A program made the translations under genes and the position numbers. A DNA stretch of 61,967 bases, counting the filler, from a candidate division WOR-3 bacterium (GTDB taxonomy: Bacteria; SDB-A): the NCBI GenBank assembly GCA_016934535.1. It is 5 parts of 5 records of this genome, joined end to end, with 100 filler letters (N's around TTAATTAATTAA, not from the genome) between each part and the next. Parts side by side here need not be neighbours in the genome. Positions count along the whole stretch, not along the records: positions 34,668 to 60,336 come from JAFGSQ010000071.1; 4 more parts are not named here. One strand, written 5' to 3'. Position 1 is the first letter of the stretch; every line of letters starts with the position of its first letter. Positions 1 through 61,967 of the stretch are shown here, one piece after another. The notes under the pieces are model-generated. The model had not been told where the DNA came from. It did no database searches and saw only the letters and a program-made list of their open reading frames with translations.

Positions 1-938
1 TGTTTGGAAAGGGCTTCGATCTTATTTTCGTTGTGGGCTATGTCTATAAAAACACCTGAAGAAATCTCTTCGAATCTTCCCGCAAAACTCAAATTGCCCA
101 TTTTATAAAGAGCTTCGGAAATTTTATTGTCTCCGCAGAAATGCCGGAAAATTTTAAGCGAAAGAGAGGCGTTTGCTATTTGATGCTCCTGTCCAAACAA
201 TTTTGAATCTTTTTCTGATTTGCTGGCGTAATCACGGATCATCTTTGTGTTTTCTTCATCCAAAACGAACATTTCGGTTTCATTTTTACGGCAGAATTGC
301 CTGAATATCTCCAATGTCTCTTCGTCTGTTTCTCCGGTGAATAAAGGTCTGTTTTTTCTTATGATTCCGGCTTTTTCAGACGCCCTTTGCCATTTCTGCT
401 CTCCGAGGCTCAAAGGATGATCGTAACCTACGGAAGTAATGACTGCGGCTTCAACGTCCACTGCCGTGAGCCTTTCGTATCTTCCGCCGCAGCCGGTTTC
501 AAGAAAAGCCCACTCTACGCCGTGCTTCTCGAAAATCAACAGAGCTGCGAGAACGCATATCTCGCTGAACGACAGGGGAGTCTGTGGATTTTTTGAATAA
601 CGCTTCAAACAAAGGGGCAGAAGTTTATTTTCCCATACTTCGGTAATCTCTCGAGCCTCGACTGTTTTACCCTGGACGGAAAATCTTTCCCTGAAGTCGA
701 AAAGATGTGGATTTGTGAACGATCCTGTTTTGTGATTTACGGAGAAAGAGGCTTCCAGAAAACGGCAAACCGATCCTTTGCCGCTCGTTCCGGCTATTTG
801 AATGAATTTTGTCGGGTGTTTTCCATGCCATATCTCGCCAAGAATTTCTTTCATCATTTCGAATCTGTAAAATCTCTCCGCCATCCAGTCAGCATGGAAA
901 ATCTGATCTACGGCTGTGTAATAAGTGAAATCAGGCAT
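1..938 (-). CDS. folC: Folylpolyglutamate synthase/dihydrofolate synthase, 3' end beyond window
   Basis: Hand translation from ATG 938: MPDFTYY...IQIAGTSGKGS...FTNPHLFDFRERF; FolC P-loop and SPHL-like motifs; absent from ORF track because it runs off the window. Confidence 0.85.
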   Translation of the reverse strand, partial: MPDFTYYTAVDQIFHADWMAERFYRFEMMKEILGEIWHGKHPTKFIQIAGTSGKGSVCRFLEASFSVNHKTGSFTNPHLFDFRERFSVQGKTVEAREITEVWENKLLPLCLKRYSKNPQTPLSFSEICVLAALLIFEKHGVEWAFLETGCGGRYERLTAVDVEAAVITSVGYDHPLSLGEQKWQRASEKAGIIRKNRPLFTGETDEETLEIFRQFCRKNETEMFVLDEENTKMIRDYASKSEKDSKLFGQEHQIANASLSLKIFRHFCGDNKISEALYKMGNLSFAGRFEEISSGVFIDIAHNENKIEALSK

Positions 939-947
939 AACAGTCAG

Positions 948-2330
948 CTATTTGTGGATTTTGCTCAAAAAATCTTCAATTTCCGGAATCCCGCCCTGAA
1001 ATATGAGATACCCGTTGTAAGGTTCCCTTTCCGTAATCTCATCAGAAACCGGTGATAGCATTATCTTTTTGACTTCATCCAAGTCGCTTGTCTGACCGAG
1101 CGCCCATCCTAATTTTATGTAGGCCACTTCCGGCAGCATGTTTTCTGCAGGCACGACCCCCAAGCTCATTAGGTCTCTGCCCGTGTCGTAAACGAACATG
1201 TGAACGTATCCCCAAAGCGTTTGAACGGTCATGAACATCGCGACATTCTTTTTTGCCGCTCTCTCTATGGCAGGATAAAGAGGTTTGTTGACGTGACCGA
1301 GACCGGTTCCAATGATGATAATACCCTTGTATCCGTTGTCGACAAGTGAATCTATCATGTCGGGAGCCATGTTCGGATAATAATAAATCATGGCGACTTT
1401 TTCTTCGAAAAAAGGGATTATGTTAGCCGTTTTGTCGGATCTTCTTTTTTTGTACGTCTTTCTGATAGGCGTTATTTTATCTCTGTCGACCATAGCTATC
1501 GGAATGTCGCCTATGGTCCTGAAAGTCGAACGGTATGAGGAGTGCATTTTTCTAACTCTCGTCCCGCTGTGAAGCAGTCCGAATTTGTCTGATGTCGGAC
1601 CGAACATACAGACCATAACTTCTGCAATGTCTGATTCAGCGGCGGTTTTTACGGCGTGAATCAGGTTGAGGGCGGCGTCGGAAGACGGCCTGTCGGAGGA
1701 TCTCTGCGATCCGACCATGACTATAGGGACAGGTGAGTTCTGGACCATGAAAGAGAGTGCGGCGGCCGTGTGGTGCATCGTGTCCGTGCCGTGACCAATG
1801 ACTATGCCCTGAGTTCCTTTCTTTATTTCTTCTCCTATCGCGATGGCGAGTGTTTTATACTGCTGGGGACCCATATTCTCGCTGAATACGGCAAAAAGTT
1901 TTTCAGTCGTGAGGTTGCAGATGTCAGCCAGTTCCGGAACCGCTCCGTAAAGTTCTCCCGGAGAAAAAGCGGGTATCACTGCGCCTGTTCTGTAGTCGAG
2001 TCTGGAGGCGATAGTGCCGCCGGTTCCGAATAATTTTATGGCGGGTTTATCAGGCGAGAACGGGAATTCCTTTTCGGGAATTTTGTAGTGAGCCTCTTTG
2101 TACCCGACGTCCTCGATAGCCGCGATGATGTCAGCTGATATACCTATGTTATAGCCGCTGGGAATTTTTAATACAATGTGCCTGTCGTCGTCGTTTACCG
2201 ATCTGGGGAGTATTATACCTCTGAATTCGCCTCTATTTGTCTTGACGACGGCATCTGTCCATACGGGCACGTTGAATTTTTTAAGGACTTTGAGTGAGGC
2301 TCCTCTGTATCCTTTGTAAATCTCTAGCAT
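948..2330 (-). CDS. gatD: Glu-tRNA(Gln) amidotransferase subunit D (asparaginase-like, with N-terminal domain)
   Basis: GTGGTIASRLDY, HGTDTM, GSQRSSDRPSSDA, RKMHSSYR; N-terminal LKIPSGYNIG domain typical of GatD; ATG 2330 overlaps gatE stop (TAATG). Confidence 0.93.
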   Translation of the reverse strand: MLEIYKGYRGASLKVLKKFNVPVWTDAVVKTNRGEFRGIILPRSVNDDDRHIVLKIPSGYNIGISADIIAAIEDVGYKEAHYKIPEKEFPFSPDKPAIKLFGTGGTIASRLDYRTGAVIPAFSPGELYGAVPELADICNLTTEKLFAVFSENMGPQQYKTLAIAIGEEIKKGTQGIVIGHGTDTMHHTAAALSFMVQNSPVPIVMVGSQRSSDRPSSDAALNLIHAVKTAAESDIAEVMVCMFGPTSDKFGLLHSGTRVRKMHSSYRSTFRTIGDIPIAMVDRDKITPIRKTYKKRRSDKTANIIPFFEEKVAMIYYYPNMAPDMIDSLVDNGYKGIIIIGTGLGHVNKPLYPAIERAAKKNVAMFMTVQTLWGYVHMFVYDTGRDLMSLGVVPAENMLPEVAYIKLGWALGQTSDLDEVKKIMLSPVSDEITEREPYNGYLIFQGGIPEIEDFLSKIHK

Positions 2331-4288
2331 TAAGAAATCTCCGCGTTCAATTCTCTGAGCGGGATGTTGCCCAAAGAAACTGTTTTTAATTTTCCCATGA
2401 GCCATCTGCTTTCGGCTTTTTCGTCTTTTGATTTCCTTATTTTTGAAAAGTTTTTCCTGAGTTCCGGGACAAGAGAGAGTATTTCGTTTTTTTCTGTTCT
2501 GACGAAACCCGAAAGTGCAAAAAGTGATTCAATTTCCATGTTAGGATTTTCGATTAGTATTTTTGAAACATCGCGTATCTTTTCGAAATTTATGGAATGA
2601 GACTGCATGTGGCTGAAAATCTCGGATAATCTGACGTAAGGGAAATTTTTACCGGTTTTACCTTCGAGATTTTTAATGAAATGTCCGAACAGGCACGAGA
2701 GAAATTTCTGATGAATTCCGAAAAGTAAATTAATTTCTTCGAGCACAGGCATGAGATTTTTCTTGAGCATATAATTTTTAACGTCTTCGGGGGCATCCCA
2801 GGAGTCGAGTTGATCAAATCTTTCTTTTACCGGCACTGGGAGCTTGGCTTCAATATTTTCTACATATGTGTTTTCAAGGGGGATGGGAGCTGAATCAGTG
2901 TCCGGGTACATTCTGTCAGGACCGGGAAGAACTCTTTCGAAAATCGTCGTTCCGTCGGGCATGCCTTTTCTCGTTTCACCGGGAACACCGTCGAACAGAA
3001 GAAGACATCTTTCTTCAACGGCCTCGAGAGCGGTTTTCATGTCTTCCTCTGGTCCCCAGAATACAAGAACAGAATCTCCTCTTTCGCAGTGCAAAGCTCT
3101 CGATATTTCGTTGAGCATTTTTTTATTTTGACTGAATTGACCGTCTTCGGAATGAATGAGGTTGGGTTTTTCCAAACCGGCGATGACTTTAAGCCTTCCG
3201 CTCAATTCGTCAGAAAAATCCTTTCCGGGTGATGTGAAGAAGGAAAGAATTCCTTCGAATCCCGGCAGGCGAATCGCGCGGGCGGATAAAATTTCCCTGC
3301 CGTAAGCTTTCGTGTGTGAATGGGGAAGATCGAGTCTGTCCGGATCTATTGCCGCGGAAAAAATATGCCAGTTTTTTTTGTTTCCGAAACGTTTTATAAG
3401 GATTTTTTGTATTTCGAGCAGAGCTTTCTGGCGGAATGCCTCATTGTGAACCAGCCACGGGAAGTAACTTATTTTGGATATTCCCTTAAGTTCGACGCGT
3501 GTTCCGCCTGAGACGCTGACATTGACGTCCTGCCTCGTCGCTCCGATGCCCGTTCTTACTTTTCCGGTGCTTCTGGTCAGGAATCTTATGTATTGACCGG
3601 CTTCGACGACCTCGAGGGGATCGAGCATGTCCGGATAAGTCACTGTTTCGATGAGAGGCATTCCGAGCCTGTCTGTCGTGTAAATCCTGTCGTGCCTGAA
3701 ATCCGAGACTTCCCTGCAAGAATCCTCTTCAAGGCTGAGCTGAATAATTCTCACGTCTTTGTTTTTGAGAGGGATTTTGCCTTCAATGCCTACTATTGCC
3801 GTCCTTTGAAATCCCGTAGGTATGCTTCCGTCGAGATATTGCTTTCTCGTAATGTGAAGTTCTCCGACAATGTTTGTCCTCAAAAGACAGGCTATCTCAA
3901 CGGCTATGTCCAATGCGTTTAAATTGACTGAAAAAGGGGGTGTGTCGTCAATTTCGTAAGTACAAGTCGTTTCTTTTCTTATTCTGTATATTATTTTTTT
4001 TCTCGTTTTGAATTCCATCAGAGCCGTACCGTCGTATTCACCCAGTTCGCTCAAAGTGGGCCGCATGTGCCTGATCAGTTCAGCTTCGAAATATCCGGGT
4101 TCAAAATAAATTCCCGCCGGACAGCGGCAGAACAGTTTTTTATCTGTTAAAAGCTGTTGATGGACTTCGAGACCGCATTTGAAACCCAGTGACGTATAAG
4201 TGTCATTGACGGCGCTTTTGTAAGGGACGTAGCCGGTCAAAGCCCTTGTTTTTTGTATGTTTTCTTCACGATTGAAATAATCTTGCAT
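2330..4288 (-). CDS. gatE: Glu-tRNA(Gln) amidotransferase subunit E
   Basis: GFKCGLEVHQQL, LRPTLSELGE-like MRPTLSELGE, DGSIPTGFQRT, LEEDSCR, DRLGMPLIE, GIGATRQDVNVS, PGPDRMYPDTD; 652 aa with central insertion domain, unlike shorter GatB. Confidence 0.93.
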   Translation of the reverse strand: MQDYFNREENIQKTRALTGYVPYKSAVNDTYTSLGFKCGLEVHQQLLTDKKLFCRCPAGIYFEPGYFEAELIRHMRPTLSELGEYDGTALMEFKTRKKIIYRIRKETTCTYEIDDTPPFSVNLNALDIAVEIACLLRTNIVGELHITRKQYLDGSIPTGFQRTAIVGIEGKIPLKNKDVRIIQLSLEEDSCREVSDFRHDRIYTTDRLGMPLIETVTYPDMLDPLEVVEAGQYIRFLTRSTGKVRTGIGATRQDVNVSVSGGTRVELKGISKISYFPWLVHNEAFRQKALLEIQKILIKRFGNKKNWHIFSAAIDPDRLDLPHSHTKAYGREILSARAIRLPGFEGILSFFTSPGKDFSDELSGRLKVIAGLEKPNLIHSEDGQFSQNKKMLNEISRALHCERGDSVLVFWGPEEDMKTALEAVEERCLLLFDGVPGETRKGMPDGTTIFERVLPGPDRMYPDTDSAPIPLENTYVENIEAKLPVPVKERFDQLDSWDAPEDVKNYMLKKNLMPVLEEINLLFGIHQKFLSCLFGHFIKNLEGKTGKNFPYVRLSEIFSHMQSHSINFEKIRDVSKILIENPNMEIESLFALSGFVRTEKNEILSLVPELRKNFSKIRKSKDEKAESRWLMGKLKTVSLGNIPLRELNAEIS

Positions 4289-4374
4289 AAAATCTTCTGT
4301 TATTATAGGATTGATGACTATATATCAAAATCAGGTACAAAGCAAATGCAATTGCCCGAACAAAAGAGGTTAAA

Positions 4375-5721
4375 ATGACGAAAGAAATTTACAAAGTTTT
4401 CGCGGCGGTTTTAATGTTACTTTTGCCGGCGGCTTTTTATGCCGGAGTATGTATACCGGGAGTTGGTTGTTTTTCAGGAGTTGAAGGCTGTGAGATTACT
4501 ACGCCCTGGTATAATCCCGGCTACCTCTATACATATCAGAAAGCCATCGAAAAAAACGCCGTCGGTGTTGAGTACGGAGAAAGATTCCCGGGAACCGACA
4601 GATGGGGATTCCTGCATTACCGTCTCGGTAAAAATTACATCGGGCTCGCCGCCAACAGAAAGCAGTATTTGGGCGGTTACCCGTTCGACACGACGTATTT
4701 CAGACCCAGGATATCTGCGCCCAACGATGTATTCCCTTACATGCTCGATTCGATAAAACCGCCGACTTATCTGGTCGACGTCATCGTATCCAGAAATATG
4801 TTCGGCGGGGGAGCGGGGCTCAATGTGCATTTCGGTTCCAAATCCCAGGAAAGCGAATACGATTATTTCCTGACTCAGAGCCACATAAAAGCAGAACCGA
4901 GTTCAAATTCATTCGGAGCGATTTTAGGGATAGACAATAAAAGTTACTACATCACAGCAGGCTTTGACTATCTGACGTGGAATTCCGATTTTGAGATTGT
5001 CGACACTTTAAACGACACTAATTTCGTCGATTTCGAAAACACTTACACCAGCGCGAATTTAAATTTTCAGTACAAAAAATGGATAGACCAGACAAGATAC
5101 ATAACATTGCCGACTCTTTCATTCAACTATGATAACGGCAGTGAGAATTTTTCATCGCGAGAACTGGGACACGCGCTAAATCCGGAAAACGAAAGAAACA
5201 AATACTCATTGACTACGGGTCTAGCTTTTGACGACATGGGAATCCCGAATTCGTTCAGCGTCGGAGTAAATTTTATTTACACAAGAACCGTGAACGAATT
5301 CCAAATGGACACGGTTTTCACGGATATGGCAGCCGACACTATTTTCAGAACACTGCCGGGAAAAGCGACTATTGACGAGTACACTTTTCCCCAGATGTAC
5401 TTTTCGGCTAATTTCTTTATATGGAAATGGCTGAGCGCCAACGCTTCTGTGAATTACTCTATAAAATACACGTCGTCTGACGTAGAAAGATCATACGCTG
5501 AGCTGGACGGAGGATCTTACGTCCTGAGAAAAACTCTACAAAAGAAAACCGGTTTTGAAAGGGAAATTTCATTCGATCTCGGGGCGGAGATAACTGTTCT
5601 CGAAGACCTTAAAATCAATTTTGTTGTCGACGACAAAATTCTTTTTGACGAACCATATTTGATCTCGGGAGACAAGTCTTTTTTGATTGTTACAAAGATC
5701 ACGGCTTGGTACCAGTTCTGA
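4375..5721 (+). CDS. Putative outer-membrane beta-barrel protein
   Basis: Signal peptide, alternating amphipathic strands, aromatic-rich, C-terminal WYQF; GAGG RBS. Confidence 0.6.
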   Translation: MTKEIYKVFAAVLMLLLPAAFYAGVCIPGVGCFSGVEGCEITTPWYNPGYLYTYQKAIEKNAVGVEYGERFPGTDRWGFLHYRLGKNYIGLAANRKQYLGGYPFDTTYFRPRISAPNDVFPYMLDSIKPPTYLVDVIVSRNMFGGGAGLNVHFGSKSQESEYDYFLTQSHIKAEPSSNSFGAILGIDNKSYYITAGFDYLTWNSDFEIVDTLNDTNFVDFENTYTSANLNFQYKKWIDQTRYITLPTLSFNYDNGSENFSSRELGHALNPENERNKYSLTTGLAFDDMGIPNSFSVGVNFIYTRTVNEFQMDTVFTDMAADTIFRTLPGKATIDEYTFPQMYFSANFFIWKWLSANASVNYSIKYTSSDVERSYAELDGGSYVLRKTLQKKTGFEREISFDLGAEITVLEDLKINFVVDDKILFDEPYLISGDKSFLIVTKITAWYQF

Positions 5722-5744
5722 AAAGTATTTTTTGATTCATCCGC

Positions 5745-6776
5745 ATGTCCGTTCTGAATCTTATACTCTTTGTTCTCTTTTATGCAGGGCGTGAACCGGT
5801 CACCTCTACCGATCAGTTCTCAGACGACATCGGATGGATCATGGAGAATATACAGGAAAAAGTTATAGGCTCGGAAGAGAGCCTCGTCATATTTCATTCG
5901 GTCGAATATTACCTAAAGTCTGCTGAAAGATATGAGTGGTCCGACGAAATTCCTGAAGACATTAGAAAAAGATACGTCCTTTATCCGAGGCTTTCTCAGG
6001 AACCCCTTGAAGATTACAGGCCATTTTTTTATGATATCCTCGCCGACAGCCTTGACACCTGTCAAAACTCTGCTTCAGCCGCGGAGACAATATTCAGATG
6101 GTCTTCTTCTGTTTTGAAATTCAAACAGACGTCGAGGAGGGACCAGGGGCCTTTGGAGACTTATTATTCGGGTTACGGAAGGTGCGAAGAACTGATGATT
6201 TTTTCCGCGTCAGTCTGCAGGACATTCGGTATTCCGGCCCGGCAGGTTTATGTCCCTTATTGGTCTTTCACGGACAACAATCACGCATGGACGGAGGTTT
6301 TTGTCGGCGGAGAATGGCATTACATAGACGAAGGCGCCGTTCTCGATGAAACCTGGTTCAGCGATTATCTTGAAAAAACGGCTCTTGTTCTGGCCGTTTC
6401 GCCGGGAAGACCGGAAAATGAAGATATTGTCAGAGAGTACCATGACGCTTCGCTGATAAACAGAACTAGAAATTACGCTCCTTCGGGCGTTCTCTTATTT
6501 ATTGTTACAGAAGACGGAGAACCAGCTGAAAGCGCGCGAGTGTCTGTGTGCGTTTATAATTGGGGCGCATTGAGGGAAATTGCCGGTGGATTCACGGGAA
6601 AAGACGGATTATATTCCTTGACCCTGGGTTTGGTGAGCGTGTTTGCTTTTTCTGAAAAAAAAGGAAAAACGGCATTCGGTATTTATACTCCGCTTGACTC
6701 CGACACCGTGCGTTGCCTTCTCGATCTGGGAACTTATTCCTGGACGGACACGTCGTTTTTTCTGAGGATCAAATGA
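5745..6776 (+). CDS. Exported transglutaminase-like protein with intact Cys-His-Asp triad
   Basis: GRCEE, GIPARQV, NHAWTEV, WHYID; hydrophobic N-terminus. Confidence 0.8.
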   Translation: MSVLNLILFVLFYAGREPVTSTDQFSDDIGWIMENIQEKVIGSEESLVIFHSVEYYLKSAERYEWSDEIPEDIRKRYVLYPRLSQEPLEDYRPFFYDILADSLDTCQNSASAAETIFRWSSSVLKFKQTSRRDQGPLETYYSGYGRCEELMIFSASVCRTFGIPARQVYVPYWSFTDNNHAWTEVFVGGEWHYIDEGAVLDETWFSDYLEKTALVLAVSPGRPENEDIVREYHDASLINRTRNYAPSGVLLFIVTEDGEPAESARVSVCVYNWGALREIAGGFTGKDGLYSLTLGLVSVFAFSEKKGKTAFGIYTPLDSDTVRCLLDLGTYSWTDTSFFLRIK

Positions 6777-8161
6777 AAATTTATTTATTTGCGGTTTTAT
6801 TGTGTATGACGCAGATTTTATACCCTTCCAACGATGATATATTCGAAAGAGCCGGTGAAAAAGCGTTTAACGTCGCGTCTTTTCTGAATTCAATCGGCGA
6901 CGATACAAAAGCCGGATACGCGCTCAATCTCCTTGAAATACTCGGCAGCATAGATCTTCTGGAATTTGATTCGGCGCTTTTCAGTGGCAATCTAGATTGT
7001 TCGATGGAATTACTCGCGAAAAAATCTTTACCCGATTCAATCTTTGTCAAATACCTGCTCGATTACAGAATATTTTTCGAACCGCCGTCATCATACAAAC
7101 AATTACTCAAGGAGTTTTTTGAAAGTGAAACGGCAATCTCTGAAGACGCGATCACAACAGCTCGAGTTATAAACGACTGGACTCGTTCGTCTCTTTTAAC
7201 TGATTCGTTTAACCTTCTGGGTCCAGGCAGATCCGTGATGCGAATTTTTTACGAAAAATCGGCTACCGAGAGAGAGACAAATATTTTTATTGTTGCCGCC
7301 CTGAGATCCCTCGGTTTTCCATCGAGACTCGTTTTTCTTCCGGCAGGGACAAAGATAGAAAAAAGCTACGAATGGATAGAGATATACGTCCCAAATTCCT
7401 GGGTGCCTTTTTATCCTGACGACGCCTCATTTTCGGGCGATTTTACTTACCCCGATGAAAAGTACGGAGTCAGCGCCGTTTATGCTTTTGGTGCCGGTGA
7501 AATTGAAATGCTGACAGAAAATTATGCATTGACTGGAACGGTTCAGGTTGAACCGGACTCTTTTTCAACGGACGTCTGCGATTATTCGATCGGCATTGTA
7601 TGCGGAGGAGCCATAAAGGTTTTTGATTATTTCGATTTTCCGGATGAAGCCGATGAATTATTTTCAGCTCGCCTCGGAAGAGGGGAGTATTTGTTTGTAA
7701 CCGGGTTGAGAGACGAGAGCGGTTCCGCGGCAGTAAATATGTTCACGTTTGACGTTGAGCCCGGAGAAACCGTGAAGATGGCCTTGGAACAGCCTGAATT
7801 TCCCGTGATCCGTGAAACCGATGAATTGCCCCCGCAAATATTCGAGCGCCTTTCCGCTCTTTCTTTGGAGACGCCCTGTGTAATAATTTGCGGAGATGTG
7901 GAATCCGAGCCGTTTGAGAGGATGCTTGAAATAATAACTCTGGAAGCTGAAAACGTCAGGATATACCTTCCCGATCCGGTTTTATTTCATTCTCTGGAAC
8001 AGGAGGAATACGAACTTCTAATCGGAACAGATATTGAAACCCCTTTGATCGTCGGTTTATCATCTGATCCTGAAAAATGCTTTGTCAGGACAGGATTCAA
8101 TCTCGGTATCGGTGAAAAACTTCGCGAATGGATAAAAACTCTCAGGGAGGAAAACAGATGA
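6773..8161 (+). CDS. Exported transglutaminase-like paralog, catalytic residues replaced
   Basis: ATG 6773 overlaps upstream TGA; LRSLGFPSRLV...YEWIEIY aligns with the upstream paralog but Cys/His/Asp are missing. Confidence 0.65.
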   Translation: MKIYLFAVLLCMTQILYPSNDDIFERAGEKAFNVASFLNSIGDDTKAGYALNLLEILGSIDLLEFDSALFSGNLDCSMELLAKKSLPDSIFVKYLLDYRIFFEPPSSYKQLLKEFFESETAISEDAITTARVINDWTRSSLLTDSFNLLGPGRSVMRIFYEKSATERETNIFIVAALRSLGFPSRLVFLPAGTKIEKSYEWIEIYVPNSWVPFYPDDASFSGDFTYPDEKYGVSAVYAFGAGEIEMLTENYALTGTVQVEPDSFSTDVCDYSIGIVCGGAIKVFDYFDFPDEADELFSARLGRGEYLFVTGLRDESGSAAVNMFTFDVEPGETVKMALEQPEFPVIRETDELPPQIFERLSALSLETPCVIICGDVESEPFERMLEIITLEAENVRIYLPDPVLFHSLEQEEYELLIGTDIETPLIVGLSSDPEKCFVRTGFNLGIGEKLREWIKTLREENR

Positions 8162-9162
8162 GACTTATGGTTACGGGAGGAGCCGGTTTTATCGGGTCTA
8201 ACTATATAAGACAAAGGTTCATCAGGAATCCGTCCGATGAAATATTGAATTACGACCTTCTGACTTACGCAGGAAATCCTGAAAACCTGCGCGACATGGA
8301 AAAAAGCTCATACTCCTATGTATTCGAAAAAGGTGACATATGCGATTCTGAAAGAGTAAGAAGCGTTTTGAAGAACTTTAAACCCGAGGCTGTAATAAAT
8401 TTCGCCGCGGAAAGTCACAACAGTTATTCCGTTCTTGACCCCGGTGTTTTTTTCAGAACAAACGCAATGGGAACCCAAAACTTGCTCGAATGCGCAAGGC
8501 TCGAGTACGTGGAGAGGTTCCATCACATTTCCACCTGTGAAGTTTACGGAGACATGGATTTAAATGACAACGGCTCGTTCACCGAGAGTTCTCCATACAG
8601 ACCAAAGACAGTATATAACGCTTCAAAAGCCGCCGCGGATCATGCTGTCCGGGCGTATCAAAATGTCTTCGGTTTGAAAACGACAATTTCCGTTTGCTGC
8701 AACAATTACGGTCCCTATCAGTATCCTGAAAAACTAATACCGCTTTTTTTAACCAGAATATTCGAAGGGGGAAAAATCCCTGTTTACAGAAGCAGTGCGA
8801 ACAAAAGAGAATGGCTTCACGTCCTGGATCACTGCTCGGCAATAGATGCTGTTCTCCAAAGAGGAAAAATTGGCGAGACATACAACATAGGGAGTTCGGT
8901 TGAAAAGAGCGTTGAAGAAATTGCTGAAACTCTCATGAAACTTACATCCGCTCCTGAAGGAACAAAAACTTACGTCGAAGACAGACCGGGGCACGACAGA
9001 AGATATCTTTTAAACAGCTCCAAAATCAGAAATGAGCTCGGATGGAAACCTGAAATAGATTTCGACGATGGAATTTCTCGCACAGTCGAATGGTTCAGAG
9101 AAAACGAAAAGTGGTGGAAGAATTTGATAAAAAAATCTTCAGTTGACGAGACGGCGTGGTGA
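8158..9162 (+). CDS. rfbB: dTDP-glucose 4,6-dehydratase
   Basis: VTGGAGFIGSN, DLLTYAGN, FAAESH, YNASK, NNYGPYQYPEKLIP, DRPGHDRRY; ATG 8158 after GGAGG. Confidence 0.92.
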   Translation: MRLMVTGGAGFIGSNYIRQRFIRNPSDEILNYDLLTYAGNPENLRDMEKSSYSYVFEKGDICDSERVRSVLKNFKPEAVINFAAESHNSYSVLDPGVFFRTNAMGTQNLLECARLEYVERFHHISTCEVYGDMDLNDNGSFTESSPYRPKTVYNASKAAADHAVRAYQNVFGLKTTISVCCNNYGPYQYPEKLIPLFLTRIFEGGKIPVYRSSANKREWLHVLDHCSAIDAVLQRGKIGETYNIGSSVEKSVEEIAETLMKLTSAPEGTKTYVEDRPGHDRRYLLNSSKIRNELGWKPEIDFDDGISRTVEWFRENEKWWKNLIKKSSVDETAW

Positions 9163-9164
9163 AC

Positions 9165-10004
9165 TCAGAATTTTTTCATTACGAGAACGTCGTCTTCCTT
9201 ACCCTCGTGCCATGTGTTGAAACCGATTTTTTTAAGTTCTTTCAGCATTTCTTTTGAATACCCGGGGATCATTACGGTCAGATATTCCTCGTTTGAACCT
9301 CTTGCTGTTTTCGAGAAAGCGGGCATTAAAGTGAGCGTGTAATCGCTTGCAGGTACGAGCGGAGTCATGATGTCCCTGAATGCGTGCTTGGGCTGAAGAA
9401 ACAGCATTCCCTTGTAACTGAACATTAAGCTTTTTCTTTCGAGCCAGATATGCGTGTCCGAACACTTTTTTACAAATTCCCAGCCCAAAGGTATGTGTTT
9501 TTGGTAGCCGCATTTTTCGACAAAGAGTTTGAAATCATTAACTTGCTTGATTTCCTCTTCTGCGCAAGGTTCGAATTTATCAGTTTCGGCAGAAAAAGAA
9601 GTGAATGATTCTTCAAGACGAAAACCGTCCCTTGTAGAAAGAGACAGCGACTCTTCATTGAGATAGTATGTGGCGAATTCGGCAGTAGTCACTGTTCCGT
9701 TCGATTGAAGTTCAGCCGCTTTTTTAGCGGTGAAATCGTAGAGAATCCTTCCCCAACCTTTACTCTGATAATCCTTGTGAACACGTAAACCTTCCAGCCA
9801 AGCTGTTTTACAGGGATAAACTGAAATTTTTACGGTTCCGATGACTCGCCTTTCGCTTTCCAGCGCCCAAAAATTCCCATCCTCGATCCAGTCCGAGAAG
9901 ACGTCTTCAAGAAAATCGTGACCGTCCCACGTGTTTTTTGATATGTCTGTTATGAAGGGTAAATCATCTATAGTGCATTCTCTGAGGGTGTAGTTTTTAT
10001 CCAT
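9165..10004 (-). CDS. GNAT-family N-acetyltransferase
   Basis: WLEGLRVHKDYQSKGWG acetyl-CoA motif A; GGAGG RBS. Confidence 0.75.
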   Translation of the reverse strand: MDKNYTLRECTIDDLPFITDISKNTWDGHDFLEDVFSDWIEDGNFWALESERRVIGTVKISVYPCKTAWLEGLRVHKDYQSKGWGRILYDFTAKKAAELQSNGTVTTAEFATYYLNEESLSLSTRDGFRLEESFTSFSAETDKFEPCAEEEIKQVNDFKLFVEKCGYQKHIPLGWEFVKKCSDTHIWLERKSLMFSYKGMLFLQPKHAFRDIMTPLVPASDYTLTLMPAFSKTARGSNEEYLTVMIPGYSKEMLKELKKIGFNTWHEGKEDDVLVMKKF

Positions 10005-10095
10005 TTAAACCTCCGTATGATTATTAAAAAAGTAATTTATCAAATCATTCGCTTTTATACAAGGAGTTTGCGAATTCATCAGGGATGTTTTTTTC

Positions 10096-10123
10096 TTGAC
10101 ACGGCTGTTCATTCCTGTAGAAT
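10096..10123 (+). promoter_or_regulatory. Sigma70-type promoter of tRNA(CAT)
   Basis: TTGACA-16nt-TAGAAT, 11 nt upstream of the tRNA. Confidence 0.6.
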
Positions 10124-10134
10124 TAGACGGAATT

Positions 10135-10208
10135 GGGTCCGTAGCTCAGTCGGTTAGAGCATCTGACTCATAATCAGGTGGTCGTAGGTTCGAGTCCTAC
10201 CGGGCCCA
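10135..10208 (+). tRNA. tRNA with CAT anticodon, probably tRNA-Ile2 (lysidine); elongator Met not excluded
   Basis: GGGTCCG/CGGGCCC acceptor, TAGCTCAG D arm, TCTGA-CTCATAA-TCAGG, GGTTCGAGTCC; no initiator features; CCA not encoded. Confidence 0.9.
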
Positions 10209-10219
10209 TTGACAATTAA

Positions 10220-10319
10220 NNNNNNNNNNNNNNNNNNNNNNNNNNNNNNNNNNNNNNNNNNNNTTAATTAATTAANNNNNNNNNNNNNNNNNNNNNNNNN
10301 NNNNNNNNNNNNNNNNNNN
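10220..10319. other. Artificial contig linker
   Basis: N44-TTAATTAATTAA-N44. Confidence 0.97.
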
Positions 10320-10340
10320 AAAAAGCTGTAAAGAAAAAAA

Positions 10341-11465
10341 TCACGGTAATACGACGAATTTACAAGTTATCACGTCAGAAGATGAAATAAAATAAACGGA
10401 TGGTCTTAAATCTGACGGAAGTTGATAGCGCGTAAAGCCGTTGTTTGACTCCGTCGGCGAGGTTGAAAATATTACTCTTCCTGTTACATCGGATAGAAAT
10501 ATGTTTTGTTTTGATAAGAAAGGTTTGTAAAAACAGGAAGCTGAAAGAGAAAAATCGACAAAGCAGGCGTAACATTCTTCGACGGCAGTCTCCTGTTCGA
10601 GAAGCCAGGTGGAAAGATTGAGGAAAAGCTCCCTGTTGTCGTGCTCTATCCAGTTGTTTTCATGGCTTGTTGGTCCGCTTCCGTCACAGCATGGAGAAGA
10701 ATCGCCGACTCCTCCGACTTTCCCGCTGCCGGCTTTACAAGTGACGACAATAATAAGTGTAGTGTCCTGAGGAGACATGTTTTTCCAAATATGCCCGCGA
10801 AGGGAATCAAGGGATGCGTTAATTCCGGGAAATACCGAAAAGACGTTTCCGACGTGGTAGGTGAACGTGTCAACCTTTCCGAAAGGTCCGTTAATAATGG
10901 GGTCGTCCGGCAAAGAAGAGACGTTGGTCCATGAGCCGGTTATACTGTTGTTGCCTTCTCCTTTGACATGAAGATGCATACCGAATCTCGGCTTGATGAA
11001 TCTTTCAGGATCATTGCCGGGAAAAGTTGTTATGTGTGGTTGAGTGTATCCGTCGAAGATGCTCGGAGAGTCCCATCCGTTGGCGTTTCTGTCAGACCCG
11101 TTGTGGTCGGCGATTATGAGAAGACTTCCGCCTGACAAAACGAAATTTTCTATGGCGTCCATCTCGGGAACTGAAAAAGTGTCTTGCGGTTCGGGTATTA
11201 TGAAAAGATCCACTCCGTTAAAAGTCGAAGATGTTATATAGTCGGTGTTTATCCTTACACTGTGTCCCATGAGATAGATTTCGTAAGCCCAAGTTGAAAG
11301 CTGACCATTCCAGGAATTAGGTCCTGACGGCGGATAAGGTTGGGGGATCGGCGAGTTGTCGTCGACTATAAAGTCATAGCTGGAGTAATTTGTCTGCGAA
11401 TGAGACTGATCGAAAAGTACTGTCTTACTGCAGACAGTAAAAAATATAATAAAAGTTAGAATCAT
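10341..11465 (-). CDS. Secreted protein with GATase-like/DUF4350-like domain and T9SS-like C-terminal domain
   Basis: Signal peptide; VLFDQSH, FIIPEP, FVLSGGSLLIIADH; C-terminal DVTGR...LRPSVYFI...KFVVLP. Confidence 0.55.
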   Translation of the reverse strand: MILTFIIFFTVCSKTVLFDQSHSQTNYSSYDFIVDDNSPIPQPYPPSGPNSWNGQLSTWAYEIYLMGHSVRINTDYITSSTFNGVDLFIIPEPQDTFSVPEMDAIENFVLSGGSLLIIADHNGSDRNANGWDSPSIFDGYTQPHITTFPGNDPERFIKPRFGMHLHVKGEGNNSITGSWTNVSSLPDDPIINGPFGKVDTFTYHVGNVFSVFPGINASLDSLRGHIWKNMSPQDTTLIIVVTCKAGSGKVGGVGDSSPCCDGSGPTSHENNWIEHDNRELFLNLSTWLLEQETAVEECYACFVDFSLSASCFYKPFLSKQNIFLSDVTGRVIFSTSPTESNNGFTRYQLPSDLRPSVYFISSSDVITCKFVVLP

Positions 11466-11507
11466 TTATGTATTTTATCAGCAAATGCTTTTTAATGAAA
11501 CTTGATA

Positions 11508-11534
11508 ATAACGGGATGTTTTACATCCCGTTAT
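11508..11534 (-). terminator. Hairpin downstream of Hsp20 operon
   Basis: ATAACGGGATGT-ttt-ACATCCCGTTAT 12-bp inverted repeat just past the last hsp20 stop; no strong U tract. Confidence 0.55.
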
Positions 11535-11536
11535 CA

Positions 11537-12016
11537 TTATTCTTTTTTTATCGAAATTTTTTTGATGTTTTCACGTTTTTCGGTTTTCGGGATCTTTATT
11601 TCCAGAACTCCTTTTTTGAAAGTCGCCTCGGCTTTGTCAGCTTCAACCTCAGAGGGTAGATTTATGATCCTCTTGAAATAACCGGATTTTCTTTCAACGT
11701 AATAATAGTTTTCTTTCTCGGTTTCGGTATCGTCTTTTTTTTCTCCGCATATCTTCAGCGTGTTCTCGTTAATAGTTATTTCAACATCTTTTTCGTCCAT
11801 ACCGGGTAGTTCGGTAGAGACAGTAAAATTATTCCTGTCTTCTTTTACGTTCACTCTCGGGAAAAAATCGTTTGTCCTAAAAACGGCGGAGGGCTCAAAT
11901 CCTGTAAAGAAATCGTCGAACAGTCTGTTCATTTCCCTTTGAAAGGAAATCATGACAGGTTCTCCGTTTTTTTTATGGTCTTCTCTTTGCCAAGGTATCA
12001 AGTCTTTGAAAGCCAT
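11537..12016 (-). CDS. Hsp20/alpha-crystallin small heat shock protein
   Basis: REMNRLFDDFF, ELPGMDEKDV, ERKSGYFKRIINLP, ATFKKGVLEIKIPK. Confidence 0.92.
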   Translation of the reverse strand: MAFKDLIPWQREDHKKNGEPVMISFQREMNRLFDDFFTGFEPSAVFRTNDFFPRVNVKEDRNNFTVSTELPGMDEKDVEITINENTLKICGEKKDDTETEKENYYYVERKSGYFKRIINLPSEVEADKAEATFKKGVLEIKIPKTEKRENIKKISIKKE

Positions 12017-12028
12017 GATTGCCTCCTC

Positions 12029-12397
12029 TCATTCTTTTTTTATTTCGATTTTTCTTGGTTTTACTTCGTCAGAAAACGGCAGGAACATTTCAAGAACGCC
12101 GTCTTTCATAGATGCATTGATTTTCCGGCATGATACGTTTTTTGGAAGAGTGAATTCCCTTTGGTAATCGCATTCGTCATATTCTCTGTGAAGTGTTCTA
12201 AACATCTCCCCCATAGCATCGCTGTATGAAGCTTTCACCGTCAGAACATTGTTTTCTATTGATATCTCTGTGCTTTTGTCGTCTGCGCCCGGCAGATCCA
12301 TGAATATTTTTATGCCGTCCTCGCACGAAACGACATCAGTCGCCGGTTTGCAGATATTCGTCCTTTTCTGAATTTCTTTTTTTTCCGTAGTCTGCAT
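12029..12397 (-). CDS. Hsp20/alpha-crystallin small heat shock protein
   Basis: PATDV, MDLPG, YQREFTLP, ASMKDGVLEM; ATG 12397 after GGAGG. Confidence 0.88.
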   Translation of the reverse strand: MQTTEKKEIQKRTNICKPATDVVSCEDGIKIFMDLPGADDKSTEISIENNVLTVKASYSDAMGEMFRTLHREYDECDYQREFTLPKNVSCRKINASMKDGVLEMFLPFSDEVKPRKIEIKKE

Positions 12398-12411
12398 AAA
12401 CACCTCCGGTG

Positions 12412-12807
12412 CTATTTAATTCTTATCTTTTTAGGTTTGTCTTCTTCTGCCCTCTCGAAAGTCACAGTGATAACGCCGTTTTTGTAAACGGCTTCGTATT
12501 TTTCTGTATTGACTTTGAAAGGGAAATTAACCGTTCTTTTGAAACTGCCGAAAATCCTTTCCTCTTTAATCGCCTGATCATCAGTGGTTTTTATTCTCTC
12601 GACCGTGAGAGTGAGCGATTCGGGTGTTGCAACGACGTCTATTACACTCATACCCGGAGCGAAGAATCTTAAGACCGTTTTGTCCTGGCCCTCATAGATA
12701 CTGCAAGGAGGATAACCGGCTGAAATGCTATTGAAAGCAGAATTTATGCTCTCTCTAAGCCTGCGAATATCCTCGTAAGTTTCGACAGGAAAAAGATCGT
12801 GTATCAT
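12412..12807 (-). CDS. Hsp20/alpha-crystallin small heat shock protein
   Basis: YPPCSIYE, APGM, ERIFGSFKRTVNFP, AVYKNGVITV, KPKKIRIK. Confidence 0.88.
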   Translation of the reverse strand: MIHDLFPVETYEDIRRLRESINSAFNSISAGYPPCSIYEGQDKTVLRFFAPGMSVIDVVATPESLTLTVERIKTTDDQAIKEERIFGSFKRTVNFPFKVNTEKYEAVYKNGVITVTFERAEEDKPKKIRIK

Positions 12808-12972
12808 AAACCCTCCTTTTTTTCGTCCACTTCCAATTAAAAAAGTATTTGAGAATTATTTTTTGTCAATATGGAAAATTTATTTTACGCCTCTGTATCA
12901 GATTTGCATGAATTCAGAAAGACGGAAGCGGCCGTTATATCTATTTAATGGCGATGTGTTGAGATTATATGT

Positions 12973-14034
12973 TCAGAATTCCATGGTATCCGGAATTCCG
13001 GAAGAAACAATCACTCTGATCGTGTCGCCGTTAAACGAAGTGTCACCTGGGAGTGGGAATTGCGATATGACAGTGTTTGGCGGAGAAGGATTTGTTGTCT
13101 CGCTGTCAACAAAGATGACGAGACCCATGTTTTTAAGCATAAGTTCAGCCTCGATCAGTTTAATGTCGACTACAGAAGGAACTATTAGTGCTTTGGATCC
13201 GAGAGAAACAAAAATTCTTATTCTCGTGCCGGGCAAAGCGTCAGACCCACCTTCTGGCGAAGAACCGATGATCCAATTTTCCTGGACTGTGTCGCAGTAA
13301 AGGGATTCAATTTCGAAACTGAAATTTTTAGAGGACATAATTACGAGCGCTCTTTCAAGAGGCAGTCCTCCGAGATGAGGGATTGTCTGCATGGAATCAG
13401 GAACCCAGTCGATGTTATCCGACAGGACATTAATCCACAGCTCAATCTGTGAAGGGTCGGAAATGTAAGTTCCCGCCGGCGGGTCCTGTCTTATAATAAC
13501 GCTATCGGGCATCTCTGAACTCAGGTTCGAATAGTGTATGTTTGAAATTGGTACAGAGTCGAAACCATGTTCGTAAAGAAGTATCTGAGCTGATTCGAGA
13601 TTGAGCCCGTAAAGGTCAGGTAAAGCGGTTTTTTCAGGGTTTAGTCCCGCAGAGTCTATGAATGCGTCTGTGTAAACAAAGCCTGAAGAGAATCCGGAGG
13701 ACAGGGTAAAAAAGGCAAGGGAGACAAGAGAGAAGTATTTTGAAGCCGAACCTTTTCTGTATTTCCCTGAAATCATTTTTCCGGCTATTTTTGAAAGAAT
13801 GAATGACCACAGCATAGACAAAAGCAGTAAAGCGAAATAACTGACGGCCATAAGAATGAAAAATTTTTTAACTGAAGAAGAAGAAATGTCAGTAACTTTG
13901 AAAAGAGAAAAGAGAGCAAGTTTCGAAACACCGAACATCACTACAGCGGAGATAAGAGAACCTGTCAGCACCGACAGTGTGAAATTGAAAATCTTCACGG
14001 GATTACTTTCATTGTTCTTTTTAGGCATAAGCAA
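12973..14034 (-). CDS. Membrane protein with three PASTA domains
   Basis: Three N-terminal TM segments; LPDLYG...VIIRQDPPAG, IPHLGG...IGSSPEGG, VPSVVD...VISQFPLPG repeats. Confidence 0.8.
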   Translation of the reverse strand: MLMPKKNNESNPVKIFNFTLSVLTGSLISAVVMFGVSKLALFSLFKVTDISSSSVKKFFILMAVSYFALLLLSMLWSFILSKIAGKMISGKYRKGSASKYFSLVSLAFFTLSSGFSSGFVYTDAFIDSAGLNPEKTALPDLYGLNLESAQILLYEHGFDSVPISNIHYSNLSSEMPDSVIIRQDPPAGTYISDPSQIELWINVLSDNIDWVPDSMQTIPHLGGLPLERALVIMSSKNFSFEIESLYCDTVQENWIIGSSPEGGSDALPGTRIRIFVSLGSKALIVPSVVDIKLIEAELMLKNMGLVIFVDSETTNPSPPNTVISQFPLPGDTSFNGDTIRVIVSSGIPDTMEF

Positions 14035-14036
14035 TT

Positions 14037-15605
14037 CTATTCGTTGCCGGAGCCGTTGTCAAATTCCCAGTACTTTTCGGCTTCGTCGGTTAAAGCGCCG
14101 AGAACAGCAGTTTTTTTTTCGTTTTGATTGAGTTCACCGAAATATTTAGTGATTCCGGTAAATCTGAATGAATGAAAATATAATCCGATTTTCCCTCCGG
14201 ATAAAATGAGTGTGTTGTCGTCTGACGAGGAAACAAAAGGGGGCAGAGTGTCTCCGAGAATTACACGACGCCTGACCGAGTCGTTTGGAAACGGCGATGT
14301 TCCTGAATTGAACATGTAACATACCTGCACCGGAGAGACACCGTTTGAGAGAAACCGGAAAGCTTCTCTGATTTGTGTGGTGTCTGCGTCCTCCCTGTAA
14401 ATTGCGGTAAAGACAAGATGCTCTTCATAATCAATCTTGGAGTAACTGATAGAATCTATTATGGAATAGTAAAGTTCATCGAAATAAGAAATAAAACTTT
14501 GGACGTATTCCTCCGCTCTTGTTTCGAAAGGAAGATTGAAATCAGACAAATCGCTCAGGGAATCGGAAATTAAGAAATTTAAAGATATGGGCGTTGAATA
14601 AACAGTCTCTCTGTCGTACCTCAATCCTGGCAAGAGGTGAACGGTTCCGGAAGTTCTTTCGTCTGCAATGATGATAGGTGATTTCGACGCTAGAAGTAAA
14701 TTAATTCCGTCGTATAGGAACACTGTGTCATTCATGAAAGTGTCTGAAAAAAGGCACACATAATCGGTGTTCCAGCGCAGCCAGTTTTGAGCAAGATAAA
14801 GAGACGTTTGTCTTACGTCGGGAAAAGAAGTAGCGGCAGTTTTTATATCCGGTTTGACAGCCTTTACGGATTCGTTCAGAGCAAAAATTACAGCGTCAAT
14901 GTTTTCGATCCTTCTGGAATTCCTGTTTAAAAATCTATAAAAGAGCCATTGGTTTAAAAGAGATCTGGGGCTGTCAGGAGCGTATTTGAGCAAATTGTCC
15001 GGATCGAGATCAGGTAATTCAAGATAGAGGTCCGGGGGCAGGTTTTCGGAAGGATACCTTACGAAATCGAAGATGATTCCGTCTATGTCATATTTTGACG
15101 TCAGTTCTTTCGCAACAGAGCAGAGATAAGATATGACATCTGGATTTGAAGGATCCAGATATATTCCTTCAAATCCTTCGTTTATGAGTGAATCGATAGG
15201 AATGAAACCTTTCCTCTTGAAGTCGTATAAATCTATCAGAGCCCATTCAGGATGCAAGTTTAGCACATGTTCCGGATCCTCAGGCATTCTGAAATCTGAC
15301 CATACAAGAAGAGTGTTGATCCAGATATAAACTTTTAAATCTCTTTGTTTTAGTTCCGTGAGGACTAAATCAAGCGGGTCATAGTTTATTTCTTCATGAA
15401 CAGGCAAAACAGAAGACGGGTAATATGCCGTTCCGTTCTTTACGGCCTGAATGACGACCGTGTTGATGCTTTGAGAACTGAACCATCCAAAGGATTCAGG
15501 CGCCTGCTCGATGAACTCTGAAGGAAGCCAGACCGCTCTAACGTTCTTCACGTTGTCTTCAGTGATGTTTGTTGAAATAACTAATAAGAATAATATGACA
15601 ATCAT
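14037..15605 (-). CDS. Glycosyl hydrolase-like family 10 (GHL10/DUF187) protein
   Basis: VRAVW, GTAYYPS, YDPL, HPEW, YLDPSNPDV, YDIDGIIFDFVRYP. Confidence 0.75.
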   Translation of the reverse strand: MIVILFLLVISTNITEDNVKNVRAVWLPSEFIEQAPESFGWFSSQSINTVVIQAVKNGTAYYPSSVLPVHEEINYDPLDLVLTELKQRDLKVYIWINTLLVWSDFRMPEDPEHVLNLHPEWALIDLYDFKRKGFIPIDSLINEGFEGIYLDPSNPDVISYLCSVAKELTSKYDIDGIIFDFVRYPSENLPPDLYLELPDLDPDNLLKYAPDSPRSLLNQWLFYRFLNRNSRRIENIDAVIFALNESVKAVKPDIKTAATSFPDVRQTSLYLAQNWLRWNTDYVCLFSDTFMNDTVFLYDGINLLLASKSPIIIADERTSGTVHLLPGLRYDRETVYSTPISLNFLISDSLSDLSDFNLPFETRAEEYVQSFISYFDELYYSIIDSISYSKIDYEEHLVFTAIYREDADTTQIREAFRFLSNGVSPVQVCYMFNSGTSPFPNDSVRRRVILGDTLPPFVSSSDDNTLILSGGKIGLYFHSFRFTGITKYFGELNQNEKKTAVLGALTDEAEKYWEFDNGSGNE

Positions 15606-15610
15606 TAGAT

Positions 15611-15642
15611 AAAAGCGGGCGGAAAGAAAATTCCATCCGCCC
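15611..15642 (-). terminator. Rho-independent terminator after tRNA-Glu
   Basis: Minus strand GGGCGGA...TCCGCCC followed by GCTTTT. Confidence 0.55.
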
Positions 15643-15651
15643 AGTTATATT

Positions 15652-15725
15652 TCACCCGTACGGGACTCGAACCCGTACTCTTCGGCTTGAAAGGCCGATG
15701 TGTTAACCACTTACACTAACGGGTG
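15652..15725 (-). tRNA. tRNA-Glu(TTC), atypical
   Basis: CACCCGT/ACGGGTG acceptor, GTGT/ACAC D stem, TCGGC-CTTTCAA-GCCGA, ACGGG-TTCGAGT-CCCGT; CCA not encoded. Confidence 0.9.
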
Positions 15726-15737
15726 TTTTTTTTACAC

Positions 15738-15837
15738 NNNNNNNNNNNNNNNNNNNNNNNNNNNNNNNNNNNNNNNNNNNNTTAATTAATTAANNNNNNN
15801 NNNNNNNNNNNNNNNNNNNNNNNNNNNNNNNNNNNNN
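15738..15837. other. Artificial contig linker
   Basis: N44-TTAATTAATTAA-N44. Confidence 0.97.
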
Positions 15838-15932
15838 GCTCCCCAGCTCCCGTCTATGCTCTCCTGCCAGCCAAAAACTGCTCCGGCGAAGATGAAGCTA
15901 AGACAGAAAAAAACCGAAAAAGCTTTTTTCAT
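15838..15932 (-). CDS. 5' fragment of a secreted protein, cut by contig end
   Basis: GAGGAG RBS then MKKAFSVFFCLSFIFAGAVFGWQESIDGSWG (signal peptide). Confidence 0.6.
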
Positions 15933-16087
15933 GTTCACTCCTCTTTTTGTGGTCAACCAAAAAAAAACACTCCTCCGACAAAACTTTCGTTATTTTTATC
16001 CTTTTTCCAATAATCTGTCAACTTTTATAAATATTTTGTTCCCTTGCCCTGAGGAAAATATTCCTTAAATTGAGACTATTTCAACAT

Positions 16088-17917
16088 TTATTCAACCGTA
16101 ACGCTTTTAGCGAGGTTTCTAGGCTGGTCAATACTGCATCCTCTTTCGACTGCTACATAATATGCAAGGATTTGCATGGGTAAAACCGTTAAAAGGGGAT
16201 AAAGAGAGTCGATTGTTTCTGGAACATATATGACGTGATCCACTTTTTTCCTTATCTCATCATCTCCCTCTGTCGCAATGGCTATGACTTTGCCCTTCCT
16301 TGCCTTGACTTCTTCGATGTTGCCCAAAACTTTTGTGTAAACCGAATCTTTTATGGCTATAACGACAACCGGCATTTCTTTATCTATCAGGGCTATTGGC
16401 CCGTGTTTCATCTCAGCGGCCGGATAACCTTCGGCATGAACGTAGCTTATCTCTTTAAGTTTTAGGGCGCCTTCAAGAGCGACCGGATAGTTGAATCCTC
16501 TTCCGAGGTAGAGAAAATTGTTTCTATCGCTGTATGTTTTTGCAATATTTTTTATCAATTCGGCACTATTCAAAACAGCGCTGATTTTATCCGGAATTTC
16601 ACCTATGCAGTCGACGTACTTTTTTCCGTCGTCATAAGACAGGCTTCTCATTCTTCCTAAAAGAAGGCTTATAAGATTGAGGACCATCACCTGCGCGGAA
16701 AAGGCTTTCGTCGATGCGACGCCGATTTCGGGTCCGGCATGTATATACACTCCTCCGTCGCTTTCTCTGGCGATGGTGCTCCCGACAACATTGCATATAC
16801 CTAGGCAAACAGATCCCTTTCTCGAAGCTTCTCTCATGGCCGCGAGTGTGTCCGCTGTTTCACCACTTTGGCTTATTGCGAAAGTCAGGCTGTTTTTTCT
16901 GACGACGGGATTCTTATATCTGAATTCGCTCGCGTATTCGACGTGAACCTGTATTCCGGCGTTCTTTTCTATGACATATCCTCCTATGAGGCCGGCGTAG
17001 TAAGAAGTTCCGCATCCGAGTATTATCAGGCTGTCGGTCGAGAGCAGCTGTTTTCTGTGTTTGTCGAGTCCGTCGAGCCTCGCCGTTCCGTTCTCTCTGT
17101 CGAGTCTTCCCCTGATCGAATCCTTTATAATTTGTGATTGCTCGTTTATTTCTTTAAGCATGAAATGGGCGTAACCGCTTTTTTCAATTTTTCTTATGTC
17201 CGTTTCTATGGTTTGCAGTTTCGGCGTCACCTTGACTTTATCGATTGTCTCTATAAGGTATTCGTCTTTTCTGACTTCGGCAATTTCGTTGTCTTCGAGA
17301 TAGACAACCTTGTTTGTGTGGTCAATTATAGCCGCCGTGTCGGACGCGACAAGCATTCCTCCTTCCGAATGTCCTATCGCGAGCGGACTTCCCAGTCTAG
17401 CTATTACAATCTTGTCGGGTTCTAGAGAGGATATTACTGCAATGCCGTATGTTCCCTCGGCTTCCTGAAGCGACTGCCTGACGGCTTCAAACAAATTCCC
17501 TTCGTAAAATTCTTCGATCAGATGTACGAGGACTTCCGTGTCAGTCTCGGTTTTGAAAGAATGTCCCCGGTCTAAAAGTATCTTTTTCAGAGCGCTGTAA
17601 TTTTCTATGATCCCGTTGTGCACAATTGCAATATTGTTTTTACAGTCTGTGTGAGGGTGAGCGTTTATTTCGTTGGGTTCTCCGTGCGTCGCCCATCTCG
17701 TATGAGCTATCCCGATTGTTGTCGTCGGTTTCCACTCTCTTATCTCGGCTTCCAGCTCCTTTACTTTACCGGCTCTTTTTTCTATTGAAATGAGATTGTT
17801 TTTATCAATAACCGCTATTCCGGCAGAGTCGTAGCCTCTGTATTCAAGCCTTTTCAATCCTTTAAGCAGAATTGCGACTGTGTTTTCCTTGCCAATAGAA
17901 CCTACTATACCGCACAT
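16088..17917 (-). CDS. glmS: Glutamine--fructose-6-phosphate transaminase
   Basis: MCGIV, LEYRGYDSAG, HTRWATHG, SQSGETADT, PRNLAKSVTVE. Confidence 0.97.
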   Translation of the reverse strand: MCGIVGSIGKENTVAILLKGLKRLEYRGYDSAGIAVIDKNNLISIEKRAGKVKELEAEIREWKPTTTIGIAHTRWATHGEPNEINAHPHTDCKNNIAIVHNGIIENYSALKKILLDRGHSFKTETDTEVLVHLIEEFYEGNLFEAVRQSLQEAEGTYGIAVISSLEPDKIVIARLGSPLAIGHSEGGMLVASDTAAIIDHTNKVVYLEDNEIAEVRKDEYLIETIDKVKVTPKLQTIETDIRKIEKSGYAHFMLKEINEQSQIIKDSIRGRLDRENGTARLDGLDKHRKQLLSTDSLIILGCGTSYYAGLIGGYVIEKNAGIQVHVEYASEFRYKNPVVRKNSLTFAISQSGETADTLAAMREASRKGSVCLGICNVVGSTIARESDGGVYIHAGPEIGVASTKAFSAQVMVLNLISLLLGRMRSLSYDDGKKYVDCIGEIPDKISAVLNSAELIKNIAKTYSDRNNFLYLGRGFNYPVALEGALKLKEISYVHAEGYPAAEMKHGPIALIDKEMPVVVIAIKDSVYTKVLGNIEEVKARKGKVIAIATEGDDEIRKKVDHVIYVPETIDSLYPLLTVLPMQILAYYVAVERGCSIDQPRNLAKSVTVE

Positions 17918-19245
17918 TTTCTAAGCCTTTCCGTCAGTTTAAAAAGTATTTTTTCAGATTCATTTTTTTCCTGTGTTTCGACGATTAGTCTGATAGCTTT
18001 TTCGGTCCCCGACTTTCTCACATGAAACCATGCTGTGTCATTTTGCCATCTGATGCCGTCTATACCGACAAATTCGGCATTTTTAATAACACCCTCGAAA
18101 AGAGAAGGTTGGATGTCTCCTTCGAAATCGTCGATTTTGTTTTTTATCATGTGAGTCGAAGGCAGTTTTTTGACGGCTTCTTTCAGAGTCATGCCGTGTT
18201 TTTTCAGATAGCCGAGGATTAGAAGAACTGCCGTCTGAGCGTCACGAGCGGGGTGAACAGACGGAAAGATCACGCCTCCGTTTCCTTCTCCCCCTATGAC
18301 GGCTTTTTTTTCGAACATAGTATCGACTACTTTTCCTTCGCCAACGGGAGACATAAAAAAAGCGCAACCCTCTTTTTCAGCTATTATTTTTACGGCCGAT
18401 GATGTAGACACGTTCGTGACAACCGGTCCTTTTTCTTTTTCGAGAACCGCAAGAACTGCCAGCTGAAGAGTCCTTTCTTCTCCGACCGGTATCCCGTCTT
18501 CGTCGACAAGAGCGAGCCTGTCTCCGTCTGTGTCAGTTGCCAAGCCAACAGTATTGCCGTGTTTTGCTACGGTTTTCGACAATTCTTTTAGATTTTCAGG
18601 CACCGGTTCGAGTTCTCTTGTGAAATTTCCATCTTTTCCGCCTCCGAGGGTTTCCAGTATATCGCAGTCCATTTTCGCGCAAAGTTCCGGCAAAATTGTG
18701 GATGATGCGCCGCCCGCAGTGTCTATAACCACGCGGATACCTGAACATTTGACAAACCATTCCGAATTTATCAAAGCGTCGAGATGTGTTTTTTCAGCCC
18801 TGTCGAATTCTTGATATGCTCCCCGGTCATTATGATTTGACCAGACAGGGCTTTTTGAATCGACAATATCAAAAAGGACTTTTATGTCGTCTGAATTTAA
18901 AAAAACACCACCTTTTTTTACGAACTTCAAAGCGTTCCATTTTTCGGGGTTGTGTGAAGCCGTGACTATTACGGCGCCTGCGTAACCGCCTTTTTTGACA
19001 TTTATCAAAACTGTCGGAGTGGTAACAATTCCGAAATCGGTCACGTCTCTTCCGGAGGACATAAGTGAACCTGCGGCTATCATGGCAAATTGACCGCCTG
19101 ATTTTCTGGGATCCCTGCCTATACAAACAGCTCCGTCTCCGAGAAACCGTGCAAAAGCATTCGTGTAGCGGACAACGACGTCTGGGTCAAACCCGTCGCC
19201 GACTATGCCTCTGTAGCCCGATACACTGCGAACAAAATTCATCAA
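17905..19245 (-). CDS. glmM: Phosphoglucosamine mutase (phosphohexomutase family)
   Basis: SVSGYRG, TASHNP, DTDGDR, GGEGNGG, RKSGTE; adjacent to glmS. Confidence 0.8.
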   Translation of the reverse strand: MMNFVRSVSGYRGIVGDGFDPDVVVRYTNAFARFLGDGAVCIGRDPRKSGGQFAMIAAGSLMSSGRDVTDFGIVTTPTVLINVKKGGYAGAVIVTASHNPEKWNALKFVKKGGVFLNSDDIKVLFDIVDSKSPVWSNHNDRGAYQEFDRAEKTHLDALINSEWFVKCSGIRVVIDTAGGASSTILPELCAKMDCDILETLGGGKDGNFTRELEPVPENLKELSKTVAKHGNTVGLATDTDGDRLALVDEDGIPVGEERTLQLAVLAVLEKEKGPVVTNVSTSSAVKIIAEKEGCAFFMSPVGEGKVVDTMFEKKAVIGGEGNGGVIFPSVHPARDAQTAVLLILGYLKKHGMTLKEAVKKLPSTHMIKNKIDDFEGDIQPSLFEGVIKNAEFVGIDGIRWQNDTAWFHVRKSGTEKAIRLIVETQEKNESEKILFKLTERLRKCAV

Positions 19246-19922
19246 TAAAGTCCGCTAATGCTTATGCCTATGCTGTATGATTCTTCTTTAATGTCAATTT
19301 CGGGAAGAATGACTCTGTCGTTGGACAATCTTCTCAGACTGTTTATTGTCCATGCGAAAGAAACCACTCTCGTCAGAATGGCTCCGGAAATGATGTAAGA
19401 AGCGTTCTGAAGAGCCTCTCTTGAATTTCTTCTCATTCCCCTGTAAAAATCGTATTGTGCCTGTCTTCCGCTCCAGTCCCATGCGTAAGAACCGGAAAAA
19501 CCGTTTTCCTGAATATATCTGAGTTGGGCGTCATAATCATCCGGATAAAGCTTTCTGGCATCTTCCCTTATTTTCAAATTGTAGCTCTCCGAATTTTCAT
19601 ACCATTCGACGGCGTCCCAATATGTTTCGCTTCTCTCGCCTGAATAAGCGCCTGAGTTATCACCCGCGTACATACGGTAGTTGTTAATTATTGAGTTCCC
19701 TTTCCATCTCATCGAAAGGTAGCCGGTCCAAACCAAACCTTCGGCGATGAACAGACCTAACGCGGCTTTTTTGTTGCCGAGCAGAAACTCTCCTGCTCCG
19801 GGAACGAGTATAGAGGCAAACAATACCTTCGATCTGGACGGTGCGGAAAAAATTTCCGATTTGAACGCTATTCCGTTCAGCAAAATATTGAAGGAAATAA
19901 AAGCGATTAATATTTTTTTCAT
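19242..19922 (-). CDS. Hypothetical membrane protein (DUF5683-like)
   Basis: SILVPGAGEF motif and hydrophobic segments; translationally coupled on both sides. Confidence 0.55.
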   Translation of the reverse strand: MKKILIAFISFNILLNGIAFKSEIFSAPSRSKVLFASILVPGAGEFLLGNKKAALGLFIAEGLVWTGYLSMRWKGNSIINNYRMYAGDNSGAYSGERSETYWDAVEWYENSESYNLKIREDARKLYPDDYDAQLRYIQENGFSGSYAWDWSGRQAQYDFYRGMRRNSREALQNASYIISGAILTRVVSFAWTINSLRRLSNDRVILPEIDIKEESYSIGISISGLY

Positions 19923-22900
19923 TTGATCACCGCCATTTTGACAAATTTTACTGTTGTGTTTCCTGAATCCCTGGCTTCAATTCTGAGCAAATATACACCC
20001 GCGGCGAGAAAACCTACATCAAAGCTTTTTTCGTTTATACCTGTAAAAGTGTCTCCGTTAAAAGTATCTTTTTTGTCTCCGGCTATATCGAAAATTGCAA
20101 TCTCTATTTCGTCGACTTCCTCCGACAAAGTATACCTCAGATAGGCAGTGGTTCCTTCAACAGGATTCGGCCAAACGTAAAGATCTGAAAAGTCGGCGAA
20201 CAAAACGGGATTTTGCCCGGGTTGATTTTGTTTCAAGTCGTGAGCCGGGTCTCTGCGGAACATAGGCCAAGGCGATTTTCCCGTGTCTCTTCCGAGACTC
20301 CATCCGCGGATCTTACCGTCATCGACATTGGCTATCAAATCAATAAAACCGTCTCCGTCAAAATCAATAACCGTTGGAGTGCTGTATACTGAATCGCCGC
20401 AGCTCAAAGGAAAACCTCCGATAACTTTTCCTTTACAGTCAAATCCGCATATCCAGCCGCTTATTGTTCCGATTATTATGTCTGTCTTGTCGTCCCCGTT
20501 TACGTCGGCGAGGACAGGCGAAGACTGAACATTGAATGTGTCGCCGAGACTGACGGGAAAACCTTCTAAAACTGCACCGTTCGCATTATACGCGTAAATT
20601 TTACTTCCGAAAGCGGCAACTATATCCAGATAACCGTCATCGTCTATGTCTCCCAACGAAGGAGAAGTGACGTACGATTTTCCTTCGAGTTTTCTGTTCC
20701 ATATATTTTTTCCGTCATAAGTGAGAAGATGAAGACCTCCGTCTCCGCGAAGAACTACAATTTCATCAAATCCGTTGCGATCAATGTCAGCCAGACAAAG
20801 AGAAGAAGTCGTCAAAATCAGAGAGGGTTCGAAAACTCTCCATTTTTCCATCCAAGTTCCGTAAGAGTTCTCGGAATAAGCGTGAAGAACACCGTCTCCG
20901 CCCAAAGCATAAAGAAAACTGTCTCCTAAAACCGGCGTTGACCAGACCCAGTTACCCATTTCCATTGGAAAACCGGGAACTAAGTCTGCTTTACCGTCTT
21001 TGTCGGCATCTTCCATTTTGAAACAGTAAAATTTGTTGTCGTTTGCGCCGACCAATAGTTCTTTCATGCCGTCCCCGTCAATATCAAGAAGTGCTGGACT
21101 GCAAGCCACTCTTGCGTTGACCCTGACGGGAAAACCGTCAACGGCCTGAGGGGGTATCATGTTGGGCAGAGAATGCCAAGCGTATATGTATCCGTTTTCG
21201 TTGCCGCAGACTATTTCTTTCCCGTTCAAAGTGTCACCGTCTGCTTCAGCTATAACAACTGATGTAAACGATTCGGCGTATGTCCTGAAAAAAATTGTTG
21301 TGGTTGATGTGTTTGTTCTCATATACCCGCTTCCGTCTCTTTCAAAAGCATAGACGGTTCCGTCTTCAGTTATTGTCACAAGTTCCAGCTCTTCATCGTA
21401 ATCAATATCGCATATTACGGGAGAGTTGACGTCGAAAGTGCCGATAACGAAAAAAGGAAAGTTGTCGAGAAGCCAGTCGAAACTCACGTTGAACCTTGCG
21501 ATCGTGTCGTTTATTATTCTCAGGCTGTCTATTCTCAAATGTGTGACGGATCCGAAATTGTCGTTTGTGTTAGGATTTGTATAAGCATCAAATCTGGTCA
21601 AACCGCCCGGTTTGAACAAGTCGTATTCATTGCCGTAAAAAGTTGAATTCCAGTTGGTCACTTCGTAATAACCAAGTTCACAGTCCTGTATTCCGTCCGC
21701 TTCCTCAAGGTCTACTCCATGAGGAAATCCGGCATTTACTCTGTTGTCTTCAACTGTCGTGTCAACTTTTACTCTGTCTATATGCCATATTGCAAGGCCA
21801 CCACTGCTGTCGCTTTGCGGAAGGCTGTAGTCGTAGTCGAAAAATTTCACCATTACGCCGCCTCTCCAAACCCTAGTCGCGTTAGAGTCCGGATTGACGT
21901 GTGACGTGTCTCCCGGAGTAGCGGAATATCTGTATGAAATAAGAAAGTGCTCTCTGTTGTTAATTGGGATTTTCACGTAATAAACGGCTGTTGTGTCCAA
22001 GGAACCTCGCCACCTGAGTTCCACGGTTGTGTCTCTGACAATCTCAGAAGGACGGGACCAACGCGGATAACTCATGTACGAAGTATTCCACACATCGTGA
22101 TGAGGAGGGACAAGGCCGTCGAGGTTCCAGTTTCCAGTCCCCATCAGTGACCACCCGTTGCATCCCATAGTCTGACCGGAAACATCGTAAAGATCATACG
22201 CGCCAAGCTGATGAGCAAACTCGTGCGTCAGTCCACCCTGAAGATATGCGACGCCTCCGTCCTGGAAACCGGTCTCACAATACATCACGGCTTCAAAAAT
22301 GGAATCAGTTCTGTTGTTTGCATATATAGGTTCCCCGAAAAGGGCGTCTGCACCTCCGATCCAAACTGCCGGAAGATCGTAGGGACTGTCGCCGTAATCA
22401 GTCTGCCACATAGATCCCGCGTGAAAAAGGACGATTGCATCGTATTCAGAAAATATTATATTTGCCGCTGTGTCTTTGTCGGCTTCATAAACTGCATCAC
22501 GCAACAGATAAAAAAGTCCGTAGACAATGTTCTGCGGTTCTCCATAATAAAGCATCTGGTGCGGAACGGTGTAAGAAGCTGATTCTCCGGCCGGAAATAT
22601 GTCGTAATCAACGTAAAGGAAGTTTTTTGTGTCGCTCAAATAATAATTTTGGAGAGCTTCCATCTGATGACCGAAATATGACAAATTATGCGGTGGATCA
22701 TATCTGAGGTTGTGAGATCCGTCCGAATTATATTCAGGCTCGCCGTTTCCTGTATAATTGAATTTACCGTTGCCGGTTGTCAAGGACGAGTTGTCCTCCT
22801 GGAATTCAACTCTGAGAACCAAAACCTTCATTGTGTCCGTATCCCTGGGACCGTCACCGAATTTATATACCTTTCTCGCCGGAGCATTAAAATGATATCC

Positions 22901-23050
22901 TGCGAGCGGATTGTTTCTGTATAATTCCAGCTCTTTTTCTATAAATCTGCCTGCGTTCCCGCAAAATAAATCTTGCATCTGGCCAAATTCGATGTTAGCA
23001 TTCATGGCCGTTGCAAGCAGGAAGCAGGTTGAAAAGAGAGTCAATTTCAT
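19919..23050 (-). CDS. Secreted M6 (immune inhibitor A-like) metalloprotease with FG-GAP/VCBS repeats and T9SS-like C-terminal domain
   Basis: VLRVEF, FHAG, HEFAHQLGAYDLYD, WSLMGTGNW; DIDxDGxxE/D repeats; YVWPNP...LAAGVYLLRI...VKMAVIK. Confidence 0.82.
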   Translation of the reverse strand: MKLTLFSTCFLLATAMNANIEFGQMQDLFCGNAGRFIEKELELYRNNPLAGYHFNAPARKVYKFGDGPRDTDTMKVLVLRVEFQEDNSSLTTGNGKFNYTGNGEPEYNSDGSHNLRYDPPHNLSYFGHQMEALQNYYLSDTKNFLYVDYDIFPAGESASYTVPHQMLYYGEPQNIVYGLFYLLRDAVYEADKDTAANIIFSEYDAIVLFHAGSMWQTDYGDSPYDLPAVWIGGADALFGEPIYANNRTDSIFEAVMYCETGFQDGGVAYLQGGLTHEFAHQLGAYDLYDVSGQTMGCNGWSLMGTGNWNLDGLVPPHHDVWNTSYMSYPRWSRPSEIVRDTTVELRWRGSLDTTAVYYVKIPINNREHFLISYRYSATPGDTSHVNPDSNATRVWRGGVMVKFFDYDYSLPQSDSSGGLAIWHIDRVKVDTTVEDNRVNAGFPHGVDLEEADGIQDCELGYYEVTNWNSTFYGNEYDLFKPGGLTRFDAYTNPNTNDNFGSVTHLRIDSLRIINDTIARFNVSFDWLLDNFPFFVIGTFDVNSPVICDIDYDEELELVTITEDGTVYAFERDGSGYMRTNTSTTTIFFRTYAESFTSVVIAEADGDTLNGKEIVCGNENGYIYAWHSLPNMIPPQAVDGFPVRVNARVACSPALLDIDGDGMKELLVGANDNKFYCFKMEDADKDGKADLVPGFPMEMGNWVWSTPVLGDSFLYALGGDGVLHAYSENSYGTWMEKWRVFEPSLILTTSSLCLADIDRNGFDEIVVLRGDGGLHLLTYDGKNIWNRKLEGKSYVTSPSLGDIDDDGYLDIVAAFGSKIYAYNANGAVLEGFPVSLGDTFNVQSSPVLADVNGDDKTDIIIGTISGWICGFDCKGKVIGGFPLSCGDSVYSTPTVIDFDGDGFIDLIANVDDGKIRGWSLGRDTGKSPWPMFRRDPAHDLKQNQPGQNPVLFADFSDLYVWPNPVEGTTAYLRYTLSEEVDEIEIAIFDIAGDKKDTFNGDTFTGINEKSFDVGFLAAGVYLLRIEARDSGNTTVKFVKMAVIK

Positions 23051-23169
23051 CCAATCTCCTTTAGCTTGATTGCAGTTTTAACTGAAAATTTGAGATGACA
23101 GAAAATATAATTCATAAGTTGAGAGTAGAAAATTTAACAGAAAATAACCGTTCAGTCAACCTCTACATT

Positions 23170-23400
23170 TTTGGCATGTTTGAAGACATATTCTTATTTA
23201 TATGAGCAATTTTACTTTTATGTTGAAAAAAAATTCAACAACAATAAGAGGAACTATGATAAGCAGCAATATAGAGCAGGTTATAAATTTTACATTTTTG
23301 TGGAAAACAATGTGAATAAACCTTGTTTTATTAACATTTACTTTTTATTGAATGATATTTCACAATTTCCAACAGTTGATAAATGAAAAATTTAAGCAAA
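23170..23400. promoter_or_regulatory. oriC-like DnaA-box cluster upstream of dnaA
   Basis: TGTGAATAA 23311 (consensus), TGTGGAAAA 23299, plus degenerate boxes at 23221, 23356, 23374 in AT-rich DNA. Confidence 0.7.
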
Positions 23401-23406
23401 TAAATT

Positions 23407-24765
23407 ATGCCTGACAAAGAAACTGATAAAAGCGCCGAAAACTGGGAAAGAATAGTAAAGCTTCTGAAAAATGAAGCTCCTTTTGAAGGTCATGAATCTT
23501 TAAATCTCTGGTTTGCCAATTCAAAAGCTTTACATATGGATGACGGAGTTTTAAAGATAGAAGTCCCAAACTCAACAATAAAAGATTGGATAGATCACAA
23601 TTATCTTAAAAAAATTAACAATTTAATAAAAGCAAACTTTCCTAGTAATTTCGAAATTACTTTTATTGCAAAAGAGTTCAACCACATACCTGAACCTGAA
23701 ATTAAAATTGAAACTCAGGAAGCGGTTATAAATATAAGCACGACAAATCTGGACAATAGATATACATTTGACAATTTTATTCAAGGAGACAGCAACAAAT
23801 TTGCTTGTGCAGTCGCCGTTTCTGTTTCAGACAATCCGGGTACAAGATACAATCCTCTATTTATTTATGGCGGAGTCGGCCTAGGAAAGACTCACATTTT
23901 AAACGCCATAGGTAATAAAATAATTCACGGAAGAAAATTAAAACAGATTCTTCTAACCTCGGCTGAAATGTTTGTAAATGAATTGATTGAATCCATAGGA
24001 AAAAACCAGCAAACAATCTTCAGAAAAAAATACAGAAACCTTAATGTTCTGATGATAGACGACATTCAGTCTCTTGTGAGATGGGACAGCGCTCAGGATG
24101 AATTCTTTCACACTTTTAACACTCTTTATAGTTTAAAAAATCAAATTGTAATGACATCAGACAGACCTCCGAACGAAATTCCGAAACTTCACGAAAGGCT
24201 TATATCAAGATTCAGACAAGGATTGATGGTTGAAATTAAACCGCCTGAACTTGAAACGAGAATAGCCATATTAGAAAGATATGCTCAAAATAATCACATA
24301 AATGTCGAAAAAGAAGTGCTAGACGCTATAGCAAGAAAAGTAACAGACAACGTCCGGGTTCTCGAAGGTGCCCTCATAAGACTTTCTGCATTCAGTTCCA
24401 TAGTAGGAAAAGATGTCATAGACATTGAAATGGCGCATGAAATATTAAAGGACATTTTAAAAAGCGAAGAAAAAGTTATCACTCCTGAGATTATACAGAA
24501 GAAAGTAGCTGAATTTTTTGATTTGTCGGAATACGCGATAAAGGGGAAAAAAAGGAACAAATCAATCGCTATTTCAAGACACATTGCTATGTATCTGACA
24601 AGAGAGATGACTGATTTATCTTACAAAGAGATAGGAGAATTATTCGGAAAAAAAGACCATTCTACAGTAATTCATGCTATTAAAAAAATCGGAAAGAAAA
24701 TTCAGGAAGAACAGTCGTTTGCAAAAGAAATCGAAAAAATTAAATCAGACTTGAAAGATAAATAG
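23407..24765 (+). CDS. dnaA: Chromosomal replication initiator DnaA
   Basis: YTFDNF, NPLFIYGGVGLGKTH, IDDIQ, FFHTFN, GKKDHSTVIHA. Confidence 0.98.
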   Translation: MPDKETDKSAENWERIVKLLKNEAPFEGHESLNLWFANSKALHMDDGVLKIEVPNSTIKDWIDHNYLKKINNLIKANFPSNFEITFIAKEFNHIPEPEIKIETQEAVINISTTNLDNRYTFDNFIQGDSNKFACAVAVSVSDNPGTRYNPLFIYGGVGLGKTHILNAIGNKIIHGRKLKQILLTSAEMFVNELIESIGKNQQTIFRKKYRNLNVLMIDDIQSLVRWDSAQDEFFHTFNTLYSLKNQIVMTSDRPPNEIPKLHERLISRFRQGLMVEIKPPELETRIAILERYAQNNHINVEKEVLDAIARKVTDNVRVLEGALIRLSAFSSIVGKDVIDIEMAHEILKDILKSEEKVITPEIIQKKVAEFFDLSEYAIKGKKRNKSIAISRHIAMYLTREMTDLSYKEIGELFGKKDHSTVIHAIKKIGKKIQEEQSFAKEIEKIKSDLKDK

Positions 24766-24985
24766 TGTTTTTGTTTAAAAGAGATGAAAAAAGTGTGGAA
24801 ATCAGATAAACAATATTGACAAAAAGATTAATAATGAAAAAATGTGAATTCTTTGAATTTATAAACAAAAGAATTAACAAGGGTAAACTTAATAACTTAA
24901 TGACATAAACAATGTATCAAGATAATTCACACAGCAACAACAACAACAGATATATATTTAATATTAGTTGAAGAAAGGAGAGAAT
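24766..24985. promoter_or_regulatory. oriC-like dnaA-dnaN spacer with DnaA boxes, trinucleotide repeat and AT-rich tract
   Basis: TGTGGAAAT 24794, TTATAAACA 24859, TAATTCACA 24923, then CAG(CAA)4CAG and ATATATATTTAATAT. Confidence 0.7.
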
Positions 24986-26110
24986 ATGAAATTTAAAACT
25001 TCCTCCGATGTTTTTCTTACAAGCCTGGAACCTCTTTTATCAATCGTTCCTCAGAGAACACCGTATAATGTTTTAAAAAATCATTTGAAAATGACTGCGG
25101 AAAAGAAAAAGATTAAAATTCTTGCCACAAATATTGAAACTACCGGAGAACTGTCATTCGACGCAGACGTAGAAAAAGAAGGTGAAATTGTAATACCGGT
25201 CAAAAAACTGACTGATTTTTTGAGAAAAATTCCTTCTTCGGAATTGAGTATAGAAGCTGTTTCTGGAAAACTAAATTTTATGTATGACAAAGGATATTTT
25301 CATTTACCAACTGTAATGCCTGACGAATTTCCCGAAATTCCTGAAGTTGTGCCTGAAAAAGAAATTCTTTTTAACCCGAGAATGTTAAAAAAAATGGTTG
25401 ATAAAACCGCTTTTGCGATAAACACAATTGGAGCGACTAGCCCTATTGTCGACGGTATTTATTGGAAATTTAAGGGAAAAAATACAGAAATGGTAGGAGC
25501 GAGTAACCACAGACTCGCAAAATTTTCCAATGAAGTCCAAATAAACGCCGATTTTTCTGTAATAATACCTCAAAAGTTTCTTGTACACGTCTCTTCATAC
25601 GTCGAAGAAGAAGATATAAAAATCTCTCTTGGGCAGGAAAGAATCAGTTTTCATATACCTGAAAAGAACCTTTTACTGACAAGCAGACTAATAAATTTTA
25701 ATTTTCCAGATTACAGTAAAATAATATTTGATTCTTCAAAACATAAATTTCAGGTAAATAAAAAAACTATTTATGAAGTAATAGCGAGAATTTCAATTTT
25801 TTCAGATTCTCTATCTTTCAGGATAAAATTGTTTTTTGACAAAGATAATAAACTTGAAATTTCTTCATCTTCAACAGAAAGCGGAGAAGCAAAAGAAACA
25901 ATAGAATATATGAGGAATTCAAAAGGGAATGAAAAAATTAAAATTCCGATTAATTATCACTACATTACTGATATATTGAAAAATATTGAAAGTGAAGATG
26001 TTTTGTTTTTGATAAATGAGACTGATAAAGCTATTGAAATCGTACCTGCTGAAGAAGATCCTGGTGAGAAAGTTGTTTATATTTTGATGCCTTTACATTC
26101 TAAAGACTGA
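24986..26110 (+). CDS. dnaN: DNA polymerase III beta clamp
   Basis: After dnaA; ATNIE, DEFPEIP, ASNHRLA, SRLINFNFPDY, YILMPL; AAGGAG RBS before ATG 24986. Confidence 0.93.
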   Translation: MKFKTSSDVFLTSLEPLLSIVPQRTPYNVLKNHLKMTAEKKKIKILATNIETTGELSFDADVEKEGEIVIPVKKLTDFLRKIPSSELSIEAVSGKLNFMYDKGYFHLPTVMPDEFPEIPEVVPEKEILFNPRMLKKMVDKTAFAINTIGATSPIVDGIYWKFKGKNTEMVGASNHRLAKFSNEVQINADFSVIIPQKFLVHVSSYVEEEDIKISLGQERISFHIPEKNLLLTSRLINFNFPDYSKIIFDSSKHKFQVNKKTIYEVIARISIFSDSLSFRIKLFFDKDNKLEISSSSTESGEAKETIEYMRNSKGNEKIKIPINYHYITDILKNIESEDVLFLINETDKAIEIVPAEEDPGEKVVYILMPLHSKD

Positions 26111-26111
26111 C

Positions 26112-28226
26112 ATGAAAGAAAAAGGTTTTTTATTTTTTAAATTTTTATTGATCCCAATAATTTTTTGCATCGCAGGTACAGTTTTAGGATCGGTTCTTAG
26201 ATTTAGATTCCTTGAAGACAGCATAAAAGATCAGCTACCTCTTGTTAACACACTGGAAAATCCTGCTTCAGGTGTTACAAGGATATACGACAGAAATAAT
26301 AAATTAATTGCCGAATTTTCGACACAGTGGAGAGACCCGGTTCCTTTGGAATCAATACCTGAATATCTCGTAAAAGCAATAATTACAGTAGAAGACAGAA
26401 GATTTTACGAACACAAAGGGATTTCATGGTTTGATATAGCGCGAGCTTTCATTAAAGACATAGTAAGCTCGGAAAACGTATCGGGTGCGAGCACTATAAC
26501 TCAACAGCTTGCGAGAAACAGATTTTTAGGTTTTGAAAAATCCATGCAGAGAAAACTTAAAGAATTTTTTTTGGCCAGGGAAATAGAGAGGAATTTTTCA
26601 AAAAATGAAATACTTGAATTGTATCTCAATGAAATATATTTTGGACAAGGTGCTTACGGAGTAAAAGCGGCGGCAAAAAGATATTTCAATAAAGATTTAT
26701 CTGAACTAACTCTTGCGGAATGCGCATTGATAGCAGGTATTCCAAGACAACATAATTATTATAATCCTATCAGGAATTATAACGCGTCCCTTGAAAGAAG
26801 AAATTTAATATTAAAGATGATGAAAGATTTAGGACAGATTGACGAAGAAACATATAATGCTGCAAAAAGAGAATCTCTTTTAGTAAATGAAGGATACCTG
26901 CTTGGTGGAAAGGCACAGTACTTTGTTGAAGAAGTCAGAAAGTGGCTGATATCTCACTACGGAATCGAGAGAATTTATCAAAAAAACGGCGGACTGGATG
27001 TTTATACGACTCTGGACTTGGACGTTCAAATAGCTGCAGAAAGTATATTGGAAATAAATTTAGACAATCTTGAAAAAACATACAGTTTAAGACCGAAAAG
27101 ACTAGACGAAAACTCAATTGATGAAACGGGTAAAACGAAATATATTCAGGGAGCGCTTGTTTGTATACAGGCAGGAACCGGAGAAGTGCTGGCTATAGTC
27201 GGAGGAAGAGATTTCGAAGAGAGCGAATTTAACAGAGCGACACAGGCGAGAAGGCAAGTCGGATCTTCTTTCAAACCTTTTGTTTACCTGGCTGCCATTG
27301 ACAATGGATTTACTTTAGGAGACGTGATGCTCGACGCTCCGCTTGCAATAGATTTAGGCGGCGGAAAGCAATATAGACCGCAGAATTACGACTTGAAATA
27401 TGAAGGATTCATGACTCTGAGGACCGCATTGGCAAAATCGAGAAACGTCATAGCTGTTAAGCTTTTAAGGCACGTAGGAGCTTCGACGGTTATTTCATAT
27501 GCAAGACTGCTCGGAATAAAAAGCCAGTTGAAACCGGTATTATCACTGGCTCTTGGAACTTGCGATCTGACACTAATGGAAATGACGTCTGCTTTTAGTG
27601 TATTTGCATCCGGAGGAATGAGAGCAGATCCATATATGATTAGAAAGATAGAAGAAAGAAGCGGAGATACAAGAAACATTATTTTTGAGTATACACCTAA
27701 ACCTACAAGAGTCATATCAAAAACAACAGCTTACCTTATGCAAAGCGCCATGAGATCAGTTGTTAGATCAGGAACAGCTACTTCGGCGGCGAGAAATGCA
27801 GGATTGACAAGACCATCAGCGGGAAAAACAGGGACTACTGACGACTACACAAACTGCTGGATGGTCGGTTATACTCCGGATATTTCATGCGGTGTTTGGG
27901 TAGGATACGACAGCTTGAGGACAATATTCAGATCAGCTTCCGGAGGTCTTGTAGCGGCTCCAATATGGGCTTCTTTTATTGTAGAAGCGAGCAGAATTTT
28001 AAAAATACCTTCTAATGATTTTATCGCACCGGAAAATATTGTGTCATTAACTGTATGTACAGAAAGCGGAAAAATAGCTTCATCTAACTGCGAAAATACA
28101 TACAGCGAAATATTTATAATTGGAACTGAACCGACAGAAGTGTGCCCTCTGCACAGAGATTATCTTGGGATGCCGGAGGATCCGGAATTCAAGGATGACA
28201 CGACGAAACCGATTTTGATTTTTTAA
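26112..28226 (+). CDS. Class A penicillin-binding protein (PBP1A family)
   Basis: EDRRFYEHKG, GASTITQQLAR, YLNEIYFG, SSFK, SRN, KTGT. Confidence 0.93.
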   Translation: MKEKGFLFFKFLLIPIIFCIAGTVLGSVLRFRFLEDSIKDQLPLVNTLENPASGVTRIYDRNNKLIAEFSTQWRDPVPLESIPEYLVKAIITVEDRRFYEHKGISWFDIARAFIKDIVSSENVSGASTITQQLARNRFLGFEKSMQRKLKEFFLAREIERNFSKNEILELYLNEIYFGQGAYGVKAAAKRYFNKDLSELTLAECALIAGIPRQHNYYNPIRNYNASLERRNLILKMMKDLGQIDEETYNAAKRESLLVNEGYLLGGKAQYFVEEVRKWLISHYGIERIYQKNGGLDVYTTLDLDVQIAAESILEINLDNLEKTYSLRPKRLDENSIDETGKTKYIQGALVCIQAGTGEVLAIVGGRDFEESEFNRATQARRQVGSSFKPFVYLAAIDNGFTLGDVMLDAPLAIDLGGGKQYRPQNYDLKYEGFMTLRTALAKSRNVIAVKLLRHVGASTVISYARLLGIKSQLKPVLSLALGTCDLTLMEMTSAFSVFASGGMRADPYMIRKIEERSGDTRNIIFEYTPKPTRVISKTTAYLMQSAMRSVVRSGTATSAARNAGLTRPSAGKTGTTDDYTNCWMVGYTPDISCGVWVGYDSLRTIFRSASGGLVAAPIWASFIVEASRILKIPSNDFIAPENIVSLTVCTESGKIASSNCENTYSEIFIIGTEPTEVCPLHRDYLGMPEDPEFKDDTTKPILIF

Positions 28227-28237
28227 GGAGGAGCGAC

Positions 28238-28900
28238 TTGAAATTATTATTGTCGCTGTTTGTCATTGTCATGACTCTTTTCGCAGCGTATTCAGTTTAT
28301 CTTTATTTTACAAAGTATAAGATGATTGAAGATAAATTAATAAGTGTAGAACATGAAAGAAACGCGCTTCTGACTAGAATGGCTTCTGTTGAAGGATTTA
28401 AAGTCAACGACACGTTGATGTCAAAAACGAGCACTCCGTTGACTCCATACGGCAAGGAAATTGTTGATTCGCTGGAATTGCAGGTAAACAATATAATTAT
28501 GGAAGTCGATTCTCAAGTTTTTATAGGAGCGTCGGTTGAAATACCCCTGGATAATTTTTTTGATCCGGAATCTATTACAGTGTGGAAGCAAGGAGGAAAA
28601 GAGCTTTTACAAAGAATCGGCGACATTATTAACAGAAGCGGAAACGTAAAAGTTGTTTTTTCTGTATACGTAGACAGTTATATTCCCGGAGAGGGAGAGA
28701 TTTACGCAATAAAAACCCCATGGGAAGTTGCAGCAAAAAGAGGACTCGACATAGTTCAATTTCTGAATGACAGCTGCGGAACAGTATCAGCTCAAATAAC
28801 ACTTGAAATTTACGGATCACAGTTTCCAAAAGGAGACACGACTACCAGGGAAGGAAGAGTTGCGACGAGAAGAGTTGTTTTTACGCTTTTGGAAAAATGA
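28238..28900 (+). CDS. Membrane protein with degenerate OmpA/MotB-like domain
   Basis: TM anchor and coiled coil; PWEVAAKRG and EGRVATRRV resemble MotB NWELSAARA and EGRAKNRRV. Confidence 0.55.
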   Translation: MKLLLSLFVIVMTLFAAYSVYLYFTKYKMIEDKLISVEHERNALLTRMASVEGFKVNDTLMSKTSTPLTPYGKEIVDSLELQVNNIIMEVDSQVFIGASVEIPLDNFFDPESITVWKQGGKELLQRIGDIINRSGNVKVVFSVYVDSYIPGEGEIYAIKTPWEVAAKRGLDIVQFLNDSCGTVSAQITLEIYGSQFPKGDTTTREGRVATRRVVFTLLEK

Positions 28901-29856
28901 AAGTCCTGGTTCTTTTCTCAGGCGGACTCGATTCTCTGTTAGCTTCCTTCTGGGTAAAAAGTTCAGGATTAGAGCCTGAACACATATTTATAAAAACTCC
29001 ATTCAATAGGTCAGAAAGACCTCAATATTTCGCCGAGAAATACGGATTGAAATTGAACCTGATAGAAACAGATAGAAATTATTTAGAAATAATAAAAAAC
29101 CCTGAATACGGAACAGGGAAAAATCTGAATCCTTGTATAGACTGCCATGCGTTCATGATAAAACAAACGGGAATTTTACTGGAACATAAAAAAGCGGCCT
29201 TCATTGTAACAGGAGAAGTTTTGGGTCAAAGGCCGATGTCTCAAAGAAAAGACGGATTGAGATCGGTAGACAGACTGAGCGGATATGGAGAATTGACAGT
29301 AAGACCTCTTTCAGGCAAATTACTTGAAAAGACTACACCTGAAAAGCTGGGGTGGATTAAAAGAGAAAAAATGTTATCTATTTCAGGAAGAGGTAGAGCA
29401 GAACAACTGGAACTGGCAAAGCAATATGGAATAGACGAATATGAGAACCCGGCAGGGGGATGTCTTTTGACTGATAAAAACATATCATCCAGGACGTTAA
29501 AACTTATACAAAGAAACGAATTCGATAAATTCAACATTGAACTTGTCAGAGTAGGAAGACATTTTGTATCGCGCTCAGGAACGAAAATAATCTTGGGAAG
29601 AAATAAAAATGAAAACGATAAACTCTTTAAAATGAAAAGAAAAAATGACTTGTTTTTAGAACAGAATAAAATAAAAGCTCCTTCCGCGTTAATTCTGTTT
29701 CCCTTCAAAAGCGATGACTTACAGACTGCGGCAGATCTTATTTGTTTTTTTTCAAAAAATAGGAACGGCAACTTCACGATTCCAGCGCCGGTAGGCGAGA
29801 TATTAAGCCGTCAATTATCTGACGAAGAAGTTGAAAGGATGAAGCTGTTTAAATGA
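28897..29856 (+). CDS. PP-loop tRNA thiolation protein (ThiI/MnmA-like, DUF814-associated type)
   Basis: FSGGLDS, NPCIDCH, TGEVLGQRPMSQ, PAGGCLLTD. Confidence 0.8.
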   Translation: MKVLVLFSGGLDSLLASFWVKSSGLEPEHIFIKTPFNRSERPQYFAEKYGLKLNLIETDRNYLEIIKNPEYGTGKNLNPCIDCHAFMIKQTGILLEHKKAAFIVTGEVLGQRPMSQRKDGLRSVDRLSGYGELTVRPLSGKLLEKTTPEKLGWIKREKMLSISGRGRAEQLELAKQYGIDEYENPAGGCLLTDKNISSRTLKLIQRNEFDKFNIELVRVGRHFVSRSGTKIILGRNKNENDKLFKMKRKNDLFLEQNKIKAPSALILFPFKSDDLQTAADLICFFSKNRNGNFTIPAPVGEILSRQLSDEEVERMKLFK

Positions 29857-30266
29857 ATTTAATCGTTTTTTTATTGATAGTAAACGTAACGGGAGATTTT
29901 CAGCCTTCTCCTGCCAGAGCAATATTCTCTTCAGTTTTAATTCCTGGAGGAGGGCAGTTTTATACAGGTAGAACAACGAGAGGAATAATAATAGGAACGA
30001 TAGAAGGTTTAATGTTATCTTCCACCGTCTATAATCATTTCAAATACAAACATTATTTGAATGAATTTGAGAGAACAGGAAACATTGAAGACAGTCTAAG
30101 ATATAGAGGTTTTTACGACATGAGAAACAATATGTTGTGGTGGGATGCCTTTGTTATTGCTGTTTCTGCGGTTGACGCTTATGTTGGCGCCAAGATGTAT
30201 GCTTATTACGAACACCAGGAAAATGGCGACGGAAGAATAAATATTGGATGGGTTTTAAATTGGTAA
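29853..30266 (+). CDS. DUF5683-like membrane protein
   Basis: SPARAIFSSVLIPGGGQFY, SAVDAYVGA. Confidence 0.65.
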   Translation: MNLIVFLLIVNVTGDFQPSPARAIFSSVLIPGGGQFYTGRTTRGIIIGTIEGLMLSSTVYNHFKYKHYLNEFERTGNIEDSLRYRGFYDMRNNMLWWDAFVIAVSAVDAYVGAKMYAYYEHQENGDGRINIGWVLNW

Positions 30267-30862
30267 ATGTTTCACGTGAAACATTTATAGATCAATTTAA
30301 TGTAAATTTGGAAAAAATTGATAAACTGCTTTTGTTTGAGAAATTATTAATAGAAACGCTTTCAACACATCAGATAATATCGAGAAAAGATGAAAAAAAG
30401 ATTTGGAACAGACATATCCTCGATAGTTTAATGATGATGTTTCACGTGAAACATTACAATATTGATGTAATAGACGATGTCGGATCGGGAGGGGGTTTTC
30501 CTGGCCTGGTTCTGGCCGTGGTTATAGATGAATTAAAAGTCAGACTTGTCGAAAGAAAAATAAAAAAGTGTAATTTTCTCGCTCAGGTAATAAAAAAACT
30601 TGGATTAAAGAATGTTGATATAATTTGTCGTGATTCATTCGAAAAAAAAATATTTTCAGACTTCTTAGTTACCAGGGCCGTTTTCGGTGAAAAAGCCAGC
30701 GGAAATATTTATAAACTGATTTCGGATAAAGGAATTTTTTTTAACTATCAGAACGAACTATATCCTATAAGTAAATTAAAGATAATAAATAAACTGGATT
30801 ACGTTTTACCTGGTGAAGAAAAAAAGAGATATTTAGTGGCGTACAGAAAATCCTTATTATGA
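30248..30862 (+). CDS. rsmG: 16S rRNA m7G527 methyltransferase (GidB)
   Basis: RHILDS, DVGSGGGFPG, VERKIKKCNFL, VTRA; start uncertain. Confidence 0.88.
   Translation: MGFKLVNVSRETFIDQFNVNLEKIDKLLLFEKLLIETLSTHQIISRKDEKKIWNRHILDSLMMMFHVKHYNIDVIDDVGSGGGFPGLVLAVVIDELKVRLVERKIKKCNFLAQVIKKLGLKNVDIICRDSFEKKIFSDFLVTRAVFGEKASGNIYKLISDKGIFFNYQNELYPISKLKIINKLDYVLPGEEKKRYLVAYRKSLL
30268..30283. promoter_or_regulatory. parS site
   Basis: TGTTTCACGTGAAACA exact canonical parS; palindrome extends to 24 bp (30264-30287). Confidence 0.92.
30438..30453. promoter_or_regulatory. parS site
   Basis: TGTTTCACGTGAAACA exact canonical parS. Confidence 0.92.
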
Positions 30863-31770
30863 AAACGCACACTACAAGAAGTGTATTTTTAGCTTTTATC
30901 GCTATGACACTCTGGTCAACAGTAGCAACGGCTTTTTCTATTGCTCTTAAAAATACCGATTTTTATGAAGTTCTGTTTATTTCAATTAATACATCGACGG
31001 TTGTTTTATTTGCAGCTGTTTTAGTCACCGGGAAATTAAAAAAGATTTTCAACTTGAAAAGTATTTATAAATCTTCTATATATGGGATATTGAATCCATT
31101 TATATACTACATAGTTTTGTTCAAGGCTTATTCGCTTTTAAAAATTCAAGTTGCACAAGGATTGAATTACACATGGCCGATAGTATTGTCTGTGCTGTCA
31201 TTATTTTTTTTAAAACAAAATATGAAGATTAAGGATTTTATTGCTCTTTTTTTAAGTTTCACCGGAGCTCTAATACTTATTTTTGGAACCGGACAAGAGT
31301 CACTTGGTCAAAACAACTTTATCGGAGTGTGTCTGGGAATATTAAGCTCGTTGATATGGTCTTTTTTTTGGATTTTCAATATTAAAGACAAACGTGACGA
31401 TGTTGTAAAAATGTTCCTTAATTTCTTGTTTGGATCTATTTATGTAACGATTTTATTTTTTATAACGCGCGGAACATTTGTTTCATTAAATACGGGTTTC
31501 TATTCTTCTGTTTACATTGGTCTTTTTGAGATGAGTTTGACTTTCATTATATGGATTTTCGCATTGAAAAACTCCGATAAAACATCACGGGTCAGCAATA
31601 TAATTTATCTAACTCCATTTCTTTCACTTGTGTTTATTCATTTTATCGGGCAGGAAAAAATTAAACTGACAACTGTTGTTGGTTTGATTATAATACTTAT
31701 CGGAATATTTATACAGAATCTGGATAAAAAAAAGTGCTTTAAACTGCAAAAATCAGGTGCAGTTTTGTGA
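30859..31770 (+). CDS. DMT/EamA-family transporter
   Basis: About 10 TM segments in two repeats; LWSTVATAF, LNYTWP, IYLTPF. Confidence 0.85.
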   Translation: MKTHTTRSVFLAFIAMTLWSTVATAFSIALKNTDFYEVLFISINTSTVVLFAAVLVTGKLKKIFNLKSIYKSSIYGILNPFIYYIVLFKAYSLLKIQVAQGLNYTWPIVLSVLSLFFLKQNMKIKDFIALFLSFTGALILIFGTGQESLGQNNFIGVCLGILSSLIWSFFWIFNIKDKRDDVVKMFLNFLFGSIYVTILFFITRGTFVSLNTGFYSSVYIGLFEMSLTFIIWIFALKNSDKTSRVSNIIYLTPFLSLVFIHFIGQEKIKLTTVVGLIIILIGIFIQNLDKKKCFKLQKSGAVL

Positions 31771-31779
31771 GAGAGAGAC

Positions 31780-32616
31780 TTGAAAATGCTTTTAAATTCT
31801 TTCTGTCATCTCGACGGGATAAATTTGAAAAGGGAAGAAAAAATCTGGGACAACGGAATCAAGAATTGGGAAGAAGCTTTATCGGCAGAATTTCTCTGTG
31901 ACTCCTCAAAAAACGACCTCCTTGAATTTAGAAAAGGGATTGAACTCTCGTATCAAAAATTAGAAGAAAAAGCCACGGATTATTTTTTTGATAAAATTCC
32001 TCGCGATCAACACTGGAGGTTTTTCAGAGAATTTAAGGACGAGATGGCTTATCTGGACATAGAAACTACAGGATTGACAAGGTTTGATTCTGTGACAGTT
32101 GTTTCTATATATCACAAAGGGAAACTCGGAATCTATGTAAAGGGTATAAATTTCGATAAACTTCTCACGGACATCACAATTCCTAGAATATTTGTTACTT
32201 ACAACGGGAACAAATTCGATTTGCCTTTTCTGGAGAATTATTTTGGAATAAAAATATTTCAAAACAGAATAGACTTGAGATACGTCCTGTCAAATTTGGG
32301 ATACAGAGGCGGTTTAAAGAAATGCGAAAAAATGCTAGGAATTAGTAGAGAAGGAATGAAGAATATAGACGGCAATGTTGCCGTCATGCTTTGGGAAGAT
32401 TATAAACACAACAAAAACATAAAAGCGTTGAAAACTCTAATCGCCTACAACGTATCAGATACTGTAAATCTCGAGAAACTATCTGCAATTGCATATAACG
32501 AAAATGTAAAAAGAACCAAACGTAATTTTGGTTTTTTAGAAATGACGGAAAAAAAATCAGTACCTTTCTTTCCGAATCCAACTACTGTAAAAAAGCTATT
32601 ACAAAATCTAAAATGA
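31780..32616 (+). CDS. RNase H-like (YprB-type) exonuclease
   Basis: YLDIETTGL, TYNGNKFDLPFL, GGLKKCEKMLG, YNVSD. Confidence 0.85.
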   Translation: MKMLLNSFCHLDGINLKREEKIWDNGIKNWEEALSAEFLCDSSKNDLLEFRKGIELSYQKLEEKATDYFFDKIPRDQHWRFFREFKDEMAYLDIETTGLTRFDSVTVVSIYHKGKLGIYVKGINFDKLLTDITIPRIFVTYNGNKFDLPFLENYFGIKIFQNRIDLRYVLSNLGYRGGLKKCEKMLGISREGMKNIDGNVAVMLWEDYKHNKNIKALKTLIAYNVSDTVNLEKLSAIAYNENVKRTKRNFGFLEMTEKKSVPFFPNPTTVKKLLQNLK

Positions 32617-32617
32617 T

Positions 32618-34567
32618 TTGAAACGCCTAATACCGCCATTTATTTCACAAAAATATGTTGAAAAAATTTTCTCAGGAAATCTTTCTGGTACTGTTTTGTC
32701 CGTAGACATCACAGGCTTTACCTCAATGACAGAAAAACTTATGGAAAGAGGCAGCGAAGGAGCTGAAATTCTGTCTTATATTTTAGATGAAGTGTTTGAT
32801 AACATCGTTGAATCAGTATATAAAATGGATGGTTTTGTGTCTTCTTTTGCGGGAGATGCCTGTAATGCTATTTTTTTTGGGGATCAAAGCATTGAAAATG
32901 CTTGTATTGCCGCATTGAGGATCAGAGATTTTTCTAAAAACAAGAATAATTATGAAACTAAATTCGGTATATATAACGTCACTTTAAAAATTGGACTTTC
33001 ATACGGGAATATTGAATGGGAAATATTAGATGCAGGAAAAAGCAAGACTTATTATTTTACAGGAGAAGCGATTCGAAATTGCTATGATTCACAGAAAAAA
33101 AGCAAAACAGGAGATATAGTTCTCGATAAACGTGTATATTTATTTTTAAAAAACTTGTATCTAAATCTCAAAAATGTACATTTAATTGAAATTGATAAAG
33201 ATTTTTATATATTGGATGAATGTAATTTTTGTTTTTTAGATGAAAATATTACAAAAGAAAAGAAGATAAAAATAGATAGCTCACATGATTTTATTCCCGA
33301 AAAGGCATCAGAAAAATATCACAGGGGAGAATTCAGAGAAGTGCTTCCAGTATTCCTGCTTTTTTCAGATTTTTCTTACAAGAACGAACTGAACAACTTC
33401 ATTAAATTTATTCTCAACAAAGCGGATCTATTTGGAGGATTTTTTAGCGGTTTGGATTTCGGAGATAAAGGAAACACTGCACTTATAATTTTTGGAGCTC
33501 CCGTGATGCTTGACAACGTCTGGAACAGAGCAGTTTTATTTTCCAGGTCGCTTATAGAACTATATGGTGAAAAAGTGAAGATCGGGATTTCTTACGGCAC
33601 GGCATTTTCAGGAATAGTTGGATCTGAACTTCAAAGTACATACACTTGCCTCGGAGATGAAATAAATCTCGCACAAAGAATTTCCATGACAGGCATGGTC
33701 GGGCAGATAATTGTCACAGAAAAAGTAATGAAAAAAACACATAAATATTTTAATTACAGTGACTTAGGTGACGTGAGAGTTAAAGGAAAAGAATCAAACA
33801 CACACATTTTTTTATTTTCAAAAATTAAAAAAGAAAGGTGGAACATTGATTCAACAAAACCTCTGGTTGGAAGAGATATAGAACTGGATAATATTAAAAA
33901 AAATGTAGAAAAGATATTTGCAAGTGGTTGGGCTGGAGTTATTTATGTTTCAGGAGGATTTGGCGTTGGAAAAACGAGACTTGTAGCTGATTTCGTAAAA
34001 AAAATCGAAGGCGATGTTGAAGTTTATTTATTTAAACCGGACCAAGTGATAAAGAAAAATTTAGGCGTTCTGGAATTATTTTTTAAAGATTTTTTTAAAA
34101 TTGACGACAGGGACTCAGAAAGAGAAAAGAAAGAACAGTACATCAAAATTTATAAAAGTTACATTGATGAAAATTCTCGAAACGACGAAAAAGAATTGTC
34201 AAGAATCAGTTCAATCATAGGATCTGTAATAGATATTTATTGGGAAAATTCTATCTTTGATAAAATTGAGTCTGGAGAAAAAGTAGAAACAGTCAAAAAT
34301 GCATGTGCTTCTTTTATCAAAAGCAGTAAACTGCCAACTCTTTGCGTTCTTGAAGATTATGATAGCTTTGACACGTCGTCGCTCGATGTTTTCGATTTGA
34401 TTGTGAAATCTTCGGAAAAAAAAGAAATAGTAATTTTAGCGCTGACAAGAAAAGAAACAGATTACAGAAGGTTTGTTACAGGTGAAAATTGTTTTATAAA
34501 CGAAATGACAATTAATCCCCTTGAAGACTTTCAAGTAAAAGAATTAATAGAAAATAATTTCGGTGCA
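32618..34567 (+). CDS. Class III adenylate/guanylate cyclase with tandem cyclase domains and AAA/STAND ATPase, truncated by contig end
   Basis: VDITGFT, FAGDA, GDKG, LGDEINLAQR, LVGRDIEL, Walker A GGFGVGKT. Confidence 0.85.
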
Positions 34568-34667
34568 NNNNNNNNNNNNNNNNNNNNNNNNNNNNNNNNN
34601 NNNNNNNNNNNTTAATTAATTAANNNNNNNNNNNNNNNNNNNNNNNNNNNNNNNNNNNNNNNNNNNN
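34568..34667. other. Artificial contig linker
   Basis: N44-TTAATTAATTAA-N44. Confidence 0.97.
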
Positions 34668-34754
34668 AGGGCAGGAATCGAACCTGCCACGGACGGTTTT
34701 ATCCGGCCGCTACTGGTTTTGAAGACCAGCTGGACCACCAGATCCTTCCTCTCC
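34668..34754 (-). tRNA. selC: tRNA-Sec(TCA), last few 3' nucleotides cut by contig end
   Basis: GGAGAGG-AA-GGATC-TGGT-GGTCC-A-GCTGGT-CTTCAAA-ACCAGT, long variable arm, GCAGG-TTCGATT-CCTGC-CCT; TCA anticodon, 4-nt D loop, 6-bp anticodon stem. Confidence 0.92.
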
Positions 34755-34763
34755 GAATCAAAA

Positions 34764-34848
34764 ATTATCAATTCAAGCACACAGGTTTGTCAACACATAA
34801 TTGAACAATCTGCCGTATCTTGACTTTGTTTTGCAGCGCAAATATCAT
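34764..34848. promoter_or_regulatory. Back-to-back sigma70-type promoters for selC and the TGA-containing gene
   Basis: Minus strand TTGACA-18-GATAAT (34793-34764); plus strand TTGACT-17-TATCAT (34820-34848). Confidence 0.5.
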
Positions 34849-34874
34849 TTAATATATTTTTCCAGGGAGGCAAC

Positions 34875-36062
34875 ATGTTTTCTTTCATTCTCTGTGCAAT
34901 CATATCTGCCAGCGCGGTCTCTATGCCCGGCGGAAGGATTTACCAAACCTTTGAAAGGTCTGTTCACAACAACAACAATCTCTGGACGGCTCTCGACAGA
35001 CCCGGCGGCGACGTAGGCAGCGTTTCCGGTCCTTCGATGCAGTTTCCCGGAGGCACCGGAATAAACACCCTCTTTCAGGGATGTCAGGCGATAGGTTTTT
35101 CAAGCGGCGCTAATCCTGTAGTCGTCGCCACCCAGCTGTGTTGAGGCGGTCTGACCGAATGGTCAGTGTCCCACAGTTCGTGGGCTTGGATTGACGACTC
35201 TCTCTACAAAAGCTTTTACAGCATGACAGACGTTTATCACGGGACTCAGATATACGTCGAAAGAACAGGTTTTTCATGGTCTCAGGACACAAACGGAGAT
35301 TTCATAGTTTTCGTGAATAAATTTATAAACACATCGCGCGCATCTTATGACAGCGTTTATACGGGATTCTGGTACGACTTCGACATTCCTTCGTCAGCTT
35401 ACAGCGACGACATGGCAGGATATATTTCGGCGGTAAACCTTTGTTACATGTATGACAGCGGCAGTTACACACAGAAGGTCGGAATATGTTTTTTGGAACC
35501 GTCGGGTGCGCACGGAGCTCACTGGTATAATTACGCGACAACTCCGGGAGACGACAACTCTTATTATGCCGCTCTTGGAGACGTGAGCGTTTCCGCATCT
35601 TGGCCGACGACGCCGGCTGATTACAAGATTATGATAAACTGCGGTCCGTACTCCTTCGGTCCGGAAGACACCATAACGATAGCTTACGGTGTAGTCGCGG
35701 GAAACGACGAGAGCGAATTGACTTTAGCCGCGACGAGAATGATTCAACTTTATGACAGCCTCAGCCTGTCAGTCGAAGAGGATCCGATCGCCCAAATACC
35801 CGAGTCATATGAACTTTCGCTGACCGTCGGATTCTTCAACGGAAGAATTTCTGCCGTTTTAAAAATACCTTGTGACGATTGCGTCGAAATAAGCGTTTTT
35901 GACGTTCACGGCAGGGAGGTTCTCGGCGCCTCAAGATTCAACGCCACTCATGGCGAAAACACTTTCTTACTCGACGCAGACAGTTTGAGCAACGGATTAT
36001 ATTTCATCAGGGTATCGTCGGCGTCTGTATGTGCCGTGGGTAAAGTCAGTGTCATAAGATAA
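34875..36062 (+). CDS. Putative secreted selenoprotein, 395 aa, Sec at codon 90, T9SS-like C-terminal domain
   Basis: ORFs 34875-35144 and 35166-36062 share a frame and are separated by one TGA (35142-35144): VATQLC*GGLTEWSV; GGGAGG RBS and signal peptide upstream; C-terminal VFDVHGR...LSNGLYFIRV...KVSVIR. Confidence 0.72.
35145..35170 (+). promoter_or_regulatory. Candidate bacterial SECIS hairpin
   Basis: GGCG-gt-CTGACC-GAAT-GGTCAG-TGTC directly 3' of the TGA; loop begins with G. Confidence 0.6.
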
Positions 36063-36108
36063 ATATTGCTGGTTCTGCCGTTCTGAAAAATCATGCAGTG
36101 AAAGGAAA

Positions 36109-36705
36109 CTAACATATAAATCCTTCTTCTTCTGCGTTTTCAATCAATTTTTTTGCGTATTCCCACAAAGATTCCGATCCTTCTGCGATGTGTCTGTTCG
36201 CTTCGATTACCTGTTCAAGTTTTATTCCGTGTTTTTTCCACGCTTTTCCGCCTGTCGCGTGATTCTGCATGATAGGTTCGAGTCTGTCTATAGCCGCGGC
36301 GAATCTGGCTTCGGGAGTTTTCTTTTCCTCGAATTCTTTCCAAAGATAAGTAAATTCCGTCCTCAGTTCCTTTGGCAAAAGACCGAAAATCCTGTCGGCC
36401 GCTTTCTTTTCTTTTTCCAGTTTCTCTTCTTTTCTATCCGTGTACAAAATGAAATCACCTGCGTCAATCTCCACCAAGTCGTGAATGAGGACCATTTTTA
36501 TTACTTTTATGATGTCTACCCGTTCGTTGGAATAGTCCTCAAGAACAATCGCCATAATCGCCAGATGCCATGAGTGTTCGGCGTCGTTTTCGTTTCTCGT
36601 GCCGTCAAACAGGTATGTGTGCCGGAAAACTGATTTCAGCTTGTCGACTTCCTTTATGAAATCTATTCTCTGATCAAATGAGCGGTTTTTCTTATTAGTC
36701 CGCAT
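36109..36705 (-). CDS. HD-domain phosphohydrolase (YfbR/HDDC2-like)
   Basis: ENDAEHSWH, LIHDLVEIDAGD, AIDRLEP. Confidence 0.88.
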   Translation of the reverse strand: MRTNKKNRSFDQRIDFIKEVDKLKSVFRHTYLFDGTRNENDAEHSWHLAIMAIVLEDYSNERVDIIKVIKMVLIHDLVEIDAGDFILYTDRKEEKLEKEKKAADRIFGLLPKELRTEFTYLWKEFEEKKTPEARFAAAIDRLEPIMQNHATGGKAWKKHGIKLEQVIEANRHIAEGSESLWEYAKKLIENAEEEGFIC

Positions 36706-36730
36706 AAGATGTAACTGCCTGGACCGGCTT

Positions 36731-37672
36731 TCAGTCCTCGCGGTTCAGCATCCTCTTATTCAGCTTATCGAAAAATTCTTCGTGCAGAGGTGTTTTCAAA
36801 CCCAATTTTTTTCCTTCCTCGACAACGTATCCCGCAAGAACGTCTATTTCCGTGTTTTTTCCTGCCTTGAAATCTCTCTGAAAAGAAGTCTTTGTTTCCC
36901 TTGAAAAAGTCAGTATCCTGCTTAAATTTTCCTGTACGTCTTTCTCTCCCAAAGGCACTCCTTTAGCGTTGGCAAGCTCGACTATTTCCTCCATCATAGA
37001 AACAAACTTCCGGTTTTTTTCGCCGTCTTCCGCTATCTCCCCCGCCGTACAGTTGTAAAAAGAAGAAAGAGTGGAAAACGGGCACAAAATGAGGAACTTT
37101 TCCCATTCCTTCCTCTTTATGTCCCTGTCAAAAAAAGCCTTTATTCTCGCGTTTTTAAGGACATCGAGCAATTCTCTGTGCCTGTTTTCATCCGATCCCT
37201 CGGAACCAAAGAATAACTTCCCGGCAGAACCTGTCTGTTTCACTACGCCCGGATAAAGAACTTCCGAACTGACATAAACACATCCTCCGAGGACTTCGGC
37301 GTAAGGGAAACTCGTCTTTATTTTTTCCTCCGTACCGATTCCATTCAAAAGCGATATCAGAACTGTGTTTTGAGCGACGTTACTTTTCAGAAGTTTCAGA
37401 ACTTCATCTAGCTGGTAACTCTTTACGCATAAAAATACGTGCGTAAAAATCCCGAGATCCGAGGGATCGTCAGTCACCATGTCGGGAAACGTGACATACT
37501 TGTTTTGTTCAGTGAGGAGCGTGATGCCGTTTTTTTTGAGAACCATGAGCCCCTCGCCTCTCTGTATGAAAATCACGTGATAGGATTTTATCGGATCTCT
37601 GAAATGGCAGAGTCTCGCCCCGAGATAACCTCCTACTCCTCCGACACCGACTATAGCTATTCTCATTTTCAT
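36731..37672 (-). CDS. panE: 2-dehydropantoate 2-reductase
   Basis: GVGGVGG, CVKSY, LLNG, WEKF, TSFQRD, TEID. Confidence 0.85.
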   Translation of the reverse strand: MKMRIAIVGVGGVGGYLGARLCHFRDPIKSYHVIFIQRGEGLMVLKKNGITLLTEQNKYVTFPDMVTDDPSDLGIFTHVFLCVKSYQLDEVLKLLKSNVAQNTVLISLLNGIGTEEKIKTSFPYAEVLGGCVYVSSEVLYPGVVKQTGSAGKLFFGSEGSDENRHRELLDVLKNARIKAFFDRDIKRKEWEKFLILCPFSTLSSFYNCTAGEIAEDGEKNRKFVSMMEEIVELANAKGVPLGEKDVQENLSRILTFSRETKTSFQRDFKAGKNTEIDVLAGYVVEEGKKLGLKTPLHEEFFDKLNKRMLNRED

Positions 37673-38001
37673 TCATTTTCAGTATAAGCTTATTGGATAA
37701 AAATTAAAATAAAAAATTCTCAATTCGGTTTTTTATGGATTTGTATTATCCGGCACTGTTATACAGTAAGTTAATTTAAAAACGGCGATTAATTTATCGA
37801 GACATGCAGTATAGAATTTTTATTATTTCAAATTTCATGATATTCCAAAACAATAAAAAATAAAATTATTTATTTTCTGAATATAAATACCGTTTATTTT
37901 TCGTTCACAACAGACTTTTATGTACATATAAATTCAATCAATTTATAATGATTTCATTTGAAAATTTAGCGTTACAATCTAATTCGTAAAATGGAGGCGC
38001 C

Positions 38002-38811
38002 ATGGATTATTCAGAAATTATAGCCAGAGACATAAATGTATTGAGACAGAATAGACCTCTGATCCACCACATGACTAATTTCGTCGTCATGAACCAGACG
38101 GCAAATCTAACTCTGGCCATAGGCGGTCAGCCTGTCATGTCTCACGCCATCGAGGAAGTCGAAGAAATGGTGTCTTATGCAGGATGCCTTCTTCTCAACA
38201 TTGGAACGCTTGTGCCCGAACTTATAGACTCGATGATCACAGCGGGTAGAAAAGCGAATAAACTTGGTGTACCCGTTGTCTTTGACCCCGTCGGAGCCGG
38301 AGCGACAAAGCTCAGAACCGATTCTGCGAAGAGGATACTTTCTGAGGTTAAAGTTTCAATAATAAGGGCTAATCTCGCCGAAACACTGACTTGCGCGGGA
38401 ATAAAGGCCGAAATAGTCGGCGTCGATTCCAGGGAATCGGATGAAACTGCTCTCGAAAAAATCAAAACAGCTTCAAAAATACTCGGCACCGTAATCGCAG
38501 TCACCGGCGTCAAAGACGTAATTACCGATTCAAAACAGACGGCTATCTGCTCCAACGGCAATGAAATTATGGGCAAAGTGACCGGAACCGGTTGTTCGTC
38601 TTCGACTTCTGTTGCCTGCTTCGCGTCGGTTGAAAAGGATCCTTTCATCGCGGCCGTTTGCGGAGTGTGTTTCTACTCGCTCATGGGCGAACTTGCCGCT
38701 GAAAAATCAGACGGGCCTGCTTCTTTCGAGATATCACTGAGAGACAGGATATATTCAGCAACTGAAGAAGAAATCTCACGGCGTCTTAAGCTGGAGATTA
38801 TCACCGGTTGA
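38002..38811 (+). CDS. thiM: Hydroxyethylthiazole kinase
   Basis: PLIHHMTNFVV, NIGTL, FDPVGAGAT, VTGTGC. Confidence 0.93.
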   Translation: MDYSEIIARDINVLRQNRPLIHHMTNFVVMNQTANLTLAIGGQPVMSHAIEEVEEMVSYAGCLLLNIGTLVPELIDSMITAGRKANKLGVPVVFDPVGAGATKLRTDSAKRILSEVKVSIIRANLAETLTCAGIKAEIVGVDSRESDETALEKIKTASKILGTVIAVTGVKDVITDSKQTAICSNGNEIMGKVTGTGCSSSTSVACFASVEKDPFIAAVCGVCFYSLMGELAAEKSDGPASFEISLRDRIYSATEEEISRRLKLEIITG

Positions 38812-39461
38812 AAAAAGCGATCAAAGGGCTGTATTTCGTCACCGACCCTCTTCTGACTCTCGGAAGGTCGGTGCAGGAAATTTCTTATCAGGCATGCAGA
38901 AGCGGCGTTGACATACTGCAGTTCAGGGACAAATCTCTACCCGACGACGAGTTTCTTGAAACGGCGCTTTATATCAGAAAAATAACAAGAGAATTCAACA
39001 CGCTTTTTATTCTCAACGACAGGGCTCACCTTGTCGGAGAATCCAAAGCGGACGGAGTCCATGTTGGCCTGTCTGATATAACTCCCGGTAAGGCCAGAGA
39101 TTTGATCGGCGACGAAAAAATTCTTGGAGTCTCGTTCCACGCTGAAAAAGATGCTCTCTTAGCGCAGGATTCAGGCGCGGACTATGTTGCGCTCAGTCCG
39201 GTTTTTGCAACCGAAACAAAAAAAGATCTTGGCGCACCCGCTGGATTTGAAGGCATCAGTTACTTTTCAAAACTTCTAAAAATACCGCTGGTCGCCATCG
39301 GAGGAATCAATACATCCAACGTAGTTCGGGTGATTTCCGCCGGAGCCGACTGCGCGGCAGTTGTCACGGCCATCAGTCTGTCTGAAGACATTAAAAAAAC
39401 CGTCATGGAGCTACGGGAAAAAATACGAGAAGGTTTTGAATCGAGAAACCTTTTACACTGA
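38808..39461 (+). CDS. thiE: Thiamine-phosphate synthase
   Basis: QFRDK, ILND, DGVHVGLSD, TETK, VAIGGI. Confidence 0.92.
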   Translation: MKKAIKGLYFVTDPLLTLGRSVQEISYQACRSGVDILQFRDKSLPDDEFLETALYIRKITREFNTLFILNDRAHLVGESKADGVHVGLSDITPGKARDLIGDEKILGVSFHAEKDALLAQDSGADYVALSPVFATETKKDLGAPAGFEGISYFSKLLKIPLVAIGGINTSNVVRVISAGADCAAVVTAISLSEDIKKTVMELREKIREGFESRNLLH

Positions 39462-39517
39462 ACTCAATCAGGTCATTTTTTTCGTATCTTTAAACAAAAC
39501 CTCTGTATTGGTTTTTC

Positions 39518-39546
39518 AGGCAATTCACAACAAGTGAATTGCCTTT
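39518..39546 (+). terminator. Rho-independent terminator after thiE
   Basis: AGGCAATTCAC-aacaa-GTGAATTGCCT then TT. Confidence 0.65.
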
Positions 39547-39577
39547 CCTTAACAAAACATTAACCGGCATTAATTTC

Positions 39578-39625
39578 TTGACAAAATTTCCGAACGAAAT
39601 ATAATGATTAGTTATTGCTAACTAA
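39578..39625 (+). promoter_or_regulatory. Promoter and probable MarR operator
   Basis: TTGACA-16-TATAAT (39578-39605) followed by palindrome TTAGTTA-ttgc-TAACTAA (39608-39625). Confidence 0.7.
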
Positions 39626-39636
39626 CGGAGTACGAA

Positions 39637-40077
39637 ATGGAACCGATGGATAATCTTGAACAGGCCGTCTTGGATTTTTCCGGCCTACTCGACATATTTG
39701 AAAGAGATTTCATGAAGAGCCGTGAAACAAACGATCTGACCATCAAACAGCTCCTCTATCTCTCTCTCATCGAATCAATGCCCGCATGTACGATCACTGC
39801 CATTTCCAAAAAACTTAATGTTAAAAAGCCGACGGTTTCCAATCTCATATCTGCTCTTGAAATCAAAGATCTCGTCAGAAAAAGGCTGTCAAAAAATGAC
39901 GCGAGAATTCATATAATCGAGATCACGACAAAGGGCAAAAATGTGCTCGCAAACAGGAAAAAACTTCACAGAGATTTTGCAAAAAAGATTCTTAAATGTT
40001 TGAACGAATCGGAAAAAGCACAGTCGTTAAAACTTCTAAAAAAAATTTACGATTGCAACAAGGAGCTTTTGAGATGA
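39637..40077 (+). CDS. MarR-family transcriptional regulator
   Basis: LTIKQ, KPTVSNLISALE, NDAR, ITTKG winged helix. Confidence 0.88.
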   Translation: MEPMDNLEQAVLDFSGLLDIFERDFMKSRETNDLTIKQLLYLSLIESMPACTITAISKKLNVKKPTVSNLISALEIKDLVRKRLSKNDARIHIIEITTKGKNVLANRKKLHRDFAKKILKCLNESEKAQSLKLLKKIYDCNKELLR

Positions 40078-41456
40078 TGTGTTTGACAATATTCACTTTA
40101 TTTCTTTTCATTCAGTCGCAGATCGTGATTCTGGATTTCGACGAATTTGTCAGGTCCAGTCTCGATTTCAGCCACGAAATAAAACATGCCGAACTCAATC
40201 ATGACATCACTAAAAACTCGGAGGCCCTGGCGTTCGGAAGCATGCTTCCCAGAATATCCGCAAACTTCAATTACACAAAAATAGACAAAGCAATTGGAGC
40301 GGATTTATCCGTACCTTCCCTTCCGGTTTTTTCAGCGCTAAATCCTGCAGAAATAATAGGTTTCACACCACCGGTAGACACCTACCTGAATTTTACAAAA
40401 GAAGATTTCAAAACCGCTTCAATAACTCTCGTCCAGCCTATTTTCTGGGGCGGTAAGATTTACAGGAATTACAGAATTCAATCCCTGATCAGGGAAAGCG
40501 CGTCCGAATACACCGCCATAACATACCAAAACACAGTAATGCAATGCGTCATCTCCTACGCGGGATATCATAAAGCCAAGGGACTTCTTTACTCTGCTTT
40601 AAGTTATGAACAGGCCATGGCCGCCCACCTCAGGGATGTCGAAAATCTCTACAACAACGGCGTACTGATAGAAAACGATTTGCAGAAAACGAGAATATAT
40701 CACGAAAACGCTCTTCTTTCGGTTCAGGCTTCGGAAAACGCCCTGAAACTAGCACAGATGAACATATGCAGACTTTCAGGTCTGGACATGTCGACCGACA
40801 TTACCTTTTCCGATTCATTGCCGGAACTATTTGTTCCGGAACTCGACCCAGGCACTTTTGTTGAATACGGACTGGCCAACAGAAAAGAGTTGTCAATCGC
40901 TGAATTAAATTTATCCGTAGCCGAGGAAAGGAAAGGAATTTCGCTAATGAGATTTGTACCGGATGTTACGCTTTTCGCGACTTTGAGGGCAAACAATCCG
41001 GATTTTGAACTTGAAGACGAATGGGAGACAGGCTGGATGATGGGTATTGATTTAAACTACACGTTGTTTGAAGGTTTCGGAAGAATCGCCCAGATTTCCG
41101 CTTCATCTTCTTCCCAGGCTCAAGCCCGCGAAAACATCCTCGCCGCCAGGGAAATGATTGAACTAGAAATCAGAACCGGCGTACTCGATCTTGAACTGGC
41201 TTTCAGAAGACTCCAGACGACGAAAGAAAAATACCAGACCTCACTCGAATACCTTGAACTTTCTGAACTTCGTTTCGTAAACGGCATGATAACAAATTCC
41301 GAACTGCTGGACGCATACCTTCTCAGAAGCGAAGCCGAGGCGGATTTGATTTCAGCCAAAGCGGACCTTGCAGTGAATTATGCCAAACTTAAAGCCAGCC
41401 TTGGATTGCTAGACCAATCGAATGTGTTTTCTGATTTCACGGAGGTGAATAATTGA
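40074..41456 (+). CDS. TolC-family outer-membrane efflux protein
   Basis: LPRISA, LVQPIFWGG, LRFVNG...ELLDA; ATG 40074 overlaps marR stop. Confidence 0.85.
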   Translation: MMCLTIFTLFLFIQSQIVILDFDEFVRSSLDFSHEIKHAELNHDITKNSEALAFGSMLPRISANFNYTKIDKAIGADLSVPSLPVFSALNPAEIIGFTPPVDTYLNFTKEDFKTASITLVQPIFWGGKIYRNYRIQSLIRESASEYTAITYQNTVMQCVISYAGYHKAKGLLYSALSYEQAMAAHLRDVENLYNNGVLIENDLQKTRIYHENALLSVQASENALKLAQMNICRLSGLDMSTDITFSDSLPELFVPELDPGTFVEYGLANRKELSIAELNLSVAEERKGISLMRFVPDVTLFATLRANNPDFELEDEWETGWMMGIDLNYTLFEGFGRIAQISASSSSQAQARENILAAREMIELEIRTGVLDLELAFRRLQTTKEKYQTSLEYLELSELRFVNGMITNSELLDAYLLRSEAEADLISAKADLAVNYAKLKASLGLLDQSNVFSDFTEVNN

Positions 41457-42493
41457 AAAGATTATTATGGCTTTTCACAGCCGTTGCCTGTTTATTTTCT
41501 TGCAGTTCAAATACAGAGCACAATGACAATCAGGACCGCTCAAAGAGAATTATGATCGCTGTTGTAGAGAACAGCCAATCGCTCCCCACATTAAAATTTT
41601 CTCAAAACATCGCCCCTCGCAGGGAATCACGTCTATCACCGGCAATGCCAGGCAGAATAGAGAGAATACTCGTGGAAAAAGGCGATTCTGTCAGGAAAGG
41701 CCAGCTCCTCGTCATTCTTTCAGGAGAGATGCTCACCGGAGCCCAGGCTCAATACGAAGCCGCAAAATCTGACTACGTCAGGGCGCAAAATCTTTACGAG
41801 AATTCGGCGATTTCACTTCAGCAGCTCGAAAAAGCCGAAGCCATATACAAGAGTGCCACTGCACAAAGAGACATGTCCGCAAGGTCAGCATACGTGTACG
41901 CTCCATTCAAGGGTATCATAACTGATGTTTCTTGCGAAGAAGGCGAAATATTCAGTTTTACCCCCGAAATCTCTCTTTCTTCAGTCGAAGGAAGCGGAAT
42001 CATCACTCTTTCAGCCATCGATTCAGTCGAGATCACAGGAAACGTGTCTGAACGTTATTACAACGAGATTCACAAAGGATTAGAAGCTGTGATTAGGCCA
42101 GACCTCTTCCCCGACACCCAATGGTCCGGTTGTGTATCTAACATCGGTTCCGTAATTGACATATCAACGAGAACTTTCGAAGTGGAAGTTGCCCTGGACA
42201 ATCCCGATCTGATTCTCAAGCCCGGAATGTTCGCCGAAGTTTCCATGATTCTTGATCAAATGATTTCGACGCGGATTCCGGAAGAAGCCCTCGTTACAGA
42301 TGCGAGCGGAAATGAGTTTTACGTCTTCGTTATTCAAAACGGAAAAGCCGTAAGAAAGACTGTGGTTGTCTCTTCAACCGAAAACGGATTCGTCGAAATT
42401 TTATCAGGTGTAAACAACGGCGACACGATAGCGACTGTCGGTTCGAGAACTCTTGAAGACGGAGACGAGATCTCAGTCGTCCACGAGAAGTAA
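41453..42493 (+). CDS. RND efflux periplasmic adaptor (lipoprotein)
   Basis: LFSC lipobox-like, GRIERILVEKGDSVRKGQLL, APFKG, LKPGMF. Confidence 0.88.
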   Translation: MKRLLWLFTAVACLFSCSSNTEHNDNQDRSKRIMIAVVENSQSLPTLKFSQNIAPRRESRLSPAMPGRIERILVEKGDSVRKGQLLVILSGEMLTGAQAQYEAAKSDYVRAQNLYENSAISLQQLEKAEAIYKSATAQRDMSARSAYVYAPFKGIITDVSCEEGEIFSFTPEISLSSVEGSGIITLSAIDSVEITGNVSERYYNEIHKGLEAVIRPDLFPDTQWSGCVSNIGSVIDISTRTFEVEVALDNPDLILKPGMFAEVSMILDQMISTRIPEEALVTDASGNEFYVFVIQNGKAVRKTVVVSSTENGFVEILSGVNNGDTIATVGSRTLEDGDEISVVHEK

Positions 42494-42494
42494 A

Positions 42495-45400
42495 ATGAAC
42501 TTAATCGACATTGCCGTAAAAAAACCCTACATGACTCTGATGTTCTATATGGCTCTTGTCGTCATAGGAATATTCAGCGTTACCAGAATCCCACAGGACA
42601 TGTTTCCGGATATAGAGGTCCCGCAGCTGACAGTGCTGACCGTCTATCCCGGAGCTTCCTGCGAAAACGTCGAAAGACTGGTAACAAAACCTCTCGAAGA
42701 AGTGCTCGCTGGAGCGTCTGATCTCAAACATATTAATTCCTGGTCCAAAGACAACGTCTCAATCATCCAGCTCGAATTCAATTACGGAACCAACTTAGAT
42801 GCTGCAGCAACGGACATACAGCAATTTGTGGATTTCGTCTCTGAGAATCTGCCTAACGGAGCAAAAAAACCGAGGATAATGAAGATATCAACGGGACACT
42901 ATCCCATCCTCTACTTCGGTATCAAATACCAGGAAGGCATCACTGACATAGACGACATAGTCAACAATCAGATTGCAGAAAGGATACAGCGTTCAACAGG
43001 CGTTGCGAATGTCCTGGTTTTGAACCTTCCGAAGAAAGAAATCAGAATATCTCTAAGCCCGTCGGATTTGAGGAAATACGGCGTGTCAATTGATCAGATA
43101 CGAACCGCTCTCAGTTTGGAGAATATAACAATCCCCGCCGGCAATGTTGACATAGGCACCATGAACTGGTCTGTTTCAGTGCCTTCGGATCTTGCATCGG
43201 TGGAGGAGATCGCTTCAGTTCCGGTGTCTTTTCAAAACGGAGTTATAGTCAGACTTCGCGACGTCGGAACAATCAAGGACACCATCGCACCTTCGACATC
43301 GTCTTCAATGGTAGACGGTGAAAAAGGTGTAGTGCTTGTCGTTATGAAACAGTCCGGCGTCAATTCAGTGGAAGTGTCGAAAAGTGTTAAAAATACAGTG
43401 GAACAATTGAGAGAAGGCCTTCCCGATGGAGTTGAAATAGAACTCGTTCAGGATTATTCGGAAAACATAACAAACATCATTGGAAACCTCAAGCAGACGA
43501 TATTCATTGTTTTGACAGCTGTCATCGCCGTCGTTTTTTTCTTTCTGAGAAAACTCGTGCCGAGCCTTATTATATCTCTTTCCATACCCTCTTCCATTAT
43601 CATAGTCTTCATAGGTCTTTTCGCATTCGGTTATTCCTTCAACGCCGTTTCTCTCATGAGTATAGCTGTTGCCATAGGCATGATAGTCGATAACGCGATA
43701 GTCGTTCTCGAAAATATAGATAAACACAGAGACAGATCAGAGGACATGAAGTCCGCTTCCATAAACGGAGCAAAGGAAATGGCGCCGGCAGTCATCGCCG
43801 CCACCCTGACAACCGTCATTGTGTTTCTTCCTCTTGTTTTCGTCAGGGGTCTTGTTGGAATTTTATTCAAGCAGTTGGCCTTCGTAATAATAGTCACCAT
43901 TGGTTCTTCTGTTTTTACGGCTCTGACTCTGACTCCGATGCTGACGTCCAAACTCGAAAAGACCAGGAAAAAGAATAATTCTCTCAGCAAGTTCTATGTG
44001 CTTTCAGAAAAATTCTTCAACAGCGTAGAAGCTTCCTATTTCAGACTTTTGTCATTCACGCTCAGGCATAAGTACGCGTCCCTGACAGTTACGGCGATTG
44101 TATTCATTCTTTCTCTTCTTCTGATACCGCTTGTGGGAACCGGATATTTTTCTAATATTGACACTGGAGAACTGACCATATCCATCAACACTCCGTCGGG
44201 AACTTCTCTCGAGGCTACAGAGAAAGTAACTGCGCAGGTTTTTGCCTTGATAGACGAAGTCGTCAAAGACAAGATCGTCGCATTTTCAATGGAAGGGCAG
44301 GACGAGAAAGGCCTTCTTTCCACAGCAGGATTTAATGAAGGCAGCAACATAGCTACTATTGTCGTTCGCCTGACACCTCTTGAAAAGAGAGACAAATCGT
44401 CGGAGGAAATAGCCTGTATTCTCAGAGAAAGAATGAATGAAATACCAAATATAACTAAATATTCCGTGTCAAGCCAGTCTATAATGCTTCAGCTTTTACT
44501 CGGAGGATCCAGTGAAATCGAAATTGAAGTTTCAGGTCAAAACCTCGAAACAATCAATGAAATGGCTTTTGCCCTGTCAGACTCGGCCAGAAACATATCC
44601 GGCGTCGTAGACGCCTCCACGACAATTGACAACGGAAGACCAGAGCTTCGAATTGTCATTGACAAAGACAAAGCCTCTTTGCTGGGGTTGACTCCAATGA
44701 TGGTTGCCATGCAGGTAAGGCAGTCACTTTACGGTCAGGACGCAGGATCCATAATAGTCATGGATTCGGACCGACCTATTTTTATAACGTACGAAGAACA
44801 TTCAAAAGACGACATCGAAAAAATCAAAGAAATTGTTCTGACAACTGTCTTCGGAAAACAGGTCTCTATTGGAGACATAGCCGAAATCGAAAGAGATTTC
44901 GCCCCGATAGAAATAGCGAGAAAAGACAGGACAAGAACTGTTACAGTTATTTTATCTCTTTCCGGCAGATCTATGGGCGAAGTCGCCTCAGATTTATCGC
45001 CGATAATTCAGAGGATTGACACCCTATCCGGTGTGAATGCCAGAATTGCCGGTCAAACCGAAGACCAGAGAGAGACCTTTTTGGACCTTGCCACGGCATT
45101 ATTCATCGGCATCGTTCTCGTTTACATGATTATGTGTGCCCAGTTCGGTTCGTTCAGAGACCCTTTCATCATTATGTTTTCCATCCCTTTCACTTTTACA
45201 GGAATCATTCTTGCGTTTCTTATGACCGGATACGAGTTGAACATGATAACTTCTATCGGTGTTATAATGCTCATGGGCATAGTCGTAAACAACGGTATAG
45301 TTCTGATTGATAGAATGAACACTTTGAAAAATTCAGGAAAACCTATACTCGAAACCGTCATAGAAGGAAGCATCTCCAGGCTGAGACCCATACTCATGAC

Positions 45401-45608
45401 CGTCTTAACAACTGTAATCGGTTTCATTCCTCTTGCTCTGTCAAGAAAACAGGGTTACGAGATATGGTCGCCTTTCGCCACAACCGCTTTGGGAGGCCTC
45501 CTGGCTTCGACTGTCGTCACCCTGATTATAATTCCCGTGTTGTATTCGATTTTTCACAGAGAAAGAAAATTAAACAAAACCGGAGTACAGGGACCCGATT
45601 TGTCATAA
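42495..45608 (+). CDS. RND efflux permease (AcrB family)
   Basis: YPGAS, GMIVDNAIVVLEN, GIVVNNGIVL, RLRPILMT. Confidence 0.92.
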   Translation: MNLIDIAVKKPYMTLMFYMALVVIGIFSVTRIPQDMFPDIEVPQLTVLTVYPGASCENVERLVTKPLEEVLAGASDLKHINSWSKDNVSIIQLEFNYGTNLDAAATDIQQFVDFVSENLPNGAKKPRIMKISTGHYPILYFGIKYQEGITDIDDIVNNQIAERIQRSTGVANVLVLNLPKKEIRISLSPSDLRKYGVSIDQIRTALSLENITIPAGNVDIGTMNWSVSVPSDLASVEEIASVPVSFQNGVIVRLRDVGTIKDTIAPSTSSSMVDGEKGVVLVVMKQSGVNSVEVSKSVKNTVEQLREGLPDGVEIELVQDYSENITNIIGNLKQTIFIVLTAVIAVVFFFLRKLVPSLIISLSIPSSIIIVFIGLFAFGYSFNAVSLMSIAVAIGMIVDNAIVVLENIDKHRDRSEDMKSASINGAKEMAPAVIAATLTTVIVFLPLVFVRGLVGILFKQLAFVIIVTIGSSVFTALTLTPMLTSKLEKTRKKNNSLSKFYVLSEKFFNSVEASYFRLLSFTLRHKYASLTVTAIVFILSLLLIPLVGTGYFSNIDTGELTISINTPSGTSLEATEKVTAQVFALIDEVVKDKIVAFSMEGQDEKGLLSTAGFNEGSNIATIVVRLTPLEKRDKSSEEIACILRERMNEIPNITKYSVSSQSIMLQLLLGGSSEIEIEVSGQNLETINEMAFALSDSARNISGVVDASTTIDNGRPELRIVIDKDKASLLGLTPMMVAMQVRQSLYGQDAGSIIVMDSDRPIFITYEEHSKDDIEKIKEIVLTTVFGKQVSIGDIAEIERDFAPIEIARKDRTRTVTVILSLSGRSMGEVASDLSPIIQRIDTLSGVNARIAGQTEDQRETFLDLATALFIGIVLVYMIMCAQFGSFRDPFIIMFSIPFTFTGIILAFLMTGYELNMITSIGVIMLMGIVVNNGIVLIDRMNTLKNSGKPILETVIEGSISRLRPILMTVLTTVIGFIPLALSRKQGYEIWSPFATTALGGLLASTVVTLIIIPVLYSIFHRERKLNKTGVQGPDLS

Positions 45609-45658
45609 AATCAGATCGATCGTTGAAAGCGAACTGATCTTACTGCTTGTATGCCGAT

Positions 45659-45686
45659 AAAAAAAGGCGCCGGAAGGCGCCTATTT
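45659..45686. terminator. Terminator between RND operon and rplQ
   Basis: A7-GGCGCC-ggaa-GGCGCC-TATTT; U tract on the minus strand. Confidence 0.7.
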
Positions 45687-45708
45687 AGATAAATGATCCA
45701 AGGGGCGA

Positions 45709-46170
45709 TTATTTTTTATTTTTTTCTTTTTCCTTGTCCTTGTCGTCTTTCTTTGCTTTTCTTCCCCCTCTTCTCGTCGCCGGTTTCTTTTCCTTTTTCT
45801 CTTTCTTTTCTTCCTTATACGATGAGAGTTCTATAAGAGCCATTCTTGCGTTGTCGCCCTGACGGAAATCAAGCCCGTAAATTCTCGTATATCCGCCTTT
45901 TTTTTCCTTCATTTCAGGTATGACTTTATCGAACAGGCTTTTGACCGTTTCTTTCCCGTAGACAAGCCGGGCTACATATCTTCTCGCGTTGAAATCGTCA
46001 ATTTTCGCCTTTGTAATAATTTTTTCAACGTACGGCTGAAGCTCTTTCGCAATGGATTTTGTCGTTTTTATCTTTCCGTGAAGAAAGAGCGAACTCGCCG
46101 CGTTTCTCAGAAGGGCTTTTCTGTTCGAATCGTTTCTTCCGAGTTTTCTTCCTTTTACTTTATGTCTCAT
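45709..46170 (-). CDS. rplQ: 50S ribosomal protein L17
   Basis: MRHKVKGRKLGR, GGYTRI. Confidence 0.95.
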   Translation of the reverse strand: MRHKVKGRKLGRNDSNRKALLRNAASSLFLHGKIKTTKSIAKELQPYVEKIITKAKIDDFNARRYVARLVYGKETVKSLFDKVIPEMKEKKGGYTRIYGLDFRQGDNARMALIELSSYKEEKKEKKEKKPATRRGGRKAKKDDKDKEKEKNKK

Positions 46171-47155
46171 CTGATTTCTCCGTTTCGTCGGGTTCCAGGT
46201 ATTCGCTAACATCCATTCCGAATCTCAAACCTTTGGATTCGAGGACTTTGATAAGCTCCTGCAGAGAGCGCTTGCCGAAGTTTTTGTATTTCAGCATTTC
46301 CTGCTCACTTCTCTGAACGAGGTCGCCGAGATTTCTTAGCTTTGCTTCTTTCAGGCAGTTCGCGGCTCTGACGGAGAGTTCCAGCTCTTCCACCTTCTGC
46401 GTCAAAAGCTTTTTCATTCTTTTCTTTTCCTCGTCAACTTCTTCTTCAACTATGGTTTCCGGTTCCTTTTCAAAATTGATAAGAACCATGGAGTAATCTT
46501 TCATAATCTTACCCGAATGAGACAGAGCTTCCATCGGTTTTATTGTTCCGTCAGTCCAGATATCGAGAGTCAGTTTGTCGTAATCGGCCCTGTTGCCGAC
46601 TCTTGTGTTCTCAACCGAGTAATTCACTTTTACAACCGGAGAAAAAACGGCGTCGAGAAAAATAGTTCCGAGAGGTGCGTTTTTGGTTTTGAGTCTTTCG
46701 ATGGGGCAATATCCAGTACCTGACGTCACTTCCATTTCCATTTTTATGTCGGCGTTTCTGCCCAGAGAACATATTTCAAGTTCAGGGTTGACTATCTTGA
46801 CTCCGGCCGGCGTCCAAATATCTCCGGCTTTTACGATACAGGGTCCTTTTTTCCTTACCTCAAGAGTGACAGGCAAATCGCAGTCGGCTTTCAGTCTTAC
46901 TTTCTTCAGCCTCAATTCAATCTCAATAATGTCCTCCATGACTCCGGGAACCGGGACGTATTCGTGGTCAACGCCGTCTATTCTTATCCTCGTAATTGCT
47001 GAGCCCTGTATTGAAGAAAGAAGTATCCTCCGCAAAGCGTTGCCTAACGTGAAACCGAAACCTCTTTCAAGAGGGTCGAGTACAAATCTTCCGTAATTTG
47101 CCTTTTCTTCTTCTACCACGACACTCTTAGGTATCTGAATTGGTTTTAGCTTCAT
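46160..47155 (-). CDS. rpoA: RNA polymerase alpha subunit
   Basis: PLERGFGFTLGNALRR, LSVRAANCL. Confidence 0.97.
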   Translation of the reverse strand: MKLKPIQIPKSVVVEEEKANYGRFVLDPLERGFGFTLGNALRRILLSSIQGSAITRIRIDGVDHEYVPVPGVMEDIIEIELRLKKVRLKADCDLPVTLEVRKKGPCIVKAGDIWTPAGVKIVNPELEICSLGRNADIKMEMEVTSGTGYCPIERLKTKNAPLGTIFLDAVFSPVVKVNYSVENTRVGNRADYDKLTLDIWTDGTIKPMEALSHSGKIMKDYSMVLINFEKEPETIVEEEVDEEKKRMKKLLTQKVEELELSVRAANCLKEAKLRNLGDLVQRSEQEMLKYKNFGKRSLQELIKVLESKGLRFGMDVSEYLEPDETEKSDET

Positions 47156-47168
47156 TTATTTTCCCCTT

Positions 47169-47801
47169 TTACTTCGAATATAGCTCGACTATCAAATGTT
47201 CCCTTATATCCGGCGGCAGATCCGTTCTCTCCGGAATTGTGTTGAAGACGGCTTTCTTTTTTTCCAGATCCAGTGTAATCCAGCTTGGTATTCCTCTTTG
47301 TTTTCTCGCTTCGAGAGAATGGACAACCAGATCGAGGGATTTGCTTTTTTCCTTTAACTCAATGAGATCTCCTATCTTGACCTGATAAGAGGGATAATTG
47401 ATCTTCTTACCGTTAATGCAAATGTGTCCGTGTCTAATCAACTGTCTGGCTGATTTTCTCGAAGGGGCAAACCCCGATCTGTAGGCGACATTGTCGAGTC
47501 TTCTTTCGAGAAGCTGAAGAAGTAAGGTTCCTGTGATACCCTTTTGCCGTGAAGCGTCTTCAAAATAATTTCTGAACTGCTTCTCCAGAACACCGTATTG
47601 TCTTTTGACTTTCTGCTTTTCCCTTAACTGGTCGCCGTATAGATTCATTTTTCTGCGTCTTCTCCCCATCGAGACCCCGGGAGCCTTGACTGATTCTTTT
47701 TCCATCGGGCATTTGGTCGTAAAACATTTTTCTCCTTTGAGAAAAAGTTTGACGCTCTCTCTCCTGCAAAGCCTGCAATTAGGACCTGTATATCTTGACA
47801 T
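47169..47801 (-). CDS. rpsD: 30S ribosomal protein S4 (Zn-binding type)
   Basis: MSRYTGPNCRLCRR, LERRLDN. Confidence 0.97.
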   Translation of the reverse strand: MSRYTGPNCRLCRRESVKLFLKGEKCFTTKCPMEKESVKAPGVSMGRRRRKMNLYGDQLREKQKVKRQYGVLEKQFRNYFEDASRQKGITGTLLLQLLERRLDNVAYRSGFAPSRKSARQLIRHGHICINGKKINYPSYQVKIGDLIELKEKSKSLDLVVHSLEARKQRGIPSWITLDLEKKKAVFNTIPERTDLPPDIREHLIVELYSK

Positions 47802-47819
47802 ATCTTGTTACCCCCGACT

Positions 47820-48218
47820 TTATACTCTGCGCTTTTTGGGCGGTCTGCATCCGTTATGAGGGATGGGTGTGATGTCCTTTATTAGAATTACTTCCAGGCC
47901 GGAACCTTCAAGAGACCTTATGGCAGATTCCCTGCCGGGACCAGGCCCTTTTACCCAGACCTCGACTCTTTTCAATCCGAGAGACATCGCTTTTTTAGAC
48001 GCGTCTTTGGCGGCTTCACCTGCGGCGAACGGCGTTCCTTTCCTCGAACCTTTCTGGCCGGAAGTTCCGGAAGAAGCCCAGCTTATAGTCGCGCCCTGCG
48101 TGTCAGTCAATGTCACTATCGTGTTGTTAAACGTCGAATGTATATGAGCGACACCGTTTGTGTCGACTTTTGTTTTTTTCTTAGTTTTTTTCTCGGATCT
48201 TACCTTCTTAGCAGACAC
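47820..48218 (-). CDS. rpsK: 30S ribosomal protein S11
   Basis: [22 protein letters not shown]. Confidence 0.97.
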
Positions 48219-48254
48219 TTATCCTCCTCATTCATATCATATTTAAAGGCATCG

Positions 48255-48638
48255 TTATTTTTTCAACACGACTTTTTTCGCGGCGACGGCTCCTTTTTTG
48301 GGTCCTTTTCTCGTCCTCGCGTTGGTCTTCGTTCTCTGCCCTCTGACAGGCAAACCTCTGGCGTGTCTCATGCCTCTGTAACACTGAATCTCTTTCAGCC
48401 TTTTTATATTCTGAGCGATATCGGCTCTGAGCTGTCCTTCGACTTTCAAATTTTCGTCTATGTATCGTCTTATTTTTTCCACGTCTTTTTCAGTCAGCTC
48501 ATTCGTTCTCAAGGAAGGATTGATGTCAACCGCTTTCAACACCATCTGAGATGTTTTAAGCCCCATTCCGTAAATATATGTCAAAGCGACTTCAACTCTT
48601 TTATTTCTCGGAAGGTCTATACCGGATATTCTTGCCAA
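48255..48638 (-). CDS. rpsM: 30S ribosomal protein S13
   Basis: [23 protein letters not shown]. Confidence 0.97.
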
Positions 48639-48648
48639 AGATCACCTC

Positions 48649-48765
48649 CTATCCCTGACGCTGCTTGTGTTTGGGATTTTTTTTGCATATTATTCTCACG
48701 ACATTGTTTCTTCTTATAATTTTGCAGTCCTTGCAAATTTTCTTTACCGAAGTCCTGACTTTCAT
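48649..48765 (-). CDS. rpmJ: 50S ribosomal protein L36
   Basis: Hand translation [38 protein letters not shown]; too short for the ORF track. Confidence 0.95.
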
Positions 48766-48775
48766 TTTTTCCCCT

Positions 48776-49015
48776 TTATTTCTGCCTGTATATTATTCTT
48801 CCCCTGGTCATGTCGTAGGGAGAAAGTTCCAGCGTCACTTTGTCGCCGGGTAGTATCTTAATGTAATTTATCCTCATCCTGCCCGAAAGATAAGCCTGAA
48901 CAAGGTGCTGTGTATTTTCTATCATCACTCTGTATTTCAACCCCGGCAGAACTTCCTGAACGATCCCGTTTATCTGGATCCCTTTTCTGCCTTTTCCTTC
49001 AATCATTAATTTCAT
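48776..49015 (-). CDS. infA: Translation initiation factor IF-1
   Basis: [28 protein letters not shown]; start may be 49006. Confidence 0.95.
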
Positions 49016-49661
49016 GCTCCAAATCTCTCATCAGTTCGATTTTTTCCTTTTCTCCGTTTACATTGACCAGAAGACCTTTTTCGCGGTAATAATCGAGAAG
49101 CGGTTTTGTCTGTTTTTCGTAAACCAGAAGCCTGTCCCTGATTATCTCCGGCTTGTCGTCGTCTCTAATAATTAAGCGGGCTCCGCAAACGCCGCAAATT
49201 CCGACTTTCGCCGGTTTATCAGTCCTGAGATTATACACTTTTTTACACAAAGGGCAATATCTTCTGTTCGAATTTCTTTCAACGGCTGTTTCGGCGTCTA
49301 TCTCAAAATAAAAAACTTTGAAAAGGTCCTCTTTTTTTTCAGCGAGTATTCTGCCGAGACCTTCCGCCTGAATAATTGTTCTCGGAAATCCGTCGAAAAT
49401 GCAAACCGGAGACGAGTTTTGAGTGTTCTCAAAAGCCGCCCCAACAGCCTCTATGACTGTTTCGTCCGGAACCAGTTGACCTGCAGAGACGAGTTTATTT
49501 ATCTTTTCTCCGAGTTCGGTTTTTTTACCAGCTGCTTCTCTCAAAATATCTCCTGCCACAATCACGTTATACTTTTTTTTAGATCTGAAAAGCGCTGCTT
49601 GTGTTCCTTTTCCCGCTCCCGGAGGGCCTATGAATACAACTATTTTCCGCTTTTCAGTCAA
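48999..49661 (-). CDS. adk: Adenylate kinase (Zn-LID type)
   Basis: [20 protein letters not shown]...CGVC. Confidence 0.95.
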
Positions 49662-49667
49662 ATTGCC

Positions 49668-50984
49668 TTACCTCCTGCCTCTTATCTTGCCTTTGCTCAA
49701 AAATCCCTCGTAATGCCTCATCATGAGCTGGGCTTCTACCTGCCTCATTGTGTCGAGAATTACTCCGACAACTATGAGGATGGAAGTGCCTCCAAAATAA
49801 AACGGCAGATTGAACTTCTGAATAAGTATCATCGGCAAAACCGCTATGAAAGCAAAAAACAAAGAACCGGGTAAAGTAATTCTGCTGACGACGAAGTCTA
49901 TGTATTCAGCTGTCTTCCTTCCGGGTCTGTATCCGGGGATGAATCCGCCGTATTTTTTCATATTATCAGCGAGATCATTGGGATTGATGACTACTGACGT
50001 GTAAAAATACGCGAAAAACACAATAAGAACCACGTATATGACGTTATATACAATCTCGCCGGGTTGCATCCAGGCCGAAAAAATCGCCAGGAGCGACGCG
50101 CTCGTGCTGTTTTGGAAAAACTGGGCAATGGTCTGCGGGAACATCATAATGGACTGAGCGAATATTATGGGAATTATTCCCGCACTGTTCACGTTCAAAG
50201 GCAAATGAGTCGATTGTCCTCCGTAAACTTTCCTTCCTACCACTCTTTTCGCATATTGAACAGGTATCCTTCTTTGTCCCTGTGTTATCATGACTACCGC
50301 CGCGGTTATCAAAATCATCATGAGACCCAGGATCACGACAGTGAAGATATTAATCACTCCGGTTGTTAAAAGCATATACGTTCTGGCGACGTCCATCGGA
50401 AAACTCGCGATTATGCCGACCATGATTATGAGAGAAATTCCGTTTCCTATACCGACTTCGGTTATCCTCTCTCCGAGCCACATGACAAAAACAGTTCCGA
50501 CAGTCAGCGAAATTATCGTAGTCAACATGAACAAAAATCCCGGATTATTGACCAGAGGGAGGCCGTCTATGTTTTGCGCCTGAAGATATATTCCTATGCT
50601 GAAAGCCTGAAATATTGCGAGTCCGACAGTAGTATATCTCGTGTACTGTGTAATTTTTCTTCTGCCTTCTTCTCCTTCTTTCTGAAGTTTTTGAAAAGAA
50701 GGTATAATTGAAGCGAGAAGCTGAAAAATAATCGAAGCAGTAATGTAAGGCATGATACCGAGAGCGAACACAGTCGCCCTGCCGAGGTTCCCTCCGGCAA
50801 ACATGTCAAAAAGTCCCAGAATGCCCGATTGCTGAGCCTGAAAAAATCTCGATAGCGCTACGGCGTTAATACCCGGCAAAGGTATGTGTCCGCCCAGCCT
50901 GTAAATTACAAGAAGAAAAGCGGTCCAAAAGATTTTTTTTCTCAGATCTTCGACTTTGAATATGTTCTGAAAACTTTTAATCAC
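49668..50984 (-). CDS. secY: Preprotein translocase SecY
   Basis: ALGIMPYITASI, GIGNGISL, FIPGYRPG, GGTSILIVV. Confidence 0.98.
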   Translation of the reverse strand: MIKSFQNIFKVEDLRKKIFWTAFLLVIYRLGGHIPLPGINAVALSRFFQAQQSGILGLFDMFAGGNLGRATVFALGIMPYITASIIFQLLASIIPSFQKLQKEGEEGRRKITQYTRYTTVGLAIFQAFSIGIYLQAQNIDGLPLVNNPGFLFMLTTIISLTVGTVFVMWLGERITEVGIGNGISLIIMVGIIASFPMDVARTYMLLTTGVINIFTVVILGLMMILITAAVVMITQGQRRIPVQYAKRVVGRKVYGGQSTHLPLNVNSAGIIPIIFAQSIMMFPQTIAQFFQNSTSASLLAIFSAWMQPGEIVYNVIYVVLIVFFAYFYTSVVINPNDLADNMKKYGGFIPGYRPGRKTAEYIDFVVSRITLPGSLFFAFIAVLPMILIQKFNLPFYFGGTSILIVVGVILDTMRQVEAQLMMRHYEGFLSKGKIRGRR

Positions 50985-51448
50985 TTGACCACTTCCGTCT
51001 CTTCATTGTTGAAATTAATTGTCTGGAATGTTCCTCCCGCGCTTTCAATCTTTTCTTTGGCCGCTTTCGACAAAGCATGAACTTTGAAATTAACGGCTTT
51101 GGACAGAGATCCTTCCGCGAGTATCTTTATTTTTTCACCCCATTTTATCAACTTTTTCTCGTAGAGAGTTTCCGGATTGACTTCCGTCATGCCCAATTCC
51201 TCAATTTTCTTGAGATTGAAAGGCTTATAATCCGTCCGGTTTATGTTTTTGAATCCTCTCTTCGGTATCAAGCGCTGAAGAGGCATTTTTCCGCCTTCGA
51301 ACCAGGGCGGTACCGAGGAGCCCGATCTCGATTTTTGACCTTTCGTTCCTCTTGTGGCCGTTTTTCCGTGACCTGATCCTATACCTCTGCCAATTCTTTT
51401 TTTCTTGTGCGTTGATCCGGGAGTCGGCGATAAATCGTGAAGCTTCAT
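50981..51448 (-). CDS. rplO: 50S ribosomal protein L15
   Basis: GRGIGSGHGKT, FEGGKMPL. Confidence 0.96.
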   Translation of the reverse strand: MKLHDLSPTPGSTHKKKRIGRGIGSGHGKTATRGTKGQKSRSGSSVPPWFEGGKMPLQRLIPKRGFKNINRTDYKPFNLKKIEELGMTEVNPETLYEKKLIKWGEKIKILAEGSLSKAVNFKVHALSKAAKEKIESAGGTFQTINFNNEETEVVK

Positions 51449-51630
51449 ACTGTCAACTCCTCTACATTAACGAGATGTTTCACTTTTTCGATCATTCCGC
51501 GAACCTGAGGCGAGTCTTCCATGATTACGGAATCCCTGATACGCCTGAGACCCAGAGCGAAAACTGTTCTTTTCTGAACTATGTTCCTTCCGATCGGACT
51601 TTTTACCTGTGTTATTCTGAACTTTTTCAT
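51445..51630 (-). CDS. rpmD: 50S ribosomal protein L30
   Basis: RITQVKSPIG, ALGLRR, RGMIEKVKHL. Confidence 0.93.
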   Translation of the reverse strand: MKKFRITQVKSPIGRNIVQKRTVFALGLRRIRDSVIMEDSPQVRGMIEKVKHLVNVEELTV

Positions 51631-51649
51631 TTTTTTCGCTCCTTGGATT

Positions 51650-52159
51650 TCACCTTTGCTTTGGTAAAATATCCTCAACTTTCTTGTTTCTGTTTCTTGC
51701 GACATCTTCGGGATTTCTCAATTTTGTAAGCGCGTCCATTGTGGCTTTCGCGAGATTGACCGAACTGTTTGAGCCCAAAGATTTTGTTAAAATATCTTTT
51801 ATTCCTGCCGCGTTAAGCACAGCTCCGACAATCGAACATGCTATAACGCCTGTGCCTCTGGATGCCGGTTTAAGCAAAACTCTACTCGCTCCGTGAACTC
51901 CGACGACGGGATGCGGGATCGTTGTTCCGAAAACACAAACGTCCGTCATATTTCTTTTCGCTTTTTCAGTGGCTTTTGAGATAGCGTTCGCTATTTCTGA
52001 TGCCTTCCCGGTTCCGACTCCAGCTTTTCCTTTGCCGTTTCCGACGACGACGACACTGGAGAATTTGAACCGGCGGCCACCTTTAATGACTTTTGCAACT
52101 CTTTTTATGGCGACGGTCTGATCGAACATCTCGGTGGTTTCGATTACGTTTTGTCTCAA
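51650..52159 (-). CDS. rpsE: 30S ribosomal protein S5
   Basis: [20 protein letters not shown]. Confidence 0.96.
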
Positions 52160-52551
52160 AATTCCAAACCTCCTTCTCTCGCGCCGTCTGCAAAAGCTTT
52201 AACGCGTCCGTGGAATTTGTATGGACCTTTGTCGAATACTATTTTTTTAATTTTTTTCCCGGCGGCTTTTTCGGCTAAAATCTTTCCGGCTTTTTTCGCG
52301 GCGAGAGTTTTCCCTTTCACGGTTTTGTCGTCAGATTTTGCCAGCTGGACTTTATCGAGCAATTCAGCGTCCTGTAGAGAAGACGAAGAAACGAGTGTAT
52401 TTCCGGTCGTGTCATCTATTATCTGAGCGTATATATGCTTAAGGCTTCTGTAGACATTCAATCTCGGAACCGAAGCCGTGCCCGATATTTTCATACGAAT
52501 TCTGTCGTGCCTTTTTTCTCTCTGTTTTCTTTTTAGCTTATTCTTGTCCAT
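52156..52551 (-). CDS. rplR: 50S ribosomal protein L18
   Basis: [23 protein letters not shown]. Confidence 0.96.
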
Positions 52552-52567
52552 TTCATTAACCTCTTGT

Positions 52568-53170
52568 TTATTTAGCGCCTGTAGCCGCGGCTTTACCGGC
52601 TTTGCGTCTTATCCATTCACCTTTATACTTTATACCCTTCCCCTTATAAGGTTCGGGTGGCCTTATGGATCTTATCAAAGCCGCCATTTGACCGACCGTC
52701 TGTTTGTCAAATCCCTTGACTGTTATCTGTGTGTTGTCAGGGGAAACATCGAATTTTATTCCGTCTAATTTTTTTATCCACTGGCTTGTTTTGACTTTTG
52801 TGCTCGAAATTCCCGCGGGAGGTGTCGCTGACACTCTTATTGGGTGAGAATAACCAATTGTTATTACAAGGTCTTCTTTATCCACAGTCGCTCTGTAACC
52901 GACTCCGACTATTTCGAGCTGCTTTTGGACGCCTTTCGTCACTCCGTCAATCATGTTTGCGACTACAGCCCTGGCGAGTCCTTGAAATTTACCTGCGTTA
53001 TCGTTTTTCCTGCTGACGAGCAAAATGTTGTCCTCTTTGGAAAATTCAATTCCCACTGGAAACCTCTGCTCGAGTTTGCCGAGAGGACCTTCAATTTTGA
53101 TCGCCTCGCCGGCAATTTCAACTTTGACTCCGCTCGGTATGTTTATCGGCTTTTTTCCTACTCTCGACAT
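52568..53170 (-). CDS. rplF: 50S ribosomal protein L6
   Basis: [22 protein letters not shown]. Confidence 0.96.
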
Positions 53171-53178
53171 TTTTCACC

Positions 53179-53577
53179 TCACCAAATGTTGCACAATATC
53201 TCGCCGCCCACTTTTTTTCTTCTGGCTTCGGCATCCGTCATCAGTCCAAGCGGCGTTGAAACAATAGCCGTGCCGAGATTCTCCATGACTCTCGGTATGT
53301 CTTTATATCCTTTGTAAACTCTCAGCCCGGGTCTGCTGACTCTTTCCAAAGTCGAAATGACTGGTTTTCCTTCGCTCGTGTACTTAAGGTCGATTTTAAT
53401 GCATTTTTTTTCTGCTTCTTTTGTTTGTTCGACCCTGGATACATATCCTTCGGCTTCAATGATTTTGGCCACTTTGAACTTCAGGTCAGAATAAGGCATC
53501 GAAACGAATTCTCTCTTGACCATCAGGGCGTTTCTAATTCTTGTCAGCATATCAGCAATAGGATCACTCATCGACAT
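53179..53577 (-). CDS. rpsH: 30S ribosomal protein S8
   Basis: DPIADMLTRIRN, SRPGLRVY. Confidence 0.97.
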   Translation of the reverse strand: MSMSDPIADMLTRIRNALMVKREFVSMPYSDLKFKVAKIIEAEGYVSRVEQTKEAEKKCIKIDLKYTSEGKPVISTLERVSRPGLRVYKGYKDIPRVMENLGTAIVSTPLGLMTDAEARRKKVGGEILCNIW

Positions 53578-53586
53578 TTAGTCCCC

Positions 53587-53772
53587 CTACCAGCTTGCTT
53601 TCTTTATTCCGGGAATCTCCCCCTTGAGAGCCATTTCCCTGAAACAAATCCTGCAAAGACCGAAATCCCTCAAAAAACCCCTGCTTCTTCCGCACCTGAA
53701 GCATCGATTGTATTTTCTGACGGCGAATTTCGGTTCGCTTTTCTGTTTGTTTATCCAAGATCTTTTAGCCAT
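53587..53772 (-). CDS. rpsZ: 30S ribosomal protein S14 type Z
   Basis: 61 aa; RCFRCGR...LCRICFRE. Confidence 0.95.
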
Positions 53773-54432
53773 TTAGACTCCCGCCTTTTCGGTTGAGCTT
53801 TTTCTGAAGGGGATTCCCATCAGTTCCAGCAAGGATCGGGCTTCCTCATCAGTTTTTGCTGTAGTCACCATTGTTATATTCATTCCGAGAATCGAATAAA
53901 CTTTGTCGTAATCAATTTCAGGAAACACAATTTGCTCAGTGAGCCCGAAGTTATAATTCCCTCTACCGTCGAAGCCGTCTGTTTTAAAGCCCCTGAAATC
54001 CCTTATTCTTGGAGCGGCGACGTTTATCAGTCTGTCGAAAAATTCGTACATCATATTATTTCTCAAAGTGACTGATATTCCGACCGGCATTCCTTCTCTC
54101 AGTTTGAAATTCGATATGGCCTTTTTCGCTTTTCTCACCGACGGTCTCTGCCCTGTTATTATCATCAAATCGTTTACTGCCGCTTCCATTAATTTTGAAT
54201 CCTGAATGGCCTTGCCCAATCCCATACTCACTATTATTTTTTCAATTTTAGGTATTTCCATTTTCTTGTAACTGTATTTTTTTTCAAGTTCCTTCATGAC
54301 ATTTTTACGATACAAATCCTTAATTCTCGGAATTCTCTTTTCTCCGCTCGGCTTGTCAGTAACTTCTATTTTCTGAAGCGATTTCCCGGAACCACCCTGT
54401 TCCTGAGCTTTCGACTTTTTATCTTTTGCCAT
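53773..54432 (-). CDS. rplE: 50S ribosomal protein L5
   Basis: ITGQ, FKLREG, PRIRDFRG. Confidence 0.96.
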   Translation of the reverse strand: MAKDKKSKAQEQGGSGKSLQKIEVTDKPSGEKRIPRIKDLYRKNVMKELEKKYSYKKMEIPKIEKIIVSMGLGKAIQDSKLMEAAVNDLMIITGQRPSVRKAKKAISNFKLREGMPVGISVTLRNNMMYEFFDRLINVAAPRIRDFRGFKTDGFDGRGNYNFGLTEQIVFPEIDYDKVYSILGMNITMVTTAKTDEEARSLLELMGIPFRKSSTEKAGV

Positions 54433-54438
54433 TTTTCC

Positions 54439-54771
54439 TCACTTGTTTGCTAACGCCGAACCGCATCTGCCACAAAATCTATCCCCGGGTTTTTCCGGAT
54501 TTCTCTTCACTTTTGAAGGAGAATGACATGCCTGGCAGACGACCATAAAATTTGAAATATTTACCGGCGCTTCTTTTGTGATTATTCCGCCTGGTTCCGT
54601 CTGGCTTTTAGCGCGGGTGTGCTTCTTAACCAGATTGATGCCTTCAATTATGGCGGTGTTCTTTTCAGGAAACACAGCCAGTATTTTTCCCTGTTTTCCG
54701 CGATCATTGCCGGTCATCATCTTGACCGTGTCGCCTTTTTTTACATTCAGTTTGATGTTCTTTTTCATCAC
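54439..54771 (-). CDS. rplX: 50S ribosomal protein L24
   Basis: KKGDTV, GNDRGKQG, EAPVNISN. Confidence 0.95.
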   Translation of the reverse strand: MMKKNIKLNVKKGDTVKMMTGNDRGKQGKILAVFPEKNTAIIEGINLVKKHTRAKSQTEPGGIITKEAPVNISNFMVVCQACHSPSKVKRNPEKPGDRFCGRCGSALANK

Positions 54772-55136
54772 ACGACCTCCGGAGCCAGGGAAACAATTTT
54801 AAGATAGTTTCTTTCTCTCAGCTCTCTCGCGATTGGACCGAAAATTCTTGTGCCTTTAGGACTGCCCGTATCATCAATAATGACAACGGCATTCTGATCA
54901 AACCTGACGCTCGTTCCGTCTTTTCTTTTGACGGGTTGTTTGGTCCTGACGACGACTGCGCTGTGTTTTGTTTTGCTTTTAACCGTCGCATTCGGAATGG
55001 CTTCTTTCACAACGATGGTGATTTTGTCGCCGACTCTGGCGTATCTCCTTCTGCTGCCGCCGAGAATCTTTATGCACAGTCCCCATTTTCCGCCTGAATT
55101 ATCGGCGATCACAAAAGTAGAATTTTCAGATAACAT
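54768..55136 (-). CDS. rplN: 50S ribosomal protein L14
   Basis: ADNSG, GTRIFGP, SLAPEVV. Confidence 0.96.
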   Translation of the reverse strand: MLSENSTFVIADNSGGKWGLCIKILGGSRRRYARVGDKITIVVKEAIPNATVKSKTKHSAVVVRTKQPVKRKDGTSVRFDQNAVVIIDDTGSPKGTRIFGPIARELRERNYLKIVSLAPEVV

Positions 55137-55137
55137 T

Positions 55138-55419
55138 TCAGTTTTCTCCTTGTTCTCCTTTGGCTCTCCTGAGAATTTTGGACAGAGTCCAGCATTTCTT
55201 TTTCGACAGAGGCCTGGTTTCCATAATGATGACAATGTCGCCTTCCCGGGCGGAATTGTTTTCGTCGTGAGCCATGAATTTTTTATACTTTTTAATTATT
55301 TTCTTGTAGAGAGGATGGGCAAATTTTCTTTCTACTTTTACAACGACGGACTTGTTCATTTTATCTGAGATCACGATCCCTTCTCTGAACTTTTTCCTGT
55401 TGGTTCTTAAATTATCCAT
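55138..55419 (-). CDS. rpsQ: 30S ribosomal protein S17
   Basis: SDKMNK, HPLYKK, ETRPLSK. Confidence 0.96.
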
Positions 55420-55630
55420 TTTTGCCGCTTCCCTTCTTCGCGATTTCTCTTTCTCTCAAAATAGTCAGAATCCTGGCTTTTTCCTTTTTCGCGTTAGTTA
55501 TATTGGCTGGTTTGTCCGTAGTATTGGACATTACCCTGAAACGCAGTTTAAAAATCTCTTCGTTAATTTCATCGAGCCTGTGAAAAAGCTCTTTTTCAGT
55601 AAGTTCTCTTATCTCTTTTGTTTTCATCAT
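55412..55630 (-). CDS. rpmC: 50S ribosomal protein L29
   Basis: Position; EIFKLRF, ARILT. Confidence 0.9.
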
Positions 55631-55636
55631 TCACCC

Positions 55637-56053
55637 CTACGCTATATCGTGGCCTGAAATGAATCTCGTCTTTATGGGAAGCTTTGCCGACGCGAGTTCC
55701 ATCGCTCTTTTTGCCGTTTCTTCGTCGATGCCTTCCAGCTCAAACATTACTCTCCCCCTTCTGACGACTGCAACCCAACCGACCGGAGCGCCTTTCCCTT
55801 TACCCATTCGCGTCTCCGCAGGTTTTTCAGTTATTGGCTTATCGGGGAACATTCGGATCCAAAGCTTGCCTCCCCTTTTTATGTGCCTTGTTATAGCGAC
55901 ACGAGCCGCTTCAATCTGTTTGGCCGAAATCCACGCCGCTTCAAGAGCTTGAAGACCGTAATCGCCGAAATCAATTTTGTTGGCGCCTTTTGATACGCCT
56001 CTTCTTTTACCCCTCTGCTGTTTTCTGTATTTCATTCTCTTAGGTGCCAACAT
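55637..56053 (-). CDS. rplP: 50S ribosomal protein L16
   Basis: MLAPKR, RMGKGKG. Confidence 0.97.
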
Positions 56054-56065
56054 GATTAATTTCTC

Positions 56066-56761
56066 CTATTTTCTCTTTTTATCTTTTTTAGCCCCTAACA
56101 GGCCGAGTTGATTCAATCTGTATTGGTCTTCGTCGTTCATTATCAAGCCTTTAAATATCCAGGTCTTTATCCCTACAGTTCCCGAAAGCGTGTGTGCCGT
56201 AGTTTGAGAATAATCTATGTCCGCTCTTATTGTGTGAAGCGGAATGTTCCCCTCCCTGTACCATTCGGTTCTGGCTATTTCAGCTCCTCCGAGCCTTCCC
56301 GAACAAGTGACCTTAATGCCTTTGGCGCCTTGTCTGAGAGCGTTTGTGACTGCTCTCTTCATTGCTCTCTTGAAACTCACCCTCTGGATTATCTGTCTCG
56401 TGATATTGTCCGCCACAAGTTTGGCGTCCAATTCGGGATTCTGGACTTCCTGAATCTTGAGATTCACTTCTTTACCTATAAGCTTCTTTATCTCTTCTCT
56501 GAGCTGGTTTATTTCCTTGCCTTGTTTTCCTATAATCTTGCCCGGTGTCGAAGTGTGAACCGTCACAGTGACATTGTCCACGGCTTTCTCTATCTCGACT
56601 TTCGAAACACCAGCCTGGCTCAGCCTCTTGTCAAGGTATCTTCTTATTTCAATGTCTTCTTTTAATCCCTGACTGAATTTTCTGTGATGGGCAAACCAGC
56701 GGGAATCCCAGTTTTTTGTGATCCCGATTCTGAATCCTACAGGATGTGTTTTCTGTCCCAA
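56066..56761 (-). CDS. rpsC: 30S ribosomal protein S3
   Basis: GQKTHPVGFR, SGRLGGAEIAR; TTG start at 56761 inferred. Confidence 0.96.
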   Translation of the reverse strand: MGQKTHPVGFRIGITKNWDSRWFAHHRKFSQGLKEDIEIRRYLDKRLSQAGVSKVEIEKAVDNVTVTVHTSTPGKIIGKQGKEINQLREEIKKLIGKEVNLKIQEVQNPELDAKLVADNITRQIIQRVSFKRAMKRAVTNALRQGAKGIKVTCSGRLGGAEIARTEWYREGNIPLHTIRADIDYSQTTAHTLSGTVGIKTWIFKGLIMNDEDQYRLNQLGLLGAKKDKKRK

Positions 56762-56773
56762 ATGCAACCTCCG

Positions 56774-57124
56774 CTATTTTGACGTGTTCTCGACTGTGAC
56801 CGTGATGTGACAGGTTTCCTTCACTATAGGTTTTGCTCTGCCCCTCGCTCCGGCTCTGAACCTTTTCGGATAATTCGGTCCTTTATCGATTTTTATTTCT
56901 TTTATGTAAATATTGCTGTCGTCGAGAGCGACTCCTTCCGGTTTAACCTTGAGATTCGCCGCGGCGGAAGCTATCGTTTTCGTGAGGGGTGAAGAAATCG
57001 AATAATTCGTGAAAGAGAGGAGAGATAATGCTTCATCGACCCTTTTGCCCCTGAAGGAATCGACTACCCTTCTGGCTTTTTTTGAAGTGACTCTGACGTA
57101 TTTTGTTACTGCTGTTGTCTGCAT
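56774..57124 (-). CDS. rplV: 50S ribosomal protein L22
   Basis: KARRVVD, SAAAN, ARGRA. Confidence 0.94.
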   Translation of the reverse strand: MQTTAVTKYVRVTSKKARRVVDSFRGKRVDEALSLLSFTNYSISSPLTKTIASAAANLKVKPEGVALDDSNIYIKEIKIDKGPNYPKRFRAGARGRAKPIVKETCHITVTVENTSK

Positions 57125-57135
57125 CTCCTGTCCCC

Positions 57136-57432
57136 TTATGCCTGAGTTTTGGTTTTCCTTTCCGCTTCGGCTTTCTTGCCTCCGTGTCCTCTGAACAGCC
57201 TCGTCGGAGAGAATTCGCCGAGTTTGTGTCCGACCATATTCTCCGTGACGTAAACGGGTATGAATTTTTTTCCGTTGTGAACAGCAAAAGACAATCCGAC
57301 AAAATCAGGTGTGATCGTCGAACGCCTGCTCCATGTCTTTATAGTCTTTTTGTCTCTTTCGGATTTCATTTTCTCGATTTTCTCAACCAGTTTCTGATCT
57401 ACGAAAGGACCTTTTTTCACTGATCTCGGCAT
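57136..57432 (-). CDS. rpsS: 30S ribosomal protein S19
   Basis: [15 protein letters not shown]. Confidence 0.97.
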
Positions 57433-57452
57433 TACGTCTTCTCCTTAATAAC

Positions 57453-58277
57453 TTATTTCGATTTTCTTTTTACTATGTATTTGTCAGATAATTTTTTCTT
57501 GCGCGTCTTGAAACCCTTCGTCGGAATACCGGTGGGTGAAACAGGATGTCTTCCTCCGCTCGACCTGCCTTCACCGCCACCGAGCGGATGATCGACCGGG
57601 TTCATAGCGACTCCTCTTACTTTGGGTCTTCTTCCGAGCCATCTGGCTTTCCCTGCTTTTCCATAATGAATGTTGAAGTAATCCGGATTGCTGACCATGC
57701 CTATTGTCGCTCTGCATTTTTGACTTATGAGCCTTATCTCTCCAGACGGCAGTTTGACGTGTGAAAATTTTCCTTCGTGCGCAAGTATTGTCGCCGAGGT
57801 TCCCGCCCCCCTGACCAGCTGAGCTCCTTTTCCCGGATTTAATTCGATGTTGTGAACGGCAATTCCGGTTGGGATGTTTCCTATTATCATGCAGTTGCCG
57901 ACATCTGCGGGAAGCTTTTCTCCGGATTTAATTTTATCTCCGACAGCGAGATTTTGAGGCGCCAGAATATAGCTTTTCACTCCGTCTTCGTAAACGACAA
58001 GAGCTATCCTCGCCCCTCTGTTGGGATCATATTCGATCGCCGCTACGTCGGCTGTGATCCCGTCTTTCTTCCTTTTAAAATCTATCAATCTGTATTTTCT
58101 TTTGGATCCACCGCCGCGGTGTCTTGCTGTGACTCTGCCCTGATTATTTCTTCCCCCTGATTTCTTTAAAATTTTCGTCAGGGATTTTTCCGGCTTTTTT
58201 TTCGTGACGTCTTTGAAATCATCGGTTTTGAGAAACCTCTGAATCGGAGTCACAGGATTGTATGATTTCAGTCCCAT
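57453..58277 (-). CDS. rplB: 50S ribosomal protein L2
   Basis: [17 protein letters not shown]. Confidence 0.98.
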
Positions 58278-58285
58278 TTTTTCAC

Positions 58286-58582
58286 CTACGCCCCTTCGAA
58301 CATTTCAATCTTATCACCCTCGGAGAGAACGCAGACCGCTCTCTTTGTCGAGGATTTTCTACCTTCGAACCTTCCGAGTTTTTTCAATTTTCCTCTCCGG
58401 TTCATGACAGATACGTCTTCGACCTTTACGTTGAACAATAGTTCAACCGCTTTTTTCACTTCAATTTTATTCGACCATTTACTGACGAGAAAACAATACT
58501 TGTTTTGATTTTCCCTCAGCATAGTGCTTTTTTCAGTCACTATAGGCCTGAGTATGATTTCCCTCGCTCTGTCGTGTGTCAC
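58286..58582 (-). CDS. rplW: 50S ribosomal protein L23
   Basis: [17 protein letters not shown]. Confidence 0.94.
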
Positions 58583-59211
58583 GGTGAAAAAACCTCCTTG
58601 AATATAGCGATGGATTCCGGTGTCAAAACAAGGCTGTCGGCGTTAATGAGATCAAAAGCGTTGACGCTCGACGCGAGAGCAGTTTTAACTTCGGGTAGAT
58701 TTTCAGCCGACAAAATGTAATCTTTTGAATATTCGTCATTTACGATGAGAGTTTTTTTGTTTTCTATTTTCAGTGAAGCAAGCATCGATTTAACACGAGA
58801 AGTCTGAGGTTTTTCGTAAACTACTTTCTCGACGCATTTAATTGAGCCTTCATTGGCTTTTAATGACAATACGGACCTGATGGCCAGATTTTTCATCTTT
58901 TTGTTTATTTTCTTTGTGTATTTTCTCACTTTTGGCCCGTGAGCGACTCCGCCGCCTTTCCATTGGACGGCTCTAATGCTTCCCTGCCTCGCTCTTCCCG
59001 TTCCTTTTTGCCTCCATGGTTTTTTTCCGCCACCAGAAACCTCAGCCCTGGTTTTTACGGAAGCATTTCCCTGTCTTTGGTTGGCCAGATACGTTACGAC
59101 CGACTGATGCATTACGCTTTTGTTTGCCTCGACAGAGAATACCTCGTCGGGCAGTTCAACGGTTTTGCCCGTGTCTTCGCCTTTTTCATTAAAAATCTTG
59201 AGCTGTTTCAT
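58579..59211 (-). CDS. rplD: 50S ribosomal protein L4
   Basis: KPWRQKGTGRARQGS. Confidence 0.97.
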   Translation of the reverse strand: MKQLKIFNEKGEDTGKTVELPDEVFSVEANKSVMHQSVVTYLANQRQGNASVKTRAEVSGGGKKPWRQKGTGRARQGSIRAVQWKGGGVAHGPKVRKYTKKINKKMKNLAIRSVLSLKANEGSIKCVEKVVYEKPQTSRVKSMLASLKIENKKTLIVNDEYSKDYILSAENLPEVKTALASSVNAFDLINADSLVLTPESIAIFKEVFSP

Positions 59212-59906
59212 CTTCCAAACTCCCTGCCTCTGTTTTTAATGGCGTCCTGAATTCTCAGATAAGATCCGTTGGGACCGGGCACAGCTCCTTTTAACAGGAG
59301 TAGGTTCTTATCAGGAATAATTCTGACTATTTTAATATTTTGTATTGTTCTAACAACATCTCCCATGTGACCGGGAAGTTTGTGTCCTTTGATGACCCTT
59401 CCTGGAGTGGTTCCTGCTCCTATCGATCCCGGAGCCCTGTGGAACATGGATCCGCGGCTTCCTCTTCCACCTTTGAAACCGTATCTTCTGACCACTCCCT
59501 GAAATCCTTTCCCCTTGGTTCTCGATTTCACATCGACGTATTCATCCTGTTTGAACACATTTTCAACAGTCAGGACGTCTCCGGTCTTGTATTCTGATTC
59601 CTGGGGAACTTTGAATTCCTGAATCATCGAACAGGGTTCGACTTTTGCTTTTTTGAAAACTCCCAGTTCTGGCATATTTATCTTTCTGCCTTTTGCACCT
59701 TTATTATCCTGTTTTTTATTCTCTTTAGAGATCGGCAGTTTTGCTTTTTCATAACCCAACAAAAGTTTCGTGTAGTCATTTCCCTCTTTTTTCTCGCAAT
59801 TGACGATGACACAGGGGCCGGCTTCGACAACCGTAACGGGAACCACCCTGCCGTCTTCGAGAAATATCTGAGTCATTCCCAGTTTTTTTCCTATTAAACC
59901 TTTCAC
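59208..59906 (-). CDS. rplC: 50S ribosomal protein L3
   Basis: GKKLGMTQ, KGKGFQG, HRAPGSIG. Confidence 0.97.
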   Translation of the reverse strand: MKGLIGKKLGMTQIFLEDGRVVPVTVVEAGPCVIVNCEKKEGNDYTKLLLGYEKAKLPISKENKKQDNKGAKGRKINMPELGVFKKAKVEPCSMIQEFKVPQESEYKTGDVLTVENVFKQDEYVDVKSRTKGKGFQGVVRRYGFKGGRGSRGSMFHRAPGSIGAGTTPGRVIKGHKLPGHMGDVVRTIQNIKIVRIIPDKNLLLLKGAVPGPNGSYLRIQDAIKNRGREFGR

Positions 59907-59911
59907 TTTTA

Positions 59912-60241
59912 TTACTCCTCGGTCATCATCTTTATCTCGACGTCGACACCCGCCGGTAAGTTGAGGTCTTTCAAAGCTTCTGTCGTCTGATGCGTCGATT
60001 TGACAATGTCAATGAGTCTCTTGTGAACTCTGATCTCAAACTGCTCGCGCGATTTTTTATCCACGTGAGGAGACCTCAAAACCGTGTATATGGTTTTTTG
60101 AGTCGGAAGAGGTATCGGACCGGCTATTCTTCCGCCCGACCTTTTTACGTTATGAACTATGTCCGAGACGCACTTGTCGAGAACGGCGTGATCATAAGCC
60201 TTCAGTTTTATTCTGATTGTTCCTATTTTGTTTTTATCCAT
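59912..60241 (-). CDS. rpsJ: 30S ribosomal protein S10
   Basis: [23 protein letters not shown]. Confidence 0.97.
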
Positions 60242-60248
60242 AAAGCAC

Positions 60249-60336
60249 CTATTCCAATATTTCCGTGACTACGCCTGCGCCTACGGTCTTTCCGCCTTCC
60301 CTTATGGCGAATCTGAGTCCTTTTTCCATCGCAACC
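60249..60336 (-). CDS. tuf: Elongation factor Tu, C-terminal fragment
   Basis: Hand translation [28 protein letters not shown]. Confidence 0.95.
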
Positions 60337-60436
60337 NNNNNNNNNNNNNNNNNNNNNNNNNNNNNNNNNNNNNNNNNNNNTTAATTAATTAANNNNNNNN
60401 NNNNNNNNNNNNNNNNNNNNNNNNNNNNNNNNNNNN
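60337..60436. other. Artificial contig linker
   Basis: N44-TTAATTAATTAA-N44. Confidence 0.97.
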
Positions 60437-60471
60437 TGAATATATTTCAATAATATAAAGGAGGCGATTAA

Positions 60472-61967
60472 ATGCAGAGACAGGATTTCAGAACCGAGAC
60501 AAAAAAACTTCTGGACATAGTCATACACTCGCTCTATTCGAAAAAAGAGATTTTTTTAAGAGAACTTATATCGAATTCATCCGACGCCATAAACAGACTG
60601 AGGTTCCTGGCTCTCACTGAAGACAATGTTCTTAAAACTCAGGATTCTTTTACAATTGAGATAATTCCAGACAAAAACAACAACACTCTCACTGTAAAAG
60701 ACAACGGTATAGGAATGACAAAATCTGAAATTGACGAAAATCTCGGTACTATTGCCCGTTCAGGAACCAGAAGCTATTTGGAAAATCTTTCCAAAAACGA
60801 TCTGAAAAGCCTTCCGGATCTTATAGGCCAGTTCGGAGTCGGTTTTTACAGCGCGTTTATGGTCGCAAAAAAAATTGAAGTGAAAAGCAAGAGCTATAAG
60901 CCTGATGAACCTGCCGTATTATGGACTTCGGAAGTAAATGATTACACTTACGAAATCACAGACTGCGACAAAAACGACAGGGGAACCGAGATCGTTCTTC
61001 ATCTTAATAAGGAAGAAACCGATTTTCTCGAAGATTGGAAAATCACAGAAACAGTCAAAAGATTTTCGGATTTCGTCGATTATCCCATAATGCTTTTCAC
61101 AGGTAAAGAAAAGAAACAGGTGAACTCTCAAAAAGCTCTGTGGCAGTACAAAAAAGACGAAATTACCCCCAACGAATACTCTGAATTTTATAAATCGATT
61201 TCCTTGGATTTCAACGAGCCCCTTTCCGTTATTCACTATAAAGCCGAAGGAAAACAGGAGTTTACCGCCCTGGCTTTCATTCCGTCAGAACGCCCGGCCA
61301 TTTCATTTTTTGACGACATAAAATCCGGAATGAGCCTATACGTAAACAGGATCCTCATTCTTTCTCACAGCGAGGAAATTCTGCCTCACTACCTTCGGTT
61401 TGTGTCAGGTGTAATTGACAGCACCGATCTGCCTTTGAACATTTCCAGAGAACTGCTTCAGGAAAACAGAAAACTGATGCAGATCAAACAGAACATCGCA
61501 AAAAAAATACTCTCAGAGCTCGAAAAAGTAAAAAATGACAAAAGAGACGCGTACTTAAAGTTCTTTATCAGCTACGGACAATATCTGAAAGAGGGTGCGC
61601 TGTCAGATATTTCGAACAGGGAAAAACTTCTGGAACTCATGCTTTTTTCGACTTCTTCGACCGGTGAAGGCAAATTCAGAGATCTTGGTGATTATGTCTC
61701 ATCCATGCCTGAAGGTCAGAGTGAGATATATTATCTCGTCGCAGAATCCGAGGATTTAGCAAGAAAATCACCGTCTCAGGAGATGTTAAAATCCAAAGGT
61801 TTTGAGATTCTCTATTTTCTTCCGGGAATTGACGAGATACTTGTCCAGAGTATTGGAAAATATAAAGATCACAGTTTTGTTTCAGTTTCCGAAGAGACTA
61901 CGACCCGGAATGAAACTGTCAGCCCTGAAGAAATCGATCGTTTCAAAGGGCTTCTCGAGTTCATCAA
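60472..61967 (+). CDS. htpG: Chaperone HtpG (Hsp90), runs off window
   Basis: AAGGAGG RBS; HSLYSKKEIFLRELISNSSDA, DNGIGM, NLGTIARSG, IGQFGVGFYSAF, DLPLNISRE. Confidence 0.95.
   Translation, partial: MQRQDFRTETKKLLDIVIHSLYSKKEIFLRELISNSSDAINRLRFLALTEDNVLKTQDSFTIEIIPDKNNNTLTVKDNGIGMTKSEIDENLGTIARSGTRSYLENLSKNDLKSLPDLIGQFGVGFYSAFMVAKKIEVKSKSYKPDEPAVLWTSEVNDYTYEITDCDKNDRGTEIVLHLNKEETDFLEDWKITETVKRFSDFVDYPIMLFTGKEKKQVNSQKALWQYKKDEITPNEYSEFYKSISLDFNEPLSVIHYKAEGKQEFTALAFIPSERPAISFFDDIKSGMSLYVNRILILSHSEEILPHYLRFVSGVIDSTDLPLNISRELLQENRKLMQIKQNIAKKILSELEKVKNDKRDAYLKFFISYGQYLKEGALSDISNREKLLELMLFSTSSTGEGKFRDLGDYVSSMPEGQSEIYYLVAESEDLARKSPSQEMLKSKGFEILYFLPGIDEILVQSIGKYKDHSFVSVSEETTTRNETVSPEEIDRFKGLLEFI

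Follow-up and report, generated by a model that had tools for sequence, protein, structure and literature searches.

Organization of the locus

At one end of the window, by which we mean the whole stretch of 61,967 nucleotides (filler included) analyzed here from a candidate division WOR-3 bacterium, lie three genes read from the minus strand: gatE (2330 to 4288; 652 amino acids), encoding the tRNA-dependent kinase/amidotransferase subunit of GatDE in its bacterial-clade form; gatD (948 to 2330; 460 amino acids), encoding the asparaginase-type glutaminase subunit; and folC (3 to 938), which is partial and runs off the window. The stop codon of gatE (TAA, 2332-2330) and the start codon of gatD (ATG, 2330-2328) have one A in common, forming a TAATG overlap, and the stop codon of gatD (TAG, 950-948) is followed, after 9 nt, by the ATG of the partial folC. 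Upstream of gatE, the ORF coordinates leave a gap of 86 bp (4289 to 4374), where the operon promoter presumably lies; beyond it, a gene of 448 amino acids without Pfam match (4375-5721) is read divergently. ORFs, stop and start codons and profile matches thus bear out the arrangement proposed in an earlier, sequence-only reading of this DNA, that is, an intact gatE-gatD pair coupled by TAATG, with folC 9 nt further on. The rfbB gene of that reading corresponds to an RfbB-like dehydratase gene on the same stretch (8128-9162).

Textbooks describe GatDE as an archaea-only enzyme that makes glutamine on its tRNA; archaeal GatDE is specific for Gln and reads the A1-U72 pair of tRNA-Gln. In profile searches, GatE scored 374.6 bits with TIGR00134 (cut-off 319.55) and 443.6 bits, slightly below the cut-off of 456, with NF003107, while the best GatB model reached only 109.7 bits for a cut-off of 338. 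GatD scored 497.6 bits with TIGR02153 (cut-off 324) and 504.7 bits with NF003217 (cut-off 310), and contains the Pfam domains GatD_N (46.6 bits), Asparaginase and Asparaginase_C. The partial folC was assigned with TIGR01499 (191.7 bits, cut-off 162.65).

Comparison with archaeal structures

GatE aligns to the Methanothermobacter thermautotrophicus subunit (2D6F_C) over residues 33-610 (E 4e-80), and to that of Pyrococcus abyssi (1ZQ1) over residues 30-625 (E 2e-76), the helical and tail parts being included. The Mg ligands of the M. thermautotrophicus kinase site, His15, Glu157 and Glu184 (PMC2330236), have H43, E187 and E214 as their equivalents in the 2D6F alignment, and are therefore kept. 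The Pfam GatB_N profile, of 277 positions, is spread across residues 37-477, while the 2D6F alignment is continuous, which indicates that the GatE-specific insertion in the cradle domain is present. The Pfam tail model GatB_Yqey (PF02637) gave no match to GatE at E 0.001; the 1ZQ1 alignment nonetheless extends through the tail as far as residue 625, although the archaeal tail motifs are replaced. GatD matches P. abyssi 1ZQ1_A (E 4e-117) and M. thermautotrophicus 2D6F (E 1e-112), and the motifs GTGGTIAS, HGTDTM and RKMH, which hold the asparaginase Thr, Thr-Asp and Lys, are kept in alignment with both. Curated models and structural alignments together identify a genuine GatE and GatD, as first read, rather than GatB and an ordinary asparaginase. 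Subunits, domain order, Mg ligands and asparaginase catalytic motifs are those of archaeal GatDE, from which this GatE differs by an N-terminal extension of about 30 residues.

Bacterial host

Genes elsewhere in the window are bacterial, with DnaA, a class A PBP, TolC/HlyD/AcrB, SecY, HtpG, GlmS and GlmM, an RpoA whose C-terminal domain is of the bacterial kind, and a protein carrying a T9SS sorting tail. The operon (GC 0.453) has an ordinary tetranucleotide profile, its correlation with the whole window being 0.929, compared to a median of 0.933 over 59 sliding windows. The order 448-amino-acid gene, gatE, gatD, folC is shared with three related loci (L001, L002 and L018). Flanks, composition and synteny agree that the contig is bacterial, neither archaeal nor chimeric.

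Distribution and phylogeny of bacterial GatDE

The best 80 of 384 genome matches to GatE all come from bacterial records, and bacterial relatives are already named GatE in databases, as had been suspected for other MAGs. By record label, the carriers belong to the Bacteroidales, Ignavibacteriales, Cloacimonadota, Zixibacteria, Calditrichota, Aminicenantes and the small phylum of the lineage studied here, in which gatE is found in all five species. Within these best 80 matches, gatD is downstream of gatE at 74 loci, and no other gene family is present at more than 14; folC is beside gatD at only three, those sharing the order described above. The linkage with folC is lineage-specific.

The closest relative, G001, has GatE and GatD proteins 76% and 91% identical to those of the window. 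When G001 was compared with four genomes labelled as other phyla, identity was 71-76% for GatD, above that of GlnRS (60-63%), GatE (52-56%), AsnRS (34-51%) and GluRS (35-38%), and this indicates strong purifying selection.

A quick tree (LG+G4) and a constrained IQ-TREE search with an AU test were calculated. In the best tree, bacterial GatE has a Heimdallarchaeota sequence as its neighbor, which fits the archaea-to-bacteria direction of transfer first supposed; however, separate bacterial and archaeal clades (reciprocal monophyly) were not rejected (p-AU 0.43). As for a special or recent transfer into this genome, that idea is abandoned: since the operon belongs to a very large, already named bacterial GatDE group, it does not represent a one-off event. 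It is an ordinary member of the bacterial clade, and adds little by itself.

tRNA-Gln and the tRNA-contacting elements of GatE

The window contains tRNA-Met and tRNA-Glu and no tRNA-Gln; in the 80 related gatE loci, too, ARAGORN detected none. The first pair was read in carrier genomes, where it is U1-A72 in all 15 tRNA-Gln genes (11 genomes; both isoacceptors of G001); no tRNA-Gln of the archaeal A1-U72 type was found among all 44 tRNAs of G001. As judged from relatives, the host tRNA-Gln therefore differs from the substrate of archaeal GatDE, and resembles those of bacterial GatCAB, which also have U1-A72. It follows that the enzyme, and not the tRNA, must have changed. An adaptation of either partner had been envisaged from the sequence; the part concerning the tRNA was not borne out, while the part concerning the enzyme is favored by two tRNA-contacting GatE motifs that are specific to the bacterial clade.

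The first of these motifs is a short loop which, in archaeal GatE as in this one, takes the place of the 3-10 turn of GatB, and sits beside the first tRNA base pair (PMC2811023). Its sequence is GKVRTGIGA-R for the core bacterial clade and GKVKRG-GTIR for the archaeal half, a change that would fit a switch from A1-U72 to U1-A72. In GatB, it is the 3-10 turn, two residues longer than the GatE loop, that enables U1-A72 to be read (PMC2811023). No such turn is present in bacterial GatE, whose loop is two residues shorter than in five GatB sequences.

The second motif is in the tail, where LGN replaces the archaeal RGKxDG in 15/15 core bacterial sequences. In addition, the first G of GXXAXGX, implicated in the discrimination of tRNA-Gln from tRNA-Asn by archaeal GatDE (PMC2811023), is found in none of 34 bacterial-clade rows, but in 20 of 34 from the archaeal half. 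The replacement of RGKxDG and the loss of this G suggest that GatE specificity may have shifted. In G001, U1-A72 is common to tRNA-Asn and tRNA-Gln. Amidotransferases use the D-loop length of tRNA-Glu as an antideterminant (PMC2330236), and the tRNA-Glu D-loops of G001, in sequences read by eye, exceed the D-loop of tRNA-Gln(CUG) by 1-2 nt.

Synthetases and amidotransferases in GatDE carriers

Pathway genes were counted in 50 GatDE-bearing bacterial genomes, relatives of the genome studied here. GlnRS (glnS) and AsnRS are each present in 48 of them. The closest relative has glnS (728.5 bits), as has an isolate (G002), and on the complete chromosome G003 glnS and gatE reside on one replicon. 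For the phylum of the window, glnS was found in four of five genomes, twice as a partial copy, and none was seen in the fragmented fifth (G054). GatB is present in 9 of the 50 carriers and absent in 41, and both GatA and GatB are absent in four of five well-assembled carriers. With GlnRS in 48/50, the GatDE route is on paper not needed, and a replacement of GatCAB or GlnRS by GatDE, as implied by the sequence-only reading, fails in the relatives because GlnRS and AsnRS are so regularly present. This coexistence differs from the archaeal situation, GlnRS being absent from all archaea according to a 2022 review.

Arg358 of Thermus thermophilus GluRS is a signature of discriminating enzymes (PMC2978374). 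An Arg occupies this position in 31 of 34 GatDE-bearing genomes, G001 included, whereas the non-discriminating Thermosynechococcus elongatus enzyme (2CFO), used as a control, has Gly. Each of five carriers (G001 to G005) has only one GluRS gene. The setting known from archaea, a host without GlnRS whose GluRS is of the non-discriminating type, is thus not that of the relatives.

Two possible explanations for the presence of GatDE were considered and rejected. One is that the carrier GlnRS charges Glu and feeds GatDE: the GlnRS of G001 matches that of Pseudomonas aeruginosa with 683 bits, and, in an alignment inspected by eye, has identical residues in the stretches that hold the GlnRS-specific Tyr, His, Ser-Cys and Gln positions named in PMC2978374. 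The other is a missing synthesis of Gln or Asn: 47 of 50 carriers have a glutamine synthetase, and asnB, the Asn synthesis gene covered by the search, is above cut-off in 38 of 50, so that a shortage of either amino acid gives no general explanation. G001 itself had no asnB match above cut-off.

A proposed role for bacterial GatDE beside GlnRS

We propose, with about an even chance of being right, that these genes encode an active GatDE of an old bacterial clade, fitted to U1-A72 tRNA-Gln and working beside GlnRS. GatD, the asparaginase-type subunit, would release ammonia from Gln or Asn; GatE would phosphorylate the side-chain carboxyl of the glutamate carried by tRNA-Gln, and then amidate it to yield Gln-tRNA(Gln). 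The tRNA-contacting elements of this large clade would have been altered to suit U1-A72, and GatDE could provide a second or conditional route, or clean up mischarged Glu-tRNA(Gln). Both the tRNA-Gln substrate and the origin of its Glu-charged form are inferred, as is the role that the enzyme plays in the cell. Several points go against this proposal. The canonical substrate, Glu-tRNA(Gln), does not obviously have a maker in carriers, given that their GluRS appears, by its signature residue, to be of the discriminating type in 31 of 34 cases; a second GluRS gene was seen in none of G001 to G005; GlnRS makes the route dispensable on paper; and the tail of GatE, with its replaced motifs and no Pfam match, may point to a shifted specificity.

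The chemistry is that of bacterial GatCAB, and the cradle domain is common to GatE and GatB, as reflected in the roughly 110 bits obtained with GatB models. GatCAB differs in that ammonia is released by an amidase, GatA, and in having GatC, whereas here an asparaginase-type GatD is found and no GatC, and in the longer 3-10 turn by which GatB accommodates U1-A72 (PMC2811023). It offers a precedent for a changed substrate. According to a 2014 survey (PMC4206432), Bdellovibrio, Thermus and Deinococcus, which have all 20 synthetases, keep an amidotransferase beside GlnRS and AsnRS, as the GatDE carriers do; their enzyme is GatCAB, and is explained there by tRNA-dependent Asn synthesis in the absence of AsnA and AsnB. 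Bacterial GatDE might similarly amidate Asp-tRNA(Asn), with or without Glu-tRNA(Gln) as a further substrate, or another aminoacyl-tRNA. The U1-A72 pair shared by the tRNA-Asn and tRNA-Gln of G001, the loss of the discriminating G in 34/34 bacterial-clade rows, the absence of GatCAB from 41 of 50 carriers and the lack of an asnB match in G001 all point this way. We nonetheless regard a changed substrate, with the tRNA-dependent asparagine synthesis that it could provide, as unlikely: unlike in the three genera above, asnB is usually present in carriers, and judging by asnB and by AsnRS (48 of 50) no general need is apparent; moreover, the insertion domain kept in this GatE would clash with AspRS in modelling cited in PMC2330236.

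Recruitment of the pair to some other amide transfer, or to an asparaginase/glutaminase function, with loss of the tRNA link, might account for the divergent tail domain lacking a Pfam match, and for a canonical product that is apparently not needed where GlnRS is present; we consider it very unlikely, as GatE can be aligned over its full architecture with the archaeal structures and retains the kinase Mg ligands, and gatE and gatD remain paired at 74 of 80 related loci. It is similarly improbable that GatDE has displaced GatCAB and GlnRS to become the sole source of Gln-tRNA(Gln): the frequent absence of GatA and GatB and the apparent lack of glnS in one fragmented genome speak for it, but glnS is present in nearly all carriers, including an isolate and a complete chromosome, and in most of the phylum of the window, and the product in G001 closely resembles P. 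aeruginosa GlnRS. Finally, mis-assembly or mis-binning of archaeal DNA, in favor of which nothing was found, can be dismissed as next to impossible in view of the bacterial genes on both flanks, the recurrent gene order, the tetranucleotide profile and the bacterial origin of the nearest relatives.

Significance

Reviews up to 2022 treat GatDE as archaea-only (PMC2330236 and PMC2811023 among them), and arguments on early translation and LUCA have been built on this distribution. The 2014 survey mentions that no bacterium then known encoded both routes to Gln-tRNA(Gln) (PMC4206432), and our literature search, in which papers from 2014 on were judged by title, found none on bacterial GatDE carriers; papers that bring up GatDE along with Bacteroidetes regard the enzyme as archaeal. 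In the genomes analyzed here, a GatDE with intact active sites is accompanied by GlnRS in 48 of 50 bacterial carriers. It is conceivable, though we rate it somewhat below an even chance, that carriers either possess dual routes, with a GatDE adjusted from A1-U72 to U1-A72 running alongside GlnRS, or use GatDE on a new aminoacyl-tRNA. In either case this would constitute the first dual Gln-tRNA(Gln) pathway known in bacteria, and would overturn the standing of GatDE as an archaeal signature protein. As one carrier, Ancylomarina salipaludis, is cultured, the choice of tRNA, the reading of U1-A72 by an enzyme that lacks the 3-10 turn of GatB, and the strong selection that maintains a second route can be addressed at the bench.

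The gatE-gatD-folC operon and its bacterial setting

The gatE gene (2330..4288, minus strand) encodes a protein of 652 aa that reaches 374.6 bits on TIGR00134, the NCBI GatE equivalog (cut-off 319.55), and on a second model, NF003107, 443.6 bits, just below its cut-off of 456; no GatB model exceeds 109.7 bits. gatD (948..2330, minus strand) encodes 460 aa and lies far above the cut-off of both its models (TIGR02153, 497.6 bits; NF003217, 504.7 bits), its product comprising GatD_N and two asparaginase domains (Pfam). In TAATG, one base belongs both to the stop of gatE and to the start of gatD, and a partial folC begins 9 nt past the gatD stop. The sequence-only reading, which had described an intact, overlapping pair followed by folC, was right in every detail. 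Divergent from gatE lies a gene for a 448-aa protein without Pfam match, with two genes for transglutaminase-core proteins behind it (4375-8161, plus strand).

Other genes of the window encode DnaA, a class A penicillin-binding protein, TolC/HlyD/AcrB, RpoA with a bacterial C-terminal domain, SecY, HtpG, GlmS, GlmM and one T9SS sorting-tail protein. The tetranucleotide profile of the operon (GC 0.453) correlates with that of the whole window at 0.929, compared with a median of 0.933 for 59 same-size sliding windows, 42% of which correlate less well. Moreover, the order 448-aa gene, gatE, gatD, folC is repeated in three related genomes (loci L001, L002 and L018), with protein identities of 39-91%. 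Bacterial genes, typical composition and synteny together rule out, for practical purposes, a chimera or an archaeal contaminant.

The T9SS (Por) sorting-tail protein is encoded at 19919-23050 (minus strand). GC is 0.31-0.39 over 24001-34000 and about 0.44 elsewhere; this stretch starts just past dnaA (23407-24765), and an adenylate-cyclase/AAA gene and the gene for PBP1A lie in it. Masked runs of 44 N, eight in all, occur in pairs at 10220-10319, 15738-15837, 34568-34667 and 60337-60436, two of the pairs directly adjoining tRNA-Met and tRNA-Glu genes. With ARAGORN boundaries, tRNA-Glu(UUC) (15652-15725, minus strand) has a long D-loop and C1 paired with G72; the closest relative, genome G001, carries an identical copy and a conventional G1-C72 tRNA-Glu(CUC).

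Spread of bacterial GatDE

Scanning one genome for each prokaryotic species yielded 384 stretches that encode a relative of the window GatE. The best 80 of these (52-76% identity) all lie in bacterial-labelled records, with Aminicenantes, Cloacimonadota, Zixibacteria, Calditrichaeota, Ignavibacteriales and many Bacteroidales among the labels, and include one complete chromosome as well as the cultured Ancylomarina salipaludis. A protein collection gave at least 8000 candidates, all 8000 scored below E 1e-20, and NCBI and JGI names for its matches already read GatE, from bacterial organisms. The closest relative belongs to a GTDB phylum of only five species, and gatE is present in 5/5 of these, one copy being fragmentary. 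The window GatE is 76-77% identical to two members and matches both halves of a third, at 86% and 68%; the window's species is therefore not among them. The operon is thus an ordinary member of a large bacterial GatDE clade and not a singular event.

Excerpts of reviews and primary papers from 2008-2022 present GatDE as an archaeal signature protein or as archaea-only (PMC2330236, PMC2811023, PMC8007984, PMC9499178), and a passage of PMC4206432 states that no bacteria then known had both routes to Gln-tRNA(Gln). We found no discussion of bacterial GatDE carriers in the searchable literature. The view of GatDE as an archaeal signature, adopted in the sequence-only reading, survives in papers, but databases already annotate bacterial GatE; in the bacterial clade a known system takes a form that has drawn little notice.

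The records label the closest relatives (L001, L002 and L018) as Desulfuromonadaceae, yet the window encodes the T9SS sorting-tail protein and its GatE groups with Bacteroidota, Cloacimonadota and Ignavibacteria labels; the Desulfuromonadaceae labels are probably wrong, because GTDB places G001 in the five-species phylum. Among the 80 closest loci, gatD is 66-91% identical to that of the window in the 74 having it. The gatE-gatD spacing is 0.66-2.3 kb in five related loci (L037, L039, L067, L073, L076), and no gatD turned up in the 3.9 kb or more that follow gatE in two Bacteroidales-type loci (L040, L047). The 44 tRNAs of G001 include tRNA-SeC(UCA), so the lineage probably uses selenocysteine.

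Phylogeny of GatE

The GatE tree (IQ-TREE, quick search under the simple model LG+G4) comprised 74 rows: 69 GatE and, as root, 5 bacterial GatB. One 35-row clade (SH-aLRT 99) takes in every bacterial-labelled sequence, that is, the window, 15 loci and two named representatives. Nested in this clade is a 16-row core, set off by a long stem (0.44, support 100); besides the window it contains loci labelled Bacteroidota, Cloacimonadota, Zixibacteria, Calditrichota, Ignavibacteriota, Aminicenantes and some further groups. As sister to all 35 rows (support 95) stands a representative with a cluster mate named Heimdallarchaeota; sequences named Thorarchaeota and Parvarchaeota lie further out. The best tree fits the proposed archaea-to-bacteria transfer, as an old one from an Asgard-like archaeon. 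However, a constraint joining the 34 archaeal-half rows was only 10.4 log-likelihood units worse and not rejected (p-AU 0.428), and labels are sparse (a name on only 5 of 30 representatives checked); both direction and nesting are therefore tentative.

Translation apparatus of the carriers

Gene counts were made in 50 carrier genomes, mostly MAGs and all relatives of the window (loci L001-L050). Matches to glnS were found in 48 (46 above the curated cut-off, the two weaker ones being contig-end fragments), to asnS in 48 (47 above), to gatB in 9 (all above), to asnB in 45 (38 above) and to the glutamine synthetase domain in 47 (all above). The GlnRS of G001 scores 683 bits against that of P. 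aeruginosa. A binning artefact is excluded by the isolate G002, where glnS and gatE coexist, and by G003, where both lie on a single chromosome. The translation apparatus of the carriers changes the reading of GatDE, whose implied replacement of GatCAB or GlnRS fails in these relatives.

All 15 tRNA-Gln genes, from 11 carrier genomes, have the bacterial-type U1-A72 pair, and the complete 44-tRNA set of G001 holds no A1-U72 tRNA-Gln. G001-G005 each have one GluRS gene. Our GluRS set of 34 genomes joined four of these (the frameshifted G004 copy was dropped) to the top thirty loci of a search that covered 44 of the 50 carriers (38 matched; G029 and G036 were left out). Arg aligns with T. thermophilus Arg358, a single-residue predictor of discrimination, in 31 of the 34 (26/28 genomes without GatCAB, 5/6 with it). 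Arg358 to Gln makes Thermus GluRS non-discriminating, according to an excerpt of PMC2978374; the T. elongatus GluRS (2CFO), a non-discriminating enzyme that served as control, aligns Gly there. In many carriers (G008, G009, G010, G027, G030, G033) gltX adjoins glnS on the same strand, 100-300 nt apart; in G001 they are on separate contigs.

Active sites, tRNA contacts and possible function

H43, E187 and E214 of the window GatE align with His15, Glu157 and Glu184, given as Mg ligands of M. thermautotrophicus GatE in part of PMC2330236, and the GatD motifs GTGGTIAS, HGTDTM and RKMH are intact. GatDE chemistry is almost certainly kept. The GatE loop beside base pair 1-72, described as conserved and positively charged in a section of PMC2811023, reads GKVKRG(I/L)GTIRQD in the archaeal half (K 22/34, R 31/34, T 26/34, I 31/34 rows) and GKVRTGIGA(A/T)R(E/Q)D in the core bacterial clade (R 15/15, T 13/15, A 14/15). 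Unlike GatB, which has a 3-10 turn there, bacterial GatE retains the GatE loop length without that turn. In the tail, the other element assigned to tRNA contact in the literature, archaeal RGKxDG is replaced by LGN in 15/15 core bacterial rows, and the first G of GXXAXGX is found in 20/34 archaeal-half rows vs 0/34 bacterial-clade rows. As loop and tail differ by clade, the enzyme rather than the tRNA appears to have adapted; of the two adaptations originally envisaged, that of the tRNA is disfavoured by its uniform U1-A72 pair in the carriers.

The most economical substrate would still be Glu-tRNA(Gln) of the bacterial U1-A72 type, GatDE running in parallel with GlnRS, a proposal to which we give even odds. 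Against it, the discriminating-type Arg of GluRS leaves the source of Glu-tRNA(Gln) unexplained, and the tail motifs are also altered. The main rival, a shift to Asp-tRNA(Asn) or a dual specificity, we consider rather unlikely; nearly all carriers have asnS. Less likely than either are a non-tRNA role, which seems improbable for a GatDE with intact motifs, GatDE as sole route, a replacement slightly more doubtful still with glnS so widespread, and an artefact, which hardly deserves consideration.

Between G001 and four other-phylum-labelled genomes, GatD is the most conserved of five proteins (71-76% identity), followed by GlnRS (60-63%), GatE (52-56%), AsnRS (34-51%) and GluRS (35-38%). Constraint on the ammonia-releasing subunit GatD is extreme, GatE being only 52-56% identical over the same distance.

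Follow-up and report, generated by a model that had tools for sequence, protein, structure and literature searches.

A probable selenoprotein gene with an in-frame TGA beside tRNA-Sec, and its putative family of exported proteins, in a candidate division WOR-3 bacterium

Two consecutive open reading frames (ORFs) of a candidate division WOR-3 bacterium are very probably one intact gene, in which selenocysteine (Sec) is inserted at the UGA of codon 90. The evidence from the window, as we call the whole stretch of DNA analysed (61,967 nt), and from its relatives supports a new, uncatalogued family of putatively exported cell-surface selenoproteins, which is set apart from the 119 families of the published table by their descriptions. 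The original prediction of a 395-aa exported selenoprotein is thus supported by the conservation of the TGA in 11 of 11 related genes, by covariation in the region of the Sec insertion element (SECIS) and by the presence of selA, selB and selD in related genomes, with export suggested by the domain content. In the proposed scheme, which is strongly supported, translation would start at the ATG at 34875 and UGA would be read as Sec and not as a stop, under the direction of a SECIS placed inside the ORF within 45 nt 3′ of the UGA; the tRNA-Sec employed would be the one encoded 120 nt upstream on the opposite strand. Such a family is unusual, since it combines a Sec residue in a large non-redox beta-sandwich, a predicted type IX export route, no Cys form found so far and 2-3 paralogs per genome with one of them fixed beside selC-selA-selB.

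The two ORFs (34875-35144, 89 aa from an ATG, and 35166-36062, 298 aa from a GTG) share a frame on the + strand, as had been anticipated, and the sole interruption of the frame 34875-36062 is the TGA at 35142-35144, in the context TGT-TGA-GGC-GGT. The downstream ORF has in the window neither an ATG start nor a signal of its own, and begins at an internal GTG at 35166. With regard to the start signals attributed to the upstream part, the ribosome-binding site and the promoter-like sequence were recovered, and the putative signal peptide is hydrophobic by eye and has no basic n-region. The features of the region are the following:

34568-34667, no strand: N44-TTAATTAATTAA-N44 spacer, read as the join of two contigs; it removes the 3′ end of tRNA-Sec
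34668-34754, - strand: visible part of tRNA-Sec (selC), anticodon TCA, Rfam RF01852; the spacer shortens the 3′ acceptor strand by about 7 nt
34764-34793, - strand: promoter-like TTGACA-18-GATAAT upstream of selC, a consensus match only (11/12 matches)
34820-34848, + strand: promoter-like TTGACT-17-TATCAT upstream of the selenoprotein gene, a consensus match only (10/12 matches)
34865-34870, + strand: Shine-Dalgarno sequence GGGAGG, ending 4 nt before the ATG
34875-36062, + strand: whole probable selenoprotein gene, 395 codons plus TAA, Sec at codon 90
34875-34934, + strand: hydrophobic N-terminus, by eye a probable Sec-pathway signal peptide (residues ~1-20)
34956-35768, + strand: predicted beta-supersandwich (galactose-mutarotase-like) core, residues ~28-298, spanning the TGA (AF2 model and structure comparison)
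35139-35144, + strand: TGT-TGA, probable Cys89-Sec90, placed by the model in the loop that connects strands 80-84 and 96-106
35151-35166, + strand: hairpin 1, CUGACC-GAAU-GGUCAG, starting 6 nt after the UGA; 3 of 6 pairs with compensatory changes
35170-35184, + strand: hairpin 2, CCCAC-AGUUC-GUGGG, probable apical stem-loop of the SECIS, from the consensus structure of 12 sequences
35811-36059, + strand: C-terminal beta-sandwich, putative type IX secretion system (T9SS) type A sorting domain, residues 313-395 (Pfam match 337-385; model strands 313-393)

All 12 family genes have a purine-rich site of GGAG/GGAGG type within the 20 nt that precede the ATG. A search for terminator-like sites was negative, and the window contains no further copies (paralogs) of the selenoprotein gene. 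TGA is the commonest stop in the window, where it ends 22 of the 42 ORFs of at least 200 aa, which indicates that the genetic code is standard. A second candidate for an in-frame TGA, at 31768 in the frame 30817-32616, was discarded, as inspection by eye shows a gene of membrane-transporter type that terminates in TGA and, after it, another gene that starts at an ATG of its own.

Evidence for decoding of the UGA comes from related genes. These comprise 11 genes covering most of the query, from 5 genomes of the relatives' phylum, which together with the window make a family of 12; a scan of genome contigs gave one locus, and the other relatives came from a genome search. With protein identities of only 33-69%, each of the 11 relatives contains exactly one in-frame TGA (one gene has a TAG in addition), and after translation the U of all 11 and of the window falls in a single alignment column, within contexts such as ..QLCUGGLTEW, ..KLCUHMINEW and ..GGNUGSALNW. 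Coding conservation is observed on both sides of the TGA in the relatives. U is invariant (11/11). Cys89 precedes it in 10 of 11 members, the remaining one having N-U instead of C-U; Cys70, earlier suggested as a further partner, is a weak candidate, since its column has Cys in just 8 of 11 members and otherwise Ser or Asp. The relatives carry 2-3 paralogs per small genome, one copy of which is fixed beside selC-selA-selB.

Protein databases show the same break. In an exhaustive protein search, all matches better than E 1e-28 are fragments cut at the TGA site, and the representatives of the N-terminal fragment clusters end in ...L-C immediately before the stop in 6 of 6 cases, whereas the five matches of a public word index (5/5) are C-terminal pieces of 239-302 aa, the relatives among them carrying PF18962. 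Two pieces called by annotation pipelines are also what a pseudogene, or an assembly or sequencing error at the TGA, would give, and a paralog in one relative (L022) is indeed further broken by a frameshift and the TAG. Such an explanation is hardly credible in view of the same TGA in 11 independent genes of 5 genomes at this level of divergence, as well as in all six clusters of N-terminal fragments, and of the conservation of both halves. Moreover, a contig of a second study, a wastewater metagenome, covers the whole gene with 78 differences, and among those listed none falls between 35121 and 35242, around the TGA. Close homologues with Trp, Arg or Gly at the Sec column, which the original prediction had named as the mark of a pseudogene, were looked for and none was found. 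A scan of metagenome contigs gave one weak locus (L002, 30% identity over residues 195-270), which was set aside, and two metatranscriptome runs of the likely source study had no match to the stretch, which counts neither for nor against expression.

A hairpin had been expected after the TGA, and two of them are present within 45 nt on its 3′ side. The more distal hairpin 2, paired in 91.7% of cells over the 12 sequences, has a 5-bp stem and a 5-nt loop, AGUUC, beginning 30 nt after the UGA, with G at the second loop position followed by U. The bacterial SECIS (bSECIS) model asks for a loop of 3-9 nt with G in its first two positions, a spacing of 16-37 nt, a stem of at least 4 bp and a minimum free energy (MFE) of -7.5 or lower (PMC13188914, section 5), and hairpin 2 of the window agrees with it; the MFE of positions +1 to +60 after the UGA is -17.3 kcal/mol. 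The fit was scored with an in-house script as a strict ungapped version of the model, distinct from bSECISearch. By this measure, 81 of 2459 TGA triplets of the window are followed by a fitting hairpin at -5 kcal/mol or better, compared with 10 of the 12 TGAs of the family; the two members that fail the strict ungapped version, L019 and L021, both have longer alternative stems. Hairpin 1, with compensatory changes A-U/U-A and U-A/C-G, is strong in genes of types 1 and 3 and weak or absent in the four type-2 genes. Within the SECIS, hairpin 2 is probably the apical element and hairpin 1 a lower element that varies among lineages.

The covariation that the original prediction called for is also found. 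Both hairpins together pair in 79.5% of cells, compared with 28.8-41.7% when the partners are slid, and their covariation score of 0.244 (shuffled mean 0.153) was reached in none of 500 shuffles. In addition, the identity of synonymous codons is 0.727 (202/278) over codons +1 to +15 and 0.420 (3296/7852) elsewhere, so that this is the highest window of the gene. On the other hand, the folding energy of the single sequence 3′ of the TGA lies within the range of chance (z = -0.68, with 53 of 200 shuffles folding as well), and support for the SECIS thus comes from the comparison with relatives and not from the fold of one sequence. This unremarkable energy is what might be expected if the UGA were read as one of the standard amino acids Trp, Cys, Gly or Arg through near-cognate decoding or an altered code. 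We consider such a reading most improbable, as it has to face the standard code deduced from the stops of the window, the exactly one TGA per gene at one column, the model-fitting hairpin with its conserved synonymous sites 3′ of the TGA, and a selC gene next door, with selA, selB and selD in the relatives.

The head-to-head location of selC, 120 bp from the selenoprotein gene, was confirmed: the Rfam RF01852 model matches 34670-34749 on the - strand (50.7 bits, E 1.6e-8, gathering score 47), and the 5′ end of selC, read from the sequence at 34754, is 120 nt from the ATG. ARAGORN made no tRNA-Sec call in the window because the 3′ end is cut off by the spacer, which is repeated in identical form at 10220-10319, 15738-15837 and 60337-60436; intact selC orthologues of the relatives measure 94 nt (ARAGORN). 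The rest of the machinery was expected in the same genome, an expectation borne out by the relatives only. The 62-kb window gave no tblastn match to selA or selB at E 1e-3, selC being the only part of the Sec machinery there, whereas selA and selB are above the model cut-offs in 5 of 5 related genomes and selD is likewise present in 5 of 5, in 4 of them with a TGA of its own. The array selB-selA-selC directly adjoins the type-1 selenoprotein gene in 4 of 5 related genomes, and the contig ends at selC both in the fifth and in the window; in the relatives, the type-1 gene is a conserved divergent neighbour of selC-selA-selB. As a separate observation, the head-to-head arrangement of the type-1 gene with selC-selA-selB occurs across genomes that share only ~40% protein identity.

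With respect to the protein itself, the N-terminus is by eye hydrophobic at residues 1-16, with A-S-A at 12-14. Hydrophobic N-termini occur in 12 of 12 family genes; those of type 1 have no basic n-region, and the type-2 paralogs carry canonical signals (K/R plus a hydrophobic stretch plus an AXA-like site). The AF2 model has a mean pLDDT of 86.6, with values below 50 for residues 1-27 and mostly above 90 for the core (28-298), and the expected beta-rich character was borne out in the form of a single beta-supersandwich. Structure comparison of this core gave 1ulv_A (Z 21.2, rmsd 3.0 over 229 residues), 1lf6_A (Z 20.9), 9ju0 (Z 20.8) and 7w2t (Z 19.0), with many supersandwich members at Z 15-21 over 200-258 residues, and Foldseek agrees on the fold (E 1e-8 to 1e-6); from a predicted model, these values speak of fold only. 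The sorting domain foreseen at the C-terminus was recognised by PF18962 (Por_Secre_tail, 27.3 bits, cut-off 27) and, slightly below the cut-off of 23, by TIGR04183 (22.4 bits). Scans of Pfam and NCBIfam release 20 at E up to 1 found the sorting tail only, the core having no model. All five relatives have a match to NF033707, the model of the PorU sortase, and in 3 of them it exceeds the cut-off. From such a domain content, the hydrophobic segment would lead the protein through the Sec translocon, and the type A sorting domain would then pass it on to type IX secretion, by which it would be displayed at the surface or released.

The modelled position of the pair Cys89-Sec90, in an interstrand loop, followed the earlier suggestion to model it, and the architecture bears on a further possibility, in which the UGA is a true termination or regulatory site. 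Here an 89-residue exported peptide would be made, with the full-length protein produced only when selenium is available, or never, as in a selenium switch. The location beside selC-selA-selB in 4 of 5 relatives suits the sensing of selenium, the upstream part has its own Shine-Dalgarno sequence and hydrophobic leader, and there is no Cys homologue from which to argue a chemical role of the residue. However, the 89-residue piece forms, according to the model, only the beginning of a single beta-supersandwich and would not be expected to fold alone; purifying selection clearly acts in 11 genes on the sequence 3′ of the UGA, which lacks an ATG or signal of its own in the window; and the retention of the adjacent Cys in 10 of 11 members is a sign of chemistry at the Sec site. 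We regard the switch as improbable, and since it needs Sec decoding too, it belongs to the main reading as one of its variants and is no true alternative.

As for the history of the Sec residue in the full-length selenoprotein, homologues spanning the site with either TGA or Cys had been sought as support. The TGA of this expectation is present in each of the 11 genes of the 5 related genomes, but no homologue with Cys in place of Sec was found: none occurs at the Sec column among 410 inspected matches of the exhaustive search. Distant homologues (32 aligned) run continuously across the site, where they have, among the rows listed, a variable and Cys-free loop. In a tree of 43 sequences, the 11 Sec sequences are monophyletic (support 0.992), and the sister of this clade, P0014, has neither Sec nor Cys at the site. 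The gene of the window is type 1 (C-U-G-G) of a monophyletic Sec clade inside a larger, uncharacterised domain family of T9SS cargo. A lack of Cys homologues is unusual for selenoproteins, whose recognition usually leans on Cys-containing homologues, and the classic argument from Sec/Cys pairs falls away in this case. A few accepted selenoprotein families are also devoid of Cys forms, so that the missing homologues lower the support and do not exclude membership.

These data allow a tentative proposal, to which we give somewhat less than even confidence when its parts are taken jointly: Cys89-Sec90 would lie in an exposed loop of the supersandwich and form an extracellular redox selenenylsulfide or a soft-metal/chalcogen site, the Sec having been inserted into a variable loop and not replacing an ancestral Cys. 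More doubtful is a stronger version, in which Sec arisen de novo in a variable surface loop, with no Cys ancestor, constitutes an extracellular selenium-based reactive site and the type-1 gene is tied to selenium metabolism. If this were true, the type-1 protein might act at the cell surface in the capture or handling of selenium, sulfur or metals, under regulation possibly shared with the Sec machinery, and would represent a new functional class of bacterial selenoprotein beyond thiol-oxidoreductases and metalloenzymes. The family offers in any case a tractable system in which to ask what selenium chemistry does outside the bacterial cell. It also shows that whole families escape both searches for Sec/Cys pairs and standard gene callers. 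The latter routinely split this family, every public protein record examined being a fragment, and the annotation of these genomes should merge both ORFs.

The prototype of bacterial selenoprotein genes with a SECIS inside the ORF decoded by SelB is fdhF of E. coli. As in this system, the gene described here has an in-frame UGA with a stem-loop at once 3′, in a lineage whose members (the relatives) have selC, selA, selB and selD, but it differs in that types 1 and 3 have a second covarying hairpin, 3′ of the UGA and ahead of the hairpin that fits the model, and in that its product is neither a formate dehydrogenase nor a member of any catalogued family. In fold, the core is like the N-terminal supersandwich domains of GH15 glucoamylases/glucodextranases and of GH94/GH116 enzymes, from which it departs in a sequence identity of 7-12% and in the absence of an attached catalytic (alpha/alpha)6 domain. 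The shared fold alone shows no function, and to our knowledge none of the matched GH15, GH94 or GH116 proteins is a selenoprotein.

A Cys-Sec dyad has precedents. Mammalian thioredoxin reductase carries the motif G-C-U-G, and centres of this type have their Cys-Sec dyad at the penultimate position of the C-terminus of a pyridine-nucleotide disulfide oxidoreductase. The likeness is confined to this local motif, as the dyad of the present protein is internal (residues 89-90 of 395) and not C-terminal, and no flavoprotein domain accompanies it. The original prediction recognised no known selenoprotein family in this protein, and this has stood: its core has no Pfam or NCBIfam model, and among the 119 prokaryotic families of the 2026 table no entry is recognisable, by its listed description, as a supersandwich family with a T9SS tail (PMC13188914, Table 1). 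Neither was any literature found linking selenoproteins to type IX secretion or to WOR-3. Redox motifs, thioredoxin-like or of other kinds, are used by most of the 119 families (PMC13188914, section 7). The same Table 1 of PMC13188914 includes the CU-motif families SaoL, SaoC, HgcA, MbdU, KCU-star and Csac_0668, with which the present family shares an adjacent Cys-Sec (10 of 11 members) and then a Gly (L-C-U-G-G in the window), a likeness in favour of a selenenylsulfide or a pair of soft-metal ligands. The NCBIfam scan at E up to 1, in which none of their models matched, showed no sequence relation to them, and the dyad of the present family lies, according to the model, in an internal loop of a putatively secreted beta-sandwich and not in a protein of a metal-handling operon.

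A gene on the plus strand at 34875-36062 very probably encodes a genuine selenoprotein. When its TGA is read as selenocysteine (U), the stretch gives a single 395-residue product with one recoded codon, U90. The original prediction, that two listed ORFs are one frame broken by a single TGA, was borne out, and so were the ribosome-binding site that it placed upstream, a promoter-like sequence there and the tRNA-Sec gene (selC) lying head-to-head.

34670-34749, minus strand: tRNA-Sec (selC), Rfam RF01852, 50.7 bits against a gathering score of 47
34820-34848, plus strand: promoter-like sequence TTGACT-17-TATCAT
34875-35144, plus strand: upstream ORF of the ORF listing, ATG start, 89 aa; GGGAGG on the same strand, 4 nt upstream of the ATG at 34875
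35142-35144, plus strand: TGA codon 90, in the context TGT-TGA-GGC-GGT
35166-36062, plus strand: downstream ORF of the ORF listing, GTG start, 298 aa, same frame as the upstream ORF

The 5′ end of the tRNA-Sec, read from the sequence, lies at 34754, which leaves 120 nt to the ATG of the selenoprotein gene; its 3′ end is lost in an N44-TTAATTAATTAA-N44 spacer at 34568-34667; ARAGORN missed this tRNA because its 3′ end runs into the spacer at the contig join. Identical spacers occur four times in the window (10220-10319, 15738-15837, 34568-34667 and 60337-60436), as if five contigs had been connected by a linker with stops in all six frames, and three of the four joins directly adjoin a tRNA gene (tRNA-Met 10134-10209, tRNA-Glu 15652-15725 and the cut tRNA-Sec).

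A genetic code with TGA as a sense codon is excluded, since TGA terminates 22 of the 42 window ORFs of at least 200 aa (TAA 14, TAG 6). Another TGA, at 31768, splits an in-frame ORF pair at 30817-32616; this selenoprotein candidate was rejected, since by eye a gene for a transporter-like, multi-pass membrane protein terminates in TGA and an independent gene with an ATG start follows.

A word-index protein search returned five relatives of 239-302 aa, all limited to the portion downstream of the TGA; two carry the label 'T9SS type A sorting domain-containing protein [candidate division WOR-3 bacterium]'. The sole locus found by a scan of species-representative genomes (L001, in genome G001) shares 69% identity over residues 26-395 and therefore crosses the stop. 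Its DNA has the tRNA-Sec head-to-head with the gene, the frame as in the window and the TGA context ...CAG CTG TGT TGA GGA GGG CTG ACC GAA TGG..., where both Gly codons differ synonymously from those of the window. The read-through protein was then searched against all five genomes of the phylum group of G001, which revealed 11 genes covering most of the query with exactly one TGA apiece, the other rows being matches to the sorting tail only. After translation, U falls at one common alignment column in the 11 genes and in the window, and the motif around it divides the family into three types.

Type 1: motif C-U-G-G/T; gene in the window and loci L013-L018
Type 2: motif C-U-H-M; loci L019-L022
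Type 3: motif N-U-G-S; locus L023

Each related genome carries two or three paralogs. In each of the 12 family genes a purine-rich site of GGAG/GGAGG type lies at most 20 nt upstream of an ATG, and all 12 proteins have a hydrophobic N-terminus. Within the Sec clade U90 is invariant (11/11), with Cys89 kept in 10 and Cys70 in 8 of the 11 sequences. One type-2 paralog of G001 (L022/L024, G001:C30:12491-13641) keeps the Sec-TGA and is further interrupted, past residue ~236, by a frameshift and a TAG, which reflect either decay of this copy or an error in the assembly; P0019, a public gene call of 146 aa, stops at this TAG. L022 was omitted from alignments and tree because it is frameshifted.

Searched exhaustively with HMMER, 1.84 billion representatives yielded 410 matches at E up to 1e-3. 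Those better than E 1e-28 are all fragments, either C-terminal (275-302 aa) or N-terminal (89-96 aa); all six N-terminal ones end in ...L-C, and two of the six, ending in ..NGLC, come from outside the five genomes. The first full-length match, the public protein P0014 (E 1.3e-27), reads continuously through the Sec site, as do the other distant homologues among the matches listed; neither Cys nor a stop was found in the variable loop that they have at this site, directly preceding a conserved E/D-W. The original expectation was TGA or Cys at the column across homologues spanning it; TGA stands there in 11 of 11 genes of the five genomes, and no Cys form was found among the matches inspected. 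A FastTree phylogeny built from 43 core-domain sequences over 277 columns recovers the 11 Sec sequences as a single clade with a support of 0.992, and P0014 branches as its sister (0.949).

Folding energy of the window sequence alone after the TGA is no better than that of shuffles (z = -0.68). The 12 sequences form a gap-free alignment over positions -6 to +57 relative to the TGA. Two hairpins follow this codon, where one had been predicted:

35151-35166, plus strand: hairpin 1, CUGACC-GAAU-GGUCAG, present in 7 of 7 type-1 genes
35170-35184, plus strand: hairpin 2, CCCAC-AGUUC-GUGGG, RNAalifold consensus of the 12 sequences

Hairpin 1 shows compensatory changes (A-U/U-A and U-A/C-G) in which the encoded residues swap too (T-E-W-S vs S-E-W-T). 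In type 3 it is replaced by GGCCC-UAAAUU-GGGCC, displaced by one column, and in type 2 it is weak and hairpin 2 is lengthened to 10-11 bp. With both helices laid on the alignment, 79.5% of 132 cells pair, compared with 28.8-41.7% after a shift of the 3′ partners by 1-3 columns, and two-sided changes occur in 4 of 11 helix pairs. The covariation score of 0.244 (shuffled mean 0.153) was reached by none of 500 shuffles, although related sequences may exceed shuffles even without structure. Independently of any structure model, same-residue pairs use identical codons at a frequency of 0.727 (202/278) over codons +1 to +15, against 0.420 (3296/7852) in the rest of the gene, and the 15-codon windows directly after the TGA are the gene-wide maximum. 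The bacterial SECIS model comprises an apical loop of 3-9 nt, an upper stem of 4-16 bp, a G as first or second loop base (the next base is mostly G or U), a UGA-to-loop distance of 16-37 nt and an MFE of -7.5 kcal/mol or lower (PMC13188914, section 5). Hairpin 2 of the window fits it, with a stem of 5 bp, loop AGUUC, spacing 30 and flank MFE -17.3. By our own simple scanner, a hairpin that fits the model at -5 kcal/mol or lower follows the TGA in 10 of 12 family genes, as against 81 of the 2459 TGA triplets counted over the two strands of the window; L019 (-4.5) and L021 (-2.5) fail its ungapped rule. A single gene, with a UGA maintained by selection and a conserved RNA element after it, is strongly supported.

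Among the sequencing runs that contain the stretch, one is probably its source, and four wastewater runs of a second study contain about a fifth of its words. An 11.6-kb contig from one of these four spans the gene from end to end, with 78 differences; its one indel lies outside the gene. Among the differences listed, none falls in 35121-35242, which holds the TGA and both hairpins, and at least 18 fall in the preceding 312 nt, a pattern that is no more than suggestive. This relative (run X2) starts with GTG instead of ATG (C>G at 34874, A>G at 34875). In the probable source sample, a 5.2-kb contig at roughly tenfold higher depth matches 35160-35386 (27 differences) and 35613-35653 (4) at about 88% and diverges from the window in between; it seems to belong to another relative, of greater abundance, with a homologous gene.

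An AlphaFold2 model on a 43-row alignment has a mean pLDDT of 86.6 and is of low confidence at residues 1-27 and 297-309 alone. It predicts one beta-supersandwich for residues ~28-298 and a separate beta-sandwich, the sorting domain, for 313-393, with Cys89-Sec90 in a loop between strands 80-84 and 96-106. Structural comparison with 48,161 chains by VIA-align gave as best match the N-terminal domain of glucodextranase (1ulv_A, Z 21.2, rmsd 3.0, 229 aligned), followed by those of glucoamylase (1lf6_A, Z 20.9) and dextran dextrinase (9ju0, Z 20.8), with GH94, GH116 and GH65 N-domains and galactose mutarotases at Z 13-19; Foldseek agreed on the fold. The sorting domain predicted in the downstream part was recovered as the only Pfam match (PF18962, residues 337-385, 27.3 bits, cut-off 27), and by NCBIfam just below cut-off, with no other match there. 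No Pfam or NCBIfam model matched the core in scans of this protein and nine distant homologues, in which the core lies downstream of BNR, subtilase or cohesin/dockerin modules and upstream of a sorting tail. A PorU-type sortase model matches in all five relatives, above cut-off in three.

From what is known of SelB-dependent decoding, the hairpin would recruit SelB·GTP·Sec-tRNASec to decode UGA-90. By likeness to other T9SS cargo, the leader would carry the chain through SecYEG and the C-terminal domain would direct T9SS passage, with subsequent PorU cleavage and surface attachment. By analogy, and tentatively, the Cys-Sec pair might act outside the cell, from a loop that would be exposed, as a selenenylsulfide redox centre or a soft-metal/chalcogen ligand.

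New selenoprotein families turn up regularly and the recoding mechanism is standard. That of this gene is the ordinary bacterial one; the surprise in a solid result lies in the fold, the location and the absence of Cys forms. Compared by description, no entry recognisable as this family appears among the 119 families and subfamilies in Table 1 of PMC13188914; BSepDB is reported to hold 111 families (PMC13326102). Judged by that table, the literature searched and the NCBIfam/Pfam scans, the family is provisionally undescribed.

As for selA, selB and selD, whose presence the original prediction made a point to check, selA and selB were not found in the window, where selC is present; all five related genomes have selA and selB above curated cut-offs, together with selD, of which a copy with an internal TGA occurs in four (G001, G003, G004 and G005). 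In G001, G002, G003 and G005 the tRNA-Sec located by ARAGORN adjoins the type-1 gene, in the order selB-selA-selC, selA/selB directly after selC, then the type-1 gene on the opposite strand. In G004 the type-1 gene begins 275 nt from a contig end and selA 137 nt from another, so the assembly breaks at selC, as in the window. Sec machinery in the lineage, with selC adjacent to the gene, is strongly supported, and this conserved place beside the selC-selA-selB cluster suggests a tie to the handling of selenium, or co-regulation. In three of the five genomes there is also a formate-dehydrogenase-like gene containing TGA, under the family cut-off; these molybdopterin-oxidoreductase matches, with 1-2 in-frame TGA and below the FdhA cut-off (G001:C6:22492-23229, G003:C105:15393-16121 and G004:C31:1569-2333), are probably further selenoproteins.

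Downstream of the gene, the window has two convergent minus-strand ORFs, 36109-36705 (198 aa) and 36731-37672 (313 aa), with counterparts in G001, by size, order and strand only, at L001 11027-11620 (197 aa) and 11653-12579 (308 aa); there, a 1285-aa ORF is inserted between the selenoprotein gene and the pair. The taxonomic labels disagree, the L001 record being 'uncultured Desulfuromonadaceae bacterium' and the NCBI orthologous proteins 'candidate division WOR-3 bacterium'.
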